Shown here one piece after another: positions 1 through 64,000 of a stretch of DNA of 64,000 bases; positions within the stretch are counted from its first letter, which is position 1, and every line of letters begins with the position of its first letter. The notes below the pieces were generated by a model. That model saw only the letters and a list, made by a program, of their open reading frames with translations, was not told the DNA's origin and did not search any database. The stretch covers positions 8,223 to 72,222 of the forward strand of contig DAINBB010000002.1 of the NCBI GenBank assembly GCA_036733165.1, given 5' to 3'. The translations under genes were made by a program, and so were the position numbers. Source of the stretch: Halobacteria archaeon. Its GTDB lineage: Archaea > Methanobacteriota_B > Thermococci > Methanofastidiosales > NM3.

Positions 1-816
1 GCGAAGGACGACGCCAAGCTTGCCGAGGTCGTGAGGAAGATAGAGGAGAAGAGCGTGGGGTATGATGACAAGGAGGAATTCTTCATCGAGAAGCTCAGCC
101 ACGGCGTTGCAAGGATAGCTGCCGGATTCTACCCCAACGACGTGATAGTGAGGCTTTCCGACTTCAAGACAAATGAATATGCCAACCTGATCGGAGGGTA
201 CCTGTACGAGCCGGAGGAACACAATCCCATGATCGGTTGGAGGGGCGCCTCCAGATATTACGATGAGGACTACAAGCCCGCCTTCGGTCTGGAATGCGAG
301 GCCATAAAGAGGGTCAGGAACGAGATGGGCCTCTCTAACGTTAAGACGATGGTCCCGTTCTGCAGGACCCCGGAGGAGGGAAGAAAGGTCATCGAGGTCA
401 TGAACGAATACGGTCTCAGGCAGGGCGACAACGGTCTCGAGGTCTATGTAATGGCCGAGATACCGTCCAACGTCATTGCCGCCGATGAGTTCTGCGATGT
501 CTTCGACGGATTCTCCATAGGATCAAACGACCTCACGCAGCTCACGCTAGGGTTGGACAGGGACTCGGAACTCGTGGCCCATATATACGACGAGAGGAAC
601 ATCGCCGTCAAGAGGATGGTCGCAAGCGTCATAAAGGTCGCGAAGGAGCGGGGCAGGAAGATAGGCATATGCGGTCAGGCGCCATCGGACTTCCCAGAGT
701 TCGCGGAATTCCTGGTCGAGTGCGGCATAGACTCGATGTCGCTCAACCCGGACACTGTCGTGAAGACGAAGCTGCTTGTAGCTGAAAAAGAGGAAAAAAT
801 GGGTATAAAACCATAA
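1..816 (+). CDS. ppsA: phosphoenolpyruvate synthase, C-terminal PEP-utilising TIM-barrel domain (5' partial, starts before the window)
   Basis: Reading frame is open from base 1. The translation has the PEP-utilising enzyme C-terminal signature (ICGQAPSDFPEF, SIGSNDLTQ) and a stop at 814-816. Confidence 0.75.
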   Translation, partial: AKDDAKLAEVVRKIEEKSVGYDDKEEFFIEKLSHGVARIAAGFYPNDVIVRLSDFKTNEYANLIGGYLYEPEEHNPMIGWRGASRYYDEDYKPAFGLECEAIKRVRNEMGLSNVKTMVPFCRTPEEGRKVIEVMNEYGLRQGDNGLEVYVMAEIPSNVIAADEFCDVFDGFSIGSNDLTQLTLGLDRDSELVAHIYDERNIAVKRMVASVIKVAKERGRKIGICGQAPSDFPEFAEFLVECGIDSMSLNPDTVVKTKLLVAEKEEKMGIKP

Positions 817-1146
817 TTCCTTCTTTATTTATTATTCAATCCCTTTCTCTTGTTTTTATATACAATCTTAGAAAGAGTGATCTTCATCGTGTCCCCTCGG
901 GGCCAGAGGTAATCGGGACAAAAGGAATGCTGTTCTGAACTTCTTGCCTTGAACTGACTGTCATGTGAAAAAAGTGACACTAAGATAAATTATCATATAA
1001 CTGTATTATATATTTTTAAGAAATATAAAAGAGCTTAACACAAAATATAAAAGTCAGTTAGAATCAATACCTCACTAATTAACAACGATAAAATTTCTGT
1101 AAGCAATGTCATCAACGAAGCGCTCTCCGTTGTTAGCAAACATCCA

Positions 1147-1791
1147 ATGATAATATTGATCTTCCTGATACCCGCCCTGATCTCCGTTCTGGGCGGTGCG
1201 GCCATCACCGGTGGTTCTGGAATCTTTGGTAACCTGGAAGATTTCCAGGCGGAAGACGGAAGCTTCGATATAGGTGACACTTTCAGTCTTGGCACATTCA
1301 TAGGTGTTGCAGCACTCGTATCGATCATAGTGAGTGTTATATCCATACTTGTGGGAGGCATAGCCATAGCAATGACCGCGGATGCTTTGGAAGGAAGGGA
1401 AGCGGATCTGTCCCGCGGTCTGGATGCCATCAAGGACAAGTGGCTCCTGCTCATCGTCGCGGCCATCGTGCTGGCGGTGCTTCAGTTCATCGGCGTTTTG
1501 GCCTGTTGCATAGGGTATGTGGTCGTTGTCATAGTAACGGTATTCGTCTATCAGGGACTGATATTGGACGACCTCGGACTGACAGAGTCTTTCAGCCATT
1601 CGTTCAATCTGGCCAAGAAAGTATGGCCAGACATATTGATCCTCTACATAATCGCCCTGATCGCGACAGTTGTATTGGCATTGATCCCATATTTGGGCAG
1701 CTTCCTCGGCGAACTCGTCACTGGATTCTTCACTGTGGCGTTCACGATATACTACCTCGGGATCACTCGCTCTGCCCCAACCGAACTATGA
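1147..1791 (+). CDS. hypothetical polytopic membrane protein
   Basis: 214 aa ORF that is strongly hydrophobic with several predicted TM helices and Gly/Ala/Ile/Val-rich segments. It is overlapped by an antisense ORF (1075-1599, minus) that I judge spurious. Confidence 0.4.
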   Translation: MIILIFLIPALISVLGGAAITGGSGIFGNLEDFQAEDGSFDIGDTFSLGTFIGVAALVSIIVSVISILVGGIAIAMTADALEGREADLSRGLDAIKDKWLLLIVAAIVLAVLQFIGVLACCIGYVVVVIVTVFVYQGLILDDLGLTESFSHSFNLAKKVWPDILILYIIALIATVVLALIPYLGSFLGELVTGFFTVAFTIYYLGITRSAPTEL

Positions 1792-2245
1792 CCAACGGAA
1801 GGAAGTAACTGATAAAGATAATGCCAAACAAGAATCCCGTGACAAGTCTCAACTCATTGGTGCTCTCCCGAAACCCCGCAAGCTGGGTGACCCCGTCGAC
1901 AGCAAGTGGGACGAGGGAAAGCAGGACGACCTTGAAGTCAGGGATTCTTGGATTTTCTATTTTATTGTATATAGGCATCAGGAACGTGCCTATGAGCAGC
2001 CCCAGATATATGCCAAAACATCTGGAACATACCGCCATCTTCTCGCCAAAGATGAACAACGATCGCTCCACCCTCTGGTGGCAGACGGTGCGATAGACCG
2101 AATAAAGGTTGTCCGAAGTGGCATCCAGCCCCCACGACTTCAAGAGCGGGGCGGATATTATGCCCATGAGCCAGACTATCTCCGCGCCCAGGGCCAGCAG
2201 GTAGACGGTCCTCATCCGCATATGGTAATAGGTGTGGAACGCCAT
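1763..2245 (-). CDS. DUF2085-family membrane protein
   Basis: 160 aa with a CHQ..RS....MAVCSRCFGIY motif typical of DUF2085, flanked by TM helices. Confidence 0.55.
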   Translation of the reverse strand: MAFHTYYHMRMRTVYLLALGAEIVWLMGIISAPLLKSWGLDATSDNLYSVYRTVCHQRVERSLFIFGEKMAVCSRCFGIYLGLLIGTFLMPIYNKIENPRIPDFKVVLLSLVPLAVDGVTQLAGFRESTNELRLVTGFLFGIIFISYFLPLVIVRLGQSE

Positions 2246-2303
2246 TTAATAATGTGATGCGTGAAGCTGGCAAGGTCGCAGAAATAAAAAGGGTATATTT
2301 ATC

Positions 2304-2930
2304 TTGTTCTCGTGCCGATATGTGACCATGCCCGAAACGATAAGGCTCCCCTCACCTCAGAAGGACCTTGATTTCCCTCTGATGAAAGCCTTGGAAAAAC
2401 GCAGATCCATCAGAAGGTGGGATGATGAACCCCCTTCATGCCAAGAACTCTCAAACCTTCTCTGGGCGGCCTGTGGAATCACCAAGGAAGGAACGAAGAG
2501 GATCAAGAGCAAAAGGACCTCCCCGTCCGCCTGTAATTCGCAGGCTATAAAGATATATGTTGCAATGAAGGAAGGGCTTTACCTCTATGATGAGAGGGAC
2601 CATCAATTGATTAAGATCCTCTCAAAGGACATTAGGGAGAGTATTGGCACCCAAAAAATGATGCATTCTGCCCCGATCGGACTTATCTATGTCTCTGATT
2701 ACTCCAAAATGAGGTCCCCTGTCTTCAAGGATGACGACCGAAGGTGGTTCATATCCGGGACTGATGCCGCATTTGTCAGCCAGAACGTCTATCTCTACTG
2801 CGCGGCTACGAAACTTAGCACGGTGATTCTCAGCCTGGTCGACAGGGACAGACTTCATGATATTATGGGCCTGGGAGGGAATGAGAAGGTTGTATACACG
2901 CAGGTGGTGGGCAGGGCATTGGATAGATAA
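2304..2930 (+). CDS. nitroreductase-family (SagB-type) oxidoreductase
   Basis: KRRSIRRW and LSNLLWAACG motifs typical of the nitroreductase fold. An alternative start is at 2328. Confidence 0.65.
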   Translation: MFSCRYVTMPETIRLPSPQKDLDFPLMKALEKRRSIRRWDDEPPSCQELSNLLWAACGITKEGTKRIKSKRTSPSACNSQAIKIYVAMKEGLYLYDERDHQLIKILSKDIRESIGTQKMMHSAPIGLIYVSDYSKMRSPVFKDDDRRWFISGTDAAFVSQNVYLYCAATKLSTVILSLVDRDRLHDIMGLGGNEKVVYTQVVGRALDR

Positions 2931-3040
2931 TTGCACTCATGACTCATATTGTATGCAAGAACCTATATTGTGCTGGTTGTCCCCACGATTAAATTTCTCT
3001 TTTGTATTCTTCATCGCCTCAACGGCCCCATAAACACAAA

Positions 3041-3052
3041 TCTTTTTAAACA
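3041..3052 (+). promoter_or_regulatory. putative TATA box (TTTTTAAA) upstream of the L13e-like gene, with an AGGTGA RBS at 3076-3081
   Basis: AT-rich octamer about 40 nt upstream of the ATG at 3087. A GGTGA Shine-Dalgarno sits 5 nt before that ATG. Confidence 0.3.
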
Positions 3053-3086
3053 ATGGTAGTTTACAACTGATATTCAGGTGATGTTT

Positions 3087-3653
3087 ATGTTTGAATCTAA
3101 GGTGAGAATTAACTATAACAACATGCATAAGATGAGAAATGGTAGGGGTTTTTCAAAAAAAGAACTAGAAGAGGCGGGATTGACCGTTGATGACGCCCTT
3201 TGGATGGGCATACCCGTCGACGTGAAGAGAAGAACTCTCTATGAGGAGAATGTGGAGACCATATCATCGCTTCTCGAACAGCTCAAAGTGCTGCAGGAAG
3301 AGTACGAGGAACAAAAGAAGGCAGAACTGGCAAGGCAGGAAGAGGTAAGGACCGAGAAGGAAAAGGATTCCAAGAAGAAAAAGAAGGCCAAGCCGGAGAA
3401 GAAGCCAAAGAAGGAGAAACCTGCAGAGGTCGAAGAGGTTGTTGAGGAGGAGCCTGTGGAAGAGGAATCCGAGGAATCGATTCCCTTGGAAATGATACCT
3501 GGTGTCGGTCCCAAGACCGCAGAGAGGTTGGTCGAGGCGGGTTACTCGACGGTGGACGATATCATGAATGCCACGGCCGAACAACTTGCCGAGATCAAGG
3601 GGATCTCCGAGAAGTCCGCCAAGGAAATAATAGAGAAAGCCAAGGGACTTTAG
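3087..3653 (+). CDS. ribosomal protein L13e-like domain fused to a K/E-rich linker and a C-terminal helix-hairpin-helix domain
   Basis: The N-terminus (RNGRGFSKKELEEAGL..GIPVDVKRRT..EENVETISSLLEQLK) matches the eukaryotic/archaeal L13e core (GRGFSLEEL..GISVDPRRRN..ESLQ.NVQRLKEY). The C-terminus (IPGVGPKTAERLVEAGYSTVDDI...LAEIKGISEKSAKEI) is a tandem HhH. A GGTGA RBS precedes the ATG at 3087; the listed ORF opens at a GTG at 3078. Confidence 0.55.
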   Translation: MFESKVRINYNNMHKMRNGRGFSKKELEEAGLTVDDALWMGIPVDVKRRTLYEENVETISSLLEQLKVLQEEYEEQKKAELARQEEVRTEKEKDSKKKKKAKPEKKPKKEKPAEVEEVVEEEPVEEESEESIPLEMIPGVGPKTAERLVEAGYSTVDDIMNATAEQLAEIKGISEKSAKEIIEKAKGL

Positions 3654-3663
3654 TTCCTTGCCC

Positions 3664-3675
3664 TTACTTTTTTTC
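3664..3675 (+). terminator. T7 tract between convergent genes (archaeal oligo-T terminator)
   Basis: TTTTTTT at 3668-3674 lies immediately after the L13e-like stop codon. Confidence 0.4.
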
Positions 3676-4541
3676 TAGAACATTTTCTCAGGTTGCCTTC
3701 CATCAAGGAACGGCAGTTCCATTGCTGACAGGTAGAGAGGCCTGTCGATGTCCTTCGCCCTGTCGAGCAAGAGCTCTTTCCCGATCTGGCTCAGAGCGAA
3801 GATGGGTATGGAAGAGCCTGCTTGGGCCATTATATGCCCTTTCAGATTCTCCCTCAACTGTCTCGAGGCGCAAGAGGTCACAAGGTCGCACCCGTCCAAT
3901 ATATCCTGGCTGAAGCAAAGACCAGTAGTGTGAACCAAAAAAGTAACGGCATCGTCGCCGAATGTCTCCTTGATACGTTTGGCCTCCTTAGGGTCCGCAA
4001 CGGTAACGCCGACCTTCGAATATCCAAGTTCCATGGCTCGTTTGACGCCAAGGAACTGGTCAATGCCGGCGTCTTCCGGGTCCAGAACAACACCTTCAAG
4101 TTGGGATATCCTATCTATAATCCCTCTTATTGGCGTGGTGCTGACCAGGCCTGAGAGCCTGGCGCCGATACCCTGGACCAGCTCCGGATTGGCGGATATC
4201 ACGGTCCCGGCGCCTTCGCATACGCATATTATGGCATCTAACCTATTTCTCTTGAGGGCGGACATGAAGATCTCGGAAGTGCCGAATCCGACGAAAACGT
4301 TCTGGAGAAGATTCCTCCTCTCAGTGAACAGCCCGAATTCCCGTATTCTCCCCTCTATGTTCTCCTTGATGATCTCCTTTGTGATCTTCTCAATTCCCTT
4401 GTGTTTGTAGAACAGCGGACAGAAGGATAACTTTGGTTCAGATACCGAGACCACAGTCCCGTTCTTGACTACCACTCTGGACATGCCGAGGGTCTCCATT
4501 ACATGTTCATCTTCCATAAAAAAGGAAGATAGTTTATCCAT
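3675..4541 (-). CDS. conserved archaeal hypothetical protein (possibly DUF2099 / methanogenesis-marker-8-like)
   Basis: 288 aa soluble protein with no hydrophobic segments. Family assignment is from memory only and is weak. Confidence 0.4.
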   Translation of the reverse strand: MDKLSSFFMEDEHVMETLGMSRVVVKNGTVVSVSEPKLSFCPLFYKHKGIEKITKEIIKENIEGRIREFGLFTERRNLLQNVFVGFGTSEIFMSALKRNRLDAIICVCEGAGTVISANPELVQGIGARLSGLVSTTPIRGIIDRISQLEGVVLDPEDAGIDQFLGVKRAMELGYSKVGVTVADPKEAKRIKETFGDDAVTFLVHTTGLCFSQDILDGCDLVTSCASRQLRENLKGHIMAQAGSSIPIFALSQIGKELLLDRAKDIDRPLYLSAMELPFLDGRQPEKMF

Positions 4542-4574
4542 ATAAAATTATGGAAAATACTATAAAAATAGTAG

Positions 4575-4648
4575 CGGGCCGTGAGGGATTCGAACCCCCG
4601 ACCGATGGATTAAGAGTCCATTGCTCTACCAGACTAAGCCAACGGCCC
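4575..4648 (-). tRNA. tRNA-Lys (anticodon CTT)
   Basis: 74 nt cloverleaf read on the minus strand. Acceptor stem is GGGCCGT/ACGGCCC, anticodon stem-loop is ATGGA-CTCTTAA-TCCAT, T-loop is GGGGGTTCGAATCCCTC, discriminator is G, and no CCA is encoded. Confidence 0.85.
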
Positions 4649-4794
4649 ATAGTAAAAAGAATATATCCCTTTTTAAAGTTTATGTTCAAATTTTATTTCT
4701 AGAAATGGTAATTCGCCATACTTATTAATAGATAACTTCCGGAATTGTATAGGCATTACGAGATGAAGAAACAACCTCTGGAATTGTTGCAAAT

Positions 4795-5163
4795 ATGAAG
4801 AATCCTGGGAAAGAAGATATCAAGGCATTGGAATCCGTGGCCTTGAAGTATGTTGAGGCCATCAACAATGGCGACTCAGAGTCTCTCGTTGCACTTCAGG
4901 CAGAAGACTTCACGTTCATCGATGTGGACGGAGTCCTGTCACAGGGCAAAATAAACTGGAAAGGATATTTTTCAGCCTATCCCAAATACAAAATCCATAT
5001 ACTAAAAGTATTGACAGGTGGCAACGGAGTGGCAATTATCGGCAAAACCACGGGTTCGCATGTGCCTCCTGAGATCGAAGAGAAAGAAACCGTTATTTGG
5101 ACCGCCGAGATTCGGGACGGCCTTATCGTTGAATGGAGAATATACACAGATGCGCGCTATTGA
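4795..5163 (+). CDS. NTF2-like / SnoaL-like small protein
   Basis: 122 aa ORF lying between the two tRNA genes. Sequence pattern fits a DUF4440/SnoaL-type fold (KYVEAINNGD..LVAL...DFTFI, and a WRIYTD C-terminus). Confidence 0.45.
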   Translation: MKNPGKEDIKALESVALKYVEAINNGDSESLVALQAEDFTFIDVDGVLSQGKINWKGYFSAYPKYKIHILKVLTGGNGVAIIGKTTGSHVPPEIEEKETVIWTAEIRDGLIVEWRIYTDARY

Positions 5164-5208
5164 ATGCCGGTAATTCTCCAACATCAAAAATCGATCTGTT
5201 TGTAATTA

Positions 5209-5287
5209 TGGGGCCAGGGCCGAGATTTGAACCCGAGTCAAAGGATCCACAGTCCTTTAGGATAGACCAAACTACCCTACCCCGGCC
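5209..5287 (-). tRNA. tRNA-His (anticodon GTG) with encoded G-1 and encoded 3' CCA
   Basis: Read on the minus strand as G-1, then acceptor GCCGGGG/CCCTGGC, anticodon loop CTGTGGA (GTG), T-loop GGGTTCAAATC, discriminator C paired with the extra 5' G-1, and CCA present in the DNA. Confidence 0.8.
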
Positions 5288-5429
5288 ACTAAAGCAATTC
5301 CAAAAGGTATTGATACACATTTAAATCTTTTGGTTTCATTTTTCTTGGAAAAATCTGTCAGGGAGACAATTTTCACTTTACCGCCGCTCTCTCTATAGGC
5401 TTATATTTAATTTTAACAAATCTCTATCA

Positions 5430-6650
5430 ATGGTCACTCTCGATAAGATGTTATCACTTGCCAAAGGCAGCAGATTCGACTCCACGGGGCCTGAAAAAAA
5501 CAGTGCCCCCGATCTTGAAAAGATATACGCCTTAGGGGATGCGACAAAACACGACATCTGCGTCTCAAGCGCCAGTTCCCGAAAGGTCACCGGCCTTGAC
5601 AGGATAGGGGATGTCGCAAAGGGGGGCATATGTCACTCCTTCTCCCATGACGGGAGATGTGTGAGCATGTTCAAGACATTGTTCACGAACGAGTGCAAAC
5701 ATCAATGCGCATATTGCTCCAACTCGACCACATGCAAGAAACATCACGCCAAGTTCTCATACGAACCACATGAACTCGCTAACCTGTTCATGAAGCTATA
5801 TCTGGGAAATTACGTGGAGGGCCTGTTCCTGTCCTCAGGGATAGGCGATGATGAGCATCGCACCATGGAACAGATGATCGAATCCACCAGGATATTGAGG
5901 GAGAGGCACAAGTTCGCAGGGTATGTGCACCTTAAGATACTGCCCGGCGCGGACAAGGAACATATCGCCCAGGCAGTTGAGCTGGCAGACAGGGTGAGTG
6001 TGAACATAGAGGTGCCAGATGCCGGATATATGGATGTCCTGAGCCCCACAAAGGACTACGACCTTGACATATTGAGAAGACAGAGATATATCAAGGGGCT
6101 TGAGAAAAGAAGGGGGCTGCCGGCAGGCCAGACCACACAGTTCGTCATCGGGGGGGCCAGCGAGAGCGACCGTGAGGTCTTCGATTCTGTCCTAAAGGAA
6201 TACGACGACATGAAGCTTAAGAGGGTCTATTATTCCTCATTCCTGCCTGTCGAGGGCACCGCACTGGAGGAAAACGCCGCACAGCCCACATGGAGGGAAC
6301 ATAGACTTTACCAGATAGATTGGTTGTATAGAGTTTATAAACTGGAGGACCGGGAGATATCGCTGGCGTTCAATGAAAACGACAATCTGCCCAACACCGA
6401 CCCCAAGGTCACGATAGCCAGAGAGACCATGGATTCCCCTATAGATCCAAATCTGGCCTCTTACGGCGAACTGCTCAGGGTGCCGGGGATAGGACCCATA
6501 AGCGCCAGACGGATAATATCTACAAGGAGGTCAGGGAGGATCAGGACCAGAAAAGAGCTCCACTATCTCGGCGTAAGGACGAAGAGGGCGGCCCCGTTCA
6601 TCAAGCTGGGCGGTTGGCAAGACTCGCTATTGGAAAGGTGGATCAATTGA
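5430..6650 (+). CDS. radical SAM protein of the putative DNA modification/repair family, with a C-terminal HhH
   Basis: C-x3-C-x2-C cluster (CKHQCAYC) and a C-terminal HhH (LRVPGIGPISARRIISTRR). Size and architecture match the TIGR03916-type radical SAM family. Confidence 0.6.
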   Translation: MVTLDKMLSLAKGSRFDSTGPEKNSAPDLEKIYALGDATKHDICVSSASSRKVTGLDRIGDVAKGGICHSFSHDGRCVSMFKTLFTNECKHQCAYCSNSTTCKKHHAKFSYEPHELANLFMKLYLGNYVEGLFLSSGIGDDEHRTMEQMIESTRILRERHKFAGYVHLKILPGADKEHIAQAVELADRVSVNIEVPDAGYMDVLSPTKDYDLDILRRQRYIKGLEKRRGLPAGQTTQFVIGGASESDREVFDSVLKEYDDMKLKRVYYSSFLPVEGTALEENAAQPTWREHRLYQIDWLYRVYKLEDREISLAFNENDNLPNTDPKVTIARETMDSPIDPNLASYGELLRVPGIGPISARRIISTRRSGRIRTRKELHYLGVRTKRAAPFIKLGGWQDSLLERWIN

Positions 6651-6664
6651 ACAAGAAGAACATC

Positions 6665-7237
6665 ATGAAATACCTATCATGCCACTGTGCATGCACTGAG
6701 GCCATATACAATCAGGCGATGAGGACAACGGCATCGGATATAGAGAACGCCAGGGACCAAAAGACCTCACGGATAAGATCCATGATATCTGCCGTCAGGC
6801 TCGAGGTGCACAAGATGAGGGGCTATGTAAGGCTTTCCCCATTGGGGGACAAGACACTGTACGGATATATGAGACCCAAACACAACATAGGAGAGATGGT
6901 CTCCAACATAATGGCGCACAGGTACCCCAACATGATAATAGTGCTTGGAAACTCCAACAAGAGCTGGATATCGCTCTATACGTCCGAGGGCATATCGTAC
7001 ATGTCCGATGGTCCATTGGAGAAGGTAGTTGAAAAACTTGGACAGCTCACAAAGACTTCCGGGGAAAAAACGGATATCGAAGGTGTGTGGGATGTATATT
7101 ACAAGAGCCAATACCGTCCCGAGAGGAGGAATCTGAAATATTTCCACCAGAACATGACTCTCACGTCCATGCGGTCCGTAAGGCCAAAACCAGAGTCCAA
7201 CAAGAACGGCGCCACGCTTGACTCATTTATGGAGTAA
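6665..7237 (+). CDS. possible partner protein of the radical SAM DNA modification/repair enzyme (DUF4130-like?)
   Basis: Immediately downstream on the same strand. The first in-frame ATG at 6614 would overlap the upstream gene, so the start is placed at 6665 (MKYLSCHC). The C-terminal segment WDVYYKSQYRPERRNLKYFHQNM resembles the DUF4130 core. This is from memory only. Confidence 0.4.
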   Translation: MKYLSCHCACTEAIYNQAMRTTASDIENARDQKTSRIRSMISAVRLEVHKMRGYVRLSPLGDKTLYGYMRPKHNIGEMVSNIMAHRYPNMIIVLGNSNKSWISLYTSEGISYMSDGPLEKVVEKLGQLTKTSGEKTDIEGVWDVYYKSQYRPERRNLKYFHQNMTLTSMRSVRPKPESNKNGATLDSFME

Positions 7238-7286
7238 CTGCCATTGGGTTCCTTACTTTTTTATAGTTCATCGCCATATTAATACC

Positions 7287-7625
7287 ATGAACATCATAAA
7301 GGTGTCAGATGTCCAAACGGCACAGACCCCACATAAGGTCGATGTCAGAAAACTGTTCGATAGCGAACATGTTCAACTGGTGCACATAGAGCTCAGGCCG
7401 GGGGAGAGCCTCAAGAAGCACATCACGCCGGTCGATGTGGCATTCTATGTCCTTGAGGGAGAGGGCACGGTGCTTATCGGCGAGGAAAAACAGAAAGTTG
7501 GTCCGGACTCCGTGGTCGAAAGCCCAAAGGGGATCGTTCATACCTGGTACAACGATGGCAAGGAAACGTTCAGAGTGCTGGTCATAAAGACGCCAAGGCC
7601 GACAGAAAACACAAGAACACTTTAA
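7287..7625 (+). CDS. cupin-domain protein
   Basis: ELRPGESLKKH....LEGEGTV pattern of a cupin_2 barrel. A longer ORF opens at 7218. Confidence 0.55.
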   Translation: MNIIKVSDVQTAQTPHKVDVRKLFDSEHVQLVHIELRPGESLKKHITPVDVAFYVLEGEGTVLIGEEKQKVGPDSVVESPKGIVHTWYNDGKETFRVLVIKTPRPTENTRTL

Positions 7626-7630
7626 TTTAC

Positions 7631-7652
7631 TTCATTTTTTATACTTTATTTT
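7631..7652 (+). terminator. oligo-T tracts after the cupin gene
   Basis: TTTTTT at 7635-7640 and TTTT at 7649-7652, directly after the stop at 7623-7625. Confidence 0.35.
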
Positions 7653-7750
7653 GTATAAATAGATGTAAAAATTTATAAGTGGTATTTTATCTCTATGAAA
7701 TAGTGTTTTACGACCATAAAATATATAAATAATCTCTTATCAATGAGGGA

Positions 7751-7759
7751 AAGGTGATA
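7751..7759 (+). promoter_or_regulatory. Shine-Dalgarno (AAGGTGATA) for the inositol-1-phosphate synthase gene, with an AT-rich TATA-like stretch at 7717-7730
   Basis: A GGTGA ends 4 nt upstream of the ATG at 7762. AAAATATATAAATA lies about 35-45 nt upstream. Confidence 0.4.
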
Positions 7760-7761
7760 GT

Positions 7762-8838
7762 ATGGGTAAGATCAGACTTGCTATAGCAGGAGTAGGCAAT
7801 TGCGCTTCATCTCTTATACAGGGACTTGAATATTACAAGGACGTCACAGAGAAGGACGACCTTGTGCCAGGTCTCATGCACAACGTGTTCGGTGACTACA
7901 AGATATCGGACATCGAACCGGTGGCAGCATTTGACGTTGATAACAGGAAGATAGGCCTAAAGCTTGAAGAGGCCATATTCGCGGGCGAGAACTGTACAAA
8001 GAAGTTCTCAGAAGGACTAAGGACCGATGTCGTGGTGCAAAGGGCGCCTGTCCTTGACGGGATCGGGAAGAAGCTCTCCGAGGTCATACCTGTTGACAAG
8101 AACGCTCCGACCGTCGATGTCGCACAGGTGTTGGAGGACACAAAGGCGGACATGCTCGTGTCTTACATGCCTGTCGGTTCTGAGAAGGCCGCCAGGTACT
8201 ATGCGGAGGAATGCCTGAAGTCGGGGACCGCGTTCGTGAACGGCATGCCGGAATTCATATGCTCTGATGAGGGATGGGCAAAGAGATTCGAGGAAGCCGG
8301 CATCCCCTGCGCAGGTGACGACATAAAGTCCCAAGTGGGGGCTACCATATTGCACAGGGTCCTCTCGAGGCTGTTTTTGGACCGTGGGGCGGAGATAGTC
8401 GAATCGTACCAGCTCAACATCGGCGGAAACACCGACTTCTACAACATGCTCGAGGAGGAGAGGCTAAAGTCCAAGAGAATATCAAAGACACAGGCGGTGC
8501 AATCTCTGGTACCATACAAGGTCCCGCTCAGGATAGGCCCGTCGGACTACGTTCCGTTCCTCAAGGACAACAAGGTCTGTTACATCAAGATGACCGGAAA
8601 GAAGTTCGGTGACATCCCGTTCGAGCTCGACCTCAAGCTGTCCGTCGAGGACTCTCCAAACTCCGCAGGTGTCATGATAGATGCGATAAGGGCAACAAAG
8701 ATCGCCCTGGACAGGAACATCTCTGGACAGTTGATCTCAATCTCATCGTACTCCTTCAAGCACCCGCCGCAGCAGTTCCCAGACGATGTCTGCAAGCGCA
8801 TGGTGGAAGAGTTCATCAAGGGCGAAAGGGAGAGATAG
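7762..8838 (+). CDS. myo-inositol-1-phosphate synthase (archaeal short form)
   Basis: 358 aa. Has the N-terminal Rossmann motif (IRLAIAGVGNCASSLIQG) and overall IPS-like layout. Confidence 0.75.
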   Translation: MGKIRLAIAGVGNCASSLIQGLEYYKDVTEKDDLVPGLMHNVFGDYKISDIEPVAAFDVDNRKIGLKLEEAIFAGENCTKKFSEGLRTDVVVQRAPVLDGIGKKLSEVIPVDKNAPTVDVAQVLEDTKADMLVSYMPVGSEKAARYYAEECLKSGTAFVNGMPEFICSDEGWAKRFEEAGIPCAGDDIKSQVGATILHRVLSRLFLDRGAEIVESYQLNIGGNTDFYNMLEEERLKSKRISKTQAVQSLVPYKVPLRIGPSDYVPFLKDNKVCYIKMTGKKFGDIPFELDLKLSVEDSPNSAGVMIDAIRATKIALDRNISGQLISISSYSFKHPPQQFPDDVCKRMVEEFIKGERER

Positions 8839-8840
8839 GA

Positions 8841-9110
8841 CTAACCTCCAAATGCCGGAGGTATCAGGGACAACGTGTCCCCATCCCTTATTTTTTCTTC
8901 TACATCGTTTATCAAGGTGCCATTCTTAAGAAATAGGATGTCCTCCATAATCCCACCATTCTCTAGTATCTCATCCAGGAACTTGCTCCCATACTTCAGT
9001 CCCAGTTGGTCTATCAGGTCCTTTATGGAAATGTTGTCAAGGTCCATGCTCACCTTCTGCACGCCGGTGGCAAGCCTGAAATGAGCTACGAATTCGACAG
9101 TGATGGTCAT
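8841..9110 (-). CDS. MoaD/ThiS-fold ubiquitin-like protein (SAMP-like) with a C-terminal Gly-Gly
   Basis: About 89 aa starting from the internal Met (MTITVEF...). The ORF ends ...IPPAFGG-stop, the -GG terminus typical of MoaD/SAMP. Confidence 0.5.
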   Translation of the reverse strand: MTITVEFVAHFRLATGVQKVSMDLDNISIKDLIDQLGLKYGSKFLDEILENGGIMEDILFLKNGTLINDVEEKIRDGDTLSLIPPAFGG

Positions 9111-9246
9111 CGTAGTGAAGAAAGGATAGAAATTAATAAATTTTTCTGATATCGGGCAAGGAACAAGTGACAAATAAGACCCGGACCCCCTTCTTCCTGT
9201 AAAAATTGCCAAGAAATCTTATATTGGCCAAACAACAATTAATCCT

Positions 9247-9963
9247 ATGACAAGATTGCTATTTCAAGAGGATTCCTACCTCAAGGAGGCGGATGCGGAG
9301 GTGTTGGAGATGGTCGATGGCAGCCTGGTCCTTGACAGGACGATCTTCTACCCCCAAGGAGGGGGACAGGATACCGACAGGGGGCATATGATGCTGAACG
9401 GCATCGTCCATCCCATCGACGAGGTCAAAAGGGCCTCCGGCAAGATACTGCACATGTCAAGCGTCCCATTCGTGGGCGCAGGGCCGGGGGATGTCGCAAG
9501 GATGACGCTGGACTGGGACAGGAGGTATACCATGATGAGGTACCATACGGCCCTCCATCTCCTCTCCTCAGTCGCTTACAAGGATTTCGGGGCCCAGATC
9601 ACCGGGAACAACATAGGCACCGAAAAGGCCAGGATAGACCTAAACCTGGAAGGGCTGTCGGAGGACGTAGTAAGGGACATAGAGAAAGGGACAAACGATC
9701 TGATATCGCGGGCCATTCCTGTTGATGTCAGGAACGTGGAGCGTTCTGAAGCCGAGTCGATGGTGGATCCAAAGAAGACCCGCCTTGACATGATCCCTCC
9801 CTCGGTGAGAAAGATAAGATTGATAGTTATCGGTGACAAGGACATAGACGCATGCGGCGGCACCCATGTGCACAACACCTCGGAGATAGCGGGCATAGAG
9901 ATATTCAATACCATCAACAAGGGAAGAGACAGGAAACGACTGGAGATAAGGCTGAAAAGATGA
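9247..9963 (+). CDS. alaX: alanyl-tRNA editing protein AlaX (AlaX-M type)
   Basis: Has the HxxxH (HTALHLL) and CGGTHV zinc-binding motifs of the AlaRS editing domain. Confidence 0.75.
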   Translation: MTRLLFQEDSYLKEADAEVLEMVDGSLVLDRTIFYPQGGGQDTDRGHMMLNGIVHPIDEVKRASGKILHMSSVPFVGAGPGDVARMTLDWDRRYTMMRYHTALHLLSSVAYKDFGAQITGNNIGTEKARIDLNLEGLSEDVVRDIEKGTNDLISRAIPVDVRNVERSEAESMVDPKKTRLDMIPPSVRKIRLIVIGDKDIDACGGTHVHNTSEIAGIEIFNTINKGRDRKRLEIRLKR

Positions 9964-10940
9964 TGTACAGAATGGGGCATTGCACATATGAGACCGGACT
10001 AGGGACCGACATCGTGGACAGCGGGCTGTGCTGCGGATGCGGAACGTGTGCCGCGATATGCCCAAAGGTGGGCGATATCAGGAAGTACAATCCCCTCATG
10101 CCACGTCATCTGCTAGGCACTGCCGAAGCGGATGGGGATGAGGTATGCGAAAGGTGCCTTGAGGTGTGCCCCATGAGGAACAGGGCCCTTGGAGAGGGCA
10201 TCGGGCCCGTTGTCTCGGCCTGGAGGGCAAGGGCCACCGACCCGGACATATTGTCAAGGTGCCAGGACGGCGGGGCATGCACAGCCTTCTTGAGGTCGTT
10301 GAACGGCATGGTGCCGCTGGGAATATCATCCAAGGAGGGGATGCCCCTTCCTGTCATGGGGGCTCCGATGGAATGCATGGGCACAAAGTATGGAGCCACC
10401 GCCTCGCTCTCCTTCCTGTCAAGGAAGACAAGGGATGTGGCGTTCGTCGGGTTGCCATGTCAGCTGACAGGCATTGAATTGTCGCAGAGACATGGCCTGT
10501 TGGATTCCATAAAGCTCAGGATCGGACTCTTCTGCACAAGGAACTTCCATCACAGGGAGCTCGAGAAGACGTTGGAAAGAGAAGGGGTCGACACCGGCGA
10601 TGTGGACAAGATAGAGATCAGGGGCAAGCTGATAGTGTCTATGAAAAACGGCGAGAGGACGACATTTCCCCTATCAAGATTCGACAACTGTGTCCTGGAC
10701 GGATGCAGGACGTGCCAGGACCTCTGCTGTTTCAATGGGGACATAGCCTTCGGGTCCCTGGGAAGCGATGACGGATATACGACCGTGTTGATAAGGAACG
10801 AGAAGGCGCAGATGTTGTTCGATGATGCCATCCAACGTGGTTTTATAAAGGCCGACGACAAGATTGATATGGACCTCATAGTCCGTTCCCAGGAGATCAA
10901 GAGGGTGCAGAATGGACAAGCTCATAATGATAGACCTTGA
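9960..10940 (+). CDS. coenzyme F420 hydrogenase/dehydrogenase beta-subunit family protein (FrhB/FdhB-like) with an N-terminal Cys cluster
   Basis: Start overlaps the alaX stop (ATGATG at 9960). N-terminal GLCCGCGTCAAICPKV Fe-S motif, with FrhB_FdhB-like N and C regions. Confidence 0.55.
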   Translation: MMYRMGHCTYETGLGTDIVDSGLCCGCGTCAAICPKVGDIRKYNPLMPRHLLGTAEADGDEVCERCLEVCPMRNRALGEGIGPVVSAWRARATDPDILSRCQDGGACTAFLRSLNGMVPLGISSKEGMPLPVMGAPMECMGTKYGATASLSFLSRKTRDVAFVGLPCQLTGIELSQRHGLLDSIKLRIGLFCTRNFHHRELEKTLEREGVDTGDVDKIEIRGKLIVSMKNGERTTFPLSRFDNCVLDGCRTCQDLCCFNGDIAFGSLGSDDGYTTVLIRNEKAQMLFDDAIQRGFIKADDKIDMDLIVRSQEIKRVQNGQAHNDRP

Positions 10941-11388
10941 GAAATGCATTGGATGCAGGCTATGCGAGCAGATGTGCTCTCTGCATCACGAGAATGCGAT
11001 AAGGCCCGCGTACTCAAGGATACATGCGATACTGTGGGAGGAGGAAGGTGTGAGCGTGCCTGTGGTATGCATCCAATGCGATGAGGCGCCATGTGTAGGC
11101 GCATGTAAGTACGATGCCCTGTGGAGGGACCCGTCGACCGGCGCGATCCTGGTGATGGAGGAAAACTGCATAGGCTGCAAGATGTGCATGGTCGCCTGCC
11201 CATACGGTTGCATGGGATATGACAAGGACAGACACAAGGTCTTCAAGTGCGACCTCTGCGGAGGGGACCCGAAATGCTGCGATATCTGTCCCAGCGGCGC
11301 CTTGAGCTACATAAAGGCGGAAAAGACGGCGATAGACAAGAAAAGGTCGTTCGCCAGGCCGTATGCAAGGCAGGTCTCGGGCCATTAG
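10912..11388 (+). CDS. 4Fe-4S dicluster ferredoxin-domain protein
   Basis: Two CxxCxxCxxxCP motifs (CIGCRLCEQMC, CIGCKMCMVACP) plus a Cys-rich tail (CDLCGGDPKCCDICP). Overlaps the upstream gene. Confidence 0.6.
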   Translation: MDKLIMIDLEKCIGCRLCEQMCSLHHENAIRPAYSRIHAILWEEEGVSVPVVCIQCDEAPCVGACKYDALWRDPSTGAILVMEENCIGCKMCMVACPYGCMGYDKDRHKVFKCDLCGGDPKCCDICPSGALSYIKAEKTAIDKKRSFARPYARQVSGH

Positions 11389-12164
11389 GACTGGTCGTCC
11401 GCGCTTTCAGGAACGATGGCGCCCTTCATTCTTTTCGCGTCATCGACGCTGACAAACCTTGACACTATCAGGTATATCCCGCCGAACACCAGCACAGACC
11501 CGGCCAGGTCCTCCCAGGTGTGTTCGCCAAGGTATAGCACGGTGAACGTTGTAAGTATCAGGTTCAGCAAGAGGAACCACATGTACTTGTTATAGACGCT
11601 CAGTTTTGTCTTGATGTGGTTGTATCTGGCTATGAGAAATCCAAGGAAGATGTAACCGAAGTGCCCCGATGGCATGCCACCGTACTTTACACTTACAAGG
11701 ATATCGGATATTGGCAGCGCCTCAAGCCTTATGGCCCTGGCGCCAGAGTCCCATCTCAGGGGCGGTGCCACGGGGAATATCATCTCAAGGCCGAAGTGCG
11801 CCAGCCAGCATGCGACCACTGCGATTCCCCATTTCCATCCATCCTTCCCCTGCTTGATCATAAGGTATTGAAGCAGTATGAGGCATATTATGAAACCTAT
11901 CGGATAATAGATTGACAGTATGAGGTCCAATGACGGCGTGGATAGGTGCTCTTGTATCCATATCGTCAGATTGGGCGAGAACGTGATATACCACGATGGG
12001 TGCTCTATGAGGAACTGGAGGGATTGGTAGAATATGAGGAACAGTACCACGAATGCGGCATAGACGCAATTCCTTCTGTATGAGAAGAATTCCCTCAGGT
12101 CCTTCAAAATGACAAAGAAATGGTCTTTGAACTTCCCCATAAAGAGAAGAAAAAACAAATCCAA
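11385..12164 (-). CDS. PAP2-superfamily membrane phosphatase (putative)
   Basis: Polytopic membrane protein with PSGH and HTWED motifs resembling PAP2 motifs 2 and 3. Confidence 0.4.
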   Translation of the reverse strand: MDLFFLLFMGKFKDHFFVILKDLREFFSYRRNCVYAAFVVLFLIFYQSLQFLIEHPSWYITFSPNLTIWIQEHLSTPSLDLILSIYYPIGFIICLILLQYLMIKQGKDGWKWGIAVVACWLAHFGLEMIFPVAPPLRWDSGARAIRLEALPISDILVSVKYGGMPSGHFGYIFLGFLIARYNHIKTKLSVYNKYMWFLLLNLILTTFTVLYLGEHTWEDLAGSVLVFGGIYLIVSRFVSVDDAKRMKGAIVPESADDQS

Positions 12165-12237
12165 TAAAAAGTTTTTGCTCTTTTATACTTTTTTCAATCG
12201 ATATTGTTTATCTGCCAACCGGCACATGAATCAACAT

Positions 12238-13404
12238 ATGCAGAAAACAAAAATGGTCATTCTAAGCCTCTTCTTTTCCATTGTCGGGGTAGGGTTCCTT
12301 TTTTTCGAGTCTGGCGCCCTCACGCCGATTGTGCCGCAGGGGCCCCTTGAATCGTTCATGGGGTCATACGTCTCGCTCGAAGGCGTTGTGTGCAGGAAGT
12401 TCGAGTCAAAGGGCAATCTGTTCATTGTGATAAGGGGAGACTATGAGGTGGAGGTACCGATTTTCTATGGGTTGAAGGAAAGTCTTGGAAGGGTGCCTGA
12501 CCTGGGGGACTGGGTAAATGTCCAGGGTGTCCTGGAGGAAGTGCCACAGGAATACCTCAGGGAGTACTGGCCCAAATTCTCCCTGTCCGTCAATGAGGCA
12601 TATGAGATAGAGGTGGGAGAGATACATCAGGCGTTCCTCGACAAGACGTATGACTATAGCCTTTCGAGGGCGGGGCTCGTGCTGTGCTTGGAGGGGAAGA
12701 TAGAACTTATCGAGGACGGTACCGCCTATGTGAACGGAGTGGGGGTCCCGGCGTCAGAGGAGATGAGTATCGCGGATAGGATCACCGGCAAGGTGCTCGT
12801 GGTCGAGAACGACCACAAACTGGAGAACATACCCATAGAGATGGACCTGCTACCCGCCGATGTGGTGCCATTGGGCAATGTTGTCTTGCAGGGGGAATCC
12901 TACCGGACAAGGGGCACCGTCGAAGAGATGAGACCGTACTACTCCGGGCTCCTTATCACGCTTGTAGAAGATGGTCGTTCGCTTGAGGTCTATGCAAGGA
13001 ACATGGCCCCAATATTCTTCAGGGACGTGATATGTGCCAGGGGGATATTCAAGGAGTTCAGGGGACGCGAACTGCTCTATGTCGGTTCATCGCTTGACAT
13101 TGTGGTCGAGGAAAGAGGTATTGAGGACCCGGTCTTGGCCATGTCGGCGGGACAGAGATCGCTGGTGGTCGCCAACGTGATCGGCGAGGACATGGTAGGC
13201 AAGCATAGGGTGGTCCAACTTTCGGTATCCGGACAGGCCATCAACTGCCATCTGTACTGCGACGAGCTTGAAGATATGGAAAAAATGGGAAGGGACCTGG
13301 GCCTTCTAGAGAAAGGGAGTGTTATTGTCGCGTATCTGGAGATTATAGAAAAAAATGGATTGATAGAGTCGAAACTAATCGACTTTCTGCCTTATTATAA
13401 ATAG
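12238..13404 (+). CDS. membrane-anchored or secreted hypothetical protein
   Basis: Start placed at MQKTKM to avoid overlapping the PAP2-like gene. Has an N-terminal TM/signal segment, then a soluble beta-rich region. Confidence 0.4.
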   Translation: MQKTKMVILSLFFSIVGVGFLFFESGALTPIVPQGPLESFMGSYVSLEGVVCRKFESKGNLFIVIRGDYEVEVPIFYGLKESLGRVPDLGDWVNVQGVLEEVPQEYLREYWPKFSLSVNEAYEIEVGEIHQAFLDKTYDYSLSRAGLVLCLEGKIELIEDGTAYVNGVGVPASEEMSIADRITGKVLVVENDHKLENIPIEMDLLPADVVPLGNVVLQGESYRTRGTVEEMRPYYSGLLITLVEDGRSLEVYARNMAPIFFRDVICARGIFKEFRGRELLYVGSSLDIVVEERGIEDPVLAMSAGQRSLVVANVIGEDMVGKHRVVQLSVSGQAINCHLYCDELEDMEKMGRDLGLLEKGSVIVAYLEIIEKNGLIESKLIDFLPYYK

Positions 13405-13438
13405 ATATAAATATGAAAAGGAAGACTATTAAAAAGCA

Positions 13439-13573
13439 ATGACTGGTACCTCTCCCAAAAAAAAGGAAAAGAAACTGCCCGAGGAGTTCATTCCAGTGCT
13501 TATGAAACATGCCAAGAAACATATGCTGGAAGAAGAGAAGAAGGGCATCTTTCGCAAACTTCCTATAAAATAA
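13439..13573 (+). CDS. candidate small basic protein (44 aa)
   Basis: ATG...TAA ORF (MTGTSPKKKEKKLPEEFIPVLMKHAKKHMLEEEKKGIFRKLPIK) in an intergenic AT-rich stretch. It falls below the ORF-track length cutoff. Confidence 0.2.
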   Translation: MTGTSPKKKEKKLPEEFIPVLMKHAKKHMLEEEKKGIFRKLPIK

Positions 13574-13623
13574 TGGCATGGGGTCCAGAAAACTTTTTAT
13601 TTATTGCTCATCACTTTTGTATA

Positions 13624-15101
13624 ATGAAACGTATAGCTCCGGTAGCTCTGCTCATAATGTTCCTGGTGTCCATGGGCGCTGCAATGGCCGATGAGAACGA
13701 CGTATACATATCCTCAGGGACCACTACAATAGAGCTATACCCCGGATGCTCGGAAACGTTCACCATCATCGTGAGGTCCATAGGACAGGAGGACAGCGGG
13801 ACCACGAGCACCACCACAAATCCGTCGACCACGAGTTCTCCAACCACCAGTCCGCCGACCACGAGTTCTCCAACCACACCAGGGCCACCTCCCCCACCCG
13901 GAGCGGTCGATTCGACCTTGGCAGGATCCGCCGCATCGTTTTCGATGCAGCAGAGCTCAATGTCTCTCTCCTCGCTGATGCTGACCCCCAGCTGACCCTT
14001 TCCGCGGAACCGCCCGAAGGGCTTGAGATCGAGTTCGAGAAAACGGCATTCTATGTGGAATACAACACGAATGTCGAGGTGTCTGTAAAAATCGAGGCGT
14101 CGGAGGACATAGAGCCTGGTGACTACACTATACCTATCAAAGTAAGGTCAAACTCCGGACATTACGACACGATAGAGGTCGGTGTGACAGTGCTCCCATA
14201 CATAGACATAATAATCAATGAGGTGACGGTGAGCGACACCCTCCCCGACGGGGGGGACAACGTGGTGTTTACGGTATCCGTCACGAACATGGGCGAGTCT
14301 CCGACCGGCGAGGTCACATGCGCCATCTACAACAAGGACACCAACGAGAGGATGGCCTCCGAGGTGGTATCGCTGTCCGCGAACGAGACAACGGAGTTCG
14401 ATGTGAACTGGACCGCCGTCGAGGGCGCCTACAGCTTCAGGGTGTTCATCTCGTCCCCCGCAAATGAGAAGATCACCGCAAACAACTATTACTTCCTTTC
14501 AATGAAGGTGGGCCCGGCGTTCATGCCCGTCGATCTTGGGGAGGAATACTTCTCAGAAGGACTGGTCTACTTCGAGTCCAAGAAATGGCAGGAGGCGATA
14601 GACATGTTCAATCTTGCCATAGTCGAGTTCCAGGAGGATGGAGAGGACAACAAGGTGACCACCGTGCAGAGCTATCTCGACATCTCCAGCAAGTACCTTG
14701 AGGCCCATAATCTCTACAACGAGGGCATCGATGCCATGGAGGCGGGCGACATTGCACTTGCAAAGGAAAAACTCCGTGCGGCAGAGACCATATACACGGA
14801 ACTTGGAGACCTGGAAAAGATAAATCTCTGTTTTGACCAGATAATATCGCTCAACGAACCGGAGGAGGACGCCAACCCCAAGGAAAGCTCCTTCCTGCCA
14901 TATCCTTGGTATACGTTCACTGTGCCCCTACTGATGATAATAGTGTTCTTGGGATACACCAGCAGATCGAAACCATCCACAGACCTGAACGCCTTGCTCC
15001 TGGACTTGGAAAGGATGTATGAGAAGGGACAGATCTCTGAAGGGACCTATGTCAAGGAAAAGTATAAGATAAAGCTTAAGATGCTTGAAAAGAATGCTTA
15101 G
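13624..15101 (+). pseudogene. surface/secreted protein gene interrupted by a frameshift in a C5 homopolymer. Architecture is signal peptide, S/T/P linker, large extracellular domain, C-terminal TM and SHOCT-like tail.
   Basis: Frame 1 (13624 onward) encodes a signal peptide and a TTSTTTNPSTTSSPTTSPPTTSSPTTPGPPPP linker. The protein-like reading continues in frame 0 after the C-run at 13891-13895 (..TRSGRFDLGRIRRIVFDAAELNVSLL..). Adding one C there joins both parts into a single ~490 aa protein that ends with a TM helix and an ..ERMYEKGQISEGTYVKEKYKIKLKML tail. Confidence 0.5.
13821..13880. repeat. 2 x 30 bp tandem repeat (TCCG[T/C]CGACCACGAGTTCTCCAACCAC...) encoding PSTTSSPTTS / PPTTSSPTTP
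   Basis: Two adjacent 30-mers differing at 3-4 positions, directly upstream of the C5 tract where the frame breaks. Confidence 0.7.
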
Positions 15102-15299
15102 TTTCCCTTTTGATATTTTTTATATTATATAAGTATTATTTATTCATTGTTCATTGTTTTATCTGTCATTAATTCATTAATTTATGTTATATATGACATT
15201 TTATAAACAATATGATTTTTAAGGGACTATTTTGGATATAATCAGGATTATAATAAGATTTATAAATATTTGATGTAAGATAGATAAGGAGGTCTTTGT

Positions 15300-15590
15300 T
15301 TGAACGGCAGTTACATACAAAGAAGTGTCGATTCTTCGGTATTTGAGGACTTTAGAAAACTTTCTATTCCCCTTTCAAAGAGTCCTGTCAGCGTCATTGA
15401 TAACAAAGATGAACTTGACATTGACGAGAGCCTTATGTTTCTCATCTACGAACTGATGACGAAAAATAAGATGTCCTACGACAACCTTGAAGAGATCGAT
15501 ATTTTCAAAAAGACACTGAAAGATATAGTTGATGAACTATACTCAGGCCCTGCAGTCGACTATGTTGTCTTGAATCTGGAAAAGAAGTAA
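15300..15590 (+). CDS. small acidic hypothetical protein (TTG start in the ORF track)
   Basis: 96-codon ORF following a 200 bp AT-rich region. No recognisable motif. Confidence 0.25.
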   Translation: MNGSYIQRSVDSSVFEDFRKLSIPLSKSPVSVIDNKDELDIDESLMFLIYELMTKNKMSYDNLEEIDIFKKTLKDIVDELYSGPAVDYVVLNLEKK

Positions 15591-15654
15591 ACCTTCAATG
15601 TTATATGATCACTGATTGGTATCCTATTAATCCAATCCCATCCTTCTTTTTTTT

Positions 15655-16869
15655 GTGTCCTTAGAGATAGTGCTGTACTGTGTATTGGGCGTGGCATGCG
15701 GAACGTTCACAGGGCTTGTGCCGGGCATACATGTCAACACCGCGGCCCCGATCGCCCTCGGAATGTCCCAAAAGGCGTATCTCGACCCGTTGTTCGCTTC
15801 CGTGTTCATATGCTCGATGTCAATAACCCATACATTCATTGACTTTATACCGGCCACGGTTCTTGGCGTCCCAGACCCAGATATGTCATTGGCGGTGCTG
15901 CCGGCGCACAGCATGGTGCTGTCTGGCAGGGGATGGGAGGCCATATCGCTCTCAGGCGTCGCCAGCCTGGTGGCTGTGGTGTTCATAGCGTTGTGCCTGC
16001 CGGTCCTTATGCCCGCTATCGAGGTCCTCTACCCGATGATATCCTCCTCGACCCTGCCGATACTCGTCCTCTTCTCGGGGGTCACGATATTCATTCACAG
16101 AGGGATCAAAAGAACTGCCATGGCCGCCTTTGTGTTCGGCCTCAGCGGCTTTTTCGGATATGTCGTCCTGGGGGCGAGTACCGTCTTCGACAATCCTCTG
16201 ATGCCTGTGTTTTCAGGCATGTTCGGCCTCAGTTCGCTTCTCATGGGCATGATGGGGGGAAACCAGATCCCCCCTCAACAGATAGATAATGTGATGTTGC
16301 TGGACAGGATAGGGATACTCTCCTCGACCCTGAAGGGAACCCTTTCGGGCATCCTGGTGTCCACGGTGCCAGGCATAGGCGCCAGCCAGGCTACGACCCT
16401 CTCAAACGTGTTCTCAAGAAGCGGCGGAGAGCGGGGCAAGAGGGAGTTCATAGCCTCCTGCTGCTCCATCAATACGTCCAATGCCTTCTTCGCCATTATC
16501 GTCCTATACCTGTTCGGCAAGGCAAGGAACGGTGCGTTGGTCTGCGTTCAGGGTATACTGGACCCGTTCCTGCGCCAAGAGTTCATCGTCATCCTTTCCG
16601 TGTCGATAGTGACGGCCTTCATGGCATATGTGAGCCTCATATTCTTCGGCAGGCTGGCCCTTGACAACATATCCAGGATAAATTACACTCAGCTCTGCGT
16701 CTTCGGGGTCGTGTTCCAAGTTATCGTGGTGTTTGTCCTATGCGGCGGCACCGGACTATTGCTCTGTTCCATCTCGACCGCCATGGGCATGATCCCTCCA
16801 TCCGTGAACGTCAACAGGTCGACGCTGATGGGATTCCTGATGGTGCCCGTGATGACATACTACATTTAA
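15655..16869 (+). CDS. TctA-family / DUF112 polytopic membrane transporter-like protein
   Basis: 404 aa with at least 10 TM segments, Gly-rich helices, and a VPGIHVNTAAP / VPGIGASQ pattern reminiscent of TctA. Confidence 0.5.
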   Translation: MSLEIVLYCVLGVACGTFTGLVPGIHVNTAAPIALGMSQKAYLDPLFASVFICSMSITHTFIDFIPATVLGVPDPDMSLAVLPAHSMVLSGRGWEAISLSGVASLVAVVFIALCLPVLMPAIEVLYPMISSSTLPILVLFSGVTIFIHRGIKRTAMAAFVFGLSGFFGYVVLGASTVFDNPLMPVFSGMFGLSSLLMGMMGGNQIPPQQIDNVMLLDRIGILSSTLKGTLSGILVSTVPGIGASQATTLSNVFSRSGGERGKREFIASCCSINTSNAFFAIIVLYLFGKARNGALVCVQGILDPFLRQEFIVILSVSIVTAFMAYVSLIFFGRLALDNISRINYTQLCVFGVVFQVIVVFVLCGGTGLLLCSISTAMGMIPPSVNVNRSTLMGFLMVPVMTYYI

Positions 16870-16904
16870 AAACTATTATTAATGTGAACGAAAGAAGTGT
16901 ATGG

Positions 16905-18287
16905 ATGGTCGTCCTCAATCCGTTCGATGAAAAATACAAACGCTATCTGAATATAGATCTGAACAAGATCGACCCGAAGATGATAAGGCTGGCAATAGCC
17001 AGGTCAAATGAGGCAAACAATGAAAAATACGTCGATCTTGATGAAAAGGAGGATATCATCTCTCTCTTTCTCCTGTTGCAGAGCCTGTCGAGGACGCCCC
17101 ATGCCCCGGAGGTCCAAGGCGCGCTTGCGACATTGGAAAAATTACTGATACTGAGGACATCGAGGAACCTTGATGAGGACGGGATAGCGGAGATGTCCGG
17201 ACTCCTGGAGATACACGACCTGCCCGAACTCAAAGACCCCAAGAATCGCATGAAGAGATTCATCGAACTTGAAGAACTTGGACTGCTCGTCTCCAAGGAG
17301 GACCTCTTCAGGCTCAAGGGAGCCAAGGGGGGCGAGATAGAGTATACACTGGCCTGGGACGAGGCATATGGCGTAGTGGATATCACGAAACAGTACATCA
17401 TGGGAAAATACATGTTCATCACCAGGGCGGAACTTGTGGAGTTCTATTCCAAGTTCGTCAGGAAGATCTGCTACGATTATATGCAGAGGATCTCATCCAG
17501 GATACAAGAACATCCGCATCAAGTATATGATAAGATCACAAACATGGTCAAGTCGGTCCTGCGGGTCTCAAAACGGGTGGAAAAGGTCTCGGGTACCCTT
17601 ACGGAGGACGCCTTTCCCCCATGCATAAAGCTTTCCTTGATGGGTGTTTCCTCCGGACAGAGAAACTACTCGATCACGATACTCCTGACATCATTCCTCT
17701 CGTATGCCCGTCTGATGCCCTCAACGAAGATATTCGACAGGGATACGTCGTTCGACCTGAATCAAGAGGATATCGGTGTCCTTCTTGACGAGGTGGTCCC
17801 CGCCATATTCGAGGCCGGTGACAGCTGCGAGCCGCCATTCTTCAAGGAACAGCCTTTGGAACGGATGAACATATTCTACCATCTGGGGTTCGGGATGACC
17901 GAAAAGCCAAACCCCCAGGATTTCGGAAGGTCCAAGTGGTATCTGCCGCCATCATGCGCCAAGGTCGCAGAGAACGCCCCTTACCTCTGCCAGCCCGACG
18001 AGTTCTGCAAGAAGGTCACATGGGGCATCAAGGACCGGAAGACCGTTGATGAGCTCTTGAACAAGGCAAGGGAGGGGGGAAGAATGGCAGAGGGCGAGAT
18101 GGTCCTGGAGACGCTCTCCAAGGGCGCAAGGCCCTTCGACTCCCTGCAGGAGGAGACCGGGATAGACAAAAAAGAGCTTACAGGCCTTCTCACCACGCTG
18201 TCAAAGAACCAGCTGATAGGCAGAAGGAAGATCACGAATCCCCTGATATACTACATAAGAAAAAAATGGATGCTCAGTCAGAGATGA
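16905..18287 (+). CDS. priL: DNA primase large subunit PriL, with a C-terminal winged-helix-like extension
   Basis: Conserved FPPCIKLSLMGVSSGQRNYSITILLTSFL motif (the FPPCM box of PriL/p58). Start set at MVVLNPF to avoid overlapping the upstream gene. Confidence 0.6.
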   Translation: MVVLNPFDEKYKRYLNIDLNKIDPKMIRLAIARSNEANNEKYVDLDEKEDIISLFLLLQSLSRTPHAPEVQGALATLEKLLILRTSRNLDEDGIAEMSGLLEIHDLPELKDPKNRMKRFIELEELGLLVSKEDLFRLKGAKGGEIEYTLAWDEAYGVVDITKQYIMGKYMFITRAELVEFYSKFVRKICYDYMQRISSRIQEHPHQVYDKITNMVKSVLRVSKRVEKVSGTLTEDAFPPCIKLSLMGVSSGQRNYSITILLTSFLSYARLMPSTKIFDRDTSFDLNQEDIGVLLDEVVPAIFEAGDSCEPPFFKEQPLERMNIFYHLGFGMTEKPNPQDFGRSKWYLPPSCAKVAENAPYLCQPDEFCKKVTWGIKDRKTVDELLNKAREGGRMAEGEMVLETLSKGARPFDSLQEETGIDKKELTGLLTTLSKNQLIGRRKITNPLIYYIRKKWMLSQR

Positions 18288-19404
18288 CAAACTGGTCTAT
18301 CATATCCTTTGCCTTTTCTCTTCTCTCCTGATGGCCCCGCAGGAACTCTGCAACCTTCTCCGCAAGGTATTTTTTGCAATTGCCGCACATCTCCTCTCCG
18401 CTGATGCACCTTTGCCTCCTTTTCTCCAGATCCTCGTCGTTTTCCTCGAACAGTATGTAAAGATACTGGAAGATGGTGCATATGTTAGGATTTCCGCCCT
18501 TTTCCCTTTGTTCGGCAAGGCTTTGACAACCGCCAGTGAATGCGTTCATGACCTTCTTCTTGGCCGTCTTGGGGGAATCCACGGTAAATATAGCGGTGTT
18601 CTGCTTTGAGGCCGACATCTTTGAATCAGGCCCTTCCAGCGAGGGAAGGAACATGCTCTGAATCAGGGCAGGTTTGTAATAGCCTAGTTTTTCCGCCACA
18701 TCCCTGGTGATCCTGAAGTGGGGATCCTGGTCAATGGCGCATGGGATCAGGACGGGGATGTTCTTGCCGGATTTGATCGATGGGAGGAACGCAGGGACGG
18801 ATTGCATTGAAGTGAAGAATATCAATCCAATGTTCGTTGAGTTGTCAAATCCGAACACCGCCTTGGCCGTTGAGAACGTGACCTTCTTCGCCACCCTTAT
18901 GGCGTGCCTATAGAGGGTCTTTGCGTTCTGGAGGTCTGATATTATCTTCGTCCTCTCGGGGTCGAAACCCATTGCAATGATATCTAGCGTGTTATCATAA
19001 GTGAACTGATCGACGTCCTCTATGCTGAGGTTCGGAGAGAGAACGAACTTCTCATCGTCGGTCAGCTGGAACCACAGCTCACAACCGAACCTGTCCTGCA
19101 GGTACTTTGTGAATATCCACGGGAGGACGTGACCAAGATGGGTCTGTCCGGAAGGTCCCCTGCCCGTGTATAGCGCAAAGGGGATCCCCTTCTCGTATTG
19201 GGACAGTATCCAGTCAAAGTCCCTGTGCGAGAAGAACACCTTTCTCCTAAGAAATGGGTGGACTTCCCCGACCAACCGCTCTACCTTGTCGACTATGTCC
19301 TCGGTAATGGGTTGTGTGCCGAACTGCTCAATAAGTTTGTTATAGTCGATGTCGCCTTCGACTTCCCAAGGTGTAACCTTGAAATCGGTCACTTGGATCA
19401 TCAC
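18274..19404 (-). CDS. trpS: tryptophanyl-tRNA synthetase (archaeal/eukaryotic type)
   Basis: Class I motifs HLGH and KMSAS are present (the latter in SKMSASK). 376 aa. Confidence 0.85.
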   Translation of the reverse strand: MMIQVTDFKVTPWEVEGDIDYNKLIEQFGTQPITEDIVDKVERLVGEVHPFLRRKVFFSHRDFDWILSQYEKGIPFALYTGRGPSGQTHLGHVLPWIFTKYLQDRFGCELWFQLTDDEKFVLSPNLSIEDVDQFTYDNTLDIIAMGFDPERTKIISDLQNAKTLYRHAIRVAKKVTFSTAKAVFGFDNSTNIGLIFFTSMQSVPAFLPSIKSGKNIPVLIPCAIDQDPHFRITRDVAEKLGYYKPALIQSMFLPSLEGPDSKMSASKQNTAIFTVDSPKTAKKKVMNAFTGGCQSLAEQREKGGNPNICTIFQYLYILFEENDEDLEKRRQRCISGEEMCGNCKKYLAEKVAEFLRGHQERREKAKDMIDQFVISD

Positions 19405-19540
19405 ACTGTACTATCGTTGGCCTTCTTTTTCTTGTCGCTCTTGACAGAGCTGGCAAGTCCCTTCATCGACCTTTTGTTGGTTTGTTTCTCTCTTCTCAAC
19501 TGGGTCCTCGATTTGTGTTTAAGCCCCTTCATCATAACGA

Positions 19541-19894
19541 TCACTCACCATAATATGTAATACCATCATCACAGACGCAGACAGTCTTAAAAGGTTTGTT
19601 ATTGCTGATAAGAGCCGATATCAGCGCCAGATGTTCCGATCCGCTTCCTGATGTCACGTTGACAAAGACATCCCCTAGGTCTTCCGGAAGATTTTCGATA
19701 ATGTCCATGACCTGTTGGCAGACGTCCTTCTCATCCTCTAGTAAAATCCATTCATAAGCTAAATCAGACTTGAATGTGTCCTTTGCCCAGGAATTGCCAA
19801 GCAATACTATCTTATCCCAGTCTTCACCGCTTATGCGCTTGACCTTTCCCCAAGTGCCTTTTCCCTTGCCCAAGGTAGCAATAAAAGTCCTCAT
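19541..19894 (-). CDS. hypothetical protein
   Basis: 117 aa soluble ORF with no motif I can name. Confidence 0.35.
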   Translation of the reverse strand: MRTFIATLGKGKGTWGKVKRISGEDWDKIVLLGNSWAKDTFKSDLAYEWILLEDEKDVCQQVMDIIENLPEDLGDVFVNVTSGSGSEHLALISALISNNKPFKTVCVCDDGITYYGE

Positions 19895-19981
19895 GAATTC
19901 ACCTCTCTATAAATCGATAATGGTTGTTTTTTAAGCTTTGCTATAAAGAGGCTTTAATTAAAAGAAAAAATAGAGGTTGGA

Positions 19982-20935
19982 TCACAGATTTTCAACTATT
20001 GCCGGGACACAGTCCAACGCGGTGTCCTTGAACGTCTCGGTATGGACCGTGTTGGTCACATAGACCCTGTCCTCAAATGATCTCCTGATCTTCATAAGAT
20101 TCTCTTCCCCGCCCCATACGGGCATTGCATGGGTAATCGCCGCGCCTATATCATTGGCGCCCAGTTCCTTGAGCTTTTCCCTTGTCCTTCTGAGGGTCCC
20201 CCCCGAGAGCACCATGTCATCGACGATCAGAACATCCTTTCCATCGACATCGAAAGACCCTGAAATTGTCGCCTCCACGGATGATATCCTGGACTTGGAG
20301 AACGATTTGATGCCCAGTCTGGCCGCGGCGCCTTCATCAGGACCAAGAATGACCGCACCCCCCATTTCCTCATTGGCCTTCATGAGCAGCGGGTCTATCA
20401 TGCTGATAATACCTAACTTGCCCTCTCTCTTGAGGTCCGACATCCAGCCAAGCGTTTCGGGAGGATGAGGGTCCACTATGAGCGCCCTGTCCGCCATGGA
20501 CAGTATGAGGTCCATCGCAAGCTTGGCAGAATTGACCTCTCCGGTAAGGCAGGCATGGTCCTGTTTTGCGCAAGGCATGCAGGTCAGCACCACCTCAAGG
20601 GAGCGTGGCGGATCAAGTTCCTCATAGGAGTACTGTTTATGCCCAGTCTGGGAAACCTTTTGGGCGTTCCTTAGTATCGACAAGAACTGCAGTAGCTCAA
20701 AGATCCTGTCCTGAGTATTGTACCAAACACCGTCAAGCTGGGACAGCGTAGCGCTTTGAACCACGACAACGTCCTCTCCTGAGAGTTCCTCCACAGGCAA
20801 GCGGGCGTATATGTCCGAGTTCATGAAGAATCTCTTCCCATCATAGTTGTCAAACGAGACAAAGGTATCGTGATCAAGTTGCCTAAAGCTCTCTTCCAAA
20901 TGTTGTGCACCTGTGCATAAGACTATCTTTTTCAT
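19982..20935 (-). CDS. prs: ribose-phosphate pyrophosphokinase (PRPP synthetase)
   Basis: PRPP-binding loop DVLIVDDMVLSGGTLRRT and type I PRTase fold layout. Confidence 0.6.
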   Translation of the reverse strand: MKKIVLCTGAQHLEESFRQLDHDTFVSFDNYDGKRFFMNSDIYARLPVEELSGEDVVVVQSATLSQLDGVWYNTQDRIFELLQFLSILRNAQKVSQTGHKQYSYEELDPPRSLEVVLTCMPCAKQDHACLTGEVNSAKLAMDLILSMADRALIVDPHPPETLGWMSDLKREGKLGIISMIDPLLMKANEEMGGAVILGPDEGAAARLGIKSFSKSRISSVEATISGSFDVDGKDVLIVDDMVLSGGTLRRTREKLKELGANDIGAAITHAMPVWGGEENLMKIRRSFEDRVYVTNTVHTETFKDTALDCVPAIVENL

Positions 20936-20966
20936 AGTATCCCCGGGTCCTTTCAGAAAAGTTTGA

Positions 20967-21194
20967 TCATATGGAGATCATAGTCGAGGTCATCTGAACA
21001 GATTTTATTGAACGAATCTTTTCGGTGATGAACTTATCGAGATTTGCCAATTCATTTACATGAACCTTGGCTATGACGTCATACTCGCCATATACCACAT
21101 ATGCCTCTTCAATTTCGTCAAACTTCTCCAGTTTGTTTACAACGTCCCTTTCCATTCCCGCATCTGTGACGCAGAGTACAAATGCCACGACCAT
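20967..21194 (-). CDS. stand-alone Lrp/AsnC ligand-binding (RAM) domain protein
   Basis: 75 aa with a ...YVVYGEYDVIAKVHV... pattern of the AsnC C-terminal domain, and no HTH. Confidence 0.55.
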   Translation of the reverse strand: MVVAFVLCVTDAGMERDVVNKLEKFDEIEEAYVVYGEYDVIAKVHVNELANLDKFITEKIRSIKSVQMTSTMISI

Positions 21195-21459
21195 TGCAGT
21201 TCACCTATTGATGAATTATCTCAATATCAATATAAATTTTTCCAAAAACTGTCCAAATGGTAATATGATGAAATCTAATTCAACTACGGATTTCTTTGAC
21301 AATGATTGCTATTTCGATAATCCGGCATTGAAATCATGTGAATTTATGTTTTTTAATTAAAAAGATACGATTAATTTTTATCAACAAACTAATCGGGCCT
21401 GGGGGTAAAACATTACGATGAGGTGTCCTATGACAGGGGGCATTGATAGGGAAACAACA

Positions 21460-22251
21460 TTAGATACCCCCCCTTTCTCTCTTATCCTTTCTGGAGGCCG
21501 TGAAGTATATTGCTCCGTCCCCACTCCTGTCCTTTATCTTCAAATTCCCCCATATGCCAATGTCCTCACCCATCAGGGCGACGACGCCTATGACGCCGGG
21601 GATGTCCTTGGCACTCCTTATCGCCATCTCAATGTCCTGAGGACATTTTATCATGTTGCATATAGACGTGGCCAAGGCATCGGCCAATATCGCAGAACTA
21701 GATAGGACGGTAACGGCATCGGCATTCCCATAGCTGAGGGAATGCCCGATTGTTCCGGAGGATGTGCAAATGCCCAACGGCGTTGTCTTGGGGTCTATGG
21801 TAAAGAAGACGCGGTTGCTGAACGACGAATCACCCGCGAATGTGCCGACAGTCCTCTCCTTTACTATCCGTAGGAATATGTCGCCACCGTTCTCGATTAT
21901 GACCTCTTCACACCCCTTGAGCAGTTCCTTGCCCACATATTCTGCAATGGCGCCGGCCACAGATGCCATTGGGCCCACCCCTGCCACAAAGGATGCCTGT
22001 ATCATCGACATCACTATGTCGGTCGGGTGGTCATCTGGAGTGAATGGAACAAGTGTCTTCCCAAACTCGGGATTCTTTGCAATATATCTTATTATTTCGT
22101 CACGATATTCCTTGGTACACTGGTAGGCCTTGGTCGCCAGCATCTTATCAGACCTGATGTATAGGTCACTTTCATCTACGACCACGCTATAGTTGAAAAG
22201 GTCTGTATTGTATTGTCTTCTATAATCCCGGGGATAGTCTTTCTTTTTCAA
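21460..22251 (-). CDS. UPF0280 / ApbE-like family protein
   Basis: 263 aa with a GPMASVAGAIAEYVG motif typical of the UPF0280 archaeal family. Confidence 0.55.
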   Translation of the reverse strand: MKKKDYPRDYRRQYNTDLFNYSVVVDESDLYIRSDKMLATKAYQCTKEYRDEIIRYIAKNPEFGKTLVPFTPDDHPTDIVMSMIQASFVAGVGPMASVAGAIAEYVGKELLKGCEEVIIENGGDIFLRIVKERTVGTFAGDSSFSNRVFFTIDPKTTPLGICTSSGTIGHSLSYGNADAVTVLSSSAILADALATSICNMIKCPQDIEMAIRSAKDIPGVIGVVALMGEDIGIWGNLKIKDRSGDGAIYFTASRKDKRERGGI

Positions 22252-22260
22252 GACCCTTAC

Positions 22261-22674
22261 CTAATAATTTAATGATAAGGCGTTTACAGGGCACACCTTT
22301 GCACACTTGCCGCACGCGACGCACTTGTTGAAATCTATGTGCAGCTCGAAGTCGTCGCGATCTATAGAGATGGCCTGGTAGGGACAGGCTGAGATACATG
22401 CTCCACAATCCTCACAGAGGTCCTTTGCCCATACGAGGTCATCGTCGAGAGATGATACAAGGACTCCGTTGTTTTTGGCTTCCTCGATGCCCTTCTCTAT
22501 CTTGTCCTCATCCCCATAGAACTCCAATATGAGTTTTCCGCCTACATTGGGTTCTATCTTGGCCCTAAGGACATTGAACCAGAAATCAAAGCCCTTTACC
22601 AGTCTGTTGAAAACAAAAAGGCCTAAGATCCCTGGAGGGAACGTGAAAATGTATTTCTTTCTCATCTTTCGCAC
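22261..22674 (-). CDS. NIL-domain protein fused to a 4Fe-4S ferredoxin
   Basis: N-terminal NIL-like region followed by CEDCGACISACP and CVACGKCAKVCP motifs. Confidence 0.5.
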   Translation of the reverse strand: MRKMRKKYIFTFPPGILGLFVFNRLVKGFDFWFNVLRAKIEPNVGGKLILEFYGDEDKIEKGIEEAKNNGVLVSSLDDDLVWAKDLCEDCGACISACPYQAISIDRDDFELHIDFNKCVACGKCAKVCPVNALSLNY

Positions 22675-22803
22675 CGTTTTTTATAGCACTAATATGATAA
22701 TGAAATGCTCATTTATAATCTTTCTTCCGGGACCAAGAGGTCTGTCGATTGTATTAATCCCCCCAGGAATAATATAAATAATCAACAAATTATATTGATA
22801 GGT

Positions 22804-23280
22804 ATGACAAGCCAGGTTGCCACATTCGCTGCAGGATGCTTTTGGGGTGTTGAAGCGTCTTTCATGAAGATACATGGGGTCATATCAACCACGGTGGGAT
22901 ACACTGGAGGGTGTACGGAAAATCCCACATATGAGGAAGTGTGCACAGACAGGACAGGACATGCAGAATCCGTTCAAGTGGTCTTCGATCCAGAAAAGGT
23001 CAGCTATGATGGGCTACTTGATGTGTTCTGGAGTTCCCACGACCCTACAACAAGGAACAGGCAGGGGCCAGACGAGGGAACACAGTACAGGTCAGTGATA
23101 TTCTATCATGACGAGGAGCAAAGGAAAGCTGCCATCAGGTCGAAGGAGATGATAGAGACCAAGAAAGGCCTCAAAGGCAGGATAGTTACGGAGATAGTGC
23201 CCCTCAAAAAGTTTTATCGTGCGGAGGATTATCATCAAAAATATTTTGAGAGGAGGGGTATCGACTCCTGTGGGATATGA
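22804..23280 (+). CDS. msrA: peptide methionine sulfoxide reductase MsrA
   Basis: The GCFWGVE active-site motif follows the Met at 22804. Confidence 0.8.
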
Positions 23281-23307
23281 AACTTGAAAAATAAACCCTC
23301 AGGCAGC

Positions 23308-24201
23308 CTACAAGGACGCCCTCAGGACATCCGCCCTGCGCCTTATCTCCTTCTCGTCTATCGGGAAATGGGGACCTATGTTCTCCACTACGATCGAAGA
23401 TGTGCAAGTAGCGAACAGAGCGGCCTCGAAAAGGTCTTTATTGTTCCCCTGCTCAAAGATGAATCCGCCCATGTAGGTGTCCCCGGCGCCGGTGGGGTCC
23501 TTCGCAAAGGTCTTGTATGCAGGGAGCTGTATCCTCTCGGACCCGTCGTAGATAACCGAACCATGTTCGCCCAACGTGACGATGACTATATCGGGGCCCC
23601 ATGAATACAGGGTCTCACAGACCTTTCCTATATCATCATATGGGTCATAGCCCGTCATTATCTTGGCCTCGTACTCGTTTGGCTTGACTATATCTATGTT
23701 GCCGACAACATCCTTGATCTGGGGATTTTCTGTCCTGACGGCCTTGCCGTCCTGTATCTTCCTGACAAATCCTTGGGGATCCAAGAACAGTTTTGCATCG
23801 GTCCTGGACCTGATGTCCGCAAGAAGCTCCAAGGATATCTCACCAAGTATCGGGCCTACAACAATATAACTTGCATCGAGATATTTTTCGGGGAAGTATG
23901 TTATGGGGTCGGCCACCCCGAGGAGATTCAGCTTTCTATCGCCGGATTCGTAATATTCCAGATGGAATCCCCCTGTTTCCCTGCTATCCTGTATCTCATG
24001 ATCTATTCCAAAATGGTCAAGGTCGCCGACGAACTTGTCCCTGAAGTCCTCGCCGACACTGCCAGATATTGAGCACTTCCTTCCAAGCATCGAGAGCACT
24101 ATACAGGCGTTTGTAGAACAGCCTGACAAAACTCGCCCGCCAGTATCTAGATAGGGGGTCACTATTATGTCATAAACCGGATTTCCAATAGCAGATATCA
24201 T
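23308..24201 (-). CDS. PfkB-family carbohydrate/nucleoside kinase
   Basis: DPTGAGDTYMGGF anion-hole motif near the C-terminus. 297 aa. Confidence 0.65.
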   Translation of the reverse strand: MISAIGNPVYDIIVTPYLDTGGRVLSGCSTNACIVLSMLGRKCSISGSVGEDFRDKFVGDLDHFGIDHEIQDSRETGGFHLEYYESGDRKLNLLGVADPITYFPEKYLDASYIVVGPILGEISLELLADIRSRTDAKLFLDPQGFVRKIQDGKAVRTENPQIKDVVGNIDIVKPNEYEAKIMTGYDPYDDIGKVCETLYSWGPDIVIVTLGEHGSVIYDGSERIQLPAYKTFAKDPTGAGDTYMGGFIFEQGNNKDLFEAALFATCTSSIVVENIGPHFPIDEKEIRRRADVLRASL

Positions 24202-24782
24202 TTATTAACCTCTAACTGTCTCTTCGCATAATGCAACCTTTGAATAACGGTTATGTGAGAAAGGGCTCCGACCAGCAGCAAGGCATAATCAATGGATGAT
24301 GCATACCATTTGAACAGAATACATCCCGCCATTATTATCAGCAACTTTTCCGCCCGGTCCATGAGTCCGATGTCACATTTCTCCGCCCCTTCCGATTCGG
24401 CCTTGGCACGGACATATGATGCCATTATCATGCCGGAAATGGCAACGAATCCGCTCAGGGGCCTGGCCAATCCTCCAGATACCAGTCCCGCGATCATTAT
24501 GAACTCCACATAACGGTCCACGCTATGATCAAATACCTTCCCAAACACAGTGACATTTCCGGTGGCCCTGGCCACATTTCCGTCGATAACGTCCACTAGG
24601 GCCGAGATGACTATGAATATAAGGCCCCATACAACATTGCCGACATAGAAGAAGTAACCCATGATAAGTGCCGGTATCAGGGAAATCGCCGTGAAGACGT
24701 TTGGTGAGAGGCCTGTGCGTGCCATGGCCCTTCCCAGCCCAGAGAATATCGTCTGGTATTTTTCCCTATATCTGGCAAGCAT
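24198..24782 (-). CDS. CDP-alcohol phosphatidyltransferase (possibly archaetidylinositol-phosphate synthase)
   Basis: Membrane protein with D..AR....G...D...D-type motifs (DGNVARATGNVTVFGKVFDHSVDR). Start placed at the internal Met (MLARYREK) so it does not overlap the NUDIX gene. Confidence 0.6.
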   Translation of the reverse strand: MLARYREKYQTIFSGLGRAMARTGLSPNVFTAISLIPALIMGYFFYVGNVVWGLIFIVISALVDVIDGNVARATGNVTVFGKVFDHSVDRYVEFIMIAGLVSGGLARPLSGFVAISGMIMASYVRAKAESEGAEKCDIGLMDRAEKLLIIMAGCILFKWYASSIDYALLLVGALSHITVIQRLHYAKRQLEVNK

Positions 24783-24796
24783 GAGTAATCGTCTCT

Positions 24797-25234
24797 TTAT
24801 TTTACAATCGTAAAATATCCAGAACCGTTTAAATGTTTTTTGCCATCCTTGATAATCCTCATGTGATCGAAGGCCACGAACTCTGGTAACTTGTCCAAGG
24901 GAAATGCCTTCACGTCCGAAGCATCGCTGCCGGCCAGGTAATTTTCCAATGTGTGATTGCACAGGTAGGCGCAAGAGACCACATGTTCCCTCGGATCCCT
25001 TTGTGGGTCGGAGTATACCCCGATCAGCACGGTGGCGAACACCACCAGTCCGGTCTCCTCCTTTATTTCCCTTATCAGGGCCTGTTCGGTGGTCTCGCCA
25101 TATTCAACGAACCCTCCGGGCAATGCCCAATAAGAGGCAAAGGGGGGATTCTTTCTTCTTACCAACAATATGTTCCTGCCATCCGTCAAGAACCCGTCCA
25201 CTGCCAGAGATGGCCCCTTCTTCCTTGTCATCAA
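24797..25234 (-). CDS. NUDIX hydrolase
   Basis: Nudix box GGFVEYGETTEQALIREIKEETGL. Confidence 0.7.
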   Translation of the reverse strand: MMTRKKGPSLAVDGFLTDGRNILLVRRKNPPFASYWALPGGFVEYGETTEQALIREIKEETGLVVFATVLIGVYSDPQRDPREHVVSCAYLCNHTLENYLAGSDASDVKAFPLDKLPEFVAFDHMRIIKDGKKHLNGSGYFTIVK

Positions 25235-25776
25235 AGGACGCCCCTAAAGAAAAGAGTTATCTTTCCAACTTCGGGAAGTATCCCGCTTACCTTCCCGATG
25301 ACATAGGATTCATGAACACCGGAAATTCCATTTGTCTGAAAATTGTCCGCGATGGGATTATAATCACCCTTGGTCACAAAATATTTCTCCCCACCATATG
25401 TGTTGATGGAGACCACCCTGTGCACAATAGGTATGGTATCGTCACCTCTACTGAAGACTATGACATCCCCCACCTCGATATCGGCGGTATCTACATCCGT
25501 TATGAACAATATGTCTCCTTTCTCAAATCCATCGCTGTATCCATAACTCAGGAAGTCCTCCTTTGAGATGCCATATTCCAAATACTCATCATATTTTAAT
25601 TCCCACCACTGGTCAAAATCGTATCCGCGATGGTCCATGCTGCCGGATATCACAACAGACACTGGATCATCCACGCCCGTGGCGACCACCAAGGATATTT
25701 GTATTATAAAATAGAGTATTATCGCCATCAAAATGCCTTTGATGATCTCCTTGGACTCCTTCCTAATGTCCGACAT
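25231..25776 (-). CDS. signal peptidase I (archaeal Sec11 type)
   Basis: N-terminal TM helix and a VISGSMDH catalytic-Ser motif. Confidence 0.6.
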   Translation of the reverse strand: MSDIRKESKEIIKGILMAIILYFIIQISLVVATGVDDPVSVVISGSMDHRGYDFDQWWELKYDEYLEYGISKEDFLSYGYSDGFEKGDILFITDVDTADIEVGDVIVFSRGDDTIPIVHRVVSINTYGGEKYFVTKGDYNPIADNFQTNGISGVHESYVIGKVSGILPEVGKITLFFRGVL

Positions 25777-25825
25777 TATATGCTAGCAGTAGCATTGCCT
25801 AATTAATAAGTTTCGGTTATGTGGA

Positions 25826-26389
25826 CTATCTCTTGGAGGCCTCCCCCCTGGATATTCCAGAGGCGATTATGTGACTGACCCTCAAAGGTTCGGGTATGTT
25901 GGAATGAGTGCTGGTCTTCCGTATGACCTTGCGGGCCAAATCCTCGCTGATGCCATGGACCTGGAAATAGATGCCGTTTTCCCCCATGTAGACCTCGCCG
26001 GCACGTTCCATGCACCGTATCCTCTCCTCATGGCCATGGACGTTCTTCACGGCATTGACGATATCCTCAAGATCAGGCTTTCTTTCTATGACAACCACTA
26101 CAGGGAGTCCCGTCTCCTTCGATAGTCTTTCTATGTCCACCACGTTGAATCCACCAAATGTTACACCAGATAGCATTATGATCCTTAGGTCCTTGTACTT
26201 GCATCCTGTGATCATTTCAATGAGGTTGTCGGTGGCGTCCATTCCATCGATCTTGATATAAGTTGAGACCAGGCCGTCTATCCAATATCCCCCCCGGAAT
26301 ATGACACCTATGATGATGGTCTCGTCATCATCCTTGTTGAACGACCCGTCATCTATGCCCATTATCCTGGTCTCGGGTTTTAGCCGCAT
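25826..26389 (-). CDS. DUF99 / UPF0215 family protein (endonuclease V-like fold)
   Basis: RIMGIDDGSF N-terminus and overall UPF0215 pattern. Confidence 0.55.
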   Translation of the reverse strand: MRLKPETRIMGIDDGSFNKDDDETIIIGVIFRGGYWIDGLVSTYIKIDGMDATDNLIEMITGCKYKDLRIIMLSGVTFGGFNVVDIERLSKETGLPVVVVIERKPDLEDIVNAVKNVHGHEERIRCMERAGEVYMGENGIYFQVHGISEDLARKVIRKTSTHSNIPEPLRVSHIIASGISRGEASKR

Positions 26390-26452
26390 AAGACAATTTC
26401 AATAAGAAGGTTATTAATATATCTCATTGGATTGCATTCTGTGGTGTGACTA

Positions 26453-27049
26453 TTGTACGAAAAAAAGGATGCATACTACAGGAAATCCAAAGAAGAGGGT
26501 TACAGGGCGCGGTCCGCCTACAAGTTAAAACAGATCAATAATAAATTCAGGATAATCAAGAAAGGTTCTACGGTCCTGGACATCGGCGCCTCCCCGGGCG
26601 GATGGTCGCAGGTCGCCAGTTCCATTGTCGGTCCCGAAGGGAGGGTGATAGCCGTGGACAAGGAATGGATGGACCCCCTCAAAAACGAGAACTTTACATT
26701 CATCCAGGGGGACATCACGGATGAGTCCACCATCGATAACATAATCGGCAATGTTGGCAATATAGATGCGCTCATATCTGATATAGCACCAAAGACAACA
26801 GGTATAATAGACATAGACAGGTCAAGGTCGGCAATCCTGTCCATGATGGCCCTGGACATCGGGAAAAGGTTGTTGAAACCCAAAGGCAATTTCCTTACAA
26901 AGGTGTTCCAAAGCCAGGAAAGCGAGGAACTGTTCTCCGAGATGAAAAACTGTTTCTCATATACGAAAAGGTTCAGGCCTCCCTCTACCAGAAAGAGAAG
27001 TTCAGAGATCTATCTGATCGGCAAAAACTACTTTGAAGAGAATATATGA
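26453..27049 (+). CDS. rlmE: 23S rRNA (uridine-2'-O)-methyltransferase RlmE/FtsJ
   Basis: YRARSAYKLKQIN and VLDIGASPGGWSQV SAM-binding motifs. Confidence 0.8.
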   Translation: MYEKKDAYYRKSKEEGYRARSAYKLKQINNKFRIIKKGSTVLDIGASPGGWSQVASSIVGPEGRVIAVDKEWMDPLKNENFTFIQGDITDESTIDNIIGNVGNIDALISDIAPKTTGIIDIDRSRSAILSMMALDIGKRLLKPKGNFLTKVFQSQESEELFSEMKNCFSYTKRFRPPSTRKRSSEIYLIGKNYFEENI

Positions 27050-28116
27050 ACCAGTTCTTCATGACTGGCATCCGTTTTAAATCCCGTAGGTTTGAAATGT
27101 GTCCTTGAAGCCTCAAATCCATTATCTATGATCTTTTCCAATATCGCGTTCATTGCCGGCACATGTATTTTCAAATGTGAAAACAGGTTATGCGAATCCC
27201 AGAAGAATGGAACATCCACTTCCTCCATGAGAAGTGAGATAAAGGAACGGACCCTCGTCTCATCGTGCAACGCCGCCGTTTCCAAAGAGCCCAACATGCC
27301 GCATAGGGCCTCTTTGTCATTTATCCTGCCCCCCCATACGGGATGGGCAGCCCTTAGCTTCCCCCCACAGCCGCATTCGCATTGTATCCTACTGCTGAAA
27401 AATCTGTTCAAACATTTGTCACAATAATAAATAAACCCCAGATTGGCTATTGAAGTGTCTGCCCTTTGTTTTCCTTTCTCTAGGTCTATGTGCGTCCTCA
27501 TATAATGGTCTTTGAAAAAAGAGACCCTTGGAACGATGCCATAGTCCCACGATGCGGCCTGCCTCGCAATGTATCCTATAAGTATCCTGAGCCCAATTTC
27601 ATGGCAAAAACCGGTCATGAGGGGGTGGGCGGAATATTTTCTCAGGCAAGCCTTTTTTGAGGATCCACAAAGGGCTGCCGTGTCGGTGGCGGTCACAAGA
27701 AGCGTTCCTGTCTTCCCAAACATACCGAATGCGGGATGAACATATCTAACCGGCGCCCCAAAGGGATCTATATCTATTATGTCATATTTACCTTTGATCA
27801 AGTTGAAATCCATGTTGAGAGATTTGATGTCGACCTTGTTGAGTGAGGAATTCCTCTTGATCAGTTCATATGCCTTAGGATTGATATCGTTGGCTGTGAC
27901 ATTTGTAAAACCGCTCAGGGCGTATCTTATAGGACGTATTCCAGTTCCCGCCATGCCACAGAGTATCGAAGAATCAAATGATTTTTGCATTATATATAGT
28001 AAAGATATGTCCCTATTGAAACTCATTAAAGGGTTATAAAAAACTTCATTTCTAGAGGTCACTTTTTCATAGTCTGGAACAAAGAAATTTACATTAGACT
28101 CTGAAACATCTGCCAC
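27028..28116 (-). CDS. trm1: tRNA (guanine26-N2)-dimethyltransferase Trm1
   Basis: FYNPLMSFNRDIS and ALSGFTNVTANDIN motifs. C-terminal Cys cluster (CDKCLNRF...CECGCGG). Confidence 0.8.
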   Translation of the reverse strand: MADVSESNVNFFVPDYEKVTSRNEVFYNPLMSFNRDISLLYIMQKSFDSSILCGMAGTGIRPIRYALSGFTNVTANDINPKAYELIKRNSSLNKVDIKSLNMDFNLIKGKYDIIDIDPFGAPVRYVHPAFGMFGKTGTLLVTATDTAALCGSSKKACLRKYSAHPLMTGFCHEIGLRILIGYIARQAASWDYGIVPRVSFFKDHYMRTHIDLEKGKQRADTSIANLGFIYYCDKCLNRFFSSRIQCECGCGGKLRAAHPVWGGRINDKEALCGMLGSLETAALHDETRVRSFISLLMEEVDVPFFWDSHNLFSHLKIHVPAMNAILEKIIDNGFEASRTHFKPTGFKTDASHEELVHIFSSK

Positions 28117-28125
28117 ATGAATCCC

Positions 28126-29793
28126 TCAAATGACATCCATCATATCGTTGAGCTTGGATTGAATCTGTTGAAGCCTTGACTTGGCAATGTCCATCAACCC
28201 CTGATCCAAATACGCCTCATCGCTGCTAAATGATCTAGCATAGAAAGCATATAACTCATCGAAACGCTCTCGGTATATGAAGTAATTATCCTTATTTGAC
28301 GGATCGAGTTCATCGAAAAACTCATCGACCCATTGAACAAAGTTGACAAGAAGGCTGTTCTTGATATTGATGGTTTTTTCTTGAAATGATACAAAAGAGT
28401 CCAATTCCTCATTTGCGGCAGGGGGGCGTTCCTCTAAGGTCTGTTGTACGCCTTCACTGCCCAGATCGATAGAAGAAGGCGCCCCTTCGTCTTCTGTGAA
28501 CTGTTCTGAGGCCCTTTTTATTGCAGAGACATTCTTCTTTGGCTTTTCTTTTGGTATGTAAGTTTTATTTCCGTTTGACCTAGCATGGACAAACAAGGCC
28601 AAGAATATCAATAATAGGGCAAAGCCACCCCCACCATATAAAAGATATTTTCTATCTATGTTAAAGGTACTATTCGACGGCGGCGTTGTGGGTACGGGTG
28701 TTTGGAGATTCAGAAATTGTTGTGCGATTGCAATATTCTGATCACATAACGACACCTTCTCAGAATCTGAGTAATCCTCATAAATATCCTTGGCATATTG
28801 GTATTTAGATATTGCAAGCTCGTAATTTTGATTGTTCAGCGCACTAGTGGCCTCGCTGTAATAATTGGCAGCCAGTATATAATCATTGCATTTGTTTATC
28901 AAGACATCGATATCAGACACCACTTCATCCTCTTCCAGGGAACTGTATCCTGTCTTAACGTATCCCAATAATGTAAGAGCGGAAGCATAGTCATTGGCAG
29001 ACATCAATAAGAGGGCGTCGTCATAATCGGATTGTAGGGAGGGGTAAAGCTCACATTTCTGAATCTGTGAGTTACAATATGAAACCTTTGCGTCATCCGA
29101 TAGAAAGTCAAAATTGGTCAAGGCAGATTGGTACTGTTCCTTGGCAAGAACGTAACTCCCCTCAGAATAATAGTCATCGGCACTGGATAAATCAGCGTTG
29201 GCCTCAATATATTTATCACATTTGATTATTCTTTGAGAGCACGTAATCGAATTGTAAACGTCTCCCAAATCATCATATATCTCCTTTGCACTTTCATAAT
29301 AATATTTAGAAGTATCATACTCTTCCAAATCAAAATAACGTTCGGCATTAAGATAAAAGGTTTCTGCAGATGCCCTTAAATTGTCATCATATACTAATGC
29401 CTCGTTTATCTTAGAGGAATAATATGCGAAAGTTTTTAGACCTCGAAGAATGGCATATGGTTCATCGGTTAGATGTTCAGCTAATTCATCGTATATCACA
29501 ACAGTGGGCAATTCCTCGATATCGTAAAGATTGACCAATGTCGTCTCTCCGTTATCTAAATTCAAACTTATAATATAGACAGATGTACCATAATAATCTT
29601 CAATATCGTCCATTATATCATCGCTAGTTGAACAATCAGCGCATGTAGAGTCCCAAAAATAGACCATTATGACAAGACCATTTCCCAATGCATTTTCAAC
29701 ATTGCTTGAAGAATCAGTGGCAGTTGTATATTGAAAAGACGATAACATCAATAACATCATCAAAACAACAGTGATGAGCCAACAACTGCGCAT
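28126..29793 (-). CDS. membrane-spanning surface protein: signal peptide, thioredoxin-like CxxC domain, Tyr-rich TPR-like repeats, one TM helix, cytoplasmic tail
   Basis: MVYFWDSTCADCS thioredoxin-like motif, repeated ..YY..A...Y.. helices, a TM at GGGGFALLLIFLALFV, and a ~170 aa C-terminal domain. Confidence 0.45.
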   Translation of the reverse strand: MRSCWLITVVLMMLLMLSSFQYTTATDSSSNVENALGNGLVIMVYFWDSTCADCSTSDDIMDDIEDYYGTSVYIISLNLDNGETTLVNLYDIEELPTVVIYDELAEHLTDEPYAILRGLKTFAYYSSKINEALVYDDNLRASAETFYLNAERYFDLEEYDTSKYYYESAKEIYDDLGDVYNSITCSQRIIKCDKYIEANADLSSADDYYSEGSYVLAKEQYQSALTNFDFLSDDAKVSYCNSQIQKCELYPSLQSDYDDALLLMSANDYASALTLLGYVKTGYSSLEEDEVVSDIDVLINKCNDYILAANYYSEATSALNNQNYELAISKYQYAKDIYEDYSDSEKVSLCDQNIAIAQQFLNLQTPVPTTPPSNSTFNIDRKYLLYGGGGFALLLIFLALFVHARSNGNKTYIPKEKPKKNVSAIKRASEQFTEDEGAPSSIDLGSEGVQQTLEERPPAANEELDSFVSFQEKTINIKNSLLVNFVQWVDEFFDELDPSNKDNYFIYRERFDELYAFYARSFSSDEAYLDQGLMDIAKSRLQQIQSKLNDMMDVI

Positions 29794-29835
29794 AATATAG
29801 ATATATATAAAAATTATAAAAAGGTTTTTACTTCT

Positions 29836-30504
29836 ATGAAAGAGGAAAAAGAGAAGAGAATGGTGGGGGTCTACGCATCCAAATTTGTCAAAGACGGACA
29901 GGTCATCGGACTTGGCACTGGAAGCACCGTTGCATACTTTGCAGAGGCGTTGGGTGAAAGGATTCTCAATGGAGAAAGTTTTCTTGCTGTTCCAACCTCA
30001 TATCAATCAATAGATCTATGTAAAAAATATGGAATTACCTTAACAACGCTGGATGAACACCGCCCAGAATGTGCATTTGATGGTGCCGATGAAGTGGATA
30101 AGAGCAATAATCTTATCAAGGGGCGTGGCGGGGCCATGACTCAAGAAAAGATAGTAGACTATTATTCAAATGAATTCTTTGTTCTTGTGGATAAATCAAA
30201 ACTAGTTAAGATACTAGGTTCTAACTTTCCTCTACCAATTGAAGTGATCCCCAAGGCCATAAAACCGGTTATAGATAAATTATCCGAAATGGGGAGTCCC
30301 ATGGTAAGGCCTGCAATAAATAAGGACGGTCCAGTGATTACCGATAATGGTAATTTTATCGTTGACCTAAAAACAATAATAAAAAATCCAAAAGAAATGG
30401 AAATTAATATAAATAATATACCAGGGGTCGTGGAGAATGGCATTTTTACACGAAAATGTAAAATAATAGTGCCAAATGACAACGACATCATTGATGTTAT
30501 TTAA
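29836..30504 (+). CDS. rpiA: ribose-5-phosphate isomerase A
   Basis: GLGTGSTVAYF and DGADEVD motifs. Confidence 0.8.
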   Translation: MKEEKEKRMVGVYASKFVKDGQVIGLGTGSTVAYFAEALGERILNGESFLAVPTSYQSIDLCKKYGITLTTLDEHRPECAFDGADEVDKSNNLIKGRGGAMTQEKIVDYYSNEFFVLVDKSKLVKILGSNFPLPIEVIPKAIKPVIDKLSEMGSPMVRPAINKDGPVITDNGNFIVDLKTIIKNPKEMEININNIPGVVENGIFTRKCKIIVPNDNDIIDVI

Positions 30505-30518
30505 CATCAATAACATCA
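30492..30518. promoter_or_regulatory. perfect 10 bp inverted repeat TGATGTTATT-N7-AATAACATCA overlapping the rpiA stop codon
   Basis: Read directly from the sequence. Lies upstream of the coiled-coil wHTH gene and shares the GATGTTAT core with repeats at 31250-31287. Confidence 0.5.
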
Positions 30519-30540
30519 CCGTTTATAATTAATTAGAAAA

Positions 30541-31242
30541 TTGTCTTTTTTTTTAGATTTAATCAATAATTATAAATTATTCGATAACATCATCGAAAAC
30601 TATTTATTATATCATATATTACTATACCTCATGGGATTACTATCTGCTCTTGGATTGAAAAGAAATGATGACAAGCTAGAACAAGAAATCACAAAATTGA
30701 AGGAAACTGTAGAAATACAAAGTCAACAGAATATTGAAGGAATAAGAAATGATATAAGATCTCTGTTTTCAGAAGTTCAGAATATAAAGACTGGACTCAA
30801 GGACTGTTCATCAGGGATTGAGAAAAGTGAATTTAAAATATCCAAACTAGCCGAAAAGATGGTAGAAATCGAAAATAATATGCTAAAAGTTGTATACAGA
30901 GACGAAATCGACTTAATAAAGAAAGAATTCGATTATATACAGGAAGATATTAAAAATATAAAAGAATCACAAGCGAAAATCACTGATAAAGTGATTAATT
31001 TTGCCTTAGATAAAGGCAAAAGTACCAATGTTGAACCCTCAGAAAGTGTGATTTTAGAACCATTAACCGATTTTGAAAAAGAAGTCCTTTCAGAATACAA
31101 AAATGATATCACTTCGGACGCCATAGTTAAGGATACTGGCATGTCCAAAGGGCACATTTCAAGAACTCTGAAAGGCCTCTATAAGAAAGGATATCTTTCC
31201 AGAAAGAGAAAAGGTAAAGAATATATATATTACAAAAAATGA
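30541..31242 (+). CDS. coiled-coil protein with a C-terminal winged-HTH (MarR/TrmB-like)
   Basis: Long heptad-rich central region, and a C-terminal ..DTGMSKGHISRTLKGLYKKGYLSRKRKGKEYIY wHTH. The start codon is uncertain. Confidence 0.45.
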   Translation: MSFFLDLINNYKLFDNIIENYLLYHILLYLMGLLSALGLKRNDDKLEQEITKLKETVEIQSQQNIEGIRNDIRSLFSEVQNIKTGLKDCSSGIEKSEFKISKLAEKMVEIENNMLKVVYRDEIDLIKKEFDYIQEDIKNIKESQAKITDKVINFALDKGKSTNVEPSESVILEPLTDFEKEVLSEYKNDITSDAIVKDTGMSKGHISRTLKGLYKKGYLSRKRKGKEYIYYKK

Positions 31243-31249
31243 TAAGAAT

Positions 31250-31287
31250 GACATCGATGATGTTATTGTGATATCATTGATGTTATA
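31250..31287. repeat. two direct copies of an 18 nt motif (GACATCGATGATGTTATT / GATATCATTGATGTTATA) that also occurs at 30484-30501
   Basis: Direct reading: 30484 GACATCATTGATGTTATT; 31250 GACATCGATGATGTTATT; 31270 GATATCATTGATGTTATA. Confidence 0.6.
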
Positions 31288-31696
31288 ATACATCATCAAG
31301 AATTGTTATCATTTTTTTTCTCATATTTTGAAATGTACGTTCACTTTCACTTTCTTTGGCATCCTTCAATAATTCGAGCAATTCGATGTAAATATCGATG
31401 GATTCAACCGGGATCAGGTTCGCGTATATACCTAAAATGAAGGTGGCCATTGACTTGTCGATGTTGGCTTTTGCTAAGCGAATGTTATCCGATATCGCTT
31501 GTTTTGTAACTAAACGGTGCTCAGCAATGTCTTGTACTGTCACAGAATCTCCAAATTCCTTGTTCCAAATATAAGAAACGTAATCTTTTAGCTGTATTTT
31601 ACTAAAAAAACTGATTTTCATTAATTTATTAGCAAAATAATCAGAATCTAACCATTTATCTATATAATTATATGAGTATTTCATGAAATCATCCAA
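31283..31696 (-). CDS. hypothetical protein with a putative HTH
   Basis: 137 aa. VTVQDIAEHRLVTKQAISDNIRLAKANI looks like an HTH. Confidence 0.35.
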   Translation of the reverse strand: MDDFMKYSYNYIDKWLDSDYFANKLMKISFFSKIQLKDYVSYIWNKEFGDSVTVQDIAEHRLVTKQAISDNIRLAKANIDKSMATFILGIYANLIPVESIDIYIELLELLKDAKESESERTFQNMRKKMITILDDVL

Positions 31697-31788
31697 GTCA
31701 AGGCATTTTACTTGACAAGTATATTTCAGAAGACTATTTAAATATTATCATAATCTTATAGTTATATAATTTTCAATATACTAGGTAT

Positions 31789-32274
31789 GTGAATTCTATG
31801 AAGAAGGTTTATCTTAATTGGACTAAGGTGGACGAAGCCATCTGGACTCTAAAGGATGAGATATGGAAAGAATTCGTTCCAGACATCATTGTTGGTGTGG
31901 CCAGGGGCGGACTAATACCTGCAGTGAGACTATCACATATAACAAACAACACTTTGATGAGAGTTGTAGATGTCAAGTTTTATACAGATATAGAAAAAAG
32001 AACTGAAAAACCTACCATTACTGTCCCTTTAACTGAAAATATCACTGATCTCAACGTTTTAATCGCTGATGACGTAGCAGATACAGGAAAAACGTTAGTA
32101 GAGGTCAAAAAACACATTAAATCATTAAATCCTAAGAAAATTAAGGTGGCCGTTATAGCAAAAAAGCCTCAAAGCATAATTGATCCAGACTATTATGTAT
32201 TTGAAACGGACAAGTGGATTATATTCCCCTGGGAAAAGATGCCCGTTGAAAGGGGAAGTGGAGAAATGGTATGA
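31789..32274 (+). CDS. type I phosphoribosyltransferase (purine PRTase-like)
   Basis: PRPP-binding motif VLIADDVADTGKTL. Confidence 0.55.
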   Translation: MNSMKKVYLNWTKVDEAIWTLKDEIWKEFVPDIIVGVARGGLIPAVRLSHITNNTLMRVVDVKFYTDIEKRTEKPTITVPLTENITDLNVLIADDVADTGKTLVEVKKHIKSLNPKKIKVAVIAKKPQSIIDPDYYVFETDKWIIFPWEKMPVERGSGEMV

Positions 32275-32822
32275 CAAGGTTATTTGTAGCGATAAATCTA
32301 GACGATGAAATAAAAAAGACCATTGTGTCCATAGATGATCTATTTTCAAAAAGTAGCATAAATGCAAAATTCACATCCCCTGAAAATATGCACATGACTT
32401 TGAAGTTTATTGGTGAATGGCCCTTCAATGATGTTAATGATGTCATCGATATCCTCAATGATGTCAAGACATCATTCAAGCCTTTCAATGTCGATTTCGA
32501 AGGAATTGGGGGATTCCCAAATGATCATGCTCCTCGTATCATATGGGTTGGTGGAAAATCAAGGACATTGGTCGATATGGCAGGTAAAATTGATAAAAAT
32601 CTATCAACGTTGGGTATAAAAAAGGAAAATAGGCCCTTCTCCTCCCATATAACCTTGGCAAGGGTAAAAAATATCTTGAATAGAGATGATATCATTAACA
32701 TCATTCATGCCAATAAAGATGTCGCCATAGGCAGCCAACATGTCACGGAGTTCTGTCTCAAGAAAAGTGAATTGACCCCAAATGGGCCAATATATTCTGA
32801 TGTGGAGGTATTTACCCTATGA
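32271..32822 (+). CDS. thpR: RNA 2',3'-cyclic phosphodiesterase (LigT/ThpR, 2H family)
   Basis: Two H-x-T/S-x motifs (HMTLKF, HITLAR). Start overlaps the upstream gene by 4 nt. Confidence 0.75.
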   Translation: MTRLFVAINLDDEIKKTIVSIDDLFSKSSINAKFTSPENMHMTLKFIGEWPFNDVNDVIDILNDVKTSFKPFNVDFEGIGGFPNDHAPRIIWVGGKSRTLVDMAGKIDKNLSTLGIKKENRPFSSHITLARVKNILNRDDIINIIHANKDVAIGSQHVTEFCLKKSELTPNGPIYSDVEVFTL

Positions 32823-34060
32823 ACATGGAAGAGGTCTTAAGATTAATAGTCCCTGATCAGGAAGAAAAGGAAGAGGCCCTGAAAAAATATGGAGAAGTAT
32901 CTGACTACATAGAAAAGAGATTCGGAAGAGAAACCATCCTAGTGGGGTCGGTTGCCAAAGATACCTTCCTAAAGGGAGACAAAGACCTTGACATATTCGT
33001 TTACTTCAATATTGATGAAAAACGCGAGGAGATGGAGAAAGAAGCCCTGCTGATTGGCAAATCGGTGTTTGAACATTTTGGGAATGAATACCAAGTTGAA
33101 TATGCCGAACACCCTTATGTATCGGGGATCGTCGATGGATATGATATAGAGATCGTGCCCTGCTACAAGATCAAGAATGCTCACAACATAATCTCAGCGG
33201 TAGATAGAACGCCATTCCATTTGTCATTTGTCAAAGACCATCTGAGAGACTGCCAGAAAGATGATGTCAGGCTGCTCAAAAAATTTTTAAAGGCACAAAA
33301 AATGTACGGCGCCGACTCAAAGGTCAATGGATTCTCGGGATATCTATGCGAACTGTTGATAATACATTATGGTTCCTTCGAAGGATTGGCAAGGTCGGCC
33401 ATTAATTGGGAAGTAGGGGAAACGATAGAGTTTTTAAGGCCAGTCAATGTGTTTAAAGACCCCCTGATCATTATTGATCCCGTTGATCCAAATCGCAATG
33501 TGGCTTCCCCGGTATCCTTGGACACGTATTCAAGATTCGTGCTGGAATGTAAGAGATACTTTGACACGAAGGACGAGGGCATGTTCGCAGGGCCCGAGAT
33601 GGGTTATGAACCCATTGAAGGCGGCAGGTTGATCGTCATCCAGGTCGATATGGACGTGCTTGAAGATATTTTTTATTCCCAATGTAGAAAGTTTCTTGCC
33701 ACAATCAAAAGGTCCTTCAAGAGCGAGGGATTCACTTTGTATAGGTCAGGCATATTCTCCAAAGGTCTCGTGCTGGACATCGAGACTGGGGACCTGCCTA
33801 CCATAAAGAAACACATGGGGCCAAGGATTGGCAATGTGGAGAACATGCAAAGATTCCTTTCGAAGAATAGATGCGTCTTTGCAGAGGGGGGACATCTCTT
33901 CTCCTTCAGAGAGAGAAGATACAATGATGTCATTGATGTCATCAATGATATTATAAAAGATAAGGTAGGGATGGGAAATCATCTTAAAAAGGCAAATTTA
34001 AAAATATTATCAAAAGAAAGTGCATATTTATCTATAAAAGATGAAATTATTTATTATTAA
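32819..34060 (+). CDS. cca: CCA-adding tRNA nucleotidyltransferase (archaeal class I)
   Basis: GSVAKDTFLKGDKDLDIFV polymerase-beta-like motif. 413 aa. Start overlaps the upstream stop. Confidence 0.8.
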   Translation: MNMEEVLRLIVPDQEEKEEALKKYGEVSDYIEKRFGRETILVGSVAKDTFLKGDKDLDIFVYFNIDEKREEMEKEALLIGKSVFEHFGNEYQVEYAEHPYVSGIVDGYDIEIVPCYKIKNAHNIISAVDRTPFHLSFVKDHLRDCQKDDVRLLKKFLKAQKMYGADSKVNGFSGYLCELLIIHYGSFEGLARSAINWEVGETIEFLRPVNVFKDPLIIIDPVDPNRNVASPVSLDTYSRFVLECKRYFDTKDEGMFAGPEMGYEPIEGGRLIVIQVDMDVLEDIFYSQCRKFLATIKRSFKSEGFTLYRSGIFSKGLVLDIETGDLPTIKKHMGPRIGNVENMQRFLSKNRCVFAEGGHLFSFRERRYNDVIDVINDIIKDKVGMGNHLKKANLKILSKESAYLSIKDEIIYY

Positions 34061-35172
34061 AGAGTAATTACCTCATCGGATGCACAATCTAATTTAGTAT
34101 ATATATTATCTCCATTATAATAGATGTATATGGTGTCAATGATGTCAGGAAGGTCAAAGTACAATGTAAGGCCATCTATGTTTTCCTCGCTTGTTATCGT
34201 CACTAAAAGCTCGTTGAGGGATTCCTTATAATCAACTTCAATCCCAGAAAGCATGTTGTACCATTCCAGATATTCATGGATTGTTGGCATCCATATGTTA
34301 TTCTCGTTTGCATGCTCCAAGAACCGCTCCATCATCTCCAACGCCTCGTATCTTCCAGTTATCTCATTGACTGCCATCAATCGCGGCAGATGCGTGAAGA
34401 CCAAGAAGGGGGTTCCTTTCTTCAGGCAGGCATCGAATCTCGTTGTCAGTTCATGGTATACTGTTGAAGAGTTCTCAGGTGTGACATCCCAAAAATAATC
34501 CTCTGGAAAACAGGGGATCTCGATGATGTCAATATCATCACCAAAAAAAGGATGGAAAGTGTCCTTTGGATTGTATGGAAAAACATTGAATATGGAAGCT
34601 GAGGAACAATATTGGAATCCCGCCTCTTCCAAAGCCTTGTAAGTATTGGTATTTTTCCAGAAGGAGGGCGGCCTGAACCCGTATATCTCCCCAAATAGGG
34701 ACTCAAGATCCTCTTTCCCACTGCTTATTATGGAAAGTTGCTCATCGTACGACTTTCCCTTCAACTCCATGGTTGGATAGTGTATATATCCATGAAGGGC
34801 CATCTCGTCTCCCTGAGACAGGGCCTCGTTCAGGGCTTCGATCAATTCCTGGTTCTGAGACAGCGTTCTTTCCTCTCCGCCGTATCTGGGTATTATGAAA
34901 TATGTCACGTCGGCCTGATATTTTTCCGTAAGTTCCATAATCATCTGGATCTCTTCAGCAGAGGTCATATAGGAAACATCGTCAATCGTCAATATGGCGA
35001 CGCCTTCGTTTCCGGAGGGGAATCTACCTATAGAACAATATTCGTTGTCTAGGTCAAATGGGTCCCAATAAGATGAGAAAGGAGAAAAGTATCTTTGGAC
35101 ATTGATCGTGTAAAGATAAGAACTAACTAAAATTATTAGGAACAGAATAAACAGGTATCTTCTCCTTATCAT
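34057..35172 (-). CDS. putative polysaccharide deacetylase-like protein (DUF2334-like?) with an N-terminal TM anchor
   Basis: N-terminal hydrophobic anchor. The DDVSYMTS...YFIIP region resembles a deacetylase-like fold. This assignment is weak. Confidence 0.35.
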   Translation of the reverse strand: MIRRRYLFILFLIILVSSYLYTINVQRYFSPFSSYWDPFDLDNEYCSIGRFPSGNEGVAILTIDDVSYMTSAEEIQMIMELTEKYQADVTYFIIPRYGGEERTLSQNQELIEALNEALSQGDEMALHGYIHYPTMELKGKSYDEQLSIISSGKEDLESLFGEIYGFRPPSFWKNTNTYKALEEAGFQYCSSASIFNVFPYNPKDTFHPFFGDDIDIIEIPCFPEDYFWDVTPENSSTVYHELTTRFDACLKKGTPFLVFTHLPRLMAVNEITGRYEALEMMERFLEHANENNIWMPTIHEYLEWYNMLSGIEVDYKESLNELLVTITSEENIDGLTLYFDLPDIIDTIYIYYNGDNIYTKLDCASDEVITL

Positions 35173-35177
35173 CACTT

Positions 35178-35411
35178 TCACTTTGATAGATTGCTGAGGG
35201 CAACAGTATATAGCGCTATTAGCAAGTCCTGATTCTCCTCTGCATCTCCGACCAGCGCCGATGCCGCGATCTGTTTGAGGGCGATGCACTTTATCATTGC
35301 CATCCTAACGGATTCGGTCTCGTTGTCCTTGAGCTTTATACCATTAAGGTCGAATATATGCTTGATGTTCTGCCTGTCGGTCTCTGCAATTTCATCTGGT
35401 GTCATTTCCAT
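35178..35411 (-). CDS. small hypothetical protein
   Basis: 77 aa ORF in the otherwise empty gap upstream of the deacetylase-like gene. Confidence 0.3.
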   Translation of the reverse strand: MEMTPDEIAETDRQNIKHIFDLNGIKLKDNETESVRMAMIKCIALKQIAASALVGDAEENQDLLIALYTVALSNLSK

Positions 35412-35549
35412 TTATAAGTCACCTTTTGCCTTAGGTATCCTCTGGGTTATATTAAATTTTTCCATAAGATTTTTAAATTCTGCAAAACGGGTTACTTCAG
35501 CCGTCGGGATACTATTAATAAATTATTTATTGTGTAGTTCTCATACTGT

Positions 35550-36236
35550 GTGGAGAAAATGCTTTCTTTAGGAACGTCATTCTATGAGCTCATAGGGGCA
35601 ATAGCCTTGATCCTGATAGTTTTTACAATATTATTGATAGTGTTCGGATTGATACAGCTCATGATCTCCATGAGGATAAACAAGTTCATATTTCCTAATC
35701 TTCAGTCTTTTCTGGTGGATACATTCTATTCCGTGTTTGAGAGCGCCTTCGGCATTTTCAATGTTCCCTCCGACGTGTTGGAAGAGTGGAGCATAACTCT
35801 CAAGAATCATGCGAACCGGGAGCACTTCATCAAGGTCCCGGTTTCTAAAAGGATAGTGGTGTTGCCCCAATGTCTTAGATCCATAAACTGTCCAGCGAAT
35901 CTGTCTGCAAAGGATGGCATTCGATGTCTTGATTGCGGGAGATGTATGATAAAAGAGTTCAGGAAAAGGGCAGAGGAGCTTGGCTACAAGGTCTTCGTGG
36001 TCCCTGGAGGGACCTTTGTAAAACGGATCATCAAGAAAGAAAGGCCCGAAGCCGTGATAGGTGTCGGTTGCTTTCCCGACCTCGTGGAGGGGATGAAGAT
36101 ATCAAAACGGGCCGGTATAGCATCCCAAGGAGTGCTGTTAGAGACCAGCGGGTGCATCGAGACCATCATAGAATGGAGCAAATTGTATGAAAAGTTATAT
36201 CTTGGATTAGATATAAATAAGGAGGTCATCGCTTGA
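35550..36236 (+). CDS. DUF116-family membrane protein (conserved Cys pairs)
   Basis: N-terminal TM helices, then LRSINCPANL...CLDCGRCMIKEF and a conserved C-terminal block typical of DUF116. Confidence 0.5.
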   Translation: MEKMLSLGTSFYELIGAIALILIVFTILLIVFGLIQLMISMRINKFIFPNLQSFLVDTFYSVFESAFGIFNVPSDVLEEWSITLKNHANREHFIKVPVSKRIVVLPQCLRSINCPANLSAKDGIRCLDCGRCMIKEFRKRAEELGYKVFVVPGGTFVKRIIKKERPEAVIGVGCFPDLVEGMKISKRAGIASQGVLLETSGCIETIIEWSKLYEKLYLGLDINKEVIA

Positions 36237-36754
36237 GAAGGTTAGGATTGTGTCTTGTCCTGATCATAATATCCTTTTCACTCATCTATGTTGGTGCCAT
36301 GGAACAGGACGTTAAAAGATCACGGAACATATCTTCAGCCCTCTGCCTAGCATGTCTGGGCATAACGAACACGTTCGAGGATAAGCTCATCATCGACGAC
36401 CTTACGCGCATCCAATATTCTGGAATCGACAATGATGTCACCATCTATATCTATTCCACTGAGACCTGCACCACCTGCCCCCATGTGATAGAGATGTGCG
36501 AAGAGATGGAGAAGTTCTCAGATAGGATAACTGTGGAAGAGATAAAGCTGGAAGAGGACGAAGAGAAGTTCTATGAGATGGCAAACGAATACGGTGTCGA
36601 GGTCAGCCAAGGGGTGCCTTGGATAACAATAGACAATGGCACTGAAACAATCACATGGAGATATGAGGAGTATCTCGATGGGTATCCCAAGAACAATGAT
36701 CCAAGATTCATTACGCAAGTTATCGACATGGTGATAAAGTTTGGAACGGCGTAG
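36233..36754 (+). CDS. secreted thioredoxin-fold protein with a CxxC motif
   Basis: Signal peptide (MRRLGLCLVLIIISFSLIYVGA), then IYIYSTETCTTCPHV. Start overlaps the DUF116 stop. Confidence 0.5.
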   Translation: MRRLGLCLVLIIISFSLIYVGAMEQDVKRSRNISSALCLACLGITNTFEDKLIIDDLTRIQYSGIDNDVTIYIYSTETCTTCPHVIEMCEEMEKFSDRITVEEIKLEEDEEKFYEMANEYGVEVSQGVPWITIDNGTETITWRYEEYLDGYPKNNDPRFITQVIDMVIKFGTA

Positions 36755-39008
36755 GATAAAGAGAATGGCATCCGTCTTTCTAACAAAGACGGCCCTCATG
36801 GCTGGCCTTATCATTATGGTCAGCATGCCCATTCTTAGCTTGCTAAACATAGTGGAAACGGCCGTCTACTCGATAAACGTCCTAGTGCCGGCATATGTGG
36901 GGTTCGTCATTGTATTGGTCGCCGTCACCAAAATCTTCAGAAAGAGACGTTCTTTTTTCCAGATGTCTTTCCTTGGGGCGTCCGTGCTCGCTGTTCTCGC
37001 CGCCGTTGATATGGTCTACGATCCAGCCTTAACTGAACTTAGTGCGGTCAGGGGCACCATATTCTTCCTGTTAATAGTTGCCTTCGTCTCGTTCCTCATC
37101 CTTATAGCGTTTAAATCGTTGTCCAACAAAAGACGGGTATACCAGTCCTTCTCATTGGTATTGTTTAATCTCGGCGCATTTGGGATAGTTGTCAAGCACC
37201 TGGTTGCTCCCGGGCTCAACTGCTATGCTTGCCCTTGGGCAAGCGCTGGATGCCCAATAGGCCTATTACAGAACTGGATCATTATGGGAGAAGTACCGTA
37301 TTATCTGATCGGGAGTTCGATGGCCGTGTTCACTCTCTTTGGGAGGGCGTTCTGCGGTTGGGCCTGCCCCTTTGGTTTCCTACACGATATCATGGACACG
37401 ATTACCTCAATAAGATTCGGTAGAAAAGATATCAATAAGTTGCTGAGGGTAAAGAGCAACGACCCTTGGAAAGACAGGGCGGGTGTCCTGAGCTACCTCA
37501 CAAGGTCCATCGTGCTGATTGTGCTGATTGTGGCCGCCTGGAATTATTCGGCAACGTGGTTTTGCAAGCTATGCCCCGCAGGATTTATAGAGGCCGCCCT
37601 GCCATACAGGCTGAGCCATACCGTGACACCAGATCCGCTTTATGTCTTCAGGGTCGTGATATTCTTCTCCCTCATGATGATAACGCTGATAATATCGAGA
37701 TTTTGGTGTAGATATTTCTGCCCATTGGGGCACCTGGCAGGCCACTTCAACAGGGTTTCCATGTTAAGGTTAGAGCTGGATGAGGAAAAATGCAACAATT
37801 GCGGGCTTTGCGGAAAGGCATGCCCCATGGACTTGAAGCCAGATTTCTTCCTGAAAAAGGAAAGGGAACCCGACAGTGACGTGTTCACAAAGGTCAAGAA
37901 CATGATCAAGAAAGAACGCTCGAACTGCATCCTTTGCGGCGAATGCGTAGAGAAGTGCCATCATGATGCCCTGAAACTCACTTTCCTGCCCTCTGCTGCC
38001 ACCGGAAGCATAAAGATGGCACAGAACATAAGGGACAAGTTCCTAGGTGAGATAGAGAGCTCTGGCAACAAGCTCATCAAGAACGTTCAGAGCGAACTCG
38101 GGCCGAAACCGGAAAGGGCATCGCCCCTGTCGGACGATGATGGTGAAGCTCAGAGGTGGGAGAAGGGCATGGGGCGAACCCCCTACCCAAGAAGGACTGT
38201 TCAGAAACCTGGGAGCGGTGCCTATAACTGGCCTTTCCCCGTGTCCATCTATGTTATATATAAGTCCGTGACCGAGATCCCTAAGATGGTCGATCATCTG
38301 AAATCGAGTCCAGGGTATTCTGTCAGGTTCATGGGGATCTTTGAAGATGACAGATATTACAAATTCTATAATTCTGTGTACAATGGGTTCATCGAAACGC
38401 CGATCATATACGTCAACGGGCAGCTATATCTCGGTAATCTAGAAGACAGCAACGAGCTGTTGCAATTCGTTGAAGATGTCCAGGACACCTACAAGGATAT
38501 ATACATCTATTGTAATTCCGATAATTGCATGGAAGGACCAAATAGCAATCTCCTGAGAAACGCTATCGGGGACATGTTGCTAACACGGGGCGAACAATAT
38601 CCATTGACCTTGTTCAGGACCGAGTCGCCGGGGGCTCTGATATCCGCATGCCTCCCCGGGACGCTATATGCCTTATATGGGAAGAGTTCCCATTCAAGCA
38701 AAAAACTCTCAGATTATATCAGATACAAGGTCAGCGAACATGACGAGAAAGAGCTTGATTCTTTCGCGAACATACCGATGACCAGAATAGAGCTCTACAT
38801 GAAAAAGGACGACGATCTCTCCAACGAACTTTTGAACATCGTGGCGAAGGCTTCCTACCATTCAGGCGGGAAATTGAGATTCAGGATCACAGAATGGGAC
38901 AATAGCATTCCATCAATGGTCATCAACGGCAACGAACTTCCAAAACGATACTATCCTACATCATACAATACCCTATTGATGATGATACGAAAATATGGTA
39001 GAATGTGA
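36741..39008 (+). CDS. NapH/MauN-like polytopic ferredoxin membrane protein fused to about three C-terminal thioredoxin/glutaredoxin-like domains
   Basis: TM region carrying CYACPWASAGCP, FCGWACPFG, FCKLCPAGF and WCRYFCPLG motifs. A 2x[4Fe-4S] domain follows (CNNCGLCGKACP...CILCGECVEKC). Then Trx-like segments (IYIYCNSDNC..., PIIYVNGQLYLG, MVINGNELP). Confidence 0.55.
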   Translation: MERRRIKRMASVFLTKTALMAGLIIMVSMPILSLLNIVETAVYSINVLVPAYVGFVIVLVAVTKIFRKRRSFFQMSFLGASVLAVLAAVDMVYDPALTELSAVRGTIFFLLIVAFVSFLILIAFKSLSNKRRVYQSFSLVLFNLGAFGIVVKHLVAPGLNCYACPWASAGCPIGLLQNWIIMGEVPYYLIGSSMAVFTLFGRAFCGWACPFGFLHDIMDTITSIRFGRKDINKLLRVKSNDPWKDRAGVLSYLTRSIVLIVLIVAAWNYSATWFCKLCPAGFIEAALPYRLSHTVTPDPLYVFRVVIFFSLMMITLIISRFWCRYFCPLGHLAGHFNRVSMLRLELDEEKCNNCGLCGKACPMDLKPDFFLKKEREPDSDVFTKVKNMIKKERSNCILCGECVEKCHHDALKLTFLPSAATGSIKMAQNIRDKFLGEIESSGNKLIKNVQSELGPKPERASPLSDDDGEAQRWEKGMGRTPYPRRTVQKPGSGAYNWPFPVSIYVIYKSVTEIPKMVDHLKSSPGYSVRFMGIFEDDRYYKFYNSVYNGFIETPIIYVNGQLYLGNLEDSNELLQFVEDVQDTYKDIYIYCNSDNCMEGPNSNLLRNAIGDMLLTRGEQYPLTLFRTESPGALISACLPGTLYALYGKSSHSSKKLSDYIRYKVSEHDEKELDSFANIPMTRIELYMKKDDDLSNELLNIVAKASYHSGGKLRFRITEWDNSIPSMVINGNELPKRYYPTSYNTLLMMIRKYGRM

Positions 39009-40408
39009 CCGATATTGGACAATATGTCAAAAATGACAATGTTTATAAATTTAGTAAGATATTGTTCAATGGCGATAAAACCATGAAAAGGACCAAAGTC
39101 ATAATCCTTGGGGCCGCGGGTAGGGACTTCCATAACTTCAATGTTTTCTTTAGGGATAATCCATCCTATGAGGTGGTGGCCTTCACGGCGGCACAGATCC
39201 CGGACATAGAGAAAAGATATTATCCAAAGGAGCTCTCGGGCGAGTTATACCCTAATGGAATACCCATACATCCGGAAGATGATCTTGAGGAGTTGGTTAG
39301 CAGATACGGGGCCGAAGAGGTGATAATGGCATATTCCGATCTTCCTCATGAGAAGGTGATGCAGCTTGGCTCCAGGGCCCTGGCCGCGGGTGCAGACTAC
39401 AGGCTGATGGGACCGGGGTCCACGATGTTGAGGTCCAAGAAACCCATAATCTCGGTATGTGCCGCCAGAACCGGCAGCGGGAAGAGCCAAGTGTCCAGGA
39501 AACTGGCGTCCATCCTCAAGAGGATGGGACTCAAGGTGGTTGTCATCAGGCATCCGATGCCATATGGTGTTCTGAGAAAGCAGGCGTGCCAGAGATTCGA
39601 GACATATGCCGATCTCGAAAAAAACGAATGCACGATAGAGGAGAGGGAGGAATATGAACCCCATATAGACATGGGCACGATCGTCTATGCGGGAGTTGAC
39701 TATGGACTAATTTTGGCAGAGGCCGAGAAAGAGGCAGACGTGATAATATGGGACGGAGGGAACAACGATTTTTCATTTTATCGCTCTGACCTGTACATTG
39801 TTGTGGTCGACCCCCTGCGCTCTGGGAACGAACTGACATACTATCCCGGGGAGACGAATGTCAGGATGGCAGACCTATGCATCGTGAACAAGGTGGACAC
39901 CGCCTCCGGCGATGAGGTGCTGAGGGTGATCAACAACATCTACAACCTCAACCCCCGGGCAAGGATAATCGAGGCCGCATCCCCGATATCCGTGGACGAC
40001 CCGTCCCTGATCAAGGGAAAGAGGGTGTTGGTGGTGGAGGACGGACCTACGATCACGCACGGCGGCATGAAGTACGGAGCAGGTTACATCGTGGCGAGGA
40101 AGTACGGCGCCAAGGAGATAGTTGACCCAAGACCTTATCTGGTGGGGTCGTTGGAGCGGACGTTTAAGAAGTACCCCCATATAGAGAACGTCCTGCCTGC
40201 CATGGGATACAGCGAAGAACAGGTAAGGGACCTGCAGGAGACCATCCGCAACGTGAAATGCGACACCGTCGTCGCAGGGACCCCCATAGACTTGGATAGG
40301 ATAATGGAAATAGGGAAACCCCATGTGAGGGCGCATTACAGGCTCGATGAGATCGGCGACCTGAATCTGGAAGATGTCGTGCGGGAACTATTCAAAAACA
40401 AGGGATAG
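39005..40408 (+). CDS. P-loop protein resembling cyclic 2,3-diphosphoglycerate synthetase (tentative)
   Basis: N-terminal Rossmann-like GAAGRDFHNF, then a Walker A (ARTGSGKS). About 460 aa. GTG start overlaps the upstream stop; an alternative ATG is at 39083. Confidence 0.4.
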   Translation: MTDIGQYVKNDNVYKFSKILFNGDKTMKRTKVIILGAAGRDFHNFNVFFRDNPSYEVVAFTAAQIPDIEKRYYPKELSGELYPNGIPIHPEDDLEELVSRYGAEEVIMAYSDLPHEKVMQLGSRALAAGADYRLMGPGSTMLRSKKPIISVCAARTGSGKSQVSRKLASILKRMGLKVVVIRHPMPYGVLRKQACQRFETYADLEKNECTIEEREEYEPHIDMGTIVYAGVDYGLILAEAEKEADVIIWDGGNNDFSFYRSDLYIVVVDPLRSGNELTYYPGETNVRMADLCIVNKVDTASGDEVLRVINNIYNLNPRARIIEAASPISVDDPSLIKGKRVLVVEDGPTITHGGMKYGAGYIVARKYGAKEIVDPRPYLVGSLERTFKKYPHIENVLPAMGYSEEQVRDLQETIRNVKCDTVVAGTPIDLDRIMEIGKPHVRAHYRLDEIGDLNLEDVVRELFKNKG

Positions 40409-40416
40409 GGGATTGT

Positions 40417-40845
40417 TCATCCCCCTTGTACATTTTCCTGTTGATCGGATATCTTCAGCGGTAGCGGGCTCGGAAGACCAAGTTCCCTTGCCATGGTCAT
40501 CGTTATCAGCATGCTTCGCTGTGTCATCTGGGTCAATATCTCTGTGGAAATTTCCTTCGGGAGATTGTTGCTCTTCCATGAGGCCAGTATGTTCTTCCTG
40601 ACATCCTCGTTTGCCTGATACAGGACAGTCCCATCGACCCTTATGTTACCAAGTGCGGGATCGTAATTAGTGTAGTATTCGAAAGAGAACTCGACTACCT
40701 TTACCTTGCCCGTGCCGCTGGTCATCTGACTCTCTGATACGGAGAGAATCCTTGGGGACGACCCTATCCTTACAGGCCCGTCAATCTTAGCGTTTTCATT
40801 TCTGGACCCTTCGATCTTGTTTACCTTAATACCTATAATAGCCAT
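40417..40845 (-). CDS. hypothetical protein
   Basis: About 142 aa from MAIIGIKV. Family unknown. Confidence 0.35.
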   Translation of the reverse strand: MAIIGIKVNKIEGSRNENAKIDGPVRIGSSPRILSVSESQMTSGTGKVKVVEFSFEYYTNYDPALGNIRVDGTVLYQANEDVRKNILASWKSNNLPKEISTEILTQMTQRSMLITMTMARELGLPSPLPLKISDQQENVQGG

Positions 40846-40918
40846 TATTTCACCTATTCGTTGTAAATTTCTCAAAACTATTTAAATATAGCGGTATATA
40901 AAAAATAATGCCTATTTC

Positions 40919-40947
40919 CGTTCCCGGCCAACATAAAACCGGGGAAC
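40919..40947. promoter_or_regulatory. imperfect hairpin / inverted repeat (CGTTCCCGG-N11-CCGGGGAAC) in the divergent promoter region upstream of the histidine-kinase gene
   Basis: Read directly. TATA-like TATTTAAATATA and TATATAAAAAATA elements lie at 40879-40908. Confidence 0.35.
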
Positions 40948-41017
40948 ATCCGACAAATAGGAGGGTGAACTTCCCTTTTTGGAGTATAATTATAAACTTT
41001 CAATTTATATAGGAATT

Positions 41018-44000
41018 ATGTCCAGTGACGACGATGGCCCCGACCCGCTTACCATACTCTACGTAGATGACGAAGAGGAATTCCGGGAACTCACAAAACG
41101 ATATCTCGAGCGCAAGGGCGATGTCATCGTGCACACGGCCGCATCTGCCGCCGAGGCGTTGAACATGCTTCGAAAACGTTCATATGACGCGATCGTGTCC
41201 GACTATCAGATGCCAAGGATCGACGGTGTGGAATTTCTTAAAAAGCTCCGCTCCTCCGGAGACAACAGCCCGTTCATCCTATTTACCGGCAAGGGCAGGG
41301 AAGATGTGGCGGTAGAGGCCTTTGAGAGTGGTGCCGACCACTATCTGCAAAAGGGGGGAGACCCGCGACCGCAATATGCGGAACTCCTGCACAAGGTGCA
41401 CCAGACCGTGAGATTGAACAAGGCGAAGCATGCGCTTTGGGAAAGCGAGAAGCGCTATCGAAGATTGTTTCAAGAAACCCCCCTGGGCATAATCAACTAT
41501 GACACCCATGGCACCATACTCGATTGCAACAAGAGATTTGTGGAAATAGTTGGTTCTTCAAAAAAGGAACTGTTGGGCCTCAACATGATAAACGACCTTG
41601 TTAACAAGGACGTGATAGAAGAGATCAAGAAATCCCTGAAGTCTGGAAAGGGGTATTACGAAGGTTTGTATACCTCCATGACGGCAGGCAAGACCACGTC
41701 ATTAAGGGCGATTTTCAAAGGCATAAAAGATACCAACGGAAGGATATATGCAGGATTGGCGCTTATAGAGGATATCACAGAAAGGTCAAAGATAGAGAAG
41801 GACCTGCGGGAGAGCGAAAGGAAGTACCGTACCATAATCGAAAAGACCCCAGTGGGCCTTCTTAAATTCAAAATGTCCCCGGAAGGCATTTTTTATCCCG
41901 CCTTCATCAGTAACAATATCGCCTCCTTCACCGGCGTTTCCACAAGTGAGGCATATGAGGATATCAACAATCTGATAGAGCATATACACCCTGATCACCG
42001 TGATATGATCTACAACAAGATGAAACATGCAGAGCATAACATAGGATATGACGAGTTCACCATCGCATGCAATGCAAAGGATGGCCTGAGGTGGCTCGAT
42101 GTGCGTGTTACCCCATCAAGGGAGGAAGACGGGACCCTTGTCTGGGACGTGGTCTTCATGGACATCACGGAACGGAAGAACGCCGAGGAAAAGTTATCAT
42201 CACTGGCCACAGAATACGAGACCGTGTTCACAGGCACCCAAGATTCGATGTTCCTGGTGGAGGTTGTCAGTGATGGGTTCAGGTATATAAGGACGAATAA
42301 GTCGCACCAGGAAAGCACGGGGTTTACTCTCGATGACATTATGGGAAAGACCCCACAGGAGCTCTTGGGCAAGCGCATGGGCGATGTCATCGCGTCCAAC
42401 TATCGGCGCAGCATAGACACCAAGGGTCCAGTGACCTATAAGGAAACGCTTGATCTGCCAGCCGGGAAGAAGATATGGAGAACAACGTTGACGCCTGTGT
42501 TCGAGAATGGAAGAGCCAGATATATAGTGGGCTCAAGCCAGGATGTCACAGAACACGAGAATGCGCTGGAGGCCCTTGCACAGACGGCCGATAGGCAACA
42601 GGTGCTGCTTGACAACATCGACATGCAGGTCTGGTACATGACCGATGAACATACATATGGTATGGTGAACGAGGCGCATGCGGCCTTCTGCTGTATGCGT
42701 AAAGAGGACCTGGCATATAAGGATATACGCGAGGTCTGTCCGAAGGACATATCAGGGTTCTTTCAACAATCCATTGAAAAGGTGTTCTCAACCGGCATAA
42801 GGGAGAGGGGGGAGGTCTGGGTGACAAACAAATCTGGAGAGAAACGTCTCCTGCTGATGACCAAATCGCCCAAGGCCAACGCCAACAGTTCGGTGAAATA
42901 TGTGATCTGTACTGCGGAAGACATAACTGAGTACAGAGAGGCGGAAGAGAACGCCAAGGCCAGCGAGATGAAGTACAGGTCGCTTGTCGAGAATCTCAAC
43001 GATGTCGTTTACATCCTCAATGAAAAAGCGGAAGTGGCCTATATCTCGCCCAACATAGAGGCGATAGGCGGATACCCGGTGTCAGAGATCCTGAACAAGA
43101 GCTTCATCAATTTCGTCCATCCCGAAGACAGGATCAATAGGACAGAACAATTTCTGAAGGTCCTCTCTGGTGTCAATGAACCTACCGAATACAGGTTTTT
43201 GAAAAAGGATGGCAGTATCGTTTGGGTGAGGACTACCGCCCGACCGATCGTCAAGGGGGGCCGTGTGGTCGGGGTACAGGGAGTGATAATAGATATCACA
43301 GAAAGAAAGTATGCTGAACAGGCACTGAGGGAAAACGAAATCAAGTATCGTACCCTTTTCGAGGATTCCAGAGATGCAATATGGTTCACATCGTCCGAGA
43401 ACCGTGTCATGGAAGCAAATTCTGCGGCCTTCAAGCTTCTTGGTTACCCCAGGAAGGAGTTCATCGGGATAGATGCCAAACGCCTGTATGCCGAACCTTC
43501 TGACCGGGAGAAGTTCCTCGAGCGCATCCTCGAGAACGGTTTCGTGAAGGACTATGAGGTAAGGCTCCGACACAAGGACGGGAGCGTTGTCCTCTGCGCA
43601 TTCACGTCGCACGTTTGGAGAAACGAACAAGGCGACATACTTGGTTACCGTGGCATCGTCAGGAACATCACGGAGAGCAGGCGCGCAGAAGAGGCGCTGA
43701 GGGAGAGCGAGGAGAAATATCGCCTTATCACTGAGAACACTGCCGACAACATAAGCTTGCTGGACTTTTCACTAAGTGTCGTGTATACCAGTCCCTCGAT
43801 AGAGAAGATACGCGGCTATTCAGTTGATGAGTCTGTGGGACAGACGATAGACGACATAATGACACCAAGATCCAGAGAGGATGTCCTGGCCCTTTTCTCT
43901 GAACAGATGATGCTAGAGTCGTCCGGCACTGCCGATCCAAATCGTTCCTTCACCATCGAGGTGGAGGAATATCACAAGAACGGCTCTATCGTGGATGTGG

Positions 44001-44752
44001 AGATCACCCTCTCTTTCATGCGTGACGCGGATGGCAGGCCGACCGGCATAATCGCCGTGTCCCGAGACATAACCGAGCGCAAGCGCGCCGAGAGGGCATT
44101 GAATCACGCCAATAAGAAACTCGCCATACTTTCAGGCATCACCAGGCATGACGTGAACAACAGGCTTACGGCGCTCATGGGGTACCTGGAGCTCTCGCTG
44201 TGCACGGTGTCCGATGGGGCGCTACGCAAATACCTAGAAAGGGTGAAGAACGAGGCGCTGACCATACGCGAACAAATAGCGTTTACCAAGAAATACGAGG
44301 AAATAGGGGGAATGGATCCCAACTGGCAGGACATCTCCGGGCTCTTCACATCGCTCCCGCTCCCGGAAGGAACCGAGAAACCGAGATCCTGCAAAGGTAT
44401 CCTAGTCTATGCAGACCCCATGCTGAAGCAGGTCTTCATCACCCTCCTTGACAACTCCCTCCGTCATGGCCAGACCGTGACCAAGATAACCCTCAGGTGC
44501 GGGGAAACGGATGCCGGCCTTTTGGTATATTGGGAAGACAACGGCATAGGCATCCCCGAAAGCGATAAGGAACGTATCTTCGAGCGGGGATATGGGACCA
44601 ATACGGGGCTCGGCCTTTTCCTCGCCAAGGAGATACTCGAGATCACTGGCATCTCGTTCAGGGAGACCGGGATTCCCGGGAAGGGCGCCAGATTCGAATT
44701 CCTGGTGCCCAAGGGCCAATATCGCATGGTTGATAATGCCCCTGGTCGATGA
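41018..44752 (+). CDS. hybrid sensor: N-terminal response-regulator receiver, about 8 PAS/PAC domains, HisKA-like dimerisation domain, HATPase_c
   Basis: REC motifs (ILYVDDEEE...DAIVSDYQMPRIDG...K). Repeated ..DITERK..E..LRESE.KYR PAC endings, seven by my count. H-box ITRHDVNNRLTALMGYLEL. G-box EDNGIGIPE....GTNTGLGLF. Confidence 0.75.
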   Translation: MSSDDDGPDPLTILYVDDEEEFRELTKRYLERKGDVIVHTAASAAEALNMLRKRSYDAIVSDYQMPRIDGVEFLKKLRSSGDNSPFILFTGKGREDVAVEAFESGADHYLQKGGDPRPQYAELLHKVHQTVRLNKAKHALWESEKRYRRLFQETPLGIINYDTHGTILDCNKRFVEIVGSSKKELLGLNMINDLVNKDVIEEIKKSLKSGKGYYEGLYTSMTAGKTTSLRAIFKGIKDTNGRIYAGLALIEDITERSKIEKDLRESERKYRTIIEKTPVGLLKFKMSPEGIFYPAFISNNIASFTGVSTSEAYEDINNLIEHIHPDHRDMIYNKMKHAEHNIGYDEFTIACNAKDGLRWLDVRVTPSREEDGTLVWDVVFMDITERKNAEEKLSSLATEYETVFTGTQDSMFLVEVVSDGFRYIRTNKSHQESTGFTLDDIMGKTPQELLGKRMGDVIASNYRRSIDTKGPVTYKETLDLPAGKKIWRTTLTPVFENGRARYIVGSSQDVTEHENALEALAQTADRQQVLLDNIDMQVWYMTDEHTYGMVNEAHAAFCCMRKEDLAYKDIREVCPKDISGFFQQSIEKVFSTGIRERGEVWVTNKSGEKRLLLMTKSPKANANSSVKYVICTAEDITEYREAEENAKASEMKYRSLVENLNDVVYILNEKAEVAYISPNIEAIGGYPVSEILNKSFINFVHPEDRINRTEQFLKVLSGVNEPTEYRFLKKDGSIVWVRTTARPIVKGGRVVGVQGVIIDITERKYAEQALRENEIKYRTLFEDSRDAIWFTSSENRVMEANSAAFKLLGYPRKEFIGIDAKRLYAEPSDREKFLERILENGFVKDYEVRLRHKDGSVVLCAFTSHVWRNEQGDILGYRGIVRNITESRRAEEALRESEEKYRLITENTADNISLLDFSLSVVYTSPSIEKIRGYSVDESVGQTIDDIMTPRSREDVLALFSEQMMLESSGTADPNRSFTIEVEEYHKNGSIVDVEITLSFMRDADGRPTGIIAVSRDITERKRAERALNHANKKLAILSGITRHDVNNRLTALMGYLELSLCTVSDGALRKYLERVKNEALTIREQIAFTKKYEEIGGMDPNWQDISGLFTSLPLPEGTEKPRSCKGILVYADPMLKQVFITLLDNSLRHGQTVTKITLRCGETDAGLLVYWEDNGIGIPESDKERIFERGYGTNTGLGLFLAKEILEITGISFRETGIPGKGARFEFLVPKGQYRMVDNAPGR

Positions 44753-44846
44753 CATCCACCATTTTCATCAGACTTGTGTTGCACGGCGGTGTCAAACGCG
44801 AAGCGCGACGATAAAACTTATCTACATCTTGGGACATCTTTTCCAC

Positions 44847-45857
44847 ATGTACAATTCCTTGTCTCGATTGGTCTCTGCCTTCGGTGTCGCCGGGCACGAG
44901 GAGGATGTTAGAAAGGTCATACTGGACGAAGGGTCTTTTTCCGATTACCGCGTGGACAAGATAGGAAATCTAATATGTAGGAATACCTATGATGACTCCG
45001 CCCCCTCAGTTCTTCTCGACGCCCATATGGATGAGGTGGGGTTCATTGTCAGGTACATCGATGATGCGGGTATGATCTATGTGAATGCCGTTGGGGGAAT
45101 AGATTCCCGCGCGCTGATAGGAAAAGAACTTCTGATCAGAGGCGAGGAGGACCTCGTTGGCATCGTCGCCAACATTCCGCCCCATATGTCAAAGGACAAC
45201 AAGGTGCCTGGAGTCTCCGAGCTACAGGTCGATACAGGACTGACCAAGGAGGAGTTGCAGGACATTGTGAGGATCGGCACCCCTATCGGATATGTGCCGC
45301 ACATGGAGCGGCTGGGCGGAACGGCGGTGTCAGGGAAGGCTTTTGACAATAGGGTGGGCTGCCTGGCCCTATGCGAACTCTCCAAGAGACTAGGGGACAA
45401 ACGCAATGTGACATACCTTTTCTCAACACAGGAAGAGGTGGGGACAAGGGGAGCCACGGTGGCCCTTAAGGATATCTCCCCGGACATCGCCATATGCGTC
45501 GACGCCACCCAGGGGGACATGCACTTCATAGACTCGCCTATTACAAGGAGCCTTGGGAGCGGGGCTATAATCGGGACCGGACCTAACATAGATCCCGGGG
45601 TCTTCAGATGGTTGGTGAATTCTGCAAGATCGTCAGGAGTCCCATACACCACCAAGGCGTACCCTGCCCCTACGCCCACCAATTTAAGAAGCATGCAGCT
45701 ATTGGCGGGAGGGGTGGTCTCCGGCCTCGTGGCGATCCCTTGCAGATATATGCATAGTCCTAGTGAAGTCGTTGATGTCAATGACATCATTTCTGTCATT
45801 TCCCTTCTGGAACGTTTTATCGATGATGTCGATGATGTCATCAGGGGGGATTTTTGA
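44847..45857 (+). CDS. M42-family (TET/FrvX-like) aminopeptidase, paralogue 1
   Basis: FGVAGHEEDVRK start, metal-binding HMDEVGF and GKAFDNRVG motifs. Start chosen downstream of the kinase stop. Confidence 0.7.
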   Translation: MYNSLSRLVSAFGVAGHEEDVRKVILDEGSFSDYRVDKIGNLICRNTYDDSAPSVLLDAHMDEVGFIVRYIDDAGMIYVNAVGGIDSRALIGKELLIRGEEDLVGIVANIPPHMSKDNKVPGVSELQVDTGLTKEELQDIVRIGTPIGYVPHMERLGGTAVSGKAFDNRVGCLALCELSKRLGDKRNVTYLFSTQEEVGTRGATVALKDISPDIAICVDATQGDMHFIDSPITRSLGSGAIIGTGPNIDPGVFRWLVNSARSSGVPYTTKAYPAPTPTNLRSMQLLAGGVVSGLVAIPCRYMHSPSEVVDVNDIISVISLLERFIDDVDDVIRGDF

Positions 45858-46849
45858 TGTCATTGGGGGAACTGTCTTGCCTCAGAGGAATATCTGGACA
45901 AGAAAAAGAGGTCAGATCCTACATTATAAGGGAGATAGAGGGTCATTGCGAGGACATACGGACAGACAGCATTGGAAACCTCTACGCAAAGAGTGGTGGG
46001 GACAGCAAATCGAGAATTGGGCTCTTCGCCCACATGGACGAGGTCGGCATGATGGTCACCAGAATCGATGGACACCTGCTACACTTCGACCCGGTCGGAG
46101 GCATTAATCCCGTGCTGCTGCCAGGCACAAAGGTAAGGATAGGGGAGAACGCGACTCCCGGCGTCGTAGGATGCCCCCCCAAACATCTTCAGAAGAAGGG
46201 AGAGGGAGAACTGAGCATCCCTCTGGAAGACCTCAGGATAGACGTGGGCGATTTTGTTGAAGAGATTGAAATCGGTGACATGGTGACATTTGACACAGAA
46301 TACAGGGAAAGGTCGGGCGTGGCCAAGGGCAAGGCATTTGATGACAGGATAGGATGTCAATGCCTCATAGACATCATCAAGAAAGGCGTAGACGCCGATT
46401 GCACGTTCGTCTTCACCGTTCAGGAAGAGGCGGGACTGAGGGGGGCACAGGTCGCATCGCAGAACGTTGATATCGATTATGGCATGGCTTGCGAGGGCAC
46501 CTTTGCCCTGGACCAGCCCGGGGTTCCGGACTATGATAAGATGCCAATGATGGGACACGGCCCTGTGATAACCATAGCGGACAGGAGCGTGATATCCAGC
46601 AGGGAGATGGTCGATGCCATGGCCTCCGTGGCCGGGACGTTCGGGATACCCTACCAGTTCAAGCGACCTTTCGCCGGTGGGACGGATGCCGGGATGGTGC
46701 ATCTCTCCGGATTTGGGGTTCCGAGCTGCGTGGTCTCAAACCCGTGCAGATACATTCATTCCCCCTGCGCCATGGCAAGGCTCGAGGACCTAAATATGAT
46801 GTCAAAGCTTATCTATGAATCGATTGGCAGGATCTCGGAGGGGATATGA
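45854..46849 (+). CDS. M42-family (TET) aminopeptidase, paralogue 2
   Basis: GISGQEKEVR, HMDEVGMMV and GKAFDDRIG motifs. ATGA overlap with paralogue 1. Confidence 0.75.
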   Translation: MMSLGELSCLRGISGQEKEVRSYIIREIEGHCEDIRTDSIGNLYAKSGGDSKSRIGLFAHMDEVGMMVTRIDGHLLHFDPVGGINPVLLPGTKVRIGENATPGVVGCPPKHLQKKGEGELSIPLEDLRIDVGDFVEEIEIGDMVTFDTEYRERSGVAKGKAFDDRIGCQCLIDIIKKGVDADCTFVFTVQEEAGLRGAQVASQNVDIDYGMACEGTFALDQPGVPDYDKMPMMGHGPVITIADRSVISSREMVDAMASVAGTFGIPYQFKRPFAGGTDAGMVHLSGFGVPSCVVSNPCRYIHSPCAMARLEDLNMMSKLIYESIGRISEGI

Positions 46850-47853
46850 TGGAGGAACTACTGGAAAGATTATGTAAGGCCAAGGGTGTCTCCGGAAATG
46901 AGCGGGAGGTGGCAAAGATCCTTGAGGAGGAGCTTGCCCCGTTCGTTGAGAAGACTTGGAAAGACAATTTTGGAAACCTCATCTTTGAGAGTGGAGGCAA
47001 CGGCCCCGCGGTGGTTATCGTGGCCCATATGGATGAGATAGGCGGTATGGTAAAGCATGTGGACAAGGAAGGGTTCCTTTATTTTGTCGACATAGGCTCC
47101 AACAACCCGCAACAGCTCGTTGGCAGCAGGGTGCTTGTTGGCGAAGGGTTGCCAGGGGTGATACAGACAAAGAAGAAAGGGAAAGACCTTAAGGTGGAGG
47201 ACCTCTATATCGATGCCGGGGCGGGTGGCCCTGATGAACTCAAAGAGCTCGGTATAGGGCCCGGGACACTTATCGTCAGGGGCCCTTCATACGACAGATT
47301 GATGGGTCAGAGAAGAATCTCAAAATCCTTCGACAACAGGGCGGGGGTGTGTGTGATGGCAGAGACCATGAAAAGGGCGGCGGACACCGGTTGCCGCCTC
47401 ATCGCCGCCGCGTCCTGTCAGGAAGAGGTCGGTGTCAGGGGGGCGAAGGTGCTCTCGAACTACATTGAGGCAGACTATGTATTTGCCCTTGATGTCACCT
47501 TTGCCGTCGACACGCCGCAGAGATCCTCAGACAGGGACATGAACACCTGCCTGGGCAAGGGGCCCGCAATAACGCTCAAGGACGACCACTATCTCATGCG
47601 TCCAGACGTTAGGAGATTCGTCGAGGGCGTTGCGGAGAGGCACGGCATACCGCTGCAATATGACATTTCCACCGGAGGCACAGATGCCGGTCCCCTGTAC
47701 GTGTCCAAGGGCGTGTCGGTGACCGTGCCTATACTTATTCCATTGAGGTATATGCACACCAGCAGCGAGGTCCTCGACCTAGGGGACCTGGAACAGTGCG
47801 TAAGGTTGCTACTGGGATTGATAGAGGAAATAGATTCCCATGCCAAAAAATAA
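46846..47853 (+). CDS. M42-family (TET) aminopeptidase, paralogue 3
   Basis: GVSGNEREVA, HMDEIGGMV and SKSFDNRAG motifs. ATGA overlap with paralogue 2. Confidence 0.75.
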   Translation: MMEELLERLCKAKGVSGNEREVAKILEEELAPFVEKTWKDNFGNLIFESGGNGPAVVIVAHMDEIGGMVKHVDKEGFLYFVDIGSNNPQQLVGSRVLVGEGLPGVIQTKKKGKDLKVEDLYIDAGAGGPDELKELGIGPGTLIVRGPSYDRLMGQRRISKSFDNRAGVCVMAETMKRAADTGCRLIAAASCQEEVGVRGAKVLSNYIEADYVFALDVTFAVDTPQRSSDRDMNTCLGKGPAITLKDDHYLMRPDVRRFVEGVAERHGIPLQYDISTGGTDAGPLYVSKGVSVTVPILIPLRYMHTSSEVLDLGDLEQCVRLLLGLIEEIDSHAKK

Positions 47854-48484
47854 GGTACAGGACTTCTTCAGCAGGAAGAACGTAGCATCATTGGTGGACA
47901 TAGACGGGGAACTCTATGTGTCAAAGAAGTATGTGATAGGGGACGCGACGATCGAGTGGGACATGCTGAAAAAGTGCTTTGAGCGGGGAGTCAGGGTGCC
48001 AAGGCCCATCAAGATCGACGATGGGACCATATTGATGGAATATGTGGACGGGAGCCCCTTGTCGGACAGGAAGTGTCTCTCGTCAGACCAATGCAGGGGC
48101 ATCGCAGAATGGCTTCATGAATTCCATGCCGCACTTCCCGGGATGAAGAGGGGGGACGCGATGCTAAGGAACTTCTTGGAGCATGAGGAAAAAATATACG
48201 GCATCGACTTTGAGGAGGCGGGTGCCGGCGATCAGCTCGAGGACGTTTCAATGCTGTGCGCCTCGATCCTTACGGAGAGCCCCATCTTCGAAGCGAGCAA
48301 GATAATGTGCGCAAGGAAGATAGTGGGCATCTATTCGATGTTGTCAGGGACGGATGTGCATGACAGATGCGTGGATTTGATAGGAAGGGACCTTTTCGCC
48401 ATATACAGGAGATGGAGGGACCATAGGGGCAGAAAAGATAAAAATCTCCTTCAGTGGACGGCGTTTTACAAAACTGTTTTATAA
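47840..48484 (+). CDS. small atypical protein kinase-like protein (Bud32/RIO/Kdo-kinase-like fold), tentative
   Basis: LMEYVDGSPL hinge-like and IYGIDFEEAG DFG-like segments. There is no Gly-rich loop. Confidence 0.35.
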   Translation: MPKNKVQDFFSRKNVASLVDIDGELYVSKKYVIGDATIEWDMLKKCFERGVRVPRPIKIDDGTILMEYVDGSPLSDRKCLSSDQCRGIAEWLHEFHAALPGMKRGDAMLRNFLEHEEKIYGIDFEEAGAGDQLEDVSMLCASILTESPIFEASKIMCARKIVGIYSMLSGTDVHDRCVDLIGRDLFAIYRRWRDHRGRKDKNLLQWTAFYKTVL

Positions 48485-48486
48485 CA

Positions 48487-48825
48487 ATGGAGAGAATAAG
48501 CATTATGAAGGTCTTCCCCAAATTCAAACTATGGCTGGAAAACGACAAAGGACAATTCCTTATCGGAGAGGGGACCTTCAAATTGCTAAAAGACATAGAA
48601 GACACCGGTTCATTGTCCGACGCTGCCAAAAAAAGCAATATCTCTTATGCCCATGCTTGGAAGAAGATCAGGAAGGTTGAGAAGATCCTTAACAAGACAC
48701 TGGTCGAAAGGACTAGGGGGGGTGTCGGCGGCGGCCATTCACAGCTTGCCGATGAGGGCAAGGAACTTCTTGATAAATTCATGAAGACCAGAGAGATATT
48801 ATCTGCTTCATTGAAAGACGAATAA
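48487..48825 (+). CDS. ModE N-terminal-like winged HTH (LysR-type HTH) protein
   Basis: GEGTFKLLKDIEDTGSLSDAAKKSNISYAHAWKKI matches the ModE/molybdate-regulator N-terminal domain pattern. Confidence 0.55.
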   Translation: MERISIMKVFPKFKLWLENDKGQFLIGEGTFKLLKDIEDTGSLSDAAKKSNISYAHAWKKIRKVEKILNKTLVERTRGGVGGGHSQLADEGKELLDKFMKTREILSASLKDE

Positions 48826-48902
48826 ACGCTTCTATCATATCATGGATTCAGCGCCGTTGCCCGTATCAGATATATTTATAAGCCGAGCTCAAAAGTGATT
48901 CC

Positions 48903-50081
48903 ATGAGCCATTGCAAGACAAGAATGCCATTCATCTCTCTAGTGACTTTTCTGCTGATTTCCATTATACTCGTCTCAGGATGCCTGTCCCAACAGACAGA
49001 GGTAGATGGCATTGTCACCCTTTCGTTCTCGGTAACGCATTCACATGGATACGGTACCATAACGATAAATGGCGTTGAATACGGAGATGGAGATTCCGTC
49101 GAACTTGAGCCTGGAAACTATTCGGTCGTTGGGGTCGCTGCATCTGACAGCACATTCCTAAATTGGAAAAAGGAGGGCGATATCAGCTTTACAATGCCCA
49201 CTTCCTCATCGACCTTCATTGAGATAGACGGTGATGGCACCCTCATCATGGTCCAGACGGAGAGGGAAACCTTCAGGGATCCTACGACCATACCTCTTCA
49301 AGAGCTAGGGACCTCCACCTTCGAGGAGTCCGAGATAGACCGTCTAGGGATATACAAGACCATGGAAGAGCCTTTTGATTTCTGCAATGGAATCGGTGCC
49401 AAGGTCGTGAACATAGCCGAATATGAGACCTTTTTCGTGTATTACCTGCCAGAGGGTTGGGAAGACCTCGAGGAGAAGAAGGTCATGGTGTTGCTTCATG
49501 ACTCTGACGAATGCGCGTATTCCAGGATACAGGGCCTGTATGAGAGTGCCGAGAAATACTCGTTCGCTATCGTTTCCCTGCAGTGGGGTTGGAGACCGAT
49601 GAAGAACGGTGATTACAAATACTTGGACCAGGATGTGCTCTACGATGCGTCCATAATGGCCCTTCGTTATCTTGAAGAACGATATGATATCGATGAGGAC
49701 GACGTTGCATGGAACGGATACGGCAGGAGTGGCGGCGTGTCGATCGCTCAAGCCTATTACGATGTGGAGAAGAACGGCTGGTTCAGCCTCTTTATGGAGA
49801 TATCGGGTGGTCTCGACACCAGTGTCTCCATGGTGGACGACCTCATAGAAGGCGCCTACGGCGAAAGCCCCATAGAAGGTAAGTCCTTCTACCTCTGGTG
49901 CGGTACCGCGGACAATGGAGGCCTGACATGCGAGGACATGACACTGGACTGTGATCTGCTCGTGGGGATGGGGGCTGTTGTGGATTATTTCGATATCGGC
50001 CAGGACATGGATAAGACGTACTGGAACAACACCCCGGAGTCGCAGGAACACGCAATAGAGCTTTGGCTAAATATAATATAA
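48903..50081 (+). CDS. lipoprotein with a putative alpha/beta-hydrolase (esterase-like) domain
   Basis: Signal peptide plus lipobox-like LVSGC. GxSxG-type GYGRSGG nucleophile elbow. An Ig-like N-terminal part. Confidence 0.4.
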   Translation: MSHCKTRMPFISLVTFLLISIILVSGCLSQQTEVDGIVTLSFSVTHSHGYGTITINGVEYGDGDSVELEPGNYSVVGVAASDSTFLNWKKEGDISFTMPTSSSTFIEIDGDGTLIMVQTERETFRDPTTIPLQELGTSTFEESEIDRLGIYKTMEEPFDFCNGIGAKVVNIAEYETFFVYYLPEGWEDLEEKKVMVLLHDSDECAYSRIQGLYESAEKYSFAIVSLQWGWRPMKNGDYKYLDQDVLYDASIMALRYLEERYDIDEDDVAWNGYGRSGGVSIAQAYYDVEKNGWFSLFMEISGGLDTSVSMVDDLIEGAYGESPIEGKSFYLWCGTADNGGLTCEDMTLDCDLLVGMGAVVDYFDIGQDMDKTYWNNTPESQEHAIELWLNII

Positions 50082-50118
50082 CAAAAAAACTATTATGTGA
50101 GCCCGCCAATCATAAACT

Positions 50119-50937
50119 GTGTATAAACATTTCTTGGCCTGTGTCGACGGTTCCTACGACAGCGAGGTCGCTGCAAAGTACGCCATGGAAATGGCGAGGG
50201 AAGCAAAAGCGAAGCTCTCGATCCTCACTGTGATAGACAGTAGGAATCCAGAAGGTGAGATGTCCCTCGAGAGACTTAAAAGAATCTCCGAGAGAAGGGG
50301 CATCAAACCGATCTTCGTGCGGGAGGAAGGAGACCAGCTAAAGAGGACCGCGTCCTTTGCGGAAGCGAACGGTGTGGATGCCATAGTGGCATCGTCCGGC
50401 GGCAAGGTAAAGGTAAGCGGTGTTTTCCCAGACAACTTCTCCCAGCGGTTGATCACCAGCATCGACAAGACGGTCTTCATAATCAAGTCTGTCAAGGCCA
50501 GCACGGGCAGGTCCCACAAGAAGGTGCTCTGCCCGATACAGAGCGCCACCCAATCCGTCACTGAAAGGGTGGAGGCGCTCTCTCTCATCGCCAGGACGTA
50601 CGATTGCCCGATATCCCTGTTCAGATGCCACAAGACAAGACCTGACGAGTATCTGGACTCGGATCAAAAGACCCTCATATACGATGAGATGAGGGAATAC
50701 CTCTCTGACATGAAGGGGAGGCTTGACGCCGAGAACGTCAGAACGTATCTGAACATGAGGATGTGCCCCTCCATCAAGGAGGAGATACTCAATTACATCG
50801 AGAGGAACAACTACGACCTTCTTTTTCTCAGGGTAACACCGGGAAGATTTCCTTCATTCGCCAGGAAGGACTTCTCCATGGAGATCATGAAGGACTCAGA
50901 GTGCAATGTGATATTGTGGAAACCAAAGGGAGCGTGA
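50119..50937 (+). CDS. tandem universal stress protein (UspA) domain protein
   Basis: ACVDGSYDSEVAAKYA start and two UspA-like halves. Confidence 0.6.
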   Translation: MYKHFLACVDGSYDSEVAAKYAMEMAREAKAKLSILTVIDSRNPEGEMSLERLKRISERRGIKPIFVREEGDQLKRTASFAEANGVDAIVASSGGKVKVSGVFPDNFSQRLITSIDKTVFIIKSVKASTGRSHKKVLCPIQSATQSVTERVEALSLIARTYDCPISLFRCHKTRPDEYLDSDQKTLIYDEMREYLSDMKGRLDAENVRTYLNMRMCPSIKEEILNYIERNNYDLLFLRVTPGRFPSFARKDFSMEIMKDSECNVILWKPKGA

Positions 50938-50941
50938 ATCC

Positions 50942-53677
50942 TTGGAGATCCATAGGCTGGAAGCAAACGAGGTATATGACGAAATAGGTACCACCGAAAG
51001 GGGCCTCTCAGAAAGCGAGGCGATACGGAGACTGGAAAGGTTCGGAAGGAACGAGATACAGAGGAAGGAGACAACGCCCCTCTGGAAGAAGTTCCTAAAA
51101 CAGCTTACGAACTTTTTCGCAATATTGTTGTGGGTGGCCTCCATTATGGCGTTTCTTGGTGAGATGCTGTCACCCGGGGAAGGCATGCTGAACCTTGGGA
51201 TGGCGCTTGTCGCCGTGGTACTGATAAATGGGACCTTCACGTTCTACCAGGAATACAAGGCCGAAAAGGCCGTAGAGGCGCTTCAGAACATGATGGCCTT
51301 CACCGCCGTTGTCATTCGGGACGGGAAGGAACGGGAGATACCCTCTGCCGAGATAGTGCCAGGCGACCTTGTGAAGCTGGCCGAAGGGAACAGGGTCCCC
51401 GCGGACGCCCGCCTTCTGGAGGCCTATGAACTGAAGGTCAACAACTCGATCCTTACAGGGGAGTCGCGCCCGAGCAAGAGGAACTCTAATGTGTCTGACG
51501 ATGACCTCATAGAGTCCGAGAACGTGGTCTTTTCGGGGACCACCGTCGTCTCCGGGAGCGGGTTGGGGGCCGTCTACGCCACGGGCTCGTCCACAGAGTT
51601 CGGCAGGATAGCGGACCTCACGTCCGAGATAAGGGAAACGCTCACACCCCTCCAAAAGGAGATATCGAAGTTCATCAAGGTGATATCTGCGATAGCGATA
51701 ATGCTGGGTATAGTCTTCTTCTCGACCGGGCTGTTGATAGGCAACTCGTTCTGGGTGTCCTTCATATTCGCGATAGGCATAATAGTCGCCAATGTGCCCG
51801 AAGGCCTGTTGCCCACGGTAACGTTGACGCTGTCGCTTGGAAGCCAGAGGATGGCCAGGAGAAACGCGTTGATAAAGTCCCTCAATTCCGTCGAAACCCT
51901 TGGCTCGACCACCGTGATATGCACTGACAAGACAGGCACTCTCACGCAGAATCAGATGACAGTGAGGGCAATGTATGCCAACGGCAGGCGCTACTCCGTG
52001 ACTGGCGGCGGATATGAACCCGTAGGCGGGATAATGGATGGTAATGATGAGATACCTATAGAAAAAGAGGGTTCTATAGACAGACTGATCAAATGCTGCA
52101 GCCTATGCAACGATTCCACGATCACCAACGAGGAAGGCCTGTGGGGCATAATAGGCGACCCCACCGAGGGCGCTATGAAGGTGCTCGCGGCCAAGGTAAT
52201 GGACACGGACATGCTGGATGATAAAAACAAAAGGGCGTTTCAGGTGCCATTCGACTCGGACAGGAAGAGGATGAGCGTGGTCGTCAAGACGGACCAAGGC
52301 ACAATATGTTATGTCAAGGGGGCCCCGGAGTCCATCTTGGAACGTTCGACGAACATCATGCTGGACGGACGGACCGTTCCTCTGGACGACAGGACAAGAA
52401 AGGAAATTGAGACCGAGGCCCAAGAGTTCTCCGACCAGGCCCTGCGTGTGATCGCCCTGTCCTACAAGGTCATCGATACGGAAAAGGAGAACTACGACAA
52501 GGAGGATCTGGAGAACGGGCTCGTGTTCCTGGGCCTTGTCGGGATGATAGACCCTCCAAGGACGGAGGTTCGAGAGGCAATAGAGAAATGCAAGACGGCA
52601 GGGATCAAAATAATCATAATCACCGGCGACAATCCCCAGACCGCCCAGGCGATAGCCAAGGCCACGGGCGTGGTTGAGGGGGACTCCTGCGTGGCCGTCA
52701 CAGGAAAGGAGCTAAACGCCATGGGCGATGACGAGCTTAAGGAAGTCCTTGGCCAGAGCGAAGTGATATTCGCAAGGACCACGCCAGAACACAAGATGAG
52801 GATAGTCACGGCCCTCAGGGAGATGGACGAGGTCGTGGCAGTGACCGGTGACGGGGTCAACGACGCCCCCGCCCTCAAGGCCGCCGACATAGGTGTTGCA
52901 ATGGGGGTGTCTGGCACCGATGTCGCTAAAGAGGCTGCCGACATGATACTGGTCGACGACAACTTCGCCTCCATCGTCAACGCCATCGAGGAGGGCAGGG
53001 CGGTCTTTGCAAACATCAGGAAGTTCATATCCTACATACTCACCTCCAACATACCGGAGATCGTTCCGTACATCGTGTACGTGCTTGCTGGCGTGCCCCT
53101 GCCGCTTACGGTCATCCAGATACTCACGGTGGACCTGGGGACCGATCTTGCCCCTGCCATTGCCATAGGTGCGGAGCCCCCGGAACCTGGGGTGATGGAA
53201 CAGAAACCACGCTCAAGGACCGAGCGACTGCTGAAAAAGAACACCCTGTTGCGCTCCTATGGATTCGTGGGGCCCATCGAGGCCGCTGCCGGCCTCATCG
53301 CATTCTTCTGGCTGCTTCAGCAGGGCGGATGGACAGGGGGCGACCTTCCCGCATCGGACCTCCTTTACCAGAAGGCGACGACCATCTGCCTGACCGCAAT
53401 AATCGTCTGCCAGATAGCCAACGTCTTCGTTATTAGAAGTCCGAGACTGTCAATATTCAGGCAGGGGTTCTTCTCGAACAAGAAGATCATAGTCGGGATA
53501 ATAGTGGAGATAGTGCTGATAATGCTGTTCGTCTACGTCCCCCCTATACAGGCGATACTCGGCACCCAGGCCCTAGGATTCAAGGAATGGCTGTTCCTCG
53601 TGCCCTTCGCCGTGTTCCTCTTCGTGGCAGAAGAGTTCAGGAAGTACATGCTCAGGAAAAGGGAAGGGATCGTTTAG
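50942..53677 (+). CDS. P-type cation-transporting ATPase (type II, Ca2+/cation-ATPase-like)
   Basis: DKTGTLT phosphorylation site, TGDGVNDAPALKAADIGVAMG hinge, and about 10 TM helices. Confidence 0.8.
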   Translation: MEIHRLEANEVYDEIGTTERGLSESEAIRRLERFGRNEIQRKETTPLWKKFLKQLTNFFAILLWVASIMAFLGEMLSPGEGMLNLGMALVAVVLINGTFTFYQEYKAEKAVEALQNMMAFTAVVIRDGKEREIPSAEIVPGDLVKLAEGNRVPADARLLEAYELKVNNSILTGESRPSKRNSNVSDDDLIESENVVFSGTTVVSGSGLGAVYATGSSTEFGRIADLTSEIRETLTPLQKEISKFIKVISAIAIMLGIVFFSTGLLIGNSFWVSFIFAIGIIVANVPEGLLPTVTLTLSLGSQRMARRNALIKSLNSVETLGSTTVICTDKTGTLTQNQMTVRAMYANGRRYSVTGGGYEPVGGIMDGNDEIPIEKEGSIDRLIKCCSLCNDSTITNEEGLWGIIGDPTEGAMKVLAAKVMDTDMLDDKNKRAFQVPFDSDRKRMSVVVKTDQGTICYVKGAPESILERSTNIMLDGRTVPLDDRTRKEIETEAQEFSDQALRVIALSYKVIDTEKENYDKEDLENGLVFLGLVGMIDPPRTEVREAIEKCKTAGIKIIIITGDNPQTAQAIAKATGVVEGDSCVAVTGKELNAMGDDELKEVLGQSEVIFARTTPEHKMRIVTALREMDEVVAVTGDGVNDAPALKAADIGVAMGVSGTDVAKEAADMILVDDNFASIVNAIEEGRAVFANIRKFISYILTSNIPEIVPYIVYVLAGVPLPLTVIQILTVDLGTDLAPAIAIGAEPPEPGVMEQKPRSRTERLLKKNTLLRSYGFVGPIEAAAGLIAFFWLLQQGGWTGGDLPASDLLYQKATTICLTAIIVCQIANVFVIRSPRLSIFRQGFFSNKKIIVGIIVEIVLIMLFVYVPPIQAILGTQALGFKEWLFLVPFAVFLFVAEEFRKYMLRKREGIV

Positions 53678-53721
53678 ATATGTCGTGTTTCTAATGTCCC
53701 AAATCGAATAACTATAAATAC

Positions 53722-55167
53722 GTGGCAATGTTTGATTTATCAATGAGAATGCGACCTATTGCACTGTTGGTGCTGGCATCCTTGTTCCTTTTCTCCATGA
53801 TGCCACAGACCGTCTCGGCCTACGATACCCTGACGGACATGGAGATAAAGGTGGACCCCGCCAGCCTCGAGATGCAGCTGGGGGATACCGCATCGCTACA
53901 GGTGACCATCGTCATCATCCATTCCAACTGCCCCCTTGAGATAGACGACACGGAGATAGTTCTGCCTGACTTCCTCTCCATCGCCGGCGAGACCGAGTGG
54001 CAGAAAACCGAAAGCAACGTCTTTGAGAAGGTCCTGTCGCTGGAAGCGGTCGCAGAGGGTTCGGGTTATATAAAGATAATAAGGGACTGTCCCAGGTACG
54101 GTATCTTGGAGAAAATGGTCCCCGTTCTGGTCGGGGAAGGCACGCTTCCCGGCATGACAGGCGAGGGAAGTCCGCCCGAATTTGAATGGTCGGCCGTCAA
54201 GAACATGACGCTCACGGAGGCCGCGGAATACTATGGCGTCAAGGTCGCAGACGTCGTGTCAAGGCTTGGTCTCAACGATGTGGAGAACCTGACGCTGGTC
54301 CAGATAAAGAAGCTGTACGACATACCGAACGAACAGTTCCAGACCGTCCTGGAGGACCTCTACAATGAAAGCTACCAGACGCCCGATGAAGGGAAGACCA
54401 TAGACACAGAGATATATCAGAAAGATTACGTGTTCTTTTTGCTGTTGGCGGTCTCATTCTTGATATTCCTCCTAAAAAGGTACAATGCCAGGTACCTCAC
54501 CCTACTCTTCGCCCTCTTGTACTTCGGATTCTATCAGGAGGGGTGCATGTGCCACATTGGGGCCATAGGCAACATATTCTTAAGAAACATAACGATCATC
54601 AAGCTTCACTGGTTGCTGCTGGTCCTTGTTCCCATCGTCTTCAGTCTGTTGTTCGGCAGGGTGTTCTGCGGATGGGTGTGCTTCTTTGGCGCCCTCCAGC
54701 AGTTTATATACGAAGTGAGAAAAAGGGCGTTCCCAAAGATGAAAAGGTACGACCTTCCCTTATATGCGCACTATTTCAAGTTCCCGGTATTGTTGATATT
54801 CATATATTATGCATACATGCTATCGATACCGCTCTTCTGCGACTATGATCCGTTCATATACATCTTCACGCTGTCGTTCGCCCTTGATGTGCTCGGCATT
54901 CTGACGATAGCGCTCGTCGTGTCCTCGTTCTTTATAGAAAGGCCTTTCTGCAGGTATGTATGTCCCCTCGGCGCCCTGTTGTGGCTGACAGAAAAGGTGC
55001 CCCTGTACAGGGTGAAGGTGGACAGGGAGAAATGCGTCTCCTGCAATCTCTGCAACCGGGTCTGTCCCATGAACAAGGACATACCAAAAGACCAGGGAGA
55101 GTGCATCTGTTGCGGGGAATGTATCAGGAAGTGTAGAAAAGGACTGCTCAAATACAGATTTCATTAA
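53722..55167 (+). CDS. NapH/MauN-like ferredoxin-type membrane protein with a ~230 aa N-terminal secreted domain
   Basis: Signal peptide, then TM helices with FCGWVCFFG and FCRYVCPLG motifs. C-terminal CVSCNLCNRVCP...CICCGECIRKC. This is a paralogue of the membrane part of 36741-39008. Confidence 0.55.
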   Translation: MAMFDLSMRMRPIALLVLASLFLFSMMPQTVSAYDTLTDMEIKVDPASLEMQLGDTASLQVTIVIIHSNCPLEIDDTEIVLPDFLSIAGETEWQKTESNVFEKVLSLEAVAEGSGYIKIIRDCPRYGILEKMVPVLVGEGTLPGMTGEGSPPEFEWSAVKNMTLTEAAEYYGVKVADVVSRLGLNDVENLTLVQIKKLYDIPNEQFQTVLEDLYNESYQTPDEGKTIDTEIYQKDYVFFLLLAVSFLIFLLKRYNARYLTLLFALLYFGFYQEGCMCHIGAIGNIFLRNITIIKLHWLLLVLVPIVFSLLFGRVFCGWVCFFGALQQFIYEVRKRAFPKMKRYDLPLYAHYFKFPVLLIFIYYAYMLSIPLFCDYDPFIYIFTLSFALDVLGILTIALVVSSFFIERPFCRYVCPLGALLWLTEKVPLYRVKVDREKCVSCNLCNRVCPMNKDIPKDQGECICCGECIRKCRKGLLKYRFH

Positions 55168-55184
55168 AAAAGAGAAAATTGATA

Positions 55185-55541
55185 TCAGTCCGAACGTATC
55201 ATGACCAACATCATCTTATATGGTGTGAGAGCCTCTAGGGCATGGGGTTCGTTGGCAGGCATTATGGTCATCTGCCCTCCATCAAGCTCAATTGATTCTC
55301 CGCTTATCGTGATGCGGACCTTGCCGTCTATGATGTAGACCAGCGCATCGTATGGCGCCGTGTGCTCACTCAGACCCTCGCCCTCATCGAAGGAAAATAC
55401 CGTCACTGTGCCGGCCTTTTTTTGAAGTATGGTCCTGCTTACCACGCTGCCGTCCTGATAGTCGACAAGCGAGGAGAGTCCGCTGACCCTCGACATGAGC
55501 TCTTCATTTTCGTTTTCCTTGTTGTATTCCAATTCCATCAC
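55185..55541 (-). CDS. cupin-domain protein
   Basis: 118 aa cupin_2-like barrel. Paralogous in pattern to 7287-7625. Confidence 0.5.
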   Translation of the reverse strand: MMELEYNKENENEELMSRVSGLSSLVDYQDGSVVSRTILQKKAGTVTVFSFDEGEGLSEHTAPYDALVYIIDGKVRITISGESIELDGGQMTIMPANEPHALEALTPYKMMLVMIRSD

Positions 55542-57131
55542 CTAGTTCAGCAATTCCTTCATGTCATGCTCAACATTCGTGTTAAGCTTGATTCCGAAGG
55601 CGTTTACAAGAACATTTAAGACATCCTCCGACAGGAACGCCGGGAGCCGCGGGCCGAGCATTATATTTTTTACGCCAAGATGCAGGAGAGACAGGAGGAC
55701 CAGAACCGCCTTTTGTTCGTACCATGCTATGTTGTATGAGATAGGTAGCAGATTTATGTCATTGAGACCCAGTGCCTCAGCAAGTTTCAGCGCGACGACC
55801 ACCAACGAGTAGGAATCGTTGCATTGCCCGGCATCGAGCACCCTGGGTATGCCCTCTATGTTCCCAAGGCCCAGCTTGTTGTACCTATACTTCGCGCATC
55901 CGGCGGTAAGTATGATCGTGTCTTTAGGAAGGGCCTTTGCAAACTCTGTGTAATATGACCTCTCCTTGTGTCTGCCGTCGCAACCGGCCATGACAACGAA
56001 TCTTTTGATCTTGCCATCCTTGACGGCCGTGAGGACCTTATCGGCAACGGAGAGGACAGCAGCATGGGCAAACCCCGTCCATATGGTGCCATCCTCCAAT
56101 TGCCTTGGGGGCTTGCTGTTCCTCGCAAGCTCTATGATCTTGCTGAAGTCCTTTGCCCCATCGACCGCGTCTATGTGTTCCACGCCCACATATCCAGCGG
56201 CGCCCGTTGTGAATATCCTATCCGAGTATGTCCCCTTCGGTCCTACAATGCAGTTGGTGGTCATGAGGATGGGTCCATTGAAACTTTCGAACTCCTCTCT
56301 CTGCCTGTGCCAGGGCCCGCCGTAGTTCCCGACAAGATTATCATATTTCTTGAAGGCGGGATAAGCGTTCGCAGGCATCATCTCGCCGTGGGTGTATATG
56401 TCTACTCCGGTTCCCCTAGTCTGTTCCAAAAGTTCGTGAAGGTCCTTGAGATCGTGCCCGCTGACAAGTATGCCCGGATTGCTCCTTGTGCCTATAAAAA
56501 CCTGCGTCGGCTCTGGGTTGCCGTATGTCTCCGTGTGCGCCCGATCAAGCAAGGACATTGCCTCAACGCCATGCCTCCCGCACTCAAGCGCCAACGATAT
56601 CAACTCATCCATGGAAAGGTTCCGCAACGTGGAATCAAGGGCGAGATAGATGAACTTCGCAATCGAGTCTTCATGATATCCCAACATTTCTGCGTGATAG
56701 GCATATGCCGCGAGTCCCTTGACGCCATAGGTGATCAATTCTATCAATGACCTGATGTTTTCGTCGCTTTCGGAAAGAACGCCCACATCAGTGGACATGA
56801 GCTCATCCAGGCTTAAGGTAGCGGCGTATGGGGGGTTGGGCCTTTCCAGACCCTTTGCTATAGAGTCCCTCAACTCCACCGTCTTGACAATTCTGGCCTT
56901 CAGACCCTCCGAATCAAAGTTGGTGTTGGTCAGGGTCGCAAAAAGGGATTCCATGACGAATGTGTCCATTTCCCTATTTTCATCAGAGTGCATGTTTCTG
57001 TAATGGGCCAGGCCCTTCAAAGCAAATATCAGCTTGTCCTGTATATCTGCCGTCTGCTCAGTCTTCCCACATGCACCAGTCTTGGTGCACCCCTCTCCAT
57101 TGAGTGCCTCTTCACATTGGTAGCAAAACAT
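55542..57131 (-). CDS. hcp: hybrid-cluster protein / hydroxylamine reductase
   Basis: N-terminal MFCYQCEE...CTKTGACGK cubane-cluster motif. 529 aa. Confidence 0.85.
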
Positions 57132-57205
57132 GTTTTTCTATCTCCATGATATCTTTATTATACTTAGTATACTAACGATACCTTTAAATAATAGAAAGTA
57201 TCCAA

Positions 57206-57571
57206 ATGTATATCATGAAGGGATGCACGGTTTACAAGACCCTGTCCATAATCGGAAAGAAGTGGACACTTCTCATACTTCTGGAACTTTACAAGGGTAA
57301 AGATGAGGAAAAACAGTTCAATCATCTAAAAAAACACGTTGAAGGAATAACTCCAAAGGTATTATCAGAGAGATTGAGTGAACTGGAATTTGAAGGCCTG
57401 GTCAACAGACGGGTCGATGACGACCGAATCCCTGTTCGTTGCCTTTACTCCCTGACAGAAAGCGGCAAGGAGCTTATCAAGGTCCTTCAGGACATAAAGG
57501 GGTGGGGGCTTAAATGGAAGTTCGAAAACGACGAATGTATGACGACGCAGTGCAAGAGATGCGTCCTATAG
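57206..57571 (+). CDS. HxlR-family transcriptional regulator
   Basis: CTVYKTLSIIGKKWTLLILLEL winged-helix signature. Confidence 0.7.
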   Translation: MYIMKGCTVYKTLSIIGKKWTLLILLELYKGKDEEKQFNHLKKHVEGITPKVLSERLSELEFEGLVNRRVDDDRIPVRCLYSLTESGKELIKVLQDIKGWGLKWKFENDECMTTQCKRCVL

Positions 57572-57605
57572 GGGCATGGACAAGAACATATGGAAGTGAT
57601 AAACA

Positions 57606-58166
57606 TTGAAAGAGTACAATAGAGAGTATCCCATGTTCTCGTTGTGTGGACTTAACTGCGGACTCTGCCCACGCCACCATACAGAAGGGAGTTCAAGATG
57701 CCCCGGGTGCGGCGGAGAAGATTTCCATTTGAAACATCCCGCCTGCTCTGTCATTACATGCAACAGACATCATGATAATGTTGAATATTGTTTCCAATGT
57801 TCTTCTTTTCCCTGCGAAAGATATGAAAATGTGAGTAAATCGGATTCCTTTATCTCCTATCGGAACGTGTTGTCCGACTTTGAGAAGGCGAGGGGGGATG
57901 GAATAGAGAGATACAGGGCGGAATTAGCTGAAAAAATAGAGATTCTCGTGTTTCTGATCGACAATTATAATGACGGAAGAAGAAAATCCTTCTACTGCAA
58001 CGCCGTCAACATGTTGAGATTGGATGATGTCAGAGAAATAGTGTGTGAGATAAGAAAGAACGTCAGTGATCCGGGCATGGATATTAAACGCAAAACTGAA
58101 TATGTTGTCCTGTTGTTCGAGGCGAAAGCGAAGAAAAAGAACATTGAACTAAAACTGAGAAAATAG
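57606..58166 (+). CDS. DUF3795-like Cys-rich protein
   Basis: CGLNCGLCPRHH...CPGCGG and C-x2-C ... C-x2-C pattern. Confidence 0.45.
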   Translation: MKEYNREYPMFSLCGLNCGLCPRHHTEGSSRCPGCGGEDFHLKHPACSVITCNRHHDNVEYCFQCSSFPCERYENVSKSDSFISYRNVLSDFEKARGDGIERYRAELAEKIEILVFLIDNYNDGRRKSFYCNAVNMLRLDDVREIVCEIRKNVSDPGMDIKRKTEYVVLLFEAKAKKKNIELKLRK

Positions 58167-58170
58167 CTGT

Positions 58171-59841
58171 TCATTGCCGTAACGGCCTGGACATGTATGG
58201 CCCGTCCCTCTCGTAACCGTGCTTGCGGTAGTACTCCCTTACCCCGATGCCGGATATGATGGCCATCTTTTTCATGTCATAGTCCTCGATAGCTATCCTC
58301 TCCGCTTCCTTAAGCAGCTTGTTCCCATAACCCCTGTGCTGCCACCATGCCCCGTCCGACATGCCTATTGGCACCATGGGACCATAAACGTGAAGTTCCC
58401 TGATAAGGCCTGTCCTGTCCGTTATCTCTTTCCTGAACACATGCTGTCCCGGAGACCTCAGCCTAATGAATCCTATCAGGGCGTCGTTCTTGACGTCCTC
58501 AAAGCTGAGGAATTCCTCCGTGCCCCCCGATGCCTCATAGGCCCTTCTTATCAGCTCTACATCCTCTTCCCTGGGATCTATGCCATCCTTGTAGCATCTC
58601 TGTCCTATCTCCCTGCACCTGATGCACTTGCAGCTCTTTCCCCTCCTCTTCATCTCGTCCTCGACCATCTGCCCCATGTTGGACCTCATCACGCCGGCGG
58701 CGATCCTATTGGTGGGGATATCCCTCTGTATGCGCATGGTCCTTGCCCATTCCGGCATCAGGGACTTTGCCTTCACCAGCAGCTCCACAGTCTCCTCGGT
58801 GGTGTATGGAGTGTAGACTCCTTTCTTATAGTCATTATAGAGCTCCGTGTTCTCCAGGACGAGGCAGGTATAGAACTTGACCATATCGGGCCTGTACGAG
58901 GGATCTTCAAATATCCTCTCGAACGCCCTTAGGTCCCTCTCGGGGTCGGATCCCGGAAGGCCGGGCATCATGTGGTAGTTTATCTTGAAGGCCTGGTCCT
59001 TGAGGAAGGCCGTGGCCTCCTTCACGTCCTTTGTCGTGTGCCCCCGTTTCACCCTGGCGTATATATAATCGTAAACCGTCTGCACGCCGAGTTCCACCCT
59101 CGTTCCGCCGTATGATAGCATGCGGTCTATGTGGGGGGCCATGGCCCAGTCCGGTCTTGTCTCGAATGTCATGCCTATGCATCTGTTGTCCGCCGTCTCG
59201 TTGGCCTCCTGGGCCTGTTCAATCAGCAAGGGACGGCGCCCCAGAAGCGCGGCCGCCTCTTCGCTGCATGTCCCCCCCTCTGTCGGGAACAGGCAATCGT
59301 GCACATCATCCGAAGGCACGCCCCTGTCATGCAGATTCATCGCGCTGAGGCATTCCCTTACAAAGTATTCCTGATAATCGAGGTCCTGTGACGGAAAGGT
59401 CCCTCCCATAACTATGAGTTCTATCTTGTCGGTAGGATGTCCTACCGCCTGCAGTTGTTCTATCCTTCTGTACACCTGAAGAAATGGATGGAAGTTGTTC
59501 TGTATCGCGCGCATGGCCGCCGGTTCATGCCCTGTGTAGGACTGTGGAACGTCCTGTTCAGGGCCGCCAGGGCAATAGGTGCACTTGCCATGCGGGCAGG
59601 GAGCTGGGCGCGTCATGACGGCGATCACCGCCACGCCCGACATCGTTCTCATGGGTTTTCTCTGCAGGAAATGAAGGGCTTTCCCGATGTGGGAGATGAT
59701 GTCCGAGTTTGAGGGTATCCTGTCCAGTTCGTACTTCTTCGCGACCCTGACCTTCTCCCTTTGAAGGGAGTTCTTATCAACGATGACGCCCGTATCTATC
59801 AGGGAGGAAATCTCATCCAATGCGTCCTTGAGGCCGCCCAT
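58171..59841 (-). CDS. elp3: Elp3 homologue (radical SAM plus GNAT; tRNA wobble-uridine modification)
   Basis: SGVAVIAVMTRPAPCPHGKCTYCPGGPE radical-SAM segment and a C-terminal GNAT domain. 556 aa. Confidence 0.8.
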   Translation of the reverse strand: MGGLKDALDEISSLIDTGVIVDKNSLQREKVRVAKKYELDRIPSNSDIISHIGKALHFLQRKPMRTMSGVAVIAVMTRPAPCPHGKCTYCPGGPEQDVPQSYTGHEPAAMRAIQNNFHPFLQVYRRIEQLQAVGHPTDKIELIVMGGTFPSQDLDYQEYFVRECLSAMNLHDRGVPSDDVHDCLFPTEGGTCSEEAAALLGRRPLLIEQAQEANETADNRCIGMTFETRPDWAMAPHIDRMLSYGGTRVELGVQTVYDYIYARVKRGHTTKDVKEATAFLKDQAFKINYHMMPGLPGSDPERDLRAFERIFEDPSYRPDMVKFYTCLVLENTELYNDYKKGVYTPYTTEETVELLVKAKSLMPEWARTMRIQRDIPTNRIAAGVMRSNMGQMVEDEMKRRGKSCKCIRCREIGQRCYKDGIDPREEDVELIRRAYEASGGTEEFLSFEDVKNDALIGFIRLRSPGQHVFRKEITDRTGLIRELHVYGPMVPIGMSDGAWWQHRGYGNKLLKEAERIAIEDYDMKKMAIISGIGVREYYRKHGYERDGPYMSRPLRQ

Positions 59842-59845
59842 TGTC

Positions 59846-60592
59846 TCACGACCGGAGGGAAAGATAAGCGATCGCGTTGACTATAACGGAATATGGTATA
59901 AAGAACAATGCTACCATTGGCGCGATTATGAATGTGTATGCAGGGAAATAGCTCACTGAGAAATAGAGGGCCGCGCCAGTCGGCACGAACACTATGGCCA
60001 ACGGGACTATATACGCTATCATCGAATAGAGGGGATGTTTCAGGGTTGCTCTCATGCTGAGCATCACGTTCTTGCCTATCAGGCTTCCGTCCACTATGCT
60101 GGATGCTATCGTGTAGTTCCAGAGATATCCAAGAACAAAGGGTATCGCTATGTAATATTTTCCGTAAGTGGATGCGAGATAATATGCAATAAGCATGAGT
60201 ATCGCAAAGGGTATCAACGAAAAGGCGAATCCGTTCGCCCCCCTTCTTCCGCCGATATCGAAGGATATGTTCCCTCTCTTGAGTCCGTCGACTATCATTC
60301 CGGATATCGCACATATCGCATATAGCACAAAGATGACATATACGATAAAGCTGATGAGGAACAGGTTGTACCATATGCCCAGTATGTTCTCAAGGGTCTG
60401 GTAGGACGTTAGGGAGTAGTATTGTGATATGTCCCTTATCTCAAAGGCGGGCAGCGTTGTGAAATTGAATATCAAGGAGACACCTACGATGAAGATCGTG
60501 GGAATGAACATCGGGGAGAGTATCTTTAGGAAGCTTTCCATGTATACGTCCCATGACATTCCATATATCTGTGAGATCGTGGGTTTCTGCAA
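59846..60592 (-). CDS. hypothetical polytopic membrane protein
   Basis: 248 aa with about 6 TM helices. Confidence 0.4.
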   Translation of the reverse strand: MQKPTISQIYGMSWDVYMESFLKILSPMFIPTIFIVGVSLIFNFTTLPAFEIRDISQYYSLTSYQTLENILGIWYNLFLISFIVYVIFVLYAICAISGMIVDGLKRGNISFDIGGRRGANGFAFSLIPFAILMLIAYYLASTYGKYYIAIPFVLGYLWNYTIASSIVDGSLIGKNVMLSMRATLKHPLYSMIAYIVPLAIVFVPTGAALYFSVSYFPAYTFIIAPMVALFFIPYSVIVNAIAYLSLRS

Positions 60593-60680
60593 TATTTCCG
60601 CCTCATTATTAAATTAAAATATTAGTATATATGTATTTTTTCTTACAATATCTATTTAAATAACTTTTCGAGAGTATTTT

Positions 60681-61787
60681 TTGGTATTAATGAAAGTAAT
60701 CACTACCTTTTTGGGCATGATTTTGCTGGACGATGAAGGCAAGATAATCTCGACAATAGACTTCCCAAGGAATCCCGATGAAATATCAGAGGTACTCTTC
60801 CAGATCGACCAGGGCAATCTTCCGGGCCAGCTTGAAGCTCTTAGGACCATGGACATCTCGCATTGCGACAGTGCCAGCATTGCGGAGAATCTCGGATGCA
60901 GATTGATGTCTGTTGAGGATAGGGAATGGTTGATGAGTACATTGGATAAAAATAGCCTGATGGGGGGAGAAGGCATGGCAAAGCTAAAAAGGGATGCCGC
61001 CATGTCGCTCGTCAGGAAACAGATGAACATAGCCTCCTCGTCAAAGGACCTCTCCGTCTCACAGGCCATCAACGCCGTGGACGAACTGGACCAGACGATG
61101 AATCTCTTCACTGAGAGGTTGGTGGAGTGGTACGGTATACATTTCCCAGAGCTTGAGAGGATTGTGACAGACAACGTCAAGTACTGCGAGCTTATCGAGA
61201 GATACGGATTCAGAGAGGATATAGATGGGGACGATGAAATAACTAGGGCCGCAAAGGACAGTATCGGCGCACAGATGTCCTCCGAGGATATGGAGGAGAT
61301 AAGGAAGCTGGCACGGTCCGCACTGCAACTCGGCAAGATACGAGAGGAATACTCCAAATATATAGAGGAGAACGTTGCCATTTTGGCCCCGAACATGACA
61401 CAGCTCGTGGGGCCATTGATAACGGCTAGGCTCATATCATTGGCCGGCGGGCTTAGGAATCTGGCCCAGAAACCGGCATCCACCATCCAGATGCTGGGCG
61501 CGGAGAAGGCCTTGTTCAGACACCTCAAGACGGGGGCCAAGCCTCCAAAGCACGGTATCATATTCCAACACCCTGAGATACATAACGCCAAACCGTGGCA
61601 TCGGGGCAAGATAGCCAGGACGCTGGCGTCGGAACTTGCCATTGCGGCGAGGGTCGATTACAATTCCGGCGGGATGGTGGCCGAATCGCTTTCCAAGAAG
61701 ATCGAGGACAGGATCGTGGAAATCAAGGAGAAGTATCCATATCCTCCAAGGGCCAAATCAAGGAAGAAGGGGGGAAGGAAAAGATGA
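60681..61787 (+). CDS. nop5: C/D box sRNP protein Nop5 (Nop56/58)
   Basis: Nop domain LGAEKALFRHLKTGAKPPKHGIIFQHPEI, a coiled-coil middle, and a K/R-rich tail. Confidence 0.8.
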   Translation: MVLMKVITTFLGMILLDDEGKIISTIDFPRNPDEISEVLFQIDQGNLPGQLEALRTMDISHCDSASIAENLGCRLMSVEDREWLMSTLDKNSLMGGEGMAKLKRDAAMSLVRKQMNIASSSKDLSVSQAINAVDELDQTMNLFTERLVEWYGIHFPELERIVTDNVKYCELIERYGFREDIDGDDEITRAAKDSIGAQMSSEDMEEIRKLARSALQLGKIREEYSKYIEENVAILAPNMTQLVGPLITARLISLAGGLRNLAQKPASTIQMLGAEKALFRHLKTGAKPPKHGIIFQHPEIHNAKPWHRGKIARTLASELAIAARVDYNSGGMVAESLSKKIEDRIVEIKEKYPYPPRAKSRKKGGRKR

Positions 61788-62434
61788 AAGAGATCTTTCA
61801 CAATGTCTTCAGGGATGAGCAAGGCATCCTGACACGGAATCTCGTGAAGGGTGTCAGGGTGTACGGCGAGAAGCTTGTCGATCACCAGGGAGAGGAGTAC
61901 AGGGTGTGGAATCCCTACAGGTCGAAGCTGGCCTCTGCCATCATGTGCGGACTTGAGAGCTTGCCGATCGACCAGGACAGCAAGGTCCTGTATCTCGGTT
62001 CCGCAACCGGCACTACGGTGTCGCATGTGTCTGACATAGCAACAAGGGGCACCATCTATTGCGTTGAGTTCGCCCCGAGGTCCATGAGGGACTTCCTACC
62101 CCTTGCCGAGGCCAGGGACAACATCATCCCCATACTGGGAAACGCCAAGGACCCGCAGCAGTACGCGCCCTTGCTAGAGACCGTAGACCTCATATACCAG
62201 GATGTCGCGCAGGTGGAACAAGCTGAGATACTGCTCAGGAATCTCCCCTTCCTAAAGAGGGGCGGTTATGTGATGCTTTGCATCAAGGCCAGGAGCATCG
62301 ATGTCACCAAGGACCCCGAGAAGGTGTTCCGGCAGGAGATCTCAAAGCTCAGGGAAAGGGTGGATATAAGAGGCTCTATAGACATATCGAACTACGAGAA
62401 GGACCATTCATTTGTCGTGGGGGTCAAAACCTAG
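61784..62434 (+). CDS. flpA: fibrillarin (rRNA/tRNA 2'-O-methyltransferase)
   Basis: VLYLGSATGTTVSHVSDI SAM motif. 4 nt ATGA overlap with nop5, the conserved archaeal gene pair. Confidence 0.85.
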   Translation: MKEIFHNVFRDEQGILTRNLVKGVRVYGEKLVDHQGEEYRVWNPYRSKLASAIMCGLESLPIDQDSKVLYLGSATGTTVSHVSDIATRGTIYCVEFAPRSMRDFLPLAEARDNIIPILGNAKDPQQYAPLLETVDLIYQDVAQVEQAEILLRNLPFLKRGGYVMLCIKARSIDVTKDPEKVFRQEISKLRERVDIRGSIDISNYEKDHSFVVGVKT

Positions 62435-62522
62435 TATGGTTTCCCTTAATCATGTTCAGAAGGCCTCATGTTCTTCCATCGGTCGTCCGCGTTATAAAAA
62501 CGAGAATGGCAAAAGGTGAACA

Positions 62523-63524
62523 TTGCATATGGATAGCATATCACTGACTATCGTGGCATTGTCCATAATCGTGCTTCTCTATCTTTCAGCTTGGTTTTCA
62601 AGGGCCGAGACGGCGCTTACCCTCACAACATCGGCACAAATAGCGTCGATGTCGGAGGCGGGGATAAACGTGTCCCATCTGATCTATGTTAAAAAAGATC
62701 TCAACAGGGCGATTGTCGCCATCCTGATAGGCAACAACGTGGTCAATGTGATGCTGTCCGCACTTACGGCGTTGGTGGCAAACGCGTTCTTTAGAGTATG
62801 GGGCGTGACCGTGGCTGTTGGAATTCTCACCTTTGTGTTGATAGTCTTCGGTGAGATAACACCAAAATCCCATGCTGTGATGTCCCATGAGCGCGTGGCG
62901 GTGAAGAACTCCCACAAGCTATATGTCCTGCTCCGTGTTCTTGGGCCGGTGATATCCTTTCTAATGATGTTGTCGGACTATGTTCTCCGCGCAGCCGGTG
63001 AAAGGGTGGAAAGAAACCGCATGTTGTTCTCCGATGACGCCATAAAGGACCTGGCCACCCTCGGTGAACAGGAAGGTGCCATCAAACCTATCGAAAAAGA
63101 CATCATTCACAATGTCTTCTCCTTTGGCGACCTGAAGATCCGTGACATCATGTTGCCGATAGAGAAGGTTGTCACTGTGAAGGACAATACAGATATCGAA
63201 AAGGCCAAACAGGCCGTTATCGACCACGGTTACACAAGGATCCCCGTTGAGGATGTAAGTGGTGACATAATAGGCGTCATGTACAGCAAGGACATACTCG
63301 CTGCAGTGGAAGGGGCCGCCAGGGAATGGATGCGCGAACCGTTCTACATCCCCGAATCGGAAGACATCACGACGGTCTTTGATCAGATGAAAAGGGACAG
63401 GGTCCATATAGGCATCGTACGCGACAAAGACTTTCGCGTCATCGGGATTGTAACGCTGGAAGACATAATCGAGGAACTGGTCGGCAGCATACGCGACGAG
63501 TTCTATGAACAGCACAAAGGATAA
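62523..63524 (+). CDS. CNNM/CorC-type protein (DUF21 transmembrane domain plus tandem CBS domains)
   Basis: N-terminal 4 TM helices, then a CBS pair. Confidence 0.65.
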   Translation: MHMDSISLTIVALSIIVLLYLSAWFSRAETALTLTTSAQIASMSEAGINVSHLIYVKKDLNRAIVAILIGNNVVNVMLSALTALVANAFFRVWGVTVAVGILTFVLIVFGEITPKSHAVMSHERVAVKNSHKLYVLLRVLGPVISFLMMLSDYVLRAAGERVERNRMLFSDDAIKDLATLGEQEGAIKPIEKDIIHNVFSFGDLKIRDIMLPIEKVVTVKDNTDIEKAKQAVIDHGYTRIPVEDVSGDIIGVMYSKDILAAVEGAAREWMREPFYIPESEDITTVFDQMKRDRVHIGIVRDKDFRVIGIVTLEDIIEELVGSIRDEFYEQHKG

Positions 63525-63762
63525 GGCATGTCTATGGATCATCTATGATGTCAGGTGTACTTTCCACGCCCGAAACCCAAAACGCTATCGCAATGAGGAC
63601 AATAGTACATGACCTCCTGTTTTAGTAGCCCCGCGCCCTTCGTTTTTATAAGTATGTTATCAAGATCCAGCTCTCCCTTGCAGAATGGACAGACCGGCAT
63701 GTGGATACTATGTCATTCCACTATATATAATGCCCCTTTACCACATTGAACAGCCCATACTA

Positions 63763-64000
63763 TCAAAGATCCAATTTCAACTGCCTGAACCTTCCCACGG
63801 TCTTCCATGACCTCCTAACAAAGAAGGGCATTTCCTCGCCGCTCTCGTCAATGAACTCGAGAAACCTGCAGGTGGCCGGGTCGCTGGGATAACCGCTGCC
63901 GATGCTGACGCCCCATCTCTCCTGTGAGAGCTCATCGAGATGAGAGATCGCGGAATCCCGGTTCACCTTTGCGACTATGGATGCCGCGGAAACGCAGGGA
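63763..64000 (-). CDS. rnhB: ribonuclease HII (3' portion only; the gene starts beyond the window end)
   Basis: C-terminal ...GSGYPSDPATCRFL... motif typical of RNase HII. The minus-strand frame is open to base 64000. Confidence 0.55.
   Translation of the reverse strand, partial: PCVSAASIVAKVNRDSAISHLDELSQERWGVSIGSGYPSDPATCRFLEFIDESGEEMPFFVRRSWKTVGRFRQLKLDL

Follow-up and report, generated by a model that had tools for sequence, protein, structure and literature searches.

A stable operon of a radical-SAM/helix-hairpin-helix gene and a short-form DUF4130 gene in Candidatus Methanofastidiosa, with a probable link to DNA repair

By the TIGRFAMs description, roughly one prokaryotic genome in five carries a pair made up of a TIGR03916 radical-SAM (rSAM) gene and a DUF4130 gene, which is one of the widespread 'DNA repair?' gene pairs. 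COG4277 is presumably the rSAM family of this pair, as JGI names also have it. In bacteria, a two-gene operon, COG1573-COG4277, was reported as LexA-regulated (PMC8565304) and is probably the same pair, and in Acinetobacter a radical SAM gene and a TIGR03915-family gene were found among the DdaA-dependent damage-response genes (PMC12392091). Bacterial relatives of the partner are fused to a UdgX-type domain, and a study with AF3 predicted a high-confidence complex for the bacterial pair (bioRxiv 10.64898/2026.08.19.745780). No biochemical or genetic characterisation of any family member was found in the literature searched (UdgX with radical SAM, COG4277, and the literal motif), in agreement with the sequence-only reading of this DNA, which had called the pair functionally uncharacterised.

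A pair of this type was analyzed in a window of 64 kb (the whole stretch of DNA under study) from Candidatus Methanofastidiosa. The locus is a stable two-gene operon of a methanogen chromosome and is neither a mobile nor an anti-phage insert. The reading that we favour, with reasonable but not high confidence, is that the pair forms a native, vertically inherited chromosomal operon for a radical-SAM enzyme of two subunits with damaged DNA as its substrate, and that it probably belongs to a DNA-repair regulon.

The first gene, ORF1 (5430..6650, plus strand), encodes a radical-SAM / helix-hairpin-helix (HhH) protein of 406 aa, which belongs to TIGR03916: it matches positions 3-380 of the 415 in the NCBIfam model with E 1.7e-104, and its score of 350.3 bits exceeds the cut-off of 343.5. 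Pfam matches to Radical_SAM (residues 85-250) and HHH_3 (residues 337-378, nt 6438-6563; 30.7 bits against 27) were obtained, and the cluster motif C89-x3-C93-x2-C96 (CxxxCxxC, nt 5694-5717) is invariant in 63 homologues as well as in the bacterial relatives. Four more residues, C44, C68, H69 and C77, are also conserved family-wide and might ligate a second metal; in the AF2 model of ORF1 (pLDDT 84, pTM 0.81), the extra cysteines lie in a region of low confidence. Sequence searches returned no solved structure for ORF1 or ORF2, the HhH module alone being matched (PDB 2duy, ComEA-related, E 5.8e-5). The Foldseek analysis of the ORF1 model revealed BioB, HydE, PylB, LipA and ThiH as the nearest solved folds (E 3e-7 to 1e-5), with about 205-220 core columns aligned at an rmsd of ~3 A and 13-18% identity, and the weak secondary NCBIfam matches were LipS2, LipS1, BioB and ThiH. 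These nearest folds, together with viperin, are not DNA enzymes, which counts against our favoured reading.

The same searches bear on whether the pair belongs to the spore-photoproduct-lyase (SP lyase, SplB) family, with specificity for 5-thyminyl-5,6-dihydrothymine. SP lyase is a single subunit and is not known to have a C-terminal HhH or to act with a DUF4130 partner, which speaks against such membership, and neither a SplB model among the NCBIfam matches of ORF1 at E <= 0.01 nor an SP lyase structure among its best 50 Foldseek PDB matches was observed; on these two results, membership was rejected. Though Aravind et al. placed the enzymes linked to DUF4130 alongside 'SplB-like radical SAM photolyases' (PMC3765255), and a photolyase gene adjoins the pair in clade B of the Methanofastidiosa, SplB (COG1533) and COG4277 are listed as separate SOS members (PMC8565304), and we regard this assignment as very unlikely.

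The second gene, ORF2 (6647..7237, plus strand), encodes a short-form DUF4130 partner of 196 aa from a TTG start. It matches Pfam DUF4130 (PF13566) with 69.4 bits (cut-off 27), residues 33-182 in the 207-aa reading covering model positions 12-137 of 146. All close homologues begin at the residue corresponding to TTG 6647, and by these homologue starts the start at 6614 given in the ORF list (207 aa) is too long. With the start codon at 6647-6649 and the TGA of ORF1 at 6648-6650, the two same-strand genes therefore overlap by 4 nt, and the position of the TTG over the stop codon of ORF1 suggests translational coupling. The sequence-only reading was right in taking ORF1 for a radical SAM protein with a CxxxCxxC motif and a C-terminal HhH, and in suggesting the slightly overlapping next gene on the same strand as its possible DUF4130 partner. 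The profile searches that it proposed gave a divided result: TIGR03916 and DUF4130 were passed, whereas TIGR03915 (SAM_7_link_chp; equivalog domain) was failed, with 64.4 bits against a cut-off of 112.25 and a match to model positions 79-233 of 243 only, and the UDG-like part of the suggested partner is missing.

This shortness is not peculiar to the window. The archaeal short forms score 52-91 bits against TIGR03915, as compared with 190-258 bits over positions 1-243 for the bacterial long forms, and all archaeal partners examined are short forms that lack the N-terminal ~75 residues of bacterial TIGR03915, fall below its cut-off and carry no UDG fusion, which is a new observation. As judged from the alignment of the two forms with hhalign (probability 99.9, E 2.7e-32; short form 6-176 on long form 78-246), the homology of the ORF2 core to the bacterial long form is certain. 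The conserved residues H13 and C16 are specific to the short form. When the UDG domain of P0248 was used as a tblastn query, no match at E < 1 was obtained in the window, and none at E <= 0.01 in all fetched archaeal loci (within 6-10 kb). The UDG fusion (TIGR03914 / UdgX-type) is optional for the family.

The AF2 model of ORF2 has a pLDDT of 84, with its C-terminal third, which bears the most conserved motif, predicted at low confidence; a motif W-x2-YY-x-SQY-x-PERRN lies at the C-terminal end of ORF2. Its best solved matches were RecJ, archaeal RecJ2/GAN, PAP phosphatase and Cdc45, all of the DHH/DHHA1 fold, with E values from 5e-3 to 0.1, probabilities of 0.9-1.0, TM-scores of 0.34-0.43 on the query and 8-12% identity, so the model points weakly to a RecJ/DHH-like fold. 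This RecJ/RecJ2/PAP-phosphatase-like fold agrees with the independent AF3 study (bioRxiv 10.64898/2026.08.19.745780).

The coupling of the two genes was observed in all the loci that were fetched from either side. In a genome scan for partner loci with a 14-sequence alignment, the rSAM gene was found directly upstream and on the same strand in 25/25 loci fetched via the DUF4130 partner, and the same rSAM-DUF4130 arrangement was seen in L044, also fetched via the partner; a short DUF4130 gene lies directly downstream in 8/8 loci fetched via the rSAM protein. A census of 111 flanking proteins revealed lineage-specific synteny only (Pyridox_ox_2, methyltransferases, rhodanese and three photolyases), with no third gene common to all loci, and Rfam and tandem-repeat scans gave nothing relevant. 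Two kinds of neighbour speak for a link to DNA repair. In three clade-B loci, the gene directly upstream of the pair encodes a class II photolyase; since the rSAM gene there retains its own promoter element, however, this adjacency could be one of position alone. In M. harundinacea, an Ogg gene adjoins the pair.

The genes preceding the operon in the window are context only. The tRNA-Lys(CUU) gene (4574..4648) and the tRNA-His(GUG) gene (5209..5286) are both on the minus strand, so tRNA-His has the pair on its 5' (promoter) side and is transcribed divergently, away from it. The two tRNA genes are thus real, as the sequence-only reading had them, but the pair is not 'downstream' of them, and a SnoaL-like gene (4795..5163, plus strand; Pfam SnoaL_2), which is outside the system, separates the one from the other. 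The latter was found in the window species only, being absent from L005, L006 and L011, and is a species-specific variable insert here. The spacer of 143 nt houses both the tRNA-His promoter and the operon promoter, and its tRNA-side half is conserved between the window and L006; the tRNA-Lys/tRNA-His pair also occurs in L005, L006 and L011. In clade B, the pair is situated 3' of tRNA-Leu, and in L012 a Fic-family gene adjoins it and a tRNA-like fragment lies close by.

From the tRNA genes, the sequence-only reading had raised the possibility of an accessory DNA-modification or anti-phage module, which would have been integrated at a tRNA hotspot and would write a modified base into host DNA. 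In its favour, two tRNA genes do adjoin the pair, the clade-B and L012 settings also count for it, and the family is patchy across prokaryotes, with some members on plasmids (164 records). The synteny nevertheless argues for a core context within the lineage, the very finding that had been named as telling against an accessory module: four Methanofastidiosa species with rSAM identities of 66-100% have the common order mm8, tRNA-Lys, tRNA-His, pair, ino1, ThiS, AlaX and FrhB, and the pair is present in 4/4 of them. The genes that vary at the site are SnoaL, cupin, amine-oxidase, DUF7000 and MatE, while the pair remains constant, and its divergence is about that of the flanking core genes (70/67/66% identity for rSAM vs 76/69/69% for mm8). 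A metagenome scan with the mm8 protein for empty sites returned a single distant locus. The GC content and codon usage of the pair are typical of the window, with GC3 z-scores of +0.5 and +0.4 and codon-usage z within +/-1.

Further evidence against an insert came from the searches for mobile and defence genes. No tRNA-derived direct repeats or att-like repeats were detected in 4400-7900, and no integrase was found in positions 1-16,650 of the window. A tRNA-hotspot island was rejected for the pair on the basis of the repeats (in the sister clade too), composition, codon usage and synteny, and the position on the 5' side of tRNA-His also stands against it. In PADLOC-DB 2.0, 0 families were matched at E <= 0.01 by ORF1, ORF2, and the cupin and SnoaL proteins. 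Viral contigs carry next to no members of the family, and plasmids carry few: among 2.9 million viral contigs there were three weak matches to rSAM and none to the partner, and 146/164 plasmid records are non-mobilizable large replicons. The 'phage' matches in GenBank (10 records) were set aside as metagenome fragments or mislabelled host contigs, two of them being host DNA with glyS/glyQ. Since the bacterial relatives are, in addition, damage-regulated (PMC12392091, PMC8565304), we find the accessory or anti-phage explanation scarcely credible.

The alignment of the four clade-A species revealed a conserved operon promoter block (5371..5414, plus strand), in which an upstream element, ACTTTACC at 5375-5382, is followed by the CT-rich sequence GCTCTCTCT at 5386-5394 and then by TTATATTTAA at 5401-5410, a TATA-like box. 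The centre of this box lies some 25 nt ahead of the ATG, which, on general archaeal promoter architecture, suggests a leaderless or near-leaderless mRNA for the operon. The block is kept in the four species regardless of the upstream gene, and it occurs only once, with no second copy of the block or the element in the 64-kb window. Across 33/35 archaeal loci, an element AC(T/G)TT(C/A) was observed at positions -53 to -59 relative to the start codon, with an information content that falls from about 2 bits in its core to about 0 on either side. The form ACTTTC/AGTTTC is found at this position in loci of Methanotrichales, Methanosarcinales and Thermoplasmata, and ACTTTA or ACGTTA in the window and the other Methanofastidiosa loci, the copy in the window being ACTTTAC and not ACTTTC; an overlapping ATTTTC at 5369-5374 in the window is not conserved in the sister species.

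A matching element with equal spacing also precedes nreA (L028, L029 and L030) and the XPD helicase gene xpd (L034), that is, four non-rSAM promoters in two lineages, and the presence of one element before the pair, nreA and xpd is a new observation. The NreA gene of L036 bears a loose likeness to the element at a different spacing and was not counted. Since nreA and xpd of other archaea have this upstream element in their promoters, the operon is probably part of a DNA-repair regulon. Points against this link are the ACTTTAC form of the element in the window, its single copy in the 64 kb, and the base of four non-rSAM promoters from two lineages. A wider proposal, which we put forward tentatively and hold to be rather doubtful, is that the operon marks an undescribed repair regulon in Methanotrichales, Methanosarcinales and Thermoplasmata, with a variant in Methanofastidiosa, in which an upstream activating element, yACTTTCGCyCCGC, ~20-25 nt before the TATA box and at about -55 from the start codon, would also drive nreA and xpd and would be related to the ANTTTC box to which Orc1-2 binds in Sulfolobales. 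No such regulon in methanogens or Thermoplasmata was found in the literature searched.

The substrate might also be RNA rather than DNA, the pair modifying tRNA or rRNA in the manner of RlmN/Cfr or MiaB, with DUF4130 as an RNA-recognition domain. The AF3 preprint places DUF4130 where MiaB has its TRAM domain and predicts a narrow channel fit for single strands (bioRxiv 10.64898/2026.08.19.745780), the fold matches of ORF1 include MiaB and RlmN (ranks 29 and 49), and tRNA genes lie near the pair in both Methanofastidiosa clades, though such proximity is no known signature of modification enzymes. However, the UdgX-type domain fused to bacterial partners binds uracil-DNA, the bacterial regulation follows DNA damage (PMC12392091, PMC8565304), the HhH module is of a DNA-binding kind, that of ComEA/Pol X, and the promoter element is held in common with nreA and xpd, so an RNA-modifying function appears unlikely.

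Under the favoured reading of a repair enzyme acting on DNA, the operon would be transcribed from its own promoter, through the element ACTTT(C/A) at about -55 that the nreA and xpd promoters of other archaea also carry, and it may be inducible. ORF2, made by coupled translation, would join ORF1 in a heterodimer as a catalytically dead RecJ/DHHA1-like nucleotide-binding subunit. In ORF1, C89, C93 and C96 would hold a [4Fe-4S] cluster at which SAM is cleaved to give the 5'-deoxyadenosyl radical, C44, C68, H69 and C77 may carry an auxiliary metal site, and the C-terminal (HhH)2 module would grip the DNA backbone without sequence specificity. ORF2 would then bring to the radical site either the damaged nucleotide or a stretch of single strand, and hydrogen abstraction by the radical from a damaged base, probably a pyrimidine, would lead to direct reversal or processing of the lesion without light or oxygen.

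The stable archaeal operon and the promoter element common to nreA and xpd provide independent, non-bacterial evidence for a role of the pair in repair. The DUF4130 core is sufficient alone, as archaea do without the N-terminal domain and the UDG fusion, and this offers a minimal system of ~600 residues for biochemistry and structure. If lesion reversal is indeed radical-based, it would explain how base damage is repaired in dark-living strict anaerobes without photolyase or oxygen-dependent enzymes. The motif of 13-15 nt at a fixed position is, moreover, a handle for seeking a damage or repair regulon in methanogens and Thermoplasmata. Should the wider regulon be real, an Orc1/Cdc6-paralogue-type damage-response circuit would reach far beyond Crenarchaeota, and in strict anaerobes the radical-SAM enzyme would be the arm of this circuit that reverses lesions with no need of oxygen or light.

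A comparison with known systems reveals both likenesses and differences. The auxiliary-cluster radical-SAM enzymes BioB, LipA, HydE, PylB and ThiH are nearest in fold, and ORF1 likewise has an extra conserved Cys/His set; however, only the generic core is common to them, the extra cysteines of ORF1 are spaced otherwise, and these enzymes have neither the HhH module nor a DUF4130 partner. SplB, as a DNA-binding radical-SAM enzyme that repairs a pyrimidine lesion without light, serves as a working model for the chemistry. The conserved residues of ORF2 include no DHH or GGGH catalytic motif, unlike the DHH/DHHA1 phosphoesterases. A DHH-like similarity was also reported for bacterial DUF4130 (bioRxiv 10.64898/2026.08.19.745780), from which the archaeal short form differs by its missing N-terminal part.

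The promoter element resembles in sequence the ANTTTC damage-response element of Sulfolobus. The Orc1-2 DNA-damage regulon of Sulfolobales has the promoter element 5'-ANTTTC-3' with the consensus AATAGTTTCRGWDTACTCWS, and in the archaeal rSAM promoters A(C/G)TTTC(G/A) keeps a constant position ahead of the TATA box, no more than about 60 nt from the ATG. The sequence in L034, AATAGTTTCGG, matches the opening 11 nt of the Sulfolobus consensus exactly. The lineages differ, being Methanotrichales, Methanosarcinales, Thermoplasmata and Methanofastidiosa in our loci, and so does the 3' half of the element, which is C-rich (CCCGC). The closest counterpart remains the bacterial TIGR03916/TIGR03915 pair, which likewise has an rSAM-HhH protein (38-41% identity over 90% of length) with CxxxCxxC, C68/H69/C77 and the HhH all conserved, the same gene order with overlapping stop and start codons, and a partner homologous over the DUF4130 core. 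The archaeal partner is shorter, with 187-229 aa as against about 250-260 aa in bacteria (about 480 aa if UDG-fused), the archaeal rSAM protein carries a further, conserved segment of ~25-30 residues at its N-terminus, and the control differs, with the archaeal upstream element before the archaeal pair and a LexA box before the bacterial one.

The window derives from a Candidatus Methanofastidiosa archaeon, the name carried by the NCBI records of P0006, which is identical to ORF1, and of P0001, a 99%-identical homologue of ORF2, and the same locus is present on contigs of four metagenomes. ORF1 (5430-6650, + strand) encodes a protein of 406 aa with Pfam Radical_SAM and HHH_3 matches and the cluster motif C89-x3-C93-x2-C96, and it joins a radical-SAM core to a helix-hairpin-helix (HhH) DNA-binding module, as the sequence-only reading had proposed. 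The slightly overlapping DUF4130-like partner suspected in that reading was likewise borne out, with Pfam DUF4130 matching ORF2 (6647-7237, + strand) at 69.4 bits (cut-off 27). The residue encoded by TTG 6647 is where every close homologue begins, and the gene callers concur, which makes ORF2 196 aa long with a 4-nt overlap at the ORF1 stop codon, a usual sign of translational coupling. The tRNA-Lys(CUU) and tRNA-His(GUG) genes, at 4574-4648 and 5209-5286, are genuine; however, both lie on the minus strand with a SnoaL-like gene between them, so the pair is not downstream of the two tRNAs but 5′ of tRNA-His and divergently transcribed from it. The pair is a rightly recognised member of a known, uncharacterised family, in its archaeal short-partner variant.

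Three further species, with rSAM identities to ORF1 of 70% (locus L005), 67% (L011) and 66% (L006), share with the window the order methanogenesis marker 8 (mm8), tRNA-Lys, tRNA-His, rSAM, DUF4130, ino1 (myo-inositol-1-phosphate synthase), ThiS, AlaX and FrhB-like. The pair has diverged in step with the core genes on either side, the identities in the same three loci being 73, 64 and 56% for DUF4130 and 76, 69 and 69% for mm8. A second Methanofastidiosa clade (clade B: L007, L010, L012 and L014; 59-61% identity) has its own context of S3Ae, tRNA-Arg, ABC transporter, tRNA-Leu and one or more variable genes, followed by the pair. The GC content of the pair is that of its flanks, and neither its GC3 nor its synonymous-codon distance departs by more than one standard deviation from the 61 genes of the window. 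No tRNA-derived direct repeats surround the pair, no integrase is found among the genes called in window 1-16,650, and no PADLOC model matched ORF1, ORF2 or two small neighbours. Pattern scans of 2.9 million viral contigs recovered three weak rSAM relatives and no partner, while 50,697 phage records gave ten matches, eight being unannotated faecal metagenome fragments and two being 240-kb contigs that bear glyS/glyQ and are thus evidently host DNA. In one of these, L041 (CAKLQH020000003.1, 'Acinetobacter phage MD-2021a', 240 kb), the rSAM pair is surrounded by housekeeping genes such as glyS, glyQ and aidB, and the record resembles a piece of bacterial chromosome deposited as phage. The 72,556 plasmid records yielded 164 matches, 146 of them on non-mobilizable large replicons. 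The pair is chromosomal and vertically inherited. On this evidence the island or defence reading is left without support, and the syntenic core context that the sequence-only reading had itself named as a refutation is seen within each lineage; the proposal of an accessory anti-phage module at a tRNA hotspot was dropped for the pair, and a role in DNA modification or defence is considered highly improbable.

It is the small neighbours that vary instead. The SnoaL-like gene (4795-5163, on the 3′ side of tRNA-His, between the two tRNAs) occurs in the window species only, as compared with L005, L006 and L011, and has a slightly lower GC of 0.46 (GC3 z −0.7); the gap between tRNA-Lys and tRNA-His is ~60 nt in L006 and L011. 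The candidate for an insertion at the hotspot is thus the SnoaL-like gene and not the rSAM pair. Amine oxidase and MatE genes were observed in L005 and a DUF7000 gene in L011, while a cupin gene (7288-7625) present in the window, L005 and L011 is missing from L006. The cupin gene is flanked by imperfect 23-nt direct repeats (7249-7271 and 7627-7649; 78% identity, T-run and TATA-like), which could be duplicated terminator/promoter sequence or an insertion trace. In the clade-B locus L012, the rSAM promoter is directly preceded by a tRNA T-arm-like fragment (ATATGGCGGGTTCGAAT, L012:4583-4599) and DUF4130 is directly followed by a complete tRNA-Arg(TCG) (L012:6755-6828), which could be a rearrangement remnant. 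In two unrelated archaeal lineages (window 7762-8838; L026, L028, L029 and L030, ~2.0-3.7 kb), ino1 is a near neighbour of the pair, within 1-2.5 kb, and on a plasmid of Paracoccus yeei (L040:1-3148) the pair is bordered by the inositol catabolism genes iolD, iolE and iolB; this proximity is probably coincidental. Elsewhere in the window, ribosomal protein L13e is joined to a C-terminal HhH domain (3078-3653; HHH_5/HHH_2) through a Lys/Glu-rich linker partly encoded by an 18-nt tandem repeat at 3372-3418, a fusion also kept in L005 and L006. A 30-nt tandem repeat of 2.2 copies occurs at 13813-13878, and the GC content dips sharply to 0.32 at ~15.0-15.6 kb (15000-15600).

ORF2 scored 64.4 bits against TIGR03915 (cut-off 112.25), aligning only to positions 79-233 of the 243 in the model; other archaeal partners (Methanothrix, Methanofastidiosum) scored 52-91 bits, and bacterial long forms (~260 aa) covered the whole model with 190-258 bits. 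P0248, a homologous protein of 480 aa, is a fusion with an added TIGR03914 UdgX-type domain. A profile-profile comparison of 66 short with 24 long forms (probability 99.9, E 2.7e-32) aligned short residues 6-176 with long residues 78-246, so the short form is a true homologue without the N-terminal ~75 residues. Searching 1.84 billion representatives with HMMER returned 287 relatives at E ≤ 0.001, the best being 185-235 aa long and the weaker ones 240-260 aa, with the match starting at residue 75-130. The rSAM gene lies directly upstream of the short partner in every archaeal locus examined (25 fetched via the partner plus L044, and eight fetched via the rSAM protein), covering Methanofastidiosa, Methanotrichaceae, other Methanosarcinales, Thermoplasmata and Altiarchaeota. 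In one Methanotrichaceae MAG (L033:4803-5991), the rSAM frame is interrupted and the ORF that begins at the conserved start is 176 aa long, owing either to a frameshift/pseudogene or to an assembly error. No UDG-like domain or long-form N-terminal domain was found in the window or any locus flank. H13 and C16 are conserved specifically in the short forms, while E-x-H-(R/K)-M-R-G-(F/Y)-V-R, L-Y-G-Y, P-x-H and W-x2-YY-x-SQ-x2-ERRN are family-wide motifs. The archaeal rSAM proteins are extended at the N terminus by ~25-30 conserved residues, which are absent from the bacterial ones.

No solved structure was found by sequence for the rSAM or DUF4130 family. The AF2 model of ORF2 has a mean pLDDT of 84, with >90 over residues 1-130 and 60-74 over residues 131-196; because this low-confidence part contains the most conserved motif, the model suggests that it may fold on the partner or substrate. 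The best solved-structure matches of ORF2 were RecJ, archaeal RecJ2, PAP phosphatase and Cdc45, all of the DHH family and all weak (E 5e-3, probability near 1, TM-score 0.34-0.43). ORF2 is a catalytically bare, nucleotide-binding-like partner, reduced to the core. The ORF1 model (pLDDT 84, pTM 0.81, residues 45-65 of low confidence) is closest to BioB, HydE, PylB, LipA and ThiH, with MiaB and RlmN ranking lower and spore photoproduct lyase outside the top 50 fold matches. That the pair modifies RNA is judged unlikely, and strict membership of SplB less likely still. C68, H69, C77 and a cysteine at 44/45 are kept from archaea to Paracoccus and Acinetobacter, and are candidates for a second metal site.

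Many of the homologues carry the JGI product name 'predicted DNA-binding helix-hairpin-helix protein', and from this name and the COG name, COG4277 is provisionally equated with the rSAM family. In three clade-B loci (L007:6605-7945, L010:4598-5938 and L014:3369-4718), the pair is immediately preceded by a class II CPD photolyase gene (TIGR00591, 466 bits) that ends 42-62 nt ahead of rSAM. The Methanofastidiosa that carry it are strict anaerobes, and in L012 the photolyase gene is missing with a Fic-family gene in its place. In M. harundinacea, the pair faces a convergently oriented gene for an Ogg-type glycosylase; otherwise, a census of 111 flanking proteins found lineage-specific neighbours only. 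A two-gene operon, COG1573-COG4277, is reported to be a UDG-based repair system under LexA control in Bacteroidetes, Verrucomicrobia and Alphaproteobacteria (PMC8565304), the DdaA-activated damage-response set of Acinetobacter includes the radical SAM gene and the TIGR03915-family gene (PMC12392091), and DUF4130 was tied to SOS-associated systems by Aravind and colleagues (PMC3765255). Overall, the pair is probably a native DNA-damage repair enzyme and not a mobile or defence module. ORF1 and ORF2 would form a heterodimer, with DNA bound by the HhH module and a damaged nucleotide or single-stranded stretch presented by the partner. Hydrogen abstraction by the 5′-deoxyadenosyl radical might then, independently of light and oxygen, reverse or process damage to a base, probably a pyrimidine; this specific lesion-reversal chemistry is proposed only tentatively.

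The two genes form a coupled operon that has a conserved promoter of its own. Alignment of the rSAM upstream DNA of the four syntenic species revealed a 40-nt block, TTTCACTTTACCGCCGCTCTCTCTATAGGCTTATATTTAA (window 5371-5410), that is kept whether the upstream neighbour is tRNA-His, the amine-oxidase gene or the DUF7000 gene. The element, AC(T/G)TT(C/A) at about −55 (window 5371-5414), recurs in 31 of 34 loci as the octamer AC(T/G/C)TT(C/A)(G/A/C)N, 53-59 nt ahead of the start codon. Including the Thermoplasmata locus L034 (AGTTTCGG at −55) and L044 (ACTTTCGC at −54), it was present in 33 of 35 loci, or 25 of 27 non-redundant upstream regions plus L044, and missing only from L009 and the Altiarchaeota locus L042. 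Motif-anchored information content starts at ~0 bits over the nine preceding nt, reaches 1-2 bits within ACTTTCGC and ~1 bit in the C-rich positions that follow, then falls to ~0, rises to 0.5-1.3 bits in an A/T-rich box 25-31 nt downstream of the motif, and is ~0 beyond. The pattern is the phylogenetic footprint of an upstream site and a putative TATA box, and it persists even with the end of the photolyase gene close ahead of it, as in the clade-B loci. The extended element reads yACTTTCGCyCCGCA in Methanotrichales and Methanosarcinales, and (C/G)AC(T/G)TTAC(C/A) in Methanofastidiosa.

The ~420 kb of fetched archaeal DNA and the 64-kb window were scanned for copies of the motif that precede both an A/T-rich box and a suitably spaced ORF. 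Among the 38 matches, 28 were rSAM promoters, three preceded the archaeal NreA repair gene in Methanosarcinales (L028:250-305, L029:107-162 and L030:6-61; Pfam Nre_N and Nre_C; motif at −54) and one preceded an XPD/Rad3 helicase gene in L034 (~6010-5950, − strand; DEAD_2, HBB and Helicase_C_2; motif at −59). The other six, mostly internal starts or short antisense ORFs and one uncharacterised ORF in L036, look like noise, and the window held no second copy. The element is common to the pair and two repair genes; linking the operon to nreA and xpd, it is the most useful outcome of the analysis and offers a testable entry to a possible repair regulon in methanogens and Thermoplasmata. No description of the rSAM-promoter motif was found in the searchable literature. 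The damage-response element bound by Orc1-2 in Sulfolobus is 5′-AATAGTTTCRGWDTACTCWS-3′, with the core ANTTTC, 23-55 nt before the ATG (PMC6061795). The archaeal rSAM ACTTTCG fits this core and L034 reads AATAGTTTCGG, whereas the rSAM-promoter motif has a different 3′ half and the Methanofastidiosa variant has A in place of the core C; the likeness is suggestive rather than conclusive, and the element may be akin to the Sulfolobus damage-response box.

Follow-up and report, generated by a model that had tools for sequence, protein, structure and literature searches.

A CARDB-domain gene split by one missing cytosine on a Methanofastidiosa contig: a probable strain-level null allele

Introduction

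The 64-kb stretch of archaeal DNA analysed here (the window) contains two overlapping plus-strand open reading frames (ORFs) in different frames, 13573..13995 (frame 1, hereafter frame A) and 13746..15101 (frame 0, 451 aa, hereafter frame B). Are these two genes, or one gene whose reading frame has been broken, and if so, where and by what kind of event? An original prediction, made from the letters of the window, had read the pair as a single archaeal surface-protein gene of about 490 aa, interrupted by a missing C in a C5 run beside a 30-bp tandem repeat, and had named sequencing error, pseudogene formation and slipped-strand phase variation as possible causes. Here, we compare the locus with its orthologues and with contigs of the same species, describe the protein that the intact gene encodes, and weigh the explanations for the break.

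Results

The two ORFs are parts of one gene

Analysis of the orthologue alignment indicated that the ORF in frame A, although open from 13573, has its biological start at the ATG at 13624 (MKRIAPVALL...), as every orthologue begins with MKR or MRR at the equivalent position. One base inserted at any point of the overlap joins the two ORFs in a product of about 492 aa, in agreement with the predicted size. A search of 5.8 billion proteins recovered the 451-aa ORF of the window (P0001) and three full-length relatives of 485–489 aa (P0002–P0004), which are single genes in three related species and align end to end with the 492-aa repaired product at 65%, 54%, and 52% identity. A profile search of 1.84 billion representatives added about ten further full-length clusters (436–559 aa) together with many partial CARDB/TPR matches. 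None of the relatives found is split into two genes; the original prediction had named two separate genes in orthologues as the outcome that would speak against it. In an exact-sequence look-up, the repaired protein proved identical over 492 residues to HOP09006.1 (P0005) from Candidatus Methanofastidiosa archaeon, which is named a CARDB domain-containing protein and is encoded on a 127-kb JGI contig and in GCA_035379965.1. The HOP09006.1 match and the single-gene orthologues bear out the reading of the overlapping ORFs as one gene that lacks a C in a C5 run: close relatives have a collinear full-length version, and a single lesion accounts for the disruption.

The gene neighbourhood of the orthologues matches the window from 12.1 to 18.3 kb, with a gene of about 387 aa, a 44-aa gene, the CARDB gene, a gene of about 95 aa, TctA, and the primase large subunit, and the genes flanking the HOP09006.1 allele are the same as those in the window. 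The CARDB gene is flanked by uncharacterised genes at 12109–13404 (about 388 aa), 13439–13573 (44 aa), and 15300–15590 (about 96 aa), whose order is constant in all four related species. Pfam returned a weak OB-fold match for the 388-aa neighbour and none for the 96-aa neighbour, and the products of these three small or uncharacterised genes may act together with the CARDB protein.

The frame is lost at the second of two C5 runs

The gene region contains three C5 runs, one G7 run, and three A/T runs of five, and two of the C5 runs lie in the ORF overlap (Table 1). The original prediction had placed the break at 13888–13899, within CCTCCCCCACCC. A C5 run is indeed present there, but it is not the frameshift site. 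The PPPPP motif at this run is kept by the orthologues in frame A, and frame A continues past the run through PGAVDSTLAGSAASFSMQQSSMSLSSLMLTP in the orthologue alignment. Beyond the conserved PPPPP, the relatives carry a Ser-rich stretch (for example ..IDSMITSLSKSSSMSMYSMLASSPQLTLRSEPPEGLDVEFE) that corresponds to frame A of the window (PGAVDSTLAGSAASFSMQQSSMSLSSLMLTPS*) until its stop, and they align with frame B from ..PQLTLSAEPPEGLEIEFE on. When the disputed 31–32 residues were scored against the orthologues with BLOSUM62, frame A reached 28–38 and frame B reached 4–8; this scoring would support frame A, weakly when taken alone, because the low-complexity segment is Ser-rich and compositionally biased and shuffled frame A sequences score nearly as high (about 22–24).

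To compare DNA within the species, we aligned five contigs that are at least 99.8% identical to the window with its positions 13401–15101, namely L010 (JGI 3300009772), L011/L015 (JGI 3300010350, the 127-kb contig), L012 (GCA_035379965.1), L013 (ENA ERZ27257475), and L014 (ENA ERZ795048, essentially the same contig as L012). Across these six contigs, only four positions vary in about 1.7 kb, and the sole length difference is the run at 13985–13989, with five C in the window and six in each of the five other contigs. Some of these contigs may stem from related reactors, or from repeated assembly of one data set. This six-contig alignment is the decisive evidence for the site of the break: the true frame is lost at the second C5 run, where the other contigs share C6 and the window contig alone has C5. 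A repair at 13891–13895 was rejected, since that run is invariant in all six contigs and frame A continues past it. Because the break lies at 13985–13989, the junction peptide offered by the original prediction (..PPPPTRSGRFDLGRIRRIVFDAAELNV..) is an out-of-frame reading and thus noise. The predicted 30-bp tandem repeat was found, and it encodes TTNPSTTSSP/TTSPPTTSSP in the linker; the break had been described as adjoining this repeat, and its true position is 107 nt downstream.

Addition of one C to the run at 13985–13989 converts CTG ACC CCC AGC TGA into CTG ACC CCC CAG CTG ACC, so that the intact C6 context reads ACC CCC CAG (T P Q). The junction peptide across the repaired site is SLSSLMLTPQLTLSAEPPEGLEIEFEK, and the repaired frame reads LMLTPQLTL there. 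As the proposed course of events, the C6 tract (ACC CCC CAG) would have lost one C by replication slippage, leaving the C5 run. Translation from 13624 would then read ..LMLTPS and stop at the TGA at 13993–13995, giving a 123-aa peptide made up of the signal sequence and the linker, and the folded ectodomain, the transmembrane (TM) helix, and the tail would be left in the other frame, without a signal peptide or a credible start. The window allele would be functionally null, because its product would consist of signal peptide and linker and the remainder would lack a signal peptide.

Table 1. Positions of the features of the CARDB gene in the window
Feature	Position	Strand	Remarks
5' fragment	13624..13995	+	ends with the premature TGA 13993–13995; ORF list, orthologues, AlphaFold model
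Signal peptide	~13624–13686	+	predicted; within the 5' fragment, followed by three N-terminal beta strands
S/T/P-rich disordered linker	~13789–13980	+	
30-bp tandem repeat	13813–13878	+	TRF: 2.2 copies, 88% matches, score 111
First C5 run	13891–13895	+	inside CCTCCCCCACCC; in-frame part of PGPPPPP
Frameshift site, C5 run	13985–13989	+	C6 in all other same-species contigs; DNA alignments
3' part, other frame	13986..15101	+	reads (P)QLTLSAEPPEGLEIEF...; stop codon 15099–15101
CARDB domain	~14205–14450	+	
G7 run	14250–14256	+	GAC GGG GGG GAC; longest homopolymer of the gene
TM helix	~14907–14960	+	

A second disrupting allele occurs among the same-species contigs

Comparison of the six contigs revealed three substitutions in addition to the length difference. 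The change 13783 G>T, present in L010 and L013, converts codon 54 (13783–13785, plus strand) from GGA (Gly) to a TGA stop; 13797 C>T, present in L012 and L014, is synonymous; and 14431 A>G, present in L013, replaces Tyr229 with Cys. The tandem repeat, in both sequence and copy number, and the G7 run are invariant in all six contigs, as is the first C5 run. The intact 492-aa allele is found on L011/L015 and L012, and the contig of the window carries only truncated calls, P0001 and HPR41104.1 (NCBI, 303 aa). The short gene calls P0007 and P0008 result from the TGA at Gly54, and the Gly54-to-TGA allele suggests that loss of the protein is tolerated. By our own rough estimate, at least one nonsense change among three SNPs in the gene has a chance of about 10–15%, so that this second null allele is suggestive and not significant. 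The 385-aa product of the Gly54-to-TGA allele is also on record for a 28-kb JGI contig.

Searches of the GTDB representative genomes with the exact DNA pattern (C5 or C6) and with protein-derived patterns gave no match, and a search of metagenome contigs with the C5/C6 pattern for further alleles returned only two of the contigs compared here, both with C6. An exact look-up of the 451-aa ORF of the window gave no contig on record. Two side observations concern the quality of the compared records. An 88-aa antisense ORF (window 13611–13877, minus strand) spans the signal-peptide and linker region, and in L010 and L014 metagenome gene callers chose it over the genuine 5' end of the gene. This call is almost certainly spurious, and it helps to conceal the intact or truncated gene in databases. 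Near the start of L010, five mismatches are clustered within 80 nt (contig positions 38–118, window 12176–12256), reflecting either assembly noise at the contig end or a variable N-terminus of the upstream gene.

The window and L015 share 21,480 bp at 99.98% identity, differing by two SNPs and two single-base indels. This stretch contains 108 homopolymer runs of at least 5 bases, 35 of at least 6, and 11 of at least 7, of which one of the 108 differs and none of the 11. The SNP at 13086 is a synonymous third-position change (Gly283, GGT/GGC) in the gene upstream of the CARDB gene, and the SNP at 17105 is a synonymous third-position change (Ala67, GCC/GCT) in the primase large subunit. The second indel is a single T at window 7277 (CGCCATATTAAT versus CGCCAATTAAT in L015), located in a 49-nt intergenic spacer between the stop of a DUF4130 gene (7237) and the start of a cupin gene (7287). 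The T at 13086 is private to the window and lies about 900 nt upstream of the frameshift, and all four other contigs that cover the site carry C; the window therefore represents a distinct haplotype.

The intact gene encodes a predicted beta-sandwich surface protein

Analysis of the repaired protein with Pfam identified a CARDB domain (PF07705) at residues 195–276, with 28.6 bits against a gathering cut-off of 22.7, an assignment that agrees with the NCBI name of the intact allele. Two further families stayed below their thresholds, NEW3/NPCBM_assoc (PF10633) at residues 123–175 with 24.0 bits against 24.4, and TPR_2 with 24.3 bits against 27. SHOCT (PF09851) gave no match for the tail of the window protein, and the tail of the orthologue P0003 reached 21.5 bits (E = 2e-4), below the cut-off of 27.

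An AlphaFold model, built from a four-sequence alignment and with a mean pLDDT of 58, shows in its N-terminal half a hydrophobic helix (residues 4–22), strands (27–52), and a disordered segment (56–119, pLDDT about 25–35), followed by two beta sandwiches (123–190, with pLDDT 82–86, and 196–276). The C-terminal half consists of helices (321–410), a TM helix (429–446), and C-terminal helices. A Foldseek search of the PDB with this model returned generic tandem Ig-like/beta-sandwich matches, including RbmA and WxLIP, with E values of 1e-7 to 1e-8; because these matches are generic and their TM scores are low (0.15–0.2), no functional assignment was made. The protein is probably a type-I membrane or surface protein with an exposed beta-sandwich ectodomain, as judged from the Pfam matches and the model. 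Its parts are best explained as a signal peptide, a short N-terminal beta segment, an S/T/P-rich linker of about 65 residues, NEW3-like and CARDB sandwiches, a TPR-like region, a TM helix, and a short SHOCT-like cytoplasmic tail. In the layout given by the original prediction, the archaeal surface or membrane protein with signal peptide, S/T/P linker, a large extracellular part (here beta-sandwich domains), and TM helix is retained, and the SHOCT-like tail, to which the window sequence gave no hit, is a weakly supported candidate.

Other features of the window

Inspection of ORF geometry across the 64-kb window revealed no other convincing split gene, and the overlapping ORF pairs that were checked against the gene calls of L015 are ordinary 4-bp overlaps. 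A scan for sigma-70 promoters and terminators was set aside as uninformative for an archaeon. Positions 28000–36000 of the window form a low-GC island, with GC of 0.32–0.41 against about 0.49 elsewhere and GC3 of 0.28–0.41. According to Pfam, this island holds housekeeping genes, namely those of a thioredoxin-like 555-aa protein, ribose-5-phosphate isomerase A, and a MarR-like regulator, together with a phosphoribosyltransferase, LigT, the CCA-adding enzyme, and a DUF2334/polysaccharide deacetylase protein. Two tRNA genes are located on the minus strand at 4575–4648 and 5212–5286 (Rfam, 70.2 and 49.5 bits).

Discussion

The deletion at the second C5 run is probably a real mutation in a chance homopolymer that gives rise to a strain-level loss-of-function allele, a reading to which we assign a probability of roughly 0.6 on the basis of the sequence comparisons. 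If the mutation is real, we infer that at least two knock-out alleles have arisen independently in the population, that of the window among them, and that the surface protein is dispensable or counter-selected. It is possible, if doubtful, that the assembler simply dropped one C and that the organism truly carries C6 and an intact gene, through an error of sequencing, assembly, or consensus building. Such an error would agree with the presence of the C5 allele on a single contig and with the remainder of the gene, whose translation matches the intact allele at 100%, and a one-base change in a G/C homopolymer is the commonest kind of consensus indel; yet in the shared 21.5 kb only one of the 108 runs of at least 5 bases differs, and longer runs, including the G7 run of the same gene, are identical. 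Random consensus errors should mostly strike coding sequence, at positions where they alter the protein. The other differences from L015 are a pair of synonymous SNPs and an intergenic indel; these fit true divergence and look like the pattern of real divergence filtered by selection, a case that draws on very few events (2 SNPs and 2 indels). One of them, the private synonymous SNP on the window contig, lies 900 nt upstream of the lesion. In addition, an independent nonsense SNP, which a homopolymer error is unable to produce, disrupts the same gene in other contigs. Of the causes named by the original prediction, pseudogene formation and sequencing error both stay live.

The proposal that the C tract is a reversible slipped-strand contingency switch, turning an archaeal surface protein on and off, appears quite improbable. 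The length of the tract does vary between assemblies (C5 versus C6), the gene product is predicted to be surface-exposed, and the second null allele suggests that loss of the protein is sometimes tolerated or favoured. The tract, however, comprises just 5–6 bases, below the homopolymer of about 7–8 bases typical of phase-variable loci, and it is not kept across species, the orthologues having C4, C2, and C2 at this place (TCA CCC CAG, TCG CCA AAC, and TCG CCG CAC). Runs of G or C of at least 6 bases occur at chance frequency, with 37 in 64 kb and at least one in 52% of gene-sized windows. Among the six contigs, neither the longer G7 run of the same gene nor the copy number of the tandem repeat varies. 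C5 is linked to the private SNP 13086-T, as expected of a single derived deletion, and no reversion was observed in the comparison between assemblies (one contig with C5, five with C6). For simple-sequence repeats, the boundary of evolved phase variation has been placed near 7C tracts, and short tracts, including the 7C of siaD, are regarded as 'accidental' mutation-prone sites unless high and reversible switching is shown; homopolymer indels that arise at a lower rate are termed 'mutation-prone adaptive variation' (PMC11868660). We see very little prospect that the C6/C5 tract is a reversible switch or a recurrent mutational hotspot that toggles the CARDB protein in natural Methanofastidiosa populations; were it so, the nonsense codon would lead to the same 'off' state by another path, perhaps driven by viruses or grazers, and a true switch would document contingency-type surface variation for an archaeon. 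It is scarcely credible that a programmed -1 ribosomal frameshift, or transcriptional slippage, on C5 restores the full-length protein. A -1 slip of tRNA-Pro on C-CCC-C would yield exactly ..LTPQLTL.., the intact sequence, but the zero frame (CTG ACC CCC AGC TGA) contains no slippery heptamer X XXY YYZ, the downstream 101 nt (13990–14090) fold no better than shuffled sequences (z = -1.28; 24 of 200 at least as stable), and the frameshift is not conserved, as all other same-species contigs and the orthologues read through in a single frame.

What the window shows is the ordinary loss of one base from a C6 run, present by chance, in a known CARDB gene, and no new mechanism is supported. Annotators should regard the two ORFs and HPR41104.1 (303 aa) as a single disrupted copy of the gene for the 492-aa HOP09006.1. 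A minor point of population genetics is that contigs with at least 99.8% identity carry two different null alleles of one surface-protein gene, a frameshift and a nonsense codon. Should reads bear out both alleles, the protein would be dispensable or counter-selected in some Methanofastidiosa bioreactor populations, and the locus would offer a lead to virus receptors, or to surface functions tied to a niche, in an uncultured methanogen.

The encoded protein resembles surface and adhesin-type proteins with tandem beta sandwiches (CARDB, NEW3; RbmA, WxLIP) in having two consecutive sandwiches, and it differs from them in the combination of a TPR-like region, a single TM helix, and a SHOCT-like tail, which is specific to about ten clusters at 50% identity. 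Classical slipped-strand phase-variable surface genes include those with the poly-C/G tracts of Neisseria, Haemophilus, and Campylobacter. As in those genes, the homopolymer described here lies in the 5' part of a surface-protein gene and a change in its length shifts the frame; unlike them, the tract is too short, not conserved, and not enriched, and longer repeats of the same gene are stable. Compared with the 7C tract of Neisseria meningitidis siaD and the homopolymer indels of Mycobacterium tuberculosis, the present tract is shorter (C6), and the second null allele gives no more than a hint of selection for loss; as occasionally in those two systems, a surface component would have been lost through a one-base indel in a short chance homopolymer (PMC11868660).

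Follow-up and report, generated by a model that had tools for sequence, protein, structure and literature searches.

Gene content and sequence features of the locus

Within the window (the whole 64-kb stretch of DNA analysed here), a gene encoding a 203-aa protein with a C-terminal winged helix-turn-helix (wHTH) domain lies downstream of rpiA and converges with a gene for a 133-aa protein (Table 1). Comparison with about ten distinct orthologous Methanofastidiosa loci, with seven lineages used for per-lineage tests, covered 64 kb of this genome and 10–20 kb of each relative. The preliminary description, made from the sequence alone, placed the wHTH gene at 30541–31242. Its stop codon stands, while the ATG at 30631 is a more likely start than the TTG at 30541, because the homologues are all 201–206 aa long and begin with MG[LI]L and because 30541–30630 holds the promoter.

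Table 1 Coordinates of genes, repeat arrays and regulatory features in the window.
Feature	Position	Strand	Description
AT-rich valley	27600–35600		GC3 drops from 0.60–0.74 to 0.28 and recovers, with the wHTH gene at the centre
Weaker unit copies	28130–28151; 34136–34151; 34520–34535		
Two tandem units, 5′ end of TPR/thioredoxin gene	29741–29763		Read in another frame (L-M-M-L-L-M-L)
Upstream array	30484–30518		Four 9-bp units (two forward, two reverse) over the last six rpiA codons and stop
O1, promoter-proximal candidate operator	30580–30597		18-bp imperfect palindrome TTCGATAACATCATCGAA
Inferred archaeal core promoter of wHTH gene	30594–30609	+	BRE CGAAAA (30594–30599); TATA box TATTTATTA (30601–30609)
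wHTH gene	30631–31242	+	203 aa; 16 homologues of 201–206 aa
Downstream array	31248–31295		Tail-to-tail spacer, filled by about five 9-bp units
Convergent partner gene	31283–31684	-	133 aa, all-helical, HTH weakly resembling YlxM/UPF0122
Second, different palindrome	31697–31716		GTCAAG-N8-CTTGAC, between a TATA-like box and the 133-aa start codon
LigT intragenic array	32425–32475		Peptide NDVNDVIDILNDV; position kept in orthologues
Second LigT intragenic array	32685–32707		Peptide DDIINII; about 110–135 nt upstream of the CCA start
Intragenic array, CCA-adding enzyme gene	33921–33957		Peptide NDVIDVINDII

The proposal that this gene encodes a coiled-coil protein with a C-terminal wHTH agrees with its AF2 model (pLDDT 78.8), in which a single helix (residues 13–127) is followed by a disordered linker and a C-terminal wHTH (residues 147–202); the roughly 115-residue helix probably forms a coiled coil, judging from this model. 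The wHTH is the most conserved part of the protein, with a nearly invariant recognition-helix region (SKGHISRTLK), and the N-terminal peptide MGLLSxLG is also invariant (M1, G2, L4 and G8 nearly so in the homologue alignment). Foldseek comparison with the PDB aligned the wHTH only (54–69 columns, MarR/ArsR proteins, E about 5e-3), and the fold and sequence signals of this domain resemble MarR/ArsR/Lrs14 DNA binders, with Pfam scores below the gathering cut-offs (MarR, 22.5 bits against 24.6; MarR_2, 21.3 against 27; DUF7343, 24.3 against 27.6) and NCBIfam scores likewise under theirs. A profile search of 1.84 billion representatives returned two strong cluster representatives, the remainder being weak matches to short wHTH proteins, and there is therefore no wider family to lean on. 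The family was found in one Methanofastidiosa subclade only, and our literature search retrieved no publication about it or DUF7343, nor any about origins or segregation in Methanofastidiosa.

A 9-bp repeat unit clustered around the wHTH gene

Three copies of an 18-nt motif had been reported to flank the wHTH gene, and all three are present: GACATCATTGATGTTATT at 30484–30501, and copies at 31250–31267 and 31270–31287 that differ from it by 2 mismatches each. The accompanying 10-bp palindrome, TGATGTTATT-N7-AATAACATCA (30492–30518), is indeed perfect. The first 18-mer covers the last six rpiA codons, as described, but not the stop codon (TAA, 30502–30504), which falls inside the spacer of the palindrome. 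The true unit is a 9-bp repeat with the quasi-palindromic core ATGAYRTCAT rather than an 18-mer, and the 18-mers are pairs of such units.

Searching the 64-kb window for further copies revealed more of them, nearly all local, which the preliminary description had under-counted. The 18-mer gave 6 matches at ≤3 mismatches (0.05 expected), and between 29.7 and 34.1 kb GAYRTYAT occurs 23 times (2.5 expected) and pairs of units at a 9-bp distance 8 times (0.00 expected), with expected counts in this segment taken from shuffled local AT-rich sequence alone. Degenerate two-unit matches in the window fall almost entirely (12/13) within 29.7–34 kb. Units number 20–30 per locus, spread over about 5 kb, and adjacent units are spaced by exactly 9 bp in 56/95 cases. 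Between 1 kb before and 4 kb after the wHTH start, TGAYRTCA has a density of 2–3 per kb in each of the 7 lineages, compared with about 0.1–0.3 per kb elsewhere and 0–0.12 per kb at loci without the wHTH gene; among the loci compared, the unit motif is confined to those with the wHTH gene.

The upstream array contains the first 18-mer and the 10-bp palindrome, and arrays of 3–5 units are kept in this position in 9/9 orthologous loci with upstream sequence. Its downstream counterpart, which includes the second and third 18-mers, starts 6 nt beyond the stop codon of the wHTH gene and runs on into the 3′ end of the 133-aa gene, overlapping its last codons and stop. Its tail-to-tail setting had seemed puzzling, yet arrays of 3–6 units are kept there in 10/10 loci with downstream sequence, and it is therefore a real feature. 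Arrays flank the gene in every orthologous locus. The motif is thus kept at three places (the rpiA stop, the spacer after the wHTH gene and the promoter site O1) amid unconserved intergenic DNA, while the copy number and orientation of units differ between lineages. Identity at 4-fold sites between lineages is 0.21–0.39; these sites are saturated, so the conservation of the motif reflects selection.

A conserved palindrome at the wHTH promoter

The promoter-proximal palindrome O1 escaped the preliminary description. It adjoins the BRE/TATA element of the wHTH gene, 3 nt from the TATA box, and its family consensus, TTCRATGAY.RTCATCGAA, has a BRE-like right end (CGAAA); the copy in the window has 1 mismatch to the 16-mer consensus. 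In a nine-locus alignment O1 is an invariant block at a fixed distance from the ATG, flanked by unconserved intergenic DNA, and the footprint TTTCRATRAYRTCATCGAAAnnTATWTA is conserved and largely invariant at the same 9 loci, again at a fixed distance from the ATG. Positions T46, A47, T48, T50 and A51 of the promoter alignment (A2) are invariant, together with CGAAA. The TATA box lies about 30 nt before the ATG, and, by the established spacing rule for archaeal promoters, this implies a leaderless mRNA, with the transcription start predicted accordingly.

Intragenic copies and codon choice

Several arrays lie within genes and read D-[VI]-[IM] in frame. The CCA array starts exactly where the alignment to solved CCA enzymes stops. 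The tandem units in the TPR/thioredoxin gene lie about 75–95 nt upstream of the rpiA start, and a counterpart was found only in the closest relative examined (L002, one unit). In the D-[VI]-[IM] context, 44 of 67 V/I codons end in C, where the background rate is 0.21 (pooled p = 1e-14), and this bias is significant in each of the seven lineages taken singly. The bias was not significant in four control contexts and was absent from far genes and from outgroup loci. The LigT and CCA copies (GAY-RTC-AT) are thus kept as DNA by codon choice, independently in each of the seven lineages.

Probable sites of the encoded protein

We consider it fairly probable that the 9-bp sites are operators of the encoded 203-aa protein, acting in promoter autoregulation and in higher-order assembly on the arrays. 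That the repeats are bound by the enclosed DNA-binding protein had been suggested before, and comparative support for this now comes from the three fixed places, the position of O1 at the gene's own promoter and the co-occurrence of motif and gene; which protein binds, in which direction it regulates and whether it assembles further are inferred. A dimer would bind the 18-bp palindrome at its own leaderless promoter and thereby control how strongly its gene is expressed, most likely as a repressor that competes with TFB, or else as an activator. The arrays at the rpiA stop, in the tail-to-tail spacer, in LigT and CCA and in neighbouring genes would serve as multi-copy auxiliary sites in a 9-bp register, and many copies of the protein, joined by their long helices, may form a looped or filament-like complex over about 5 kb of AT-rich DNA. 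Such a complex would strengthen autoregulation and would probably affect the neighbouring RNA-maturation and nucleotide genes.

The different, conserved palindrome at the 133-aa gene's own promoter favours this interpretation, being what is expected if each regulator has an operator type of its own. The motif is as strictly associated with the 133-aa HTH protein as with the wHTH protein, and co-occurrence alone therefore cannot assign the binder. Two features of the sites argue the other way: the half-sites of the 10-bp core are separated by only 5 bp, an unusual distance for a dimer of MarR type, and the left arm of O1, on which the 18-bp reading rests, is less conserved than the right arm, whose conservation the BRE by itself could explain. 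Moreover, a plain autoregulator needs neither the LigT and CCA arrays nor an 8–10 kb valley, so that regulating one gene is probably not the whole story. With 64 kb of this genome and 10–20 kb of each relative covered, further clusters may exist elsewhere in the genome. The AT-rich valley leaves room for a chromosome-organising role.

Alternative explanations

It is conceivable, though we regard it as rather doubtful, that the cluster of arrays spanning ~5 kb is primarily a chromosome-organising site, a nucleation centre that resembles a centromere, anchor or origin, or else a spreading domain of the H-NS/ParB kind. The coiled-coil wHTH protein would here coat or bridge AT-rich DNA, its N-terminal peptide would serve as a docking point for the membrane or a partner, and autoregulation through O1 would be secondary. 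The number and spread of units, some of the coding copies being held by codon choice, would suit such a site, as would the GC3 valley, which is 8–10 kb wide in all seven lineages, centres on the gene independently of flank and genome GC and has the motif cluster at its bottom. The helix-linker-DNA-binding layout of the AF2 model resembles that of DNA bridgers and tethers, the near-invariance of M1, G2, L4 and G8 would be expected of a docking peptide, and gene orientation diverges at 29.8 kb. Against this, Pfam scanning of 40 ORFs across the window found no ParA/ParM/TubZ/SegA-type NTPase, the intergenic regions of the valley (40–126 bp) are too short for a classical unwinding element, and restriction of the family to one Methanofastidiosa subclade is odd for an essential chromosome function. 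The sole P-loop match was a weak CobW-like one (39005–40408).

A replication origin in particular was considered and set aside, with no Orc1/Cdc6 gene in any of 40 ORFs scanned throughout the window and no site near the locus matching the ORB core consensus. The cumulative GC skew has its minimum near 29.5 kb and follows gene orientation throughout the window; it is therefore uninformative on an origin and gives no independent replication signal. The gene for the primase large subunit lies at 16740–18287. Were the locus a chromosome-organising site, the conserved valley would be the evolutionary footprint of the domain, and the whole might tentatively represent a kind of element undescribed in archaea, namely a histone-unfavourable, AT-rich landmark of ~5 kb whose 9-bp-phased sites lie partly within housekeeping genes, with a lineage-specific protein that nucleates there and coats or bridges the DNA, and with an N-terminal tether.

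It is less likely still that the motif is bound by the 133-aa HTH protein or by a regulator encoded elsewhere, with the wHTH protein recognising, for example, GTCAAG-N8-CTTGAC in a cross-regulatory arrangement. The 133-aa protein is restricted to Methanofastidiosa, always adjoins the wHTH gene in the wHTH clade and, at 71–92% identity among relatives, is better conserved than the wHTH protein; the downstream array also overlaps its stop codon. However, its HTH assignment is weak and sub-threshold (best PDB fold match UPF0122/YlxM, E = 0.5, not significant), and O1 lies at the wHTH promoter while the other palindrome lies at the 133-aa promoter, self-regulation being the common arrangement. GTCAAG-N8-CTTGAC occurs once in the window and once per locus in 15/15 fetched loci holding the gene pair, and is absent from L020 and L021, where a distant 128-aa homologue stands alone; it is a candidate operator of the 133-aa gene or a candidate 5′-UTR hairpin. 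The region upstream of the homologue in L020 lacks either palindrome and is therefore of no help in assigning binders.

An RNA-level role, in which the arrays would form 3′-end hairpins terminating or stabilising the rpiA, wHTH and 133-aa mRNAs, is very improbable. The arrays do lie at gene ends and have fold-energy z-scores of −0.8 to −6.0 (upstream) and −2.7 to −12.4 (downstream), but folding is uninformative because, once G-U pairing is allowed, repeats of any quasi-palindromic unit will fold. Unit orientation and predicted stems vary between orthologues while the unit sequence is kept, the opposite of covariation, and the same sequence occurs in O1, upstream of the predicted transcription start. 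No Rfam match was found at the locus, and we rejected the hairpin reading, its folding being trivial for a quasi-palindromic repeat and its stems unconserved.

The preliminary description also raised the possibility that the 18-mers are att-like direct repeats left by a small element integrated at the 3′ end of rpiA, which our data contradict and which is now scarcely credible. Similar 18-mers do bracket one gene, one of them overlapping the rpiA 3′ end, and the module is missing beside rpiA in Ca. Methanofastidiosum sp. Nevertheless, all relatives, even those with as little as 51% protein identity, share one gene order, EndoV-FtsJ-Trm1-TPR/Trx-rpiA-wHTH-133aa-PRT-LigT-CCA, and rpiA-wHTH-133aa-PRT was found in every locus reaching far enough, with no empty site within the clade. 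The segment 30505–31249 holds only the 203-aa wHTH gene and no integrase or recombinase, the protein has no match in viral contigs, plasmids or phages, and many copies of the motif, which is under selection, lie beyond the flanking pair. The AT-rich valley passes gradually into the housekeeping genes, with no edge at the repeats. The ancestor of the clade may still have acquired the module long ago, because in the distant genus Ca. Methanofastidiosum sp. rpiA lies in a wholly different context without the module.

That D-V-I and D-I-I peptides in AT-rich genes yield GAYRTYAT by chance would account for the several coding copies, but is extremely improbable and is contradicted by the codon-context controls, in which the effect is limited to this domain and to the context that forms the motif, by one copy in another reading frame, by conserved non-coding copies and by the excess over local-composition shuffles.

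Significance

If the 203-aa protein does bind these sites, an uncultured archaeal lineage provides a complete cis/trans pair consisting of a 9-bp site, an 18-bp operator and a protein, with an architecture and site layout unlike those of textbook archaeal regulators. Sites within genes kept by codon choice in seven lineages and the conserved GC3 valley could each bear on local archaeal chromosome organisation, and the C-terminus of rpiA is shaped by a DNA motif. For annotation, a gene start is corrected and a false mobile-element call is removed.

Comparison with known systems

H-NS-like bridgers and RacA-like tethers combine a coiled coil with a DNA-binding domain. The locus shares with them a putatively oligomerising helix (the helix being AF2-predicted here), a linker and a DNA-binding domain, as well as an AT-rich domain and clustered specific sites, whereas domain order and fold are unrelated and the 203-aa family occurs in a single archaeal subclade. 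Chromosomal parS sites are embedded in coding sequence, for example inside spo0J of Bacillus subtilis, and are likewise specific palindromic sites within coding genes clustered in one chromosomal region, but the motif is a different one here, ParA is absent and the protein does not resemble ParB.

Iterated sites beside the binder's own gene, which double as its operator, are known from TubR/tubC, ParR/parC, AspA of pNOB8 and the omega protein heptads. TubR and AspA (the latter a Foldseek match) are small wHTH DNA binders, as here, and the contiguous short repeats of mixed orientation adjoining the gene, on which assembly would be expected, are shared with these centromere-binding proteins. They have no sequence relationship to the 203-aa protein, and the present system differs in its chromosomal position among housekeeping genes, in its coding sites over about 5 kb and in having no motor NTPase nearby.

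MarR/ArsR autoregulators, including archaeal Lrs14/AbfR-like proteins, share the wHTH fold signals and a palindromic site at their own promoter. Members of the MarR family are compact proteins of ~140–150 aa in which the wHTH lies between dimerisation helices at the two termini, unlike the 203-aa protein, whose wHTH is C-terminal behind a single helix of ~115 residues in place of the compact MarR dimerisation fold. The sites themselves also set this locus apart, since their 9-bp-phased arrays flank the gene on either side and recur within its neighbours.

A 9-bp unit repeated around the wHTH gene

All three 18-mers, and likewise the 10-bp palindrome, were found at the positions given in the preliminary description. 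Contrary to that description, the first 18-mer does not include the rpiA stop: the TAA (30502-30504) directly follows it, within the palindrome spacer. Allowing up to 3 mismatches, the 18-mer has 6 matches against 0.05 expected, and GATGTTAT has 8 copies across the window, seven of them inside 29742-31286; a degenerate two-unit pattern places 12 of its 13 matches in the window within 29.7-34 kb. When just the AT-rich local sequence is shuffled, 2.5 copies of GAYRTYAT are expected (23 observed) and 0.00 cases of two units 9 bp apart (8 observed), so the repeats are not a product of chance. Each 18-mer is made up of two 9-bp units with the quasi-palindromic core ATGAYRTCAT, and exactly 9 bp is the commonest spacing of adjacent units inside the domain (56/95). 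Copies beyond those of the preliminary description are present in the window and are listed below.

Features of the wHTH locus and other observations (window coordinates unless a relative's locus is named)
Feature	Position	Remarks
Unit pair	29741-29763	2 units; 5' end of TPR/thioredoxin gene; different frame, L-M-M-L-L-M-L
Unit array	30484-30518	4 units: 2 forward, 2 reverse
T9 run	30545-30553	After rpiA array; probably an archaeal terminator
Single copy (O1)	30580-30597	Before wHTH gene
A6/T6 run	31231-31236	May be a terminator for the opposite strand
Unit array	31248-31295	~5 units
T8 run	31306-31313	After downstream array, within 3' end of convergent 133-aa gene; probably an archaeal terminator
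Palindrome GTCAAG-N8-CTTGAC	31697-31716	Between TATA-like box and 133-aa gene start
LigT intragenic arrays	32425-32475 and 32685-32707
CCA-adding enzyme gene, intragenic array	33921-33957
AT-rich valley	27600-35600
Valley in relatives	L010 8000-13000; L011 7000-14000
Small second motif cluster	45769-45866	Cores at 45773, 45782, 45833, 45855; 3' end of one M42 peptidase gene and start of next; GC-rich region; encodes VDVNDII...DDVDDVI; either a genuine site or a coincidence of protein sequence
DNA primase large subunit gene	16740-18287	Only replication gene found in window; 12 kb from motif cluster
Hybrid sensor gene	40979-44752	1257 aa; receiver domain, at least 6 PAS domains, HisKA/HATPase
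M42 glutamyl aminopeptidase genes	44592-47853	3 tandem paralogues; stop/start codons overlapping
Small wHTH gene of outgroup	L018 8714-9154	Directly after rpiA; 146 aa, TrmB family, C-terminal helix

The wHTH protein and its conserved neighbourhood

The enclosed gene had been taken to start at 30541, a TTG; the ATG at 30631 (203 aa) is likelier, as 16/16 homologs are 201-206 aa long and most start MG[LI]L, and 30541-30630 would be the promoter region. For the protein, previously described as a long coiled coil with a C-terminal winged HTH, AF2 (pLDDT 78.8) predicts one single helix spanning residues 13-127, then a linker without order, then a winged HTH at the C-terminus (147-202). Foldseek against the PDB matched the wHTH alone (ArsR, MarR, Lrs14/AbfR2, BlaI/MecI, AspA; E ~5e-3 and above), Pfam MarR, MarR_2 and DUF7343 all stayed under cut-offs, and NCBIfam gave sub-threshold wHTH and coiled-coil matches alone. 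Conservation is highest in the wHTH, SKGHISRTLK included, and in the MGLLSxLG peptide at the N-terminus. The family is tiny, with 16 clusters at 90% identity, strong hits to only 2 of 1.84 billion cluster representatives, 2 GTDB species representatives and 6 metagenome loci. P0006, a homolog of window 30631-31242, carries the database name 'MarR family transcriptional regulator [Candidatus Dojkabacteria bacterium]', and further proteins of the same cluster are called 'Zn-ribbon protein'; because the family's synteny is archaeal, the label probably reflects a mis-binned contig or mis-annotation.

Gene order (EndoV, FtsJ, Trm1, TPR/thioredoxin, rpiA, wHTH, 133-aa, phosphoribosyltransferase (PRT), LigT, CCA, DUF2334, 75-77-aa protein, DUF116) is constant in every sufficiently long locus, down to 51% protein identity, and the window derives from a Candidatus Methanofastidiosa MAG, its RpiA and 133-aa protein being 100% identical to proteins bearing that name. 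The rpiA gene of the outgroup, Ca. Methanofastidiosum sp., has a different neighbourhood, in which neither a member of the 203-aa protein's family nor the motif was found and the GC profile is flat. This absence, together with the constant order in relatives, points to a module that belongs to one subclade and is vertically inherited within it. The small outgroup wHTH protein, from a locus where motif arrays are absent (L018), has no sequence kinship with that of the window (BLASTP E=3.6). The earlier suggestion that the 18-mers are att-like repeats left by integration is rejected, with almost no probability remaining to it, as every sufficiently long locus of the subclade keeps the gene order.

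Fourfold degenerate sites are saturated between lineages (0.21-0.39 identity), and conserved non-coding DNA is therefore under selection. The motif is kept in all loci at three places: before the wHTH gene and, as the flanking repeats already described, at the rpiA stop and in the tail-to-tail spacer. At the rpiA stop it forms an array and encodes the RpiA C-terminus (NDNDIIDVI in the window; NDIIDVR, NDVINIR, NDIIDVK and DDVIDVK in relatives), which in the outgroup is GNIVSLKS. The spacer between the wHTH and 133-aa genes is filled by an array of 3-6 units reaching over the 133-aa stop. In general, unit count and orientation vary across lineages and unit sequence is constant. Before the wHTH gene, a 9-locus alignment revealed a conserved, largely invariant block (T-C-R-A-T-R-A-Y-R-T-C-A-T-C-G-A-A-A, 2 variable bases, T-A-T-W-T-A) at a fixed distance from the ATG, the remaining spacer being unconserved. 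On what is known of archaeal promoters, we take CGAAA to be the BRE and TATWTA the TATA box of this gene. The putative TATA box begins ~30 nt upstream of the first base of the ATG. Such a distance implies that the mRNA is leaderless, and this would account for the fixed spacing. With its left arm, O1 forms the 18-bp palindrome TTCRATGAY.RTCATCGAA, the right arm being better conserved than the left.

The 133-aa protein, confined to Methanofastidiosa, is all-helical, with an HTH weakly resembling YlxM/UPF0122. The promoter of its gene has a conserved palindrome of another sequence, GTCAAGGCATTTTACTTGAC, which occurs once in each of 15/15 fetched loci holding the gene pair and is absent where a distant 133-aa homolog is without the wHTH partner. 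We regard this palindrome as a candidate operator or 5'-UTR hairpin.

An AT-rich valley and selection on intragenic copies

GC3 declines smoothly from 0.60-0.74 in genes >6 kb before the wHTH gene through Trm1 (0.47), TPR/thioredoxin (0.40) and rpiA (0.34) to 0.28 in the wHTH gene itself, and climbs again through the 133-aa gene (0.33), PRT (0.36), LigT (0.39), CCA and DUF2334 (both 0.48) and DUF116 (0.55) to 0.57-0.66 beyond, over a width of 8-10 kb. The minimum lies at the wHTH gene in 7/7 lineages, with flank GC from 0.40 to 0.58, regardless of genome GC; the fall at the relative's locus L010 is from a GC3 of 0.70-0.76 to one of 0.32-0.35. The valley touches the amino-acid composition and synonymous sites of conserved housekeeping genes, and because of the latter it is a positional effect, not a foreign island.

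In every lineage, the strict core TGAYRTCA has a density of 2-3 per kb between -1 and +4 kb relative to the wHTH start. Elsewhere the density is ~0.1-0.3 per kb, and loci lacking the wHTH gene have 0-0.12 per kb. Translated in frame, the motif gives D-[VI]-[IM], where a C-ending V/I codon yields GAY-RTC-AT. Such codons make up 44/67 (0.66) in valley genes of seven lineages over a background of 0.21 (Fisher p=1e-14), with no significant excess in genes >6-7 kb away (0.47 over 0.36) or in outgroup loci (0.17 over 0.16). The effect is significant in every lineage separately (p from 0.046 to 7e-5), and none of the control contexts E-x-[IM], N-x-[IM], D-x-other and other-x-[IM] was significant. The intragenic copies are selected as DNA; that they are a by-product of protein sequence is excluded by this test and retains a negligible probability.

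Predicted function

We consider it reasonably probable that the 203-aa protein recognises the 9-bp unit, with autoregulation at O1 and arrays recruiting many copies. The operator reading of the preliminary description is supported by co-occurrence, promoter position, wHTH conservation and architecture, from which we infer binding itself. The protein would autoregulate its own leaderless promoter at O1; because O1 covers the BRE, repression through competition with TFB is the likelier sign. Copies bound at the arrays could loop or coat DNA via their long helices.

Selected intragenic arrays and the valley are left unexplained by a plain autoregulator, and a chromosome-organising role (centromere-, anchor- or origin-like, or an H-NS/ParB-like domain) is for that reason kept as a tentative possibility, against which no motor NTPase, Orc1/Cdc6 or ORB consensus was found among ORFs scanned across the 64-kb window, GC skew tracks gene orientation and the wHTH family is limited to one subclade. 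Binding of the unit by another protein, for example the 133-aa protein, is unlikely. That the arrays act as RNA hairpins is very improbable: they fold strongly, but this is trivial for such a unit, the stems are unconserved and O1 sits in a promoter.

Comparison with known systems

The predicted operator–protein system is a cleanly defined and testable cis/trans pair, known from the sequence of one narrow, uncultured lineage; what surprises is the valley together with codon-level selection. We place the locus in a known class, that of site-specific wHTH proteins and their operators, on the strength of its predicted binding. It resembles wHTH autoregulators in its palindromic putative operator, O1, and tests of the 203-aa protein for MarR membership failed on score and on architecture. 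Nearest in site layout, with a binding protein adjoining iterated sites, are TubR/tubC, ParR/parC, AspA and omega, from which the window locus differs in being without a motor gene, whereas the architecture of the protein is like that of H-NS-like bridgers and RacA-like tethers, without homology. The array layout, the sites within coding sequence and the compositional valley are unusual.
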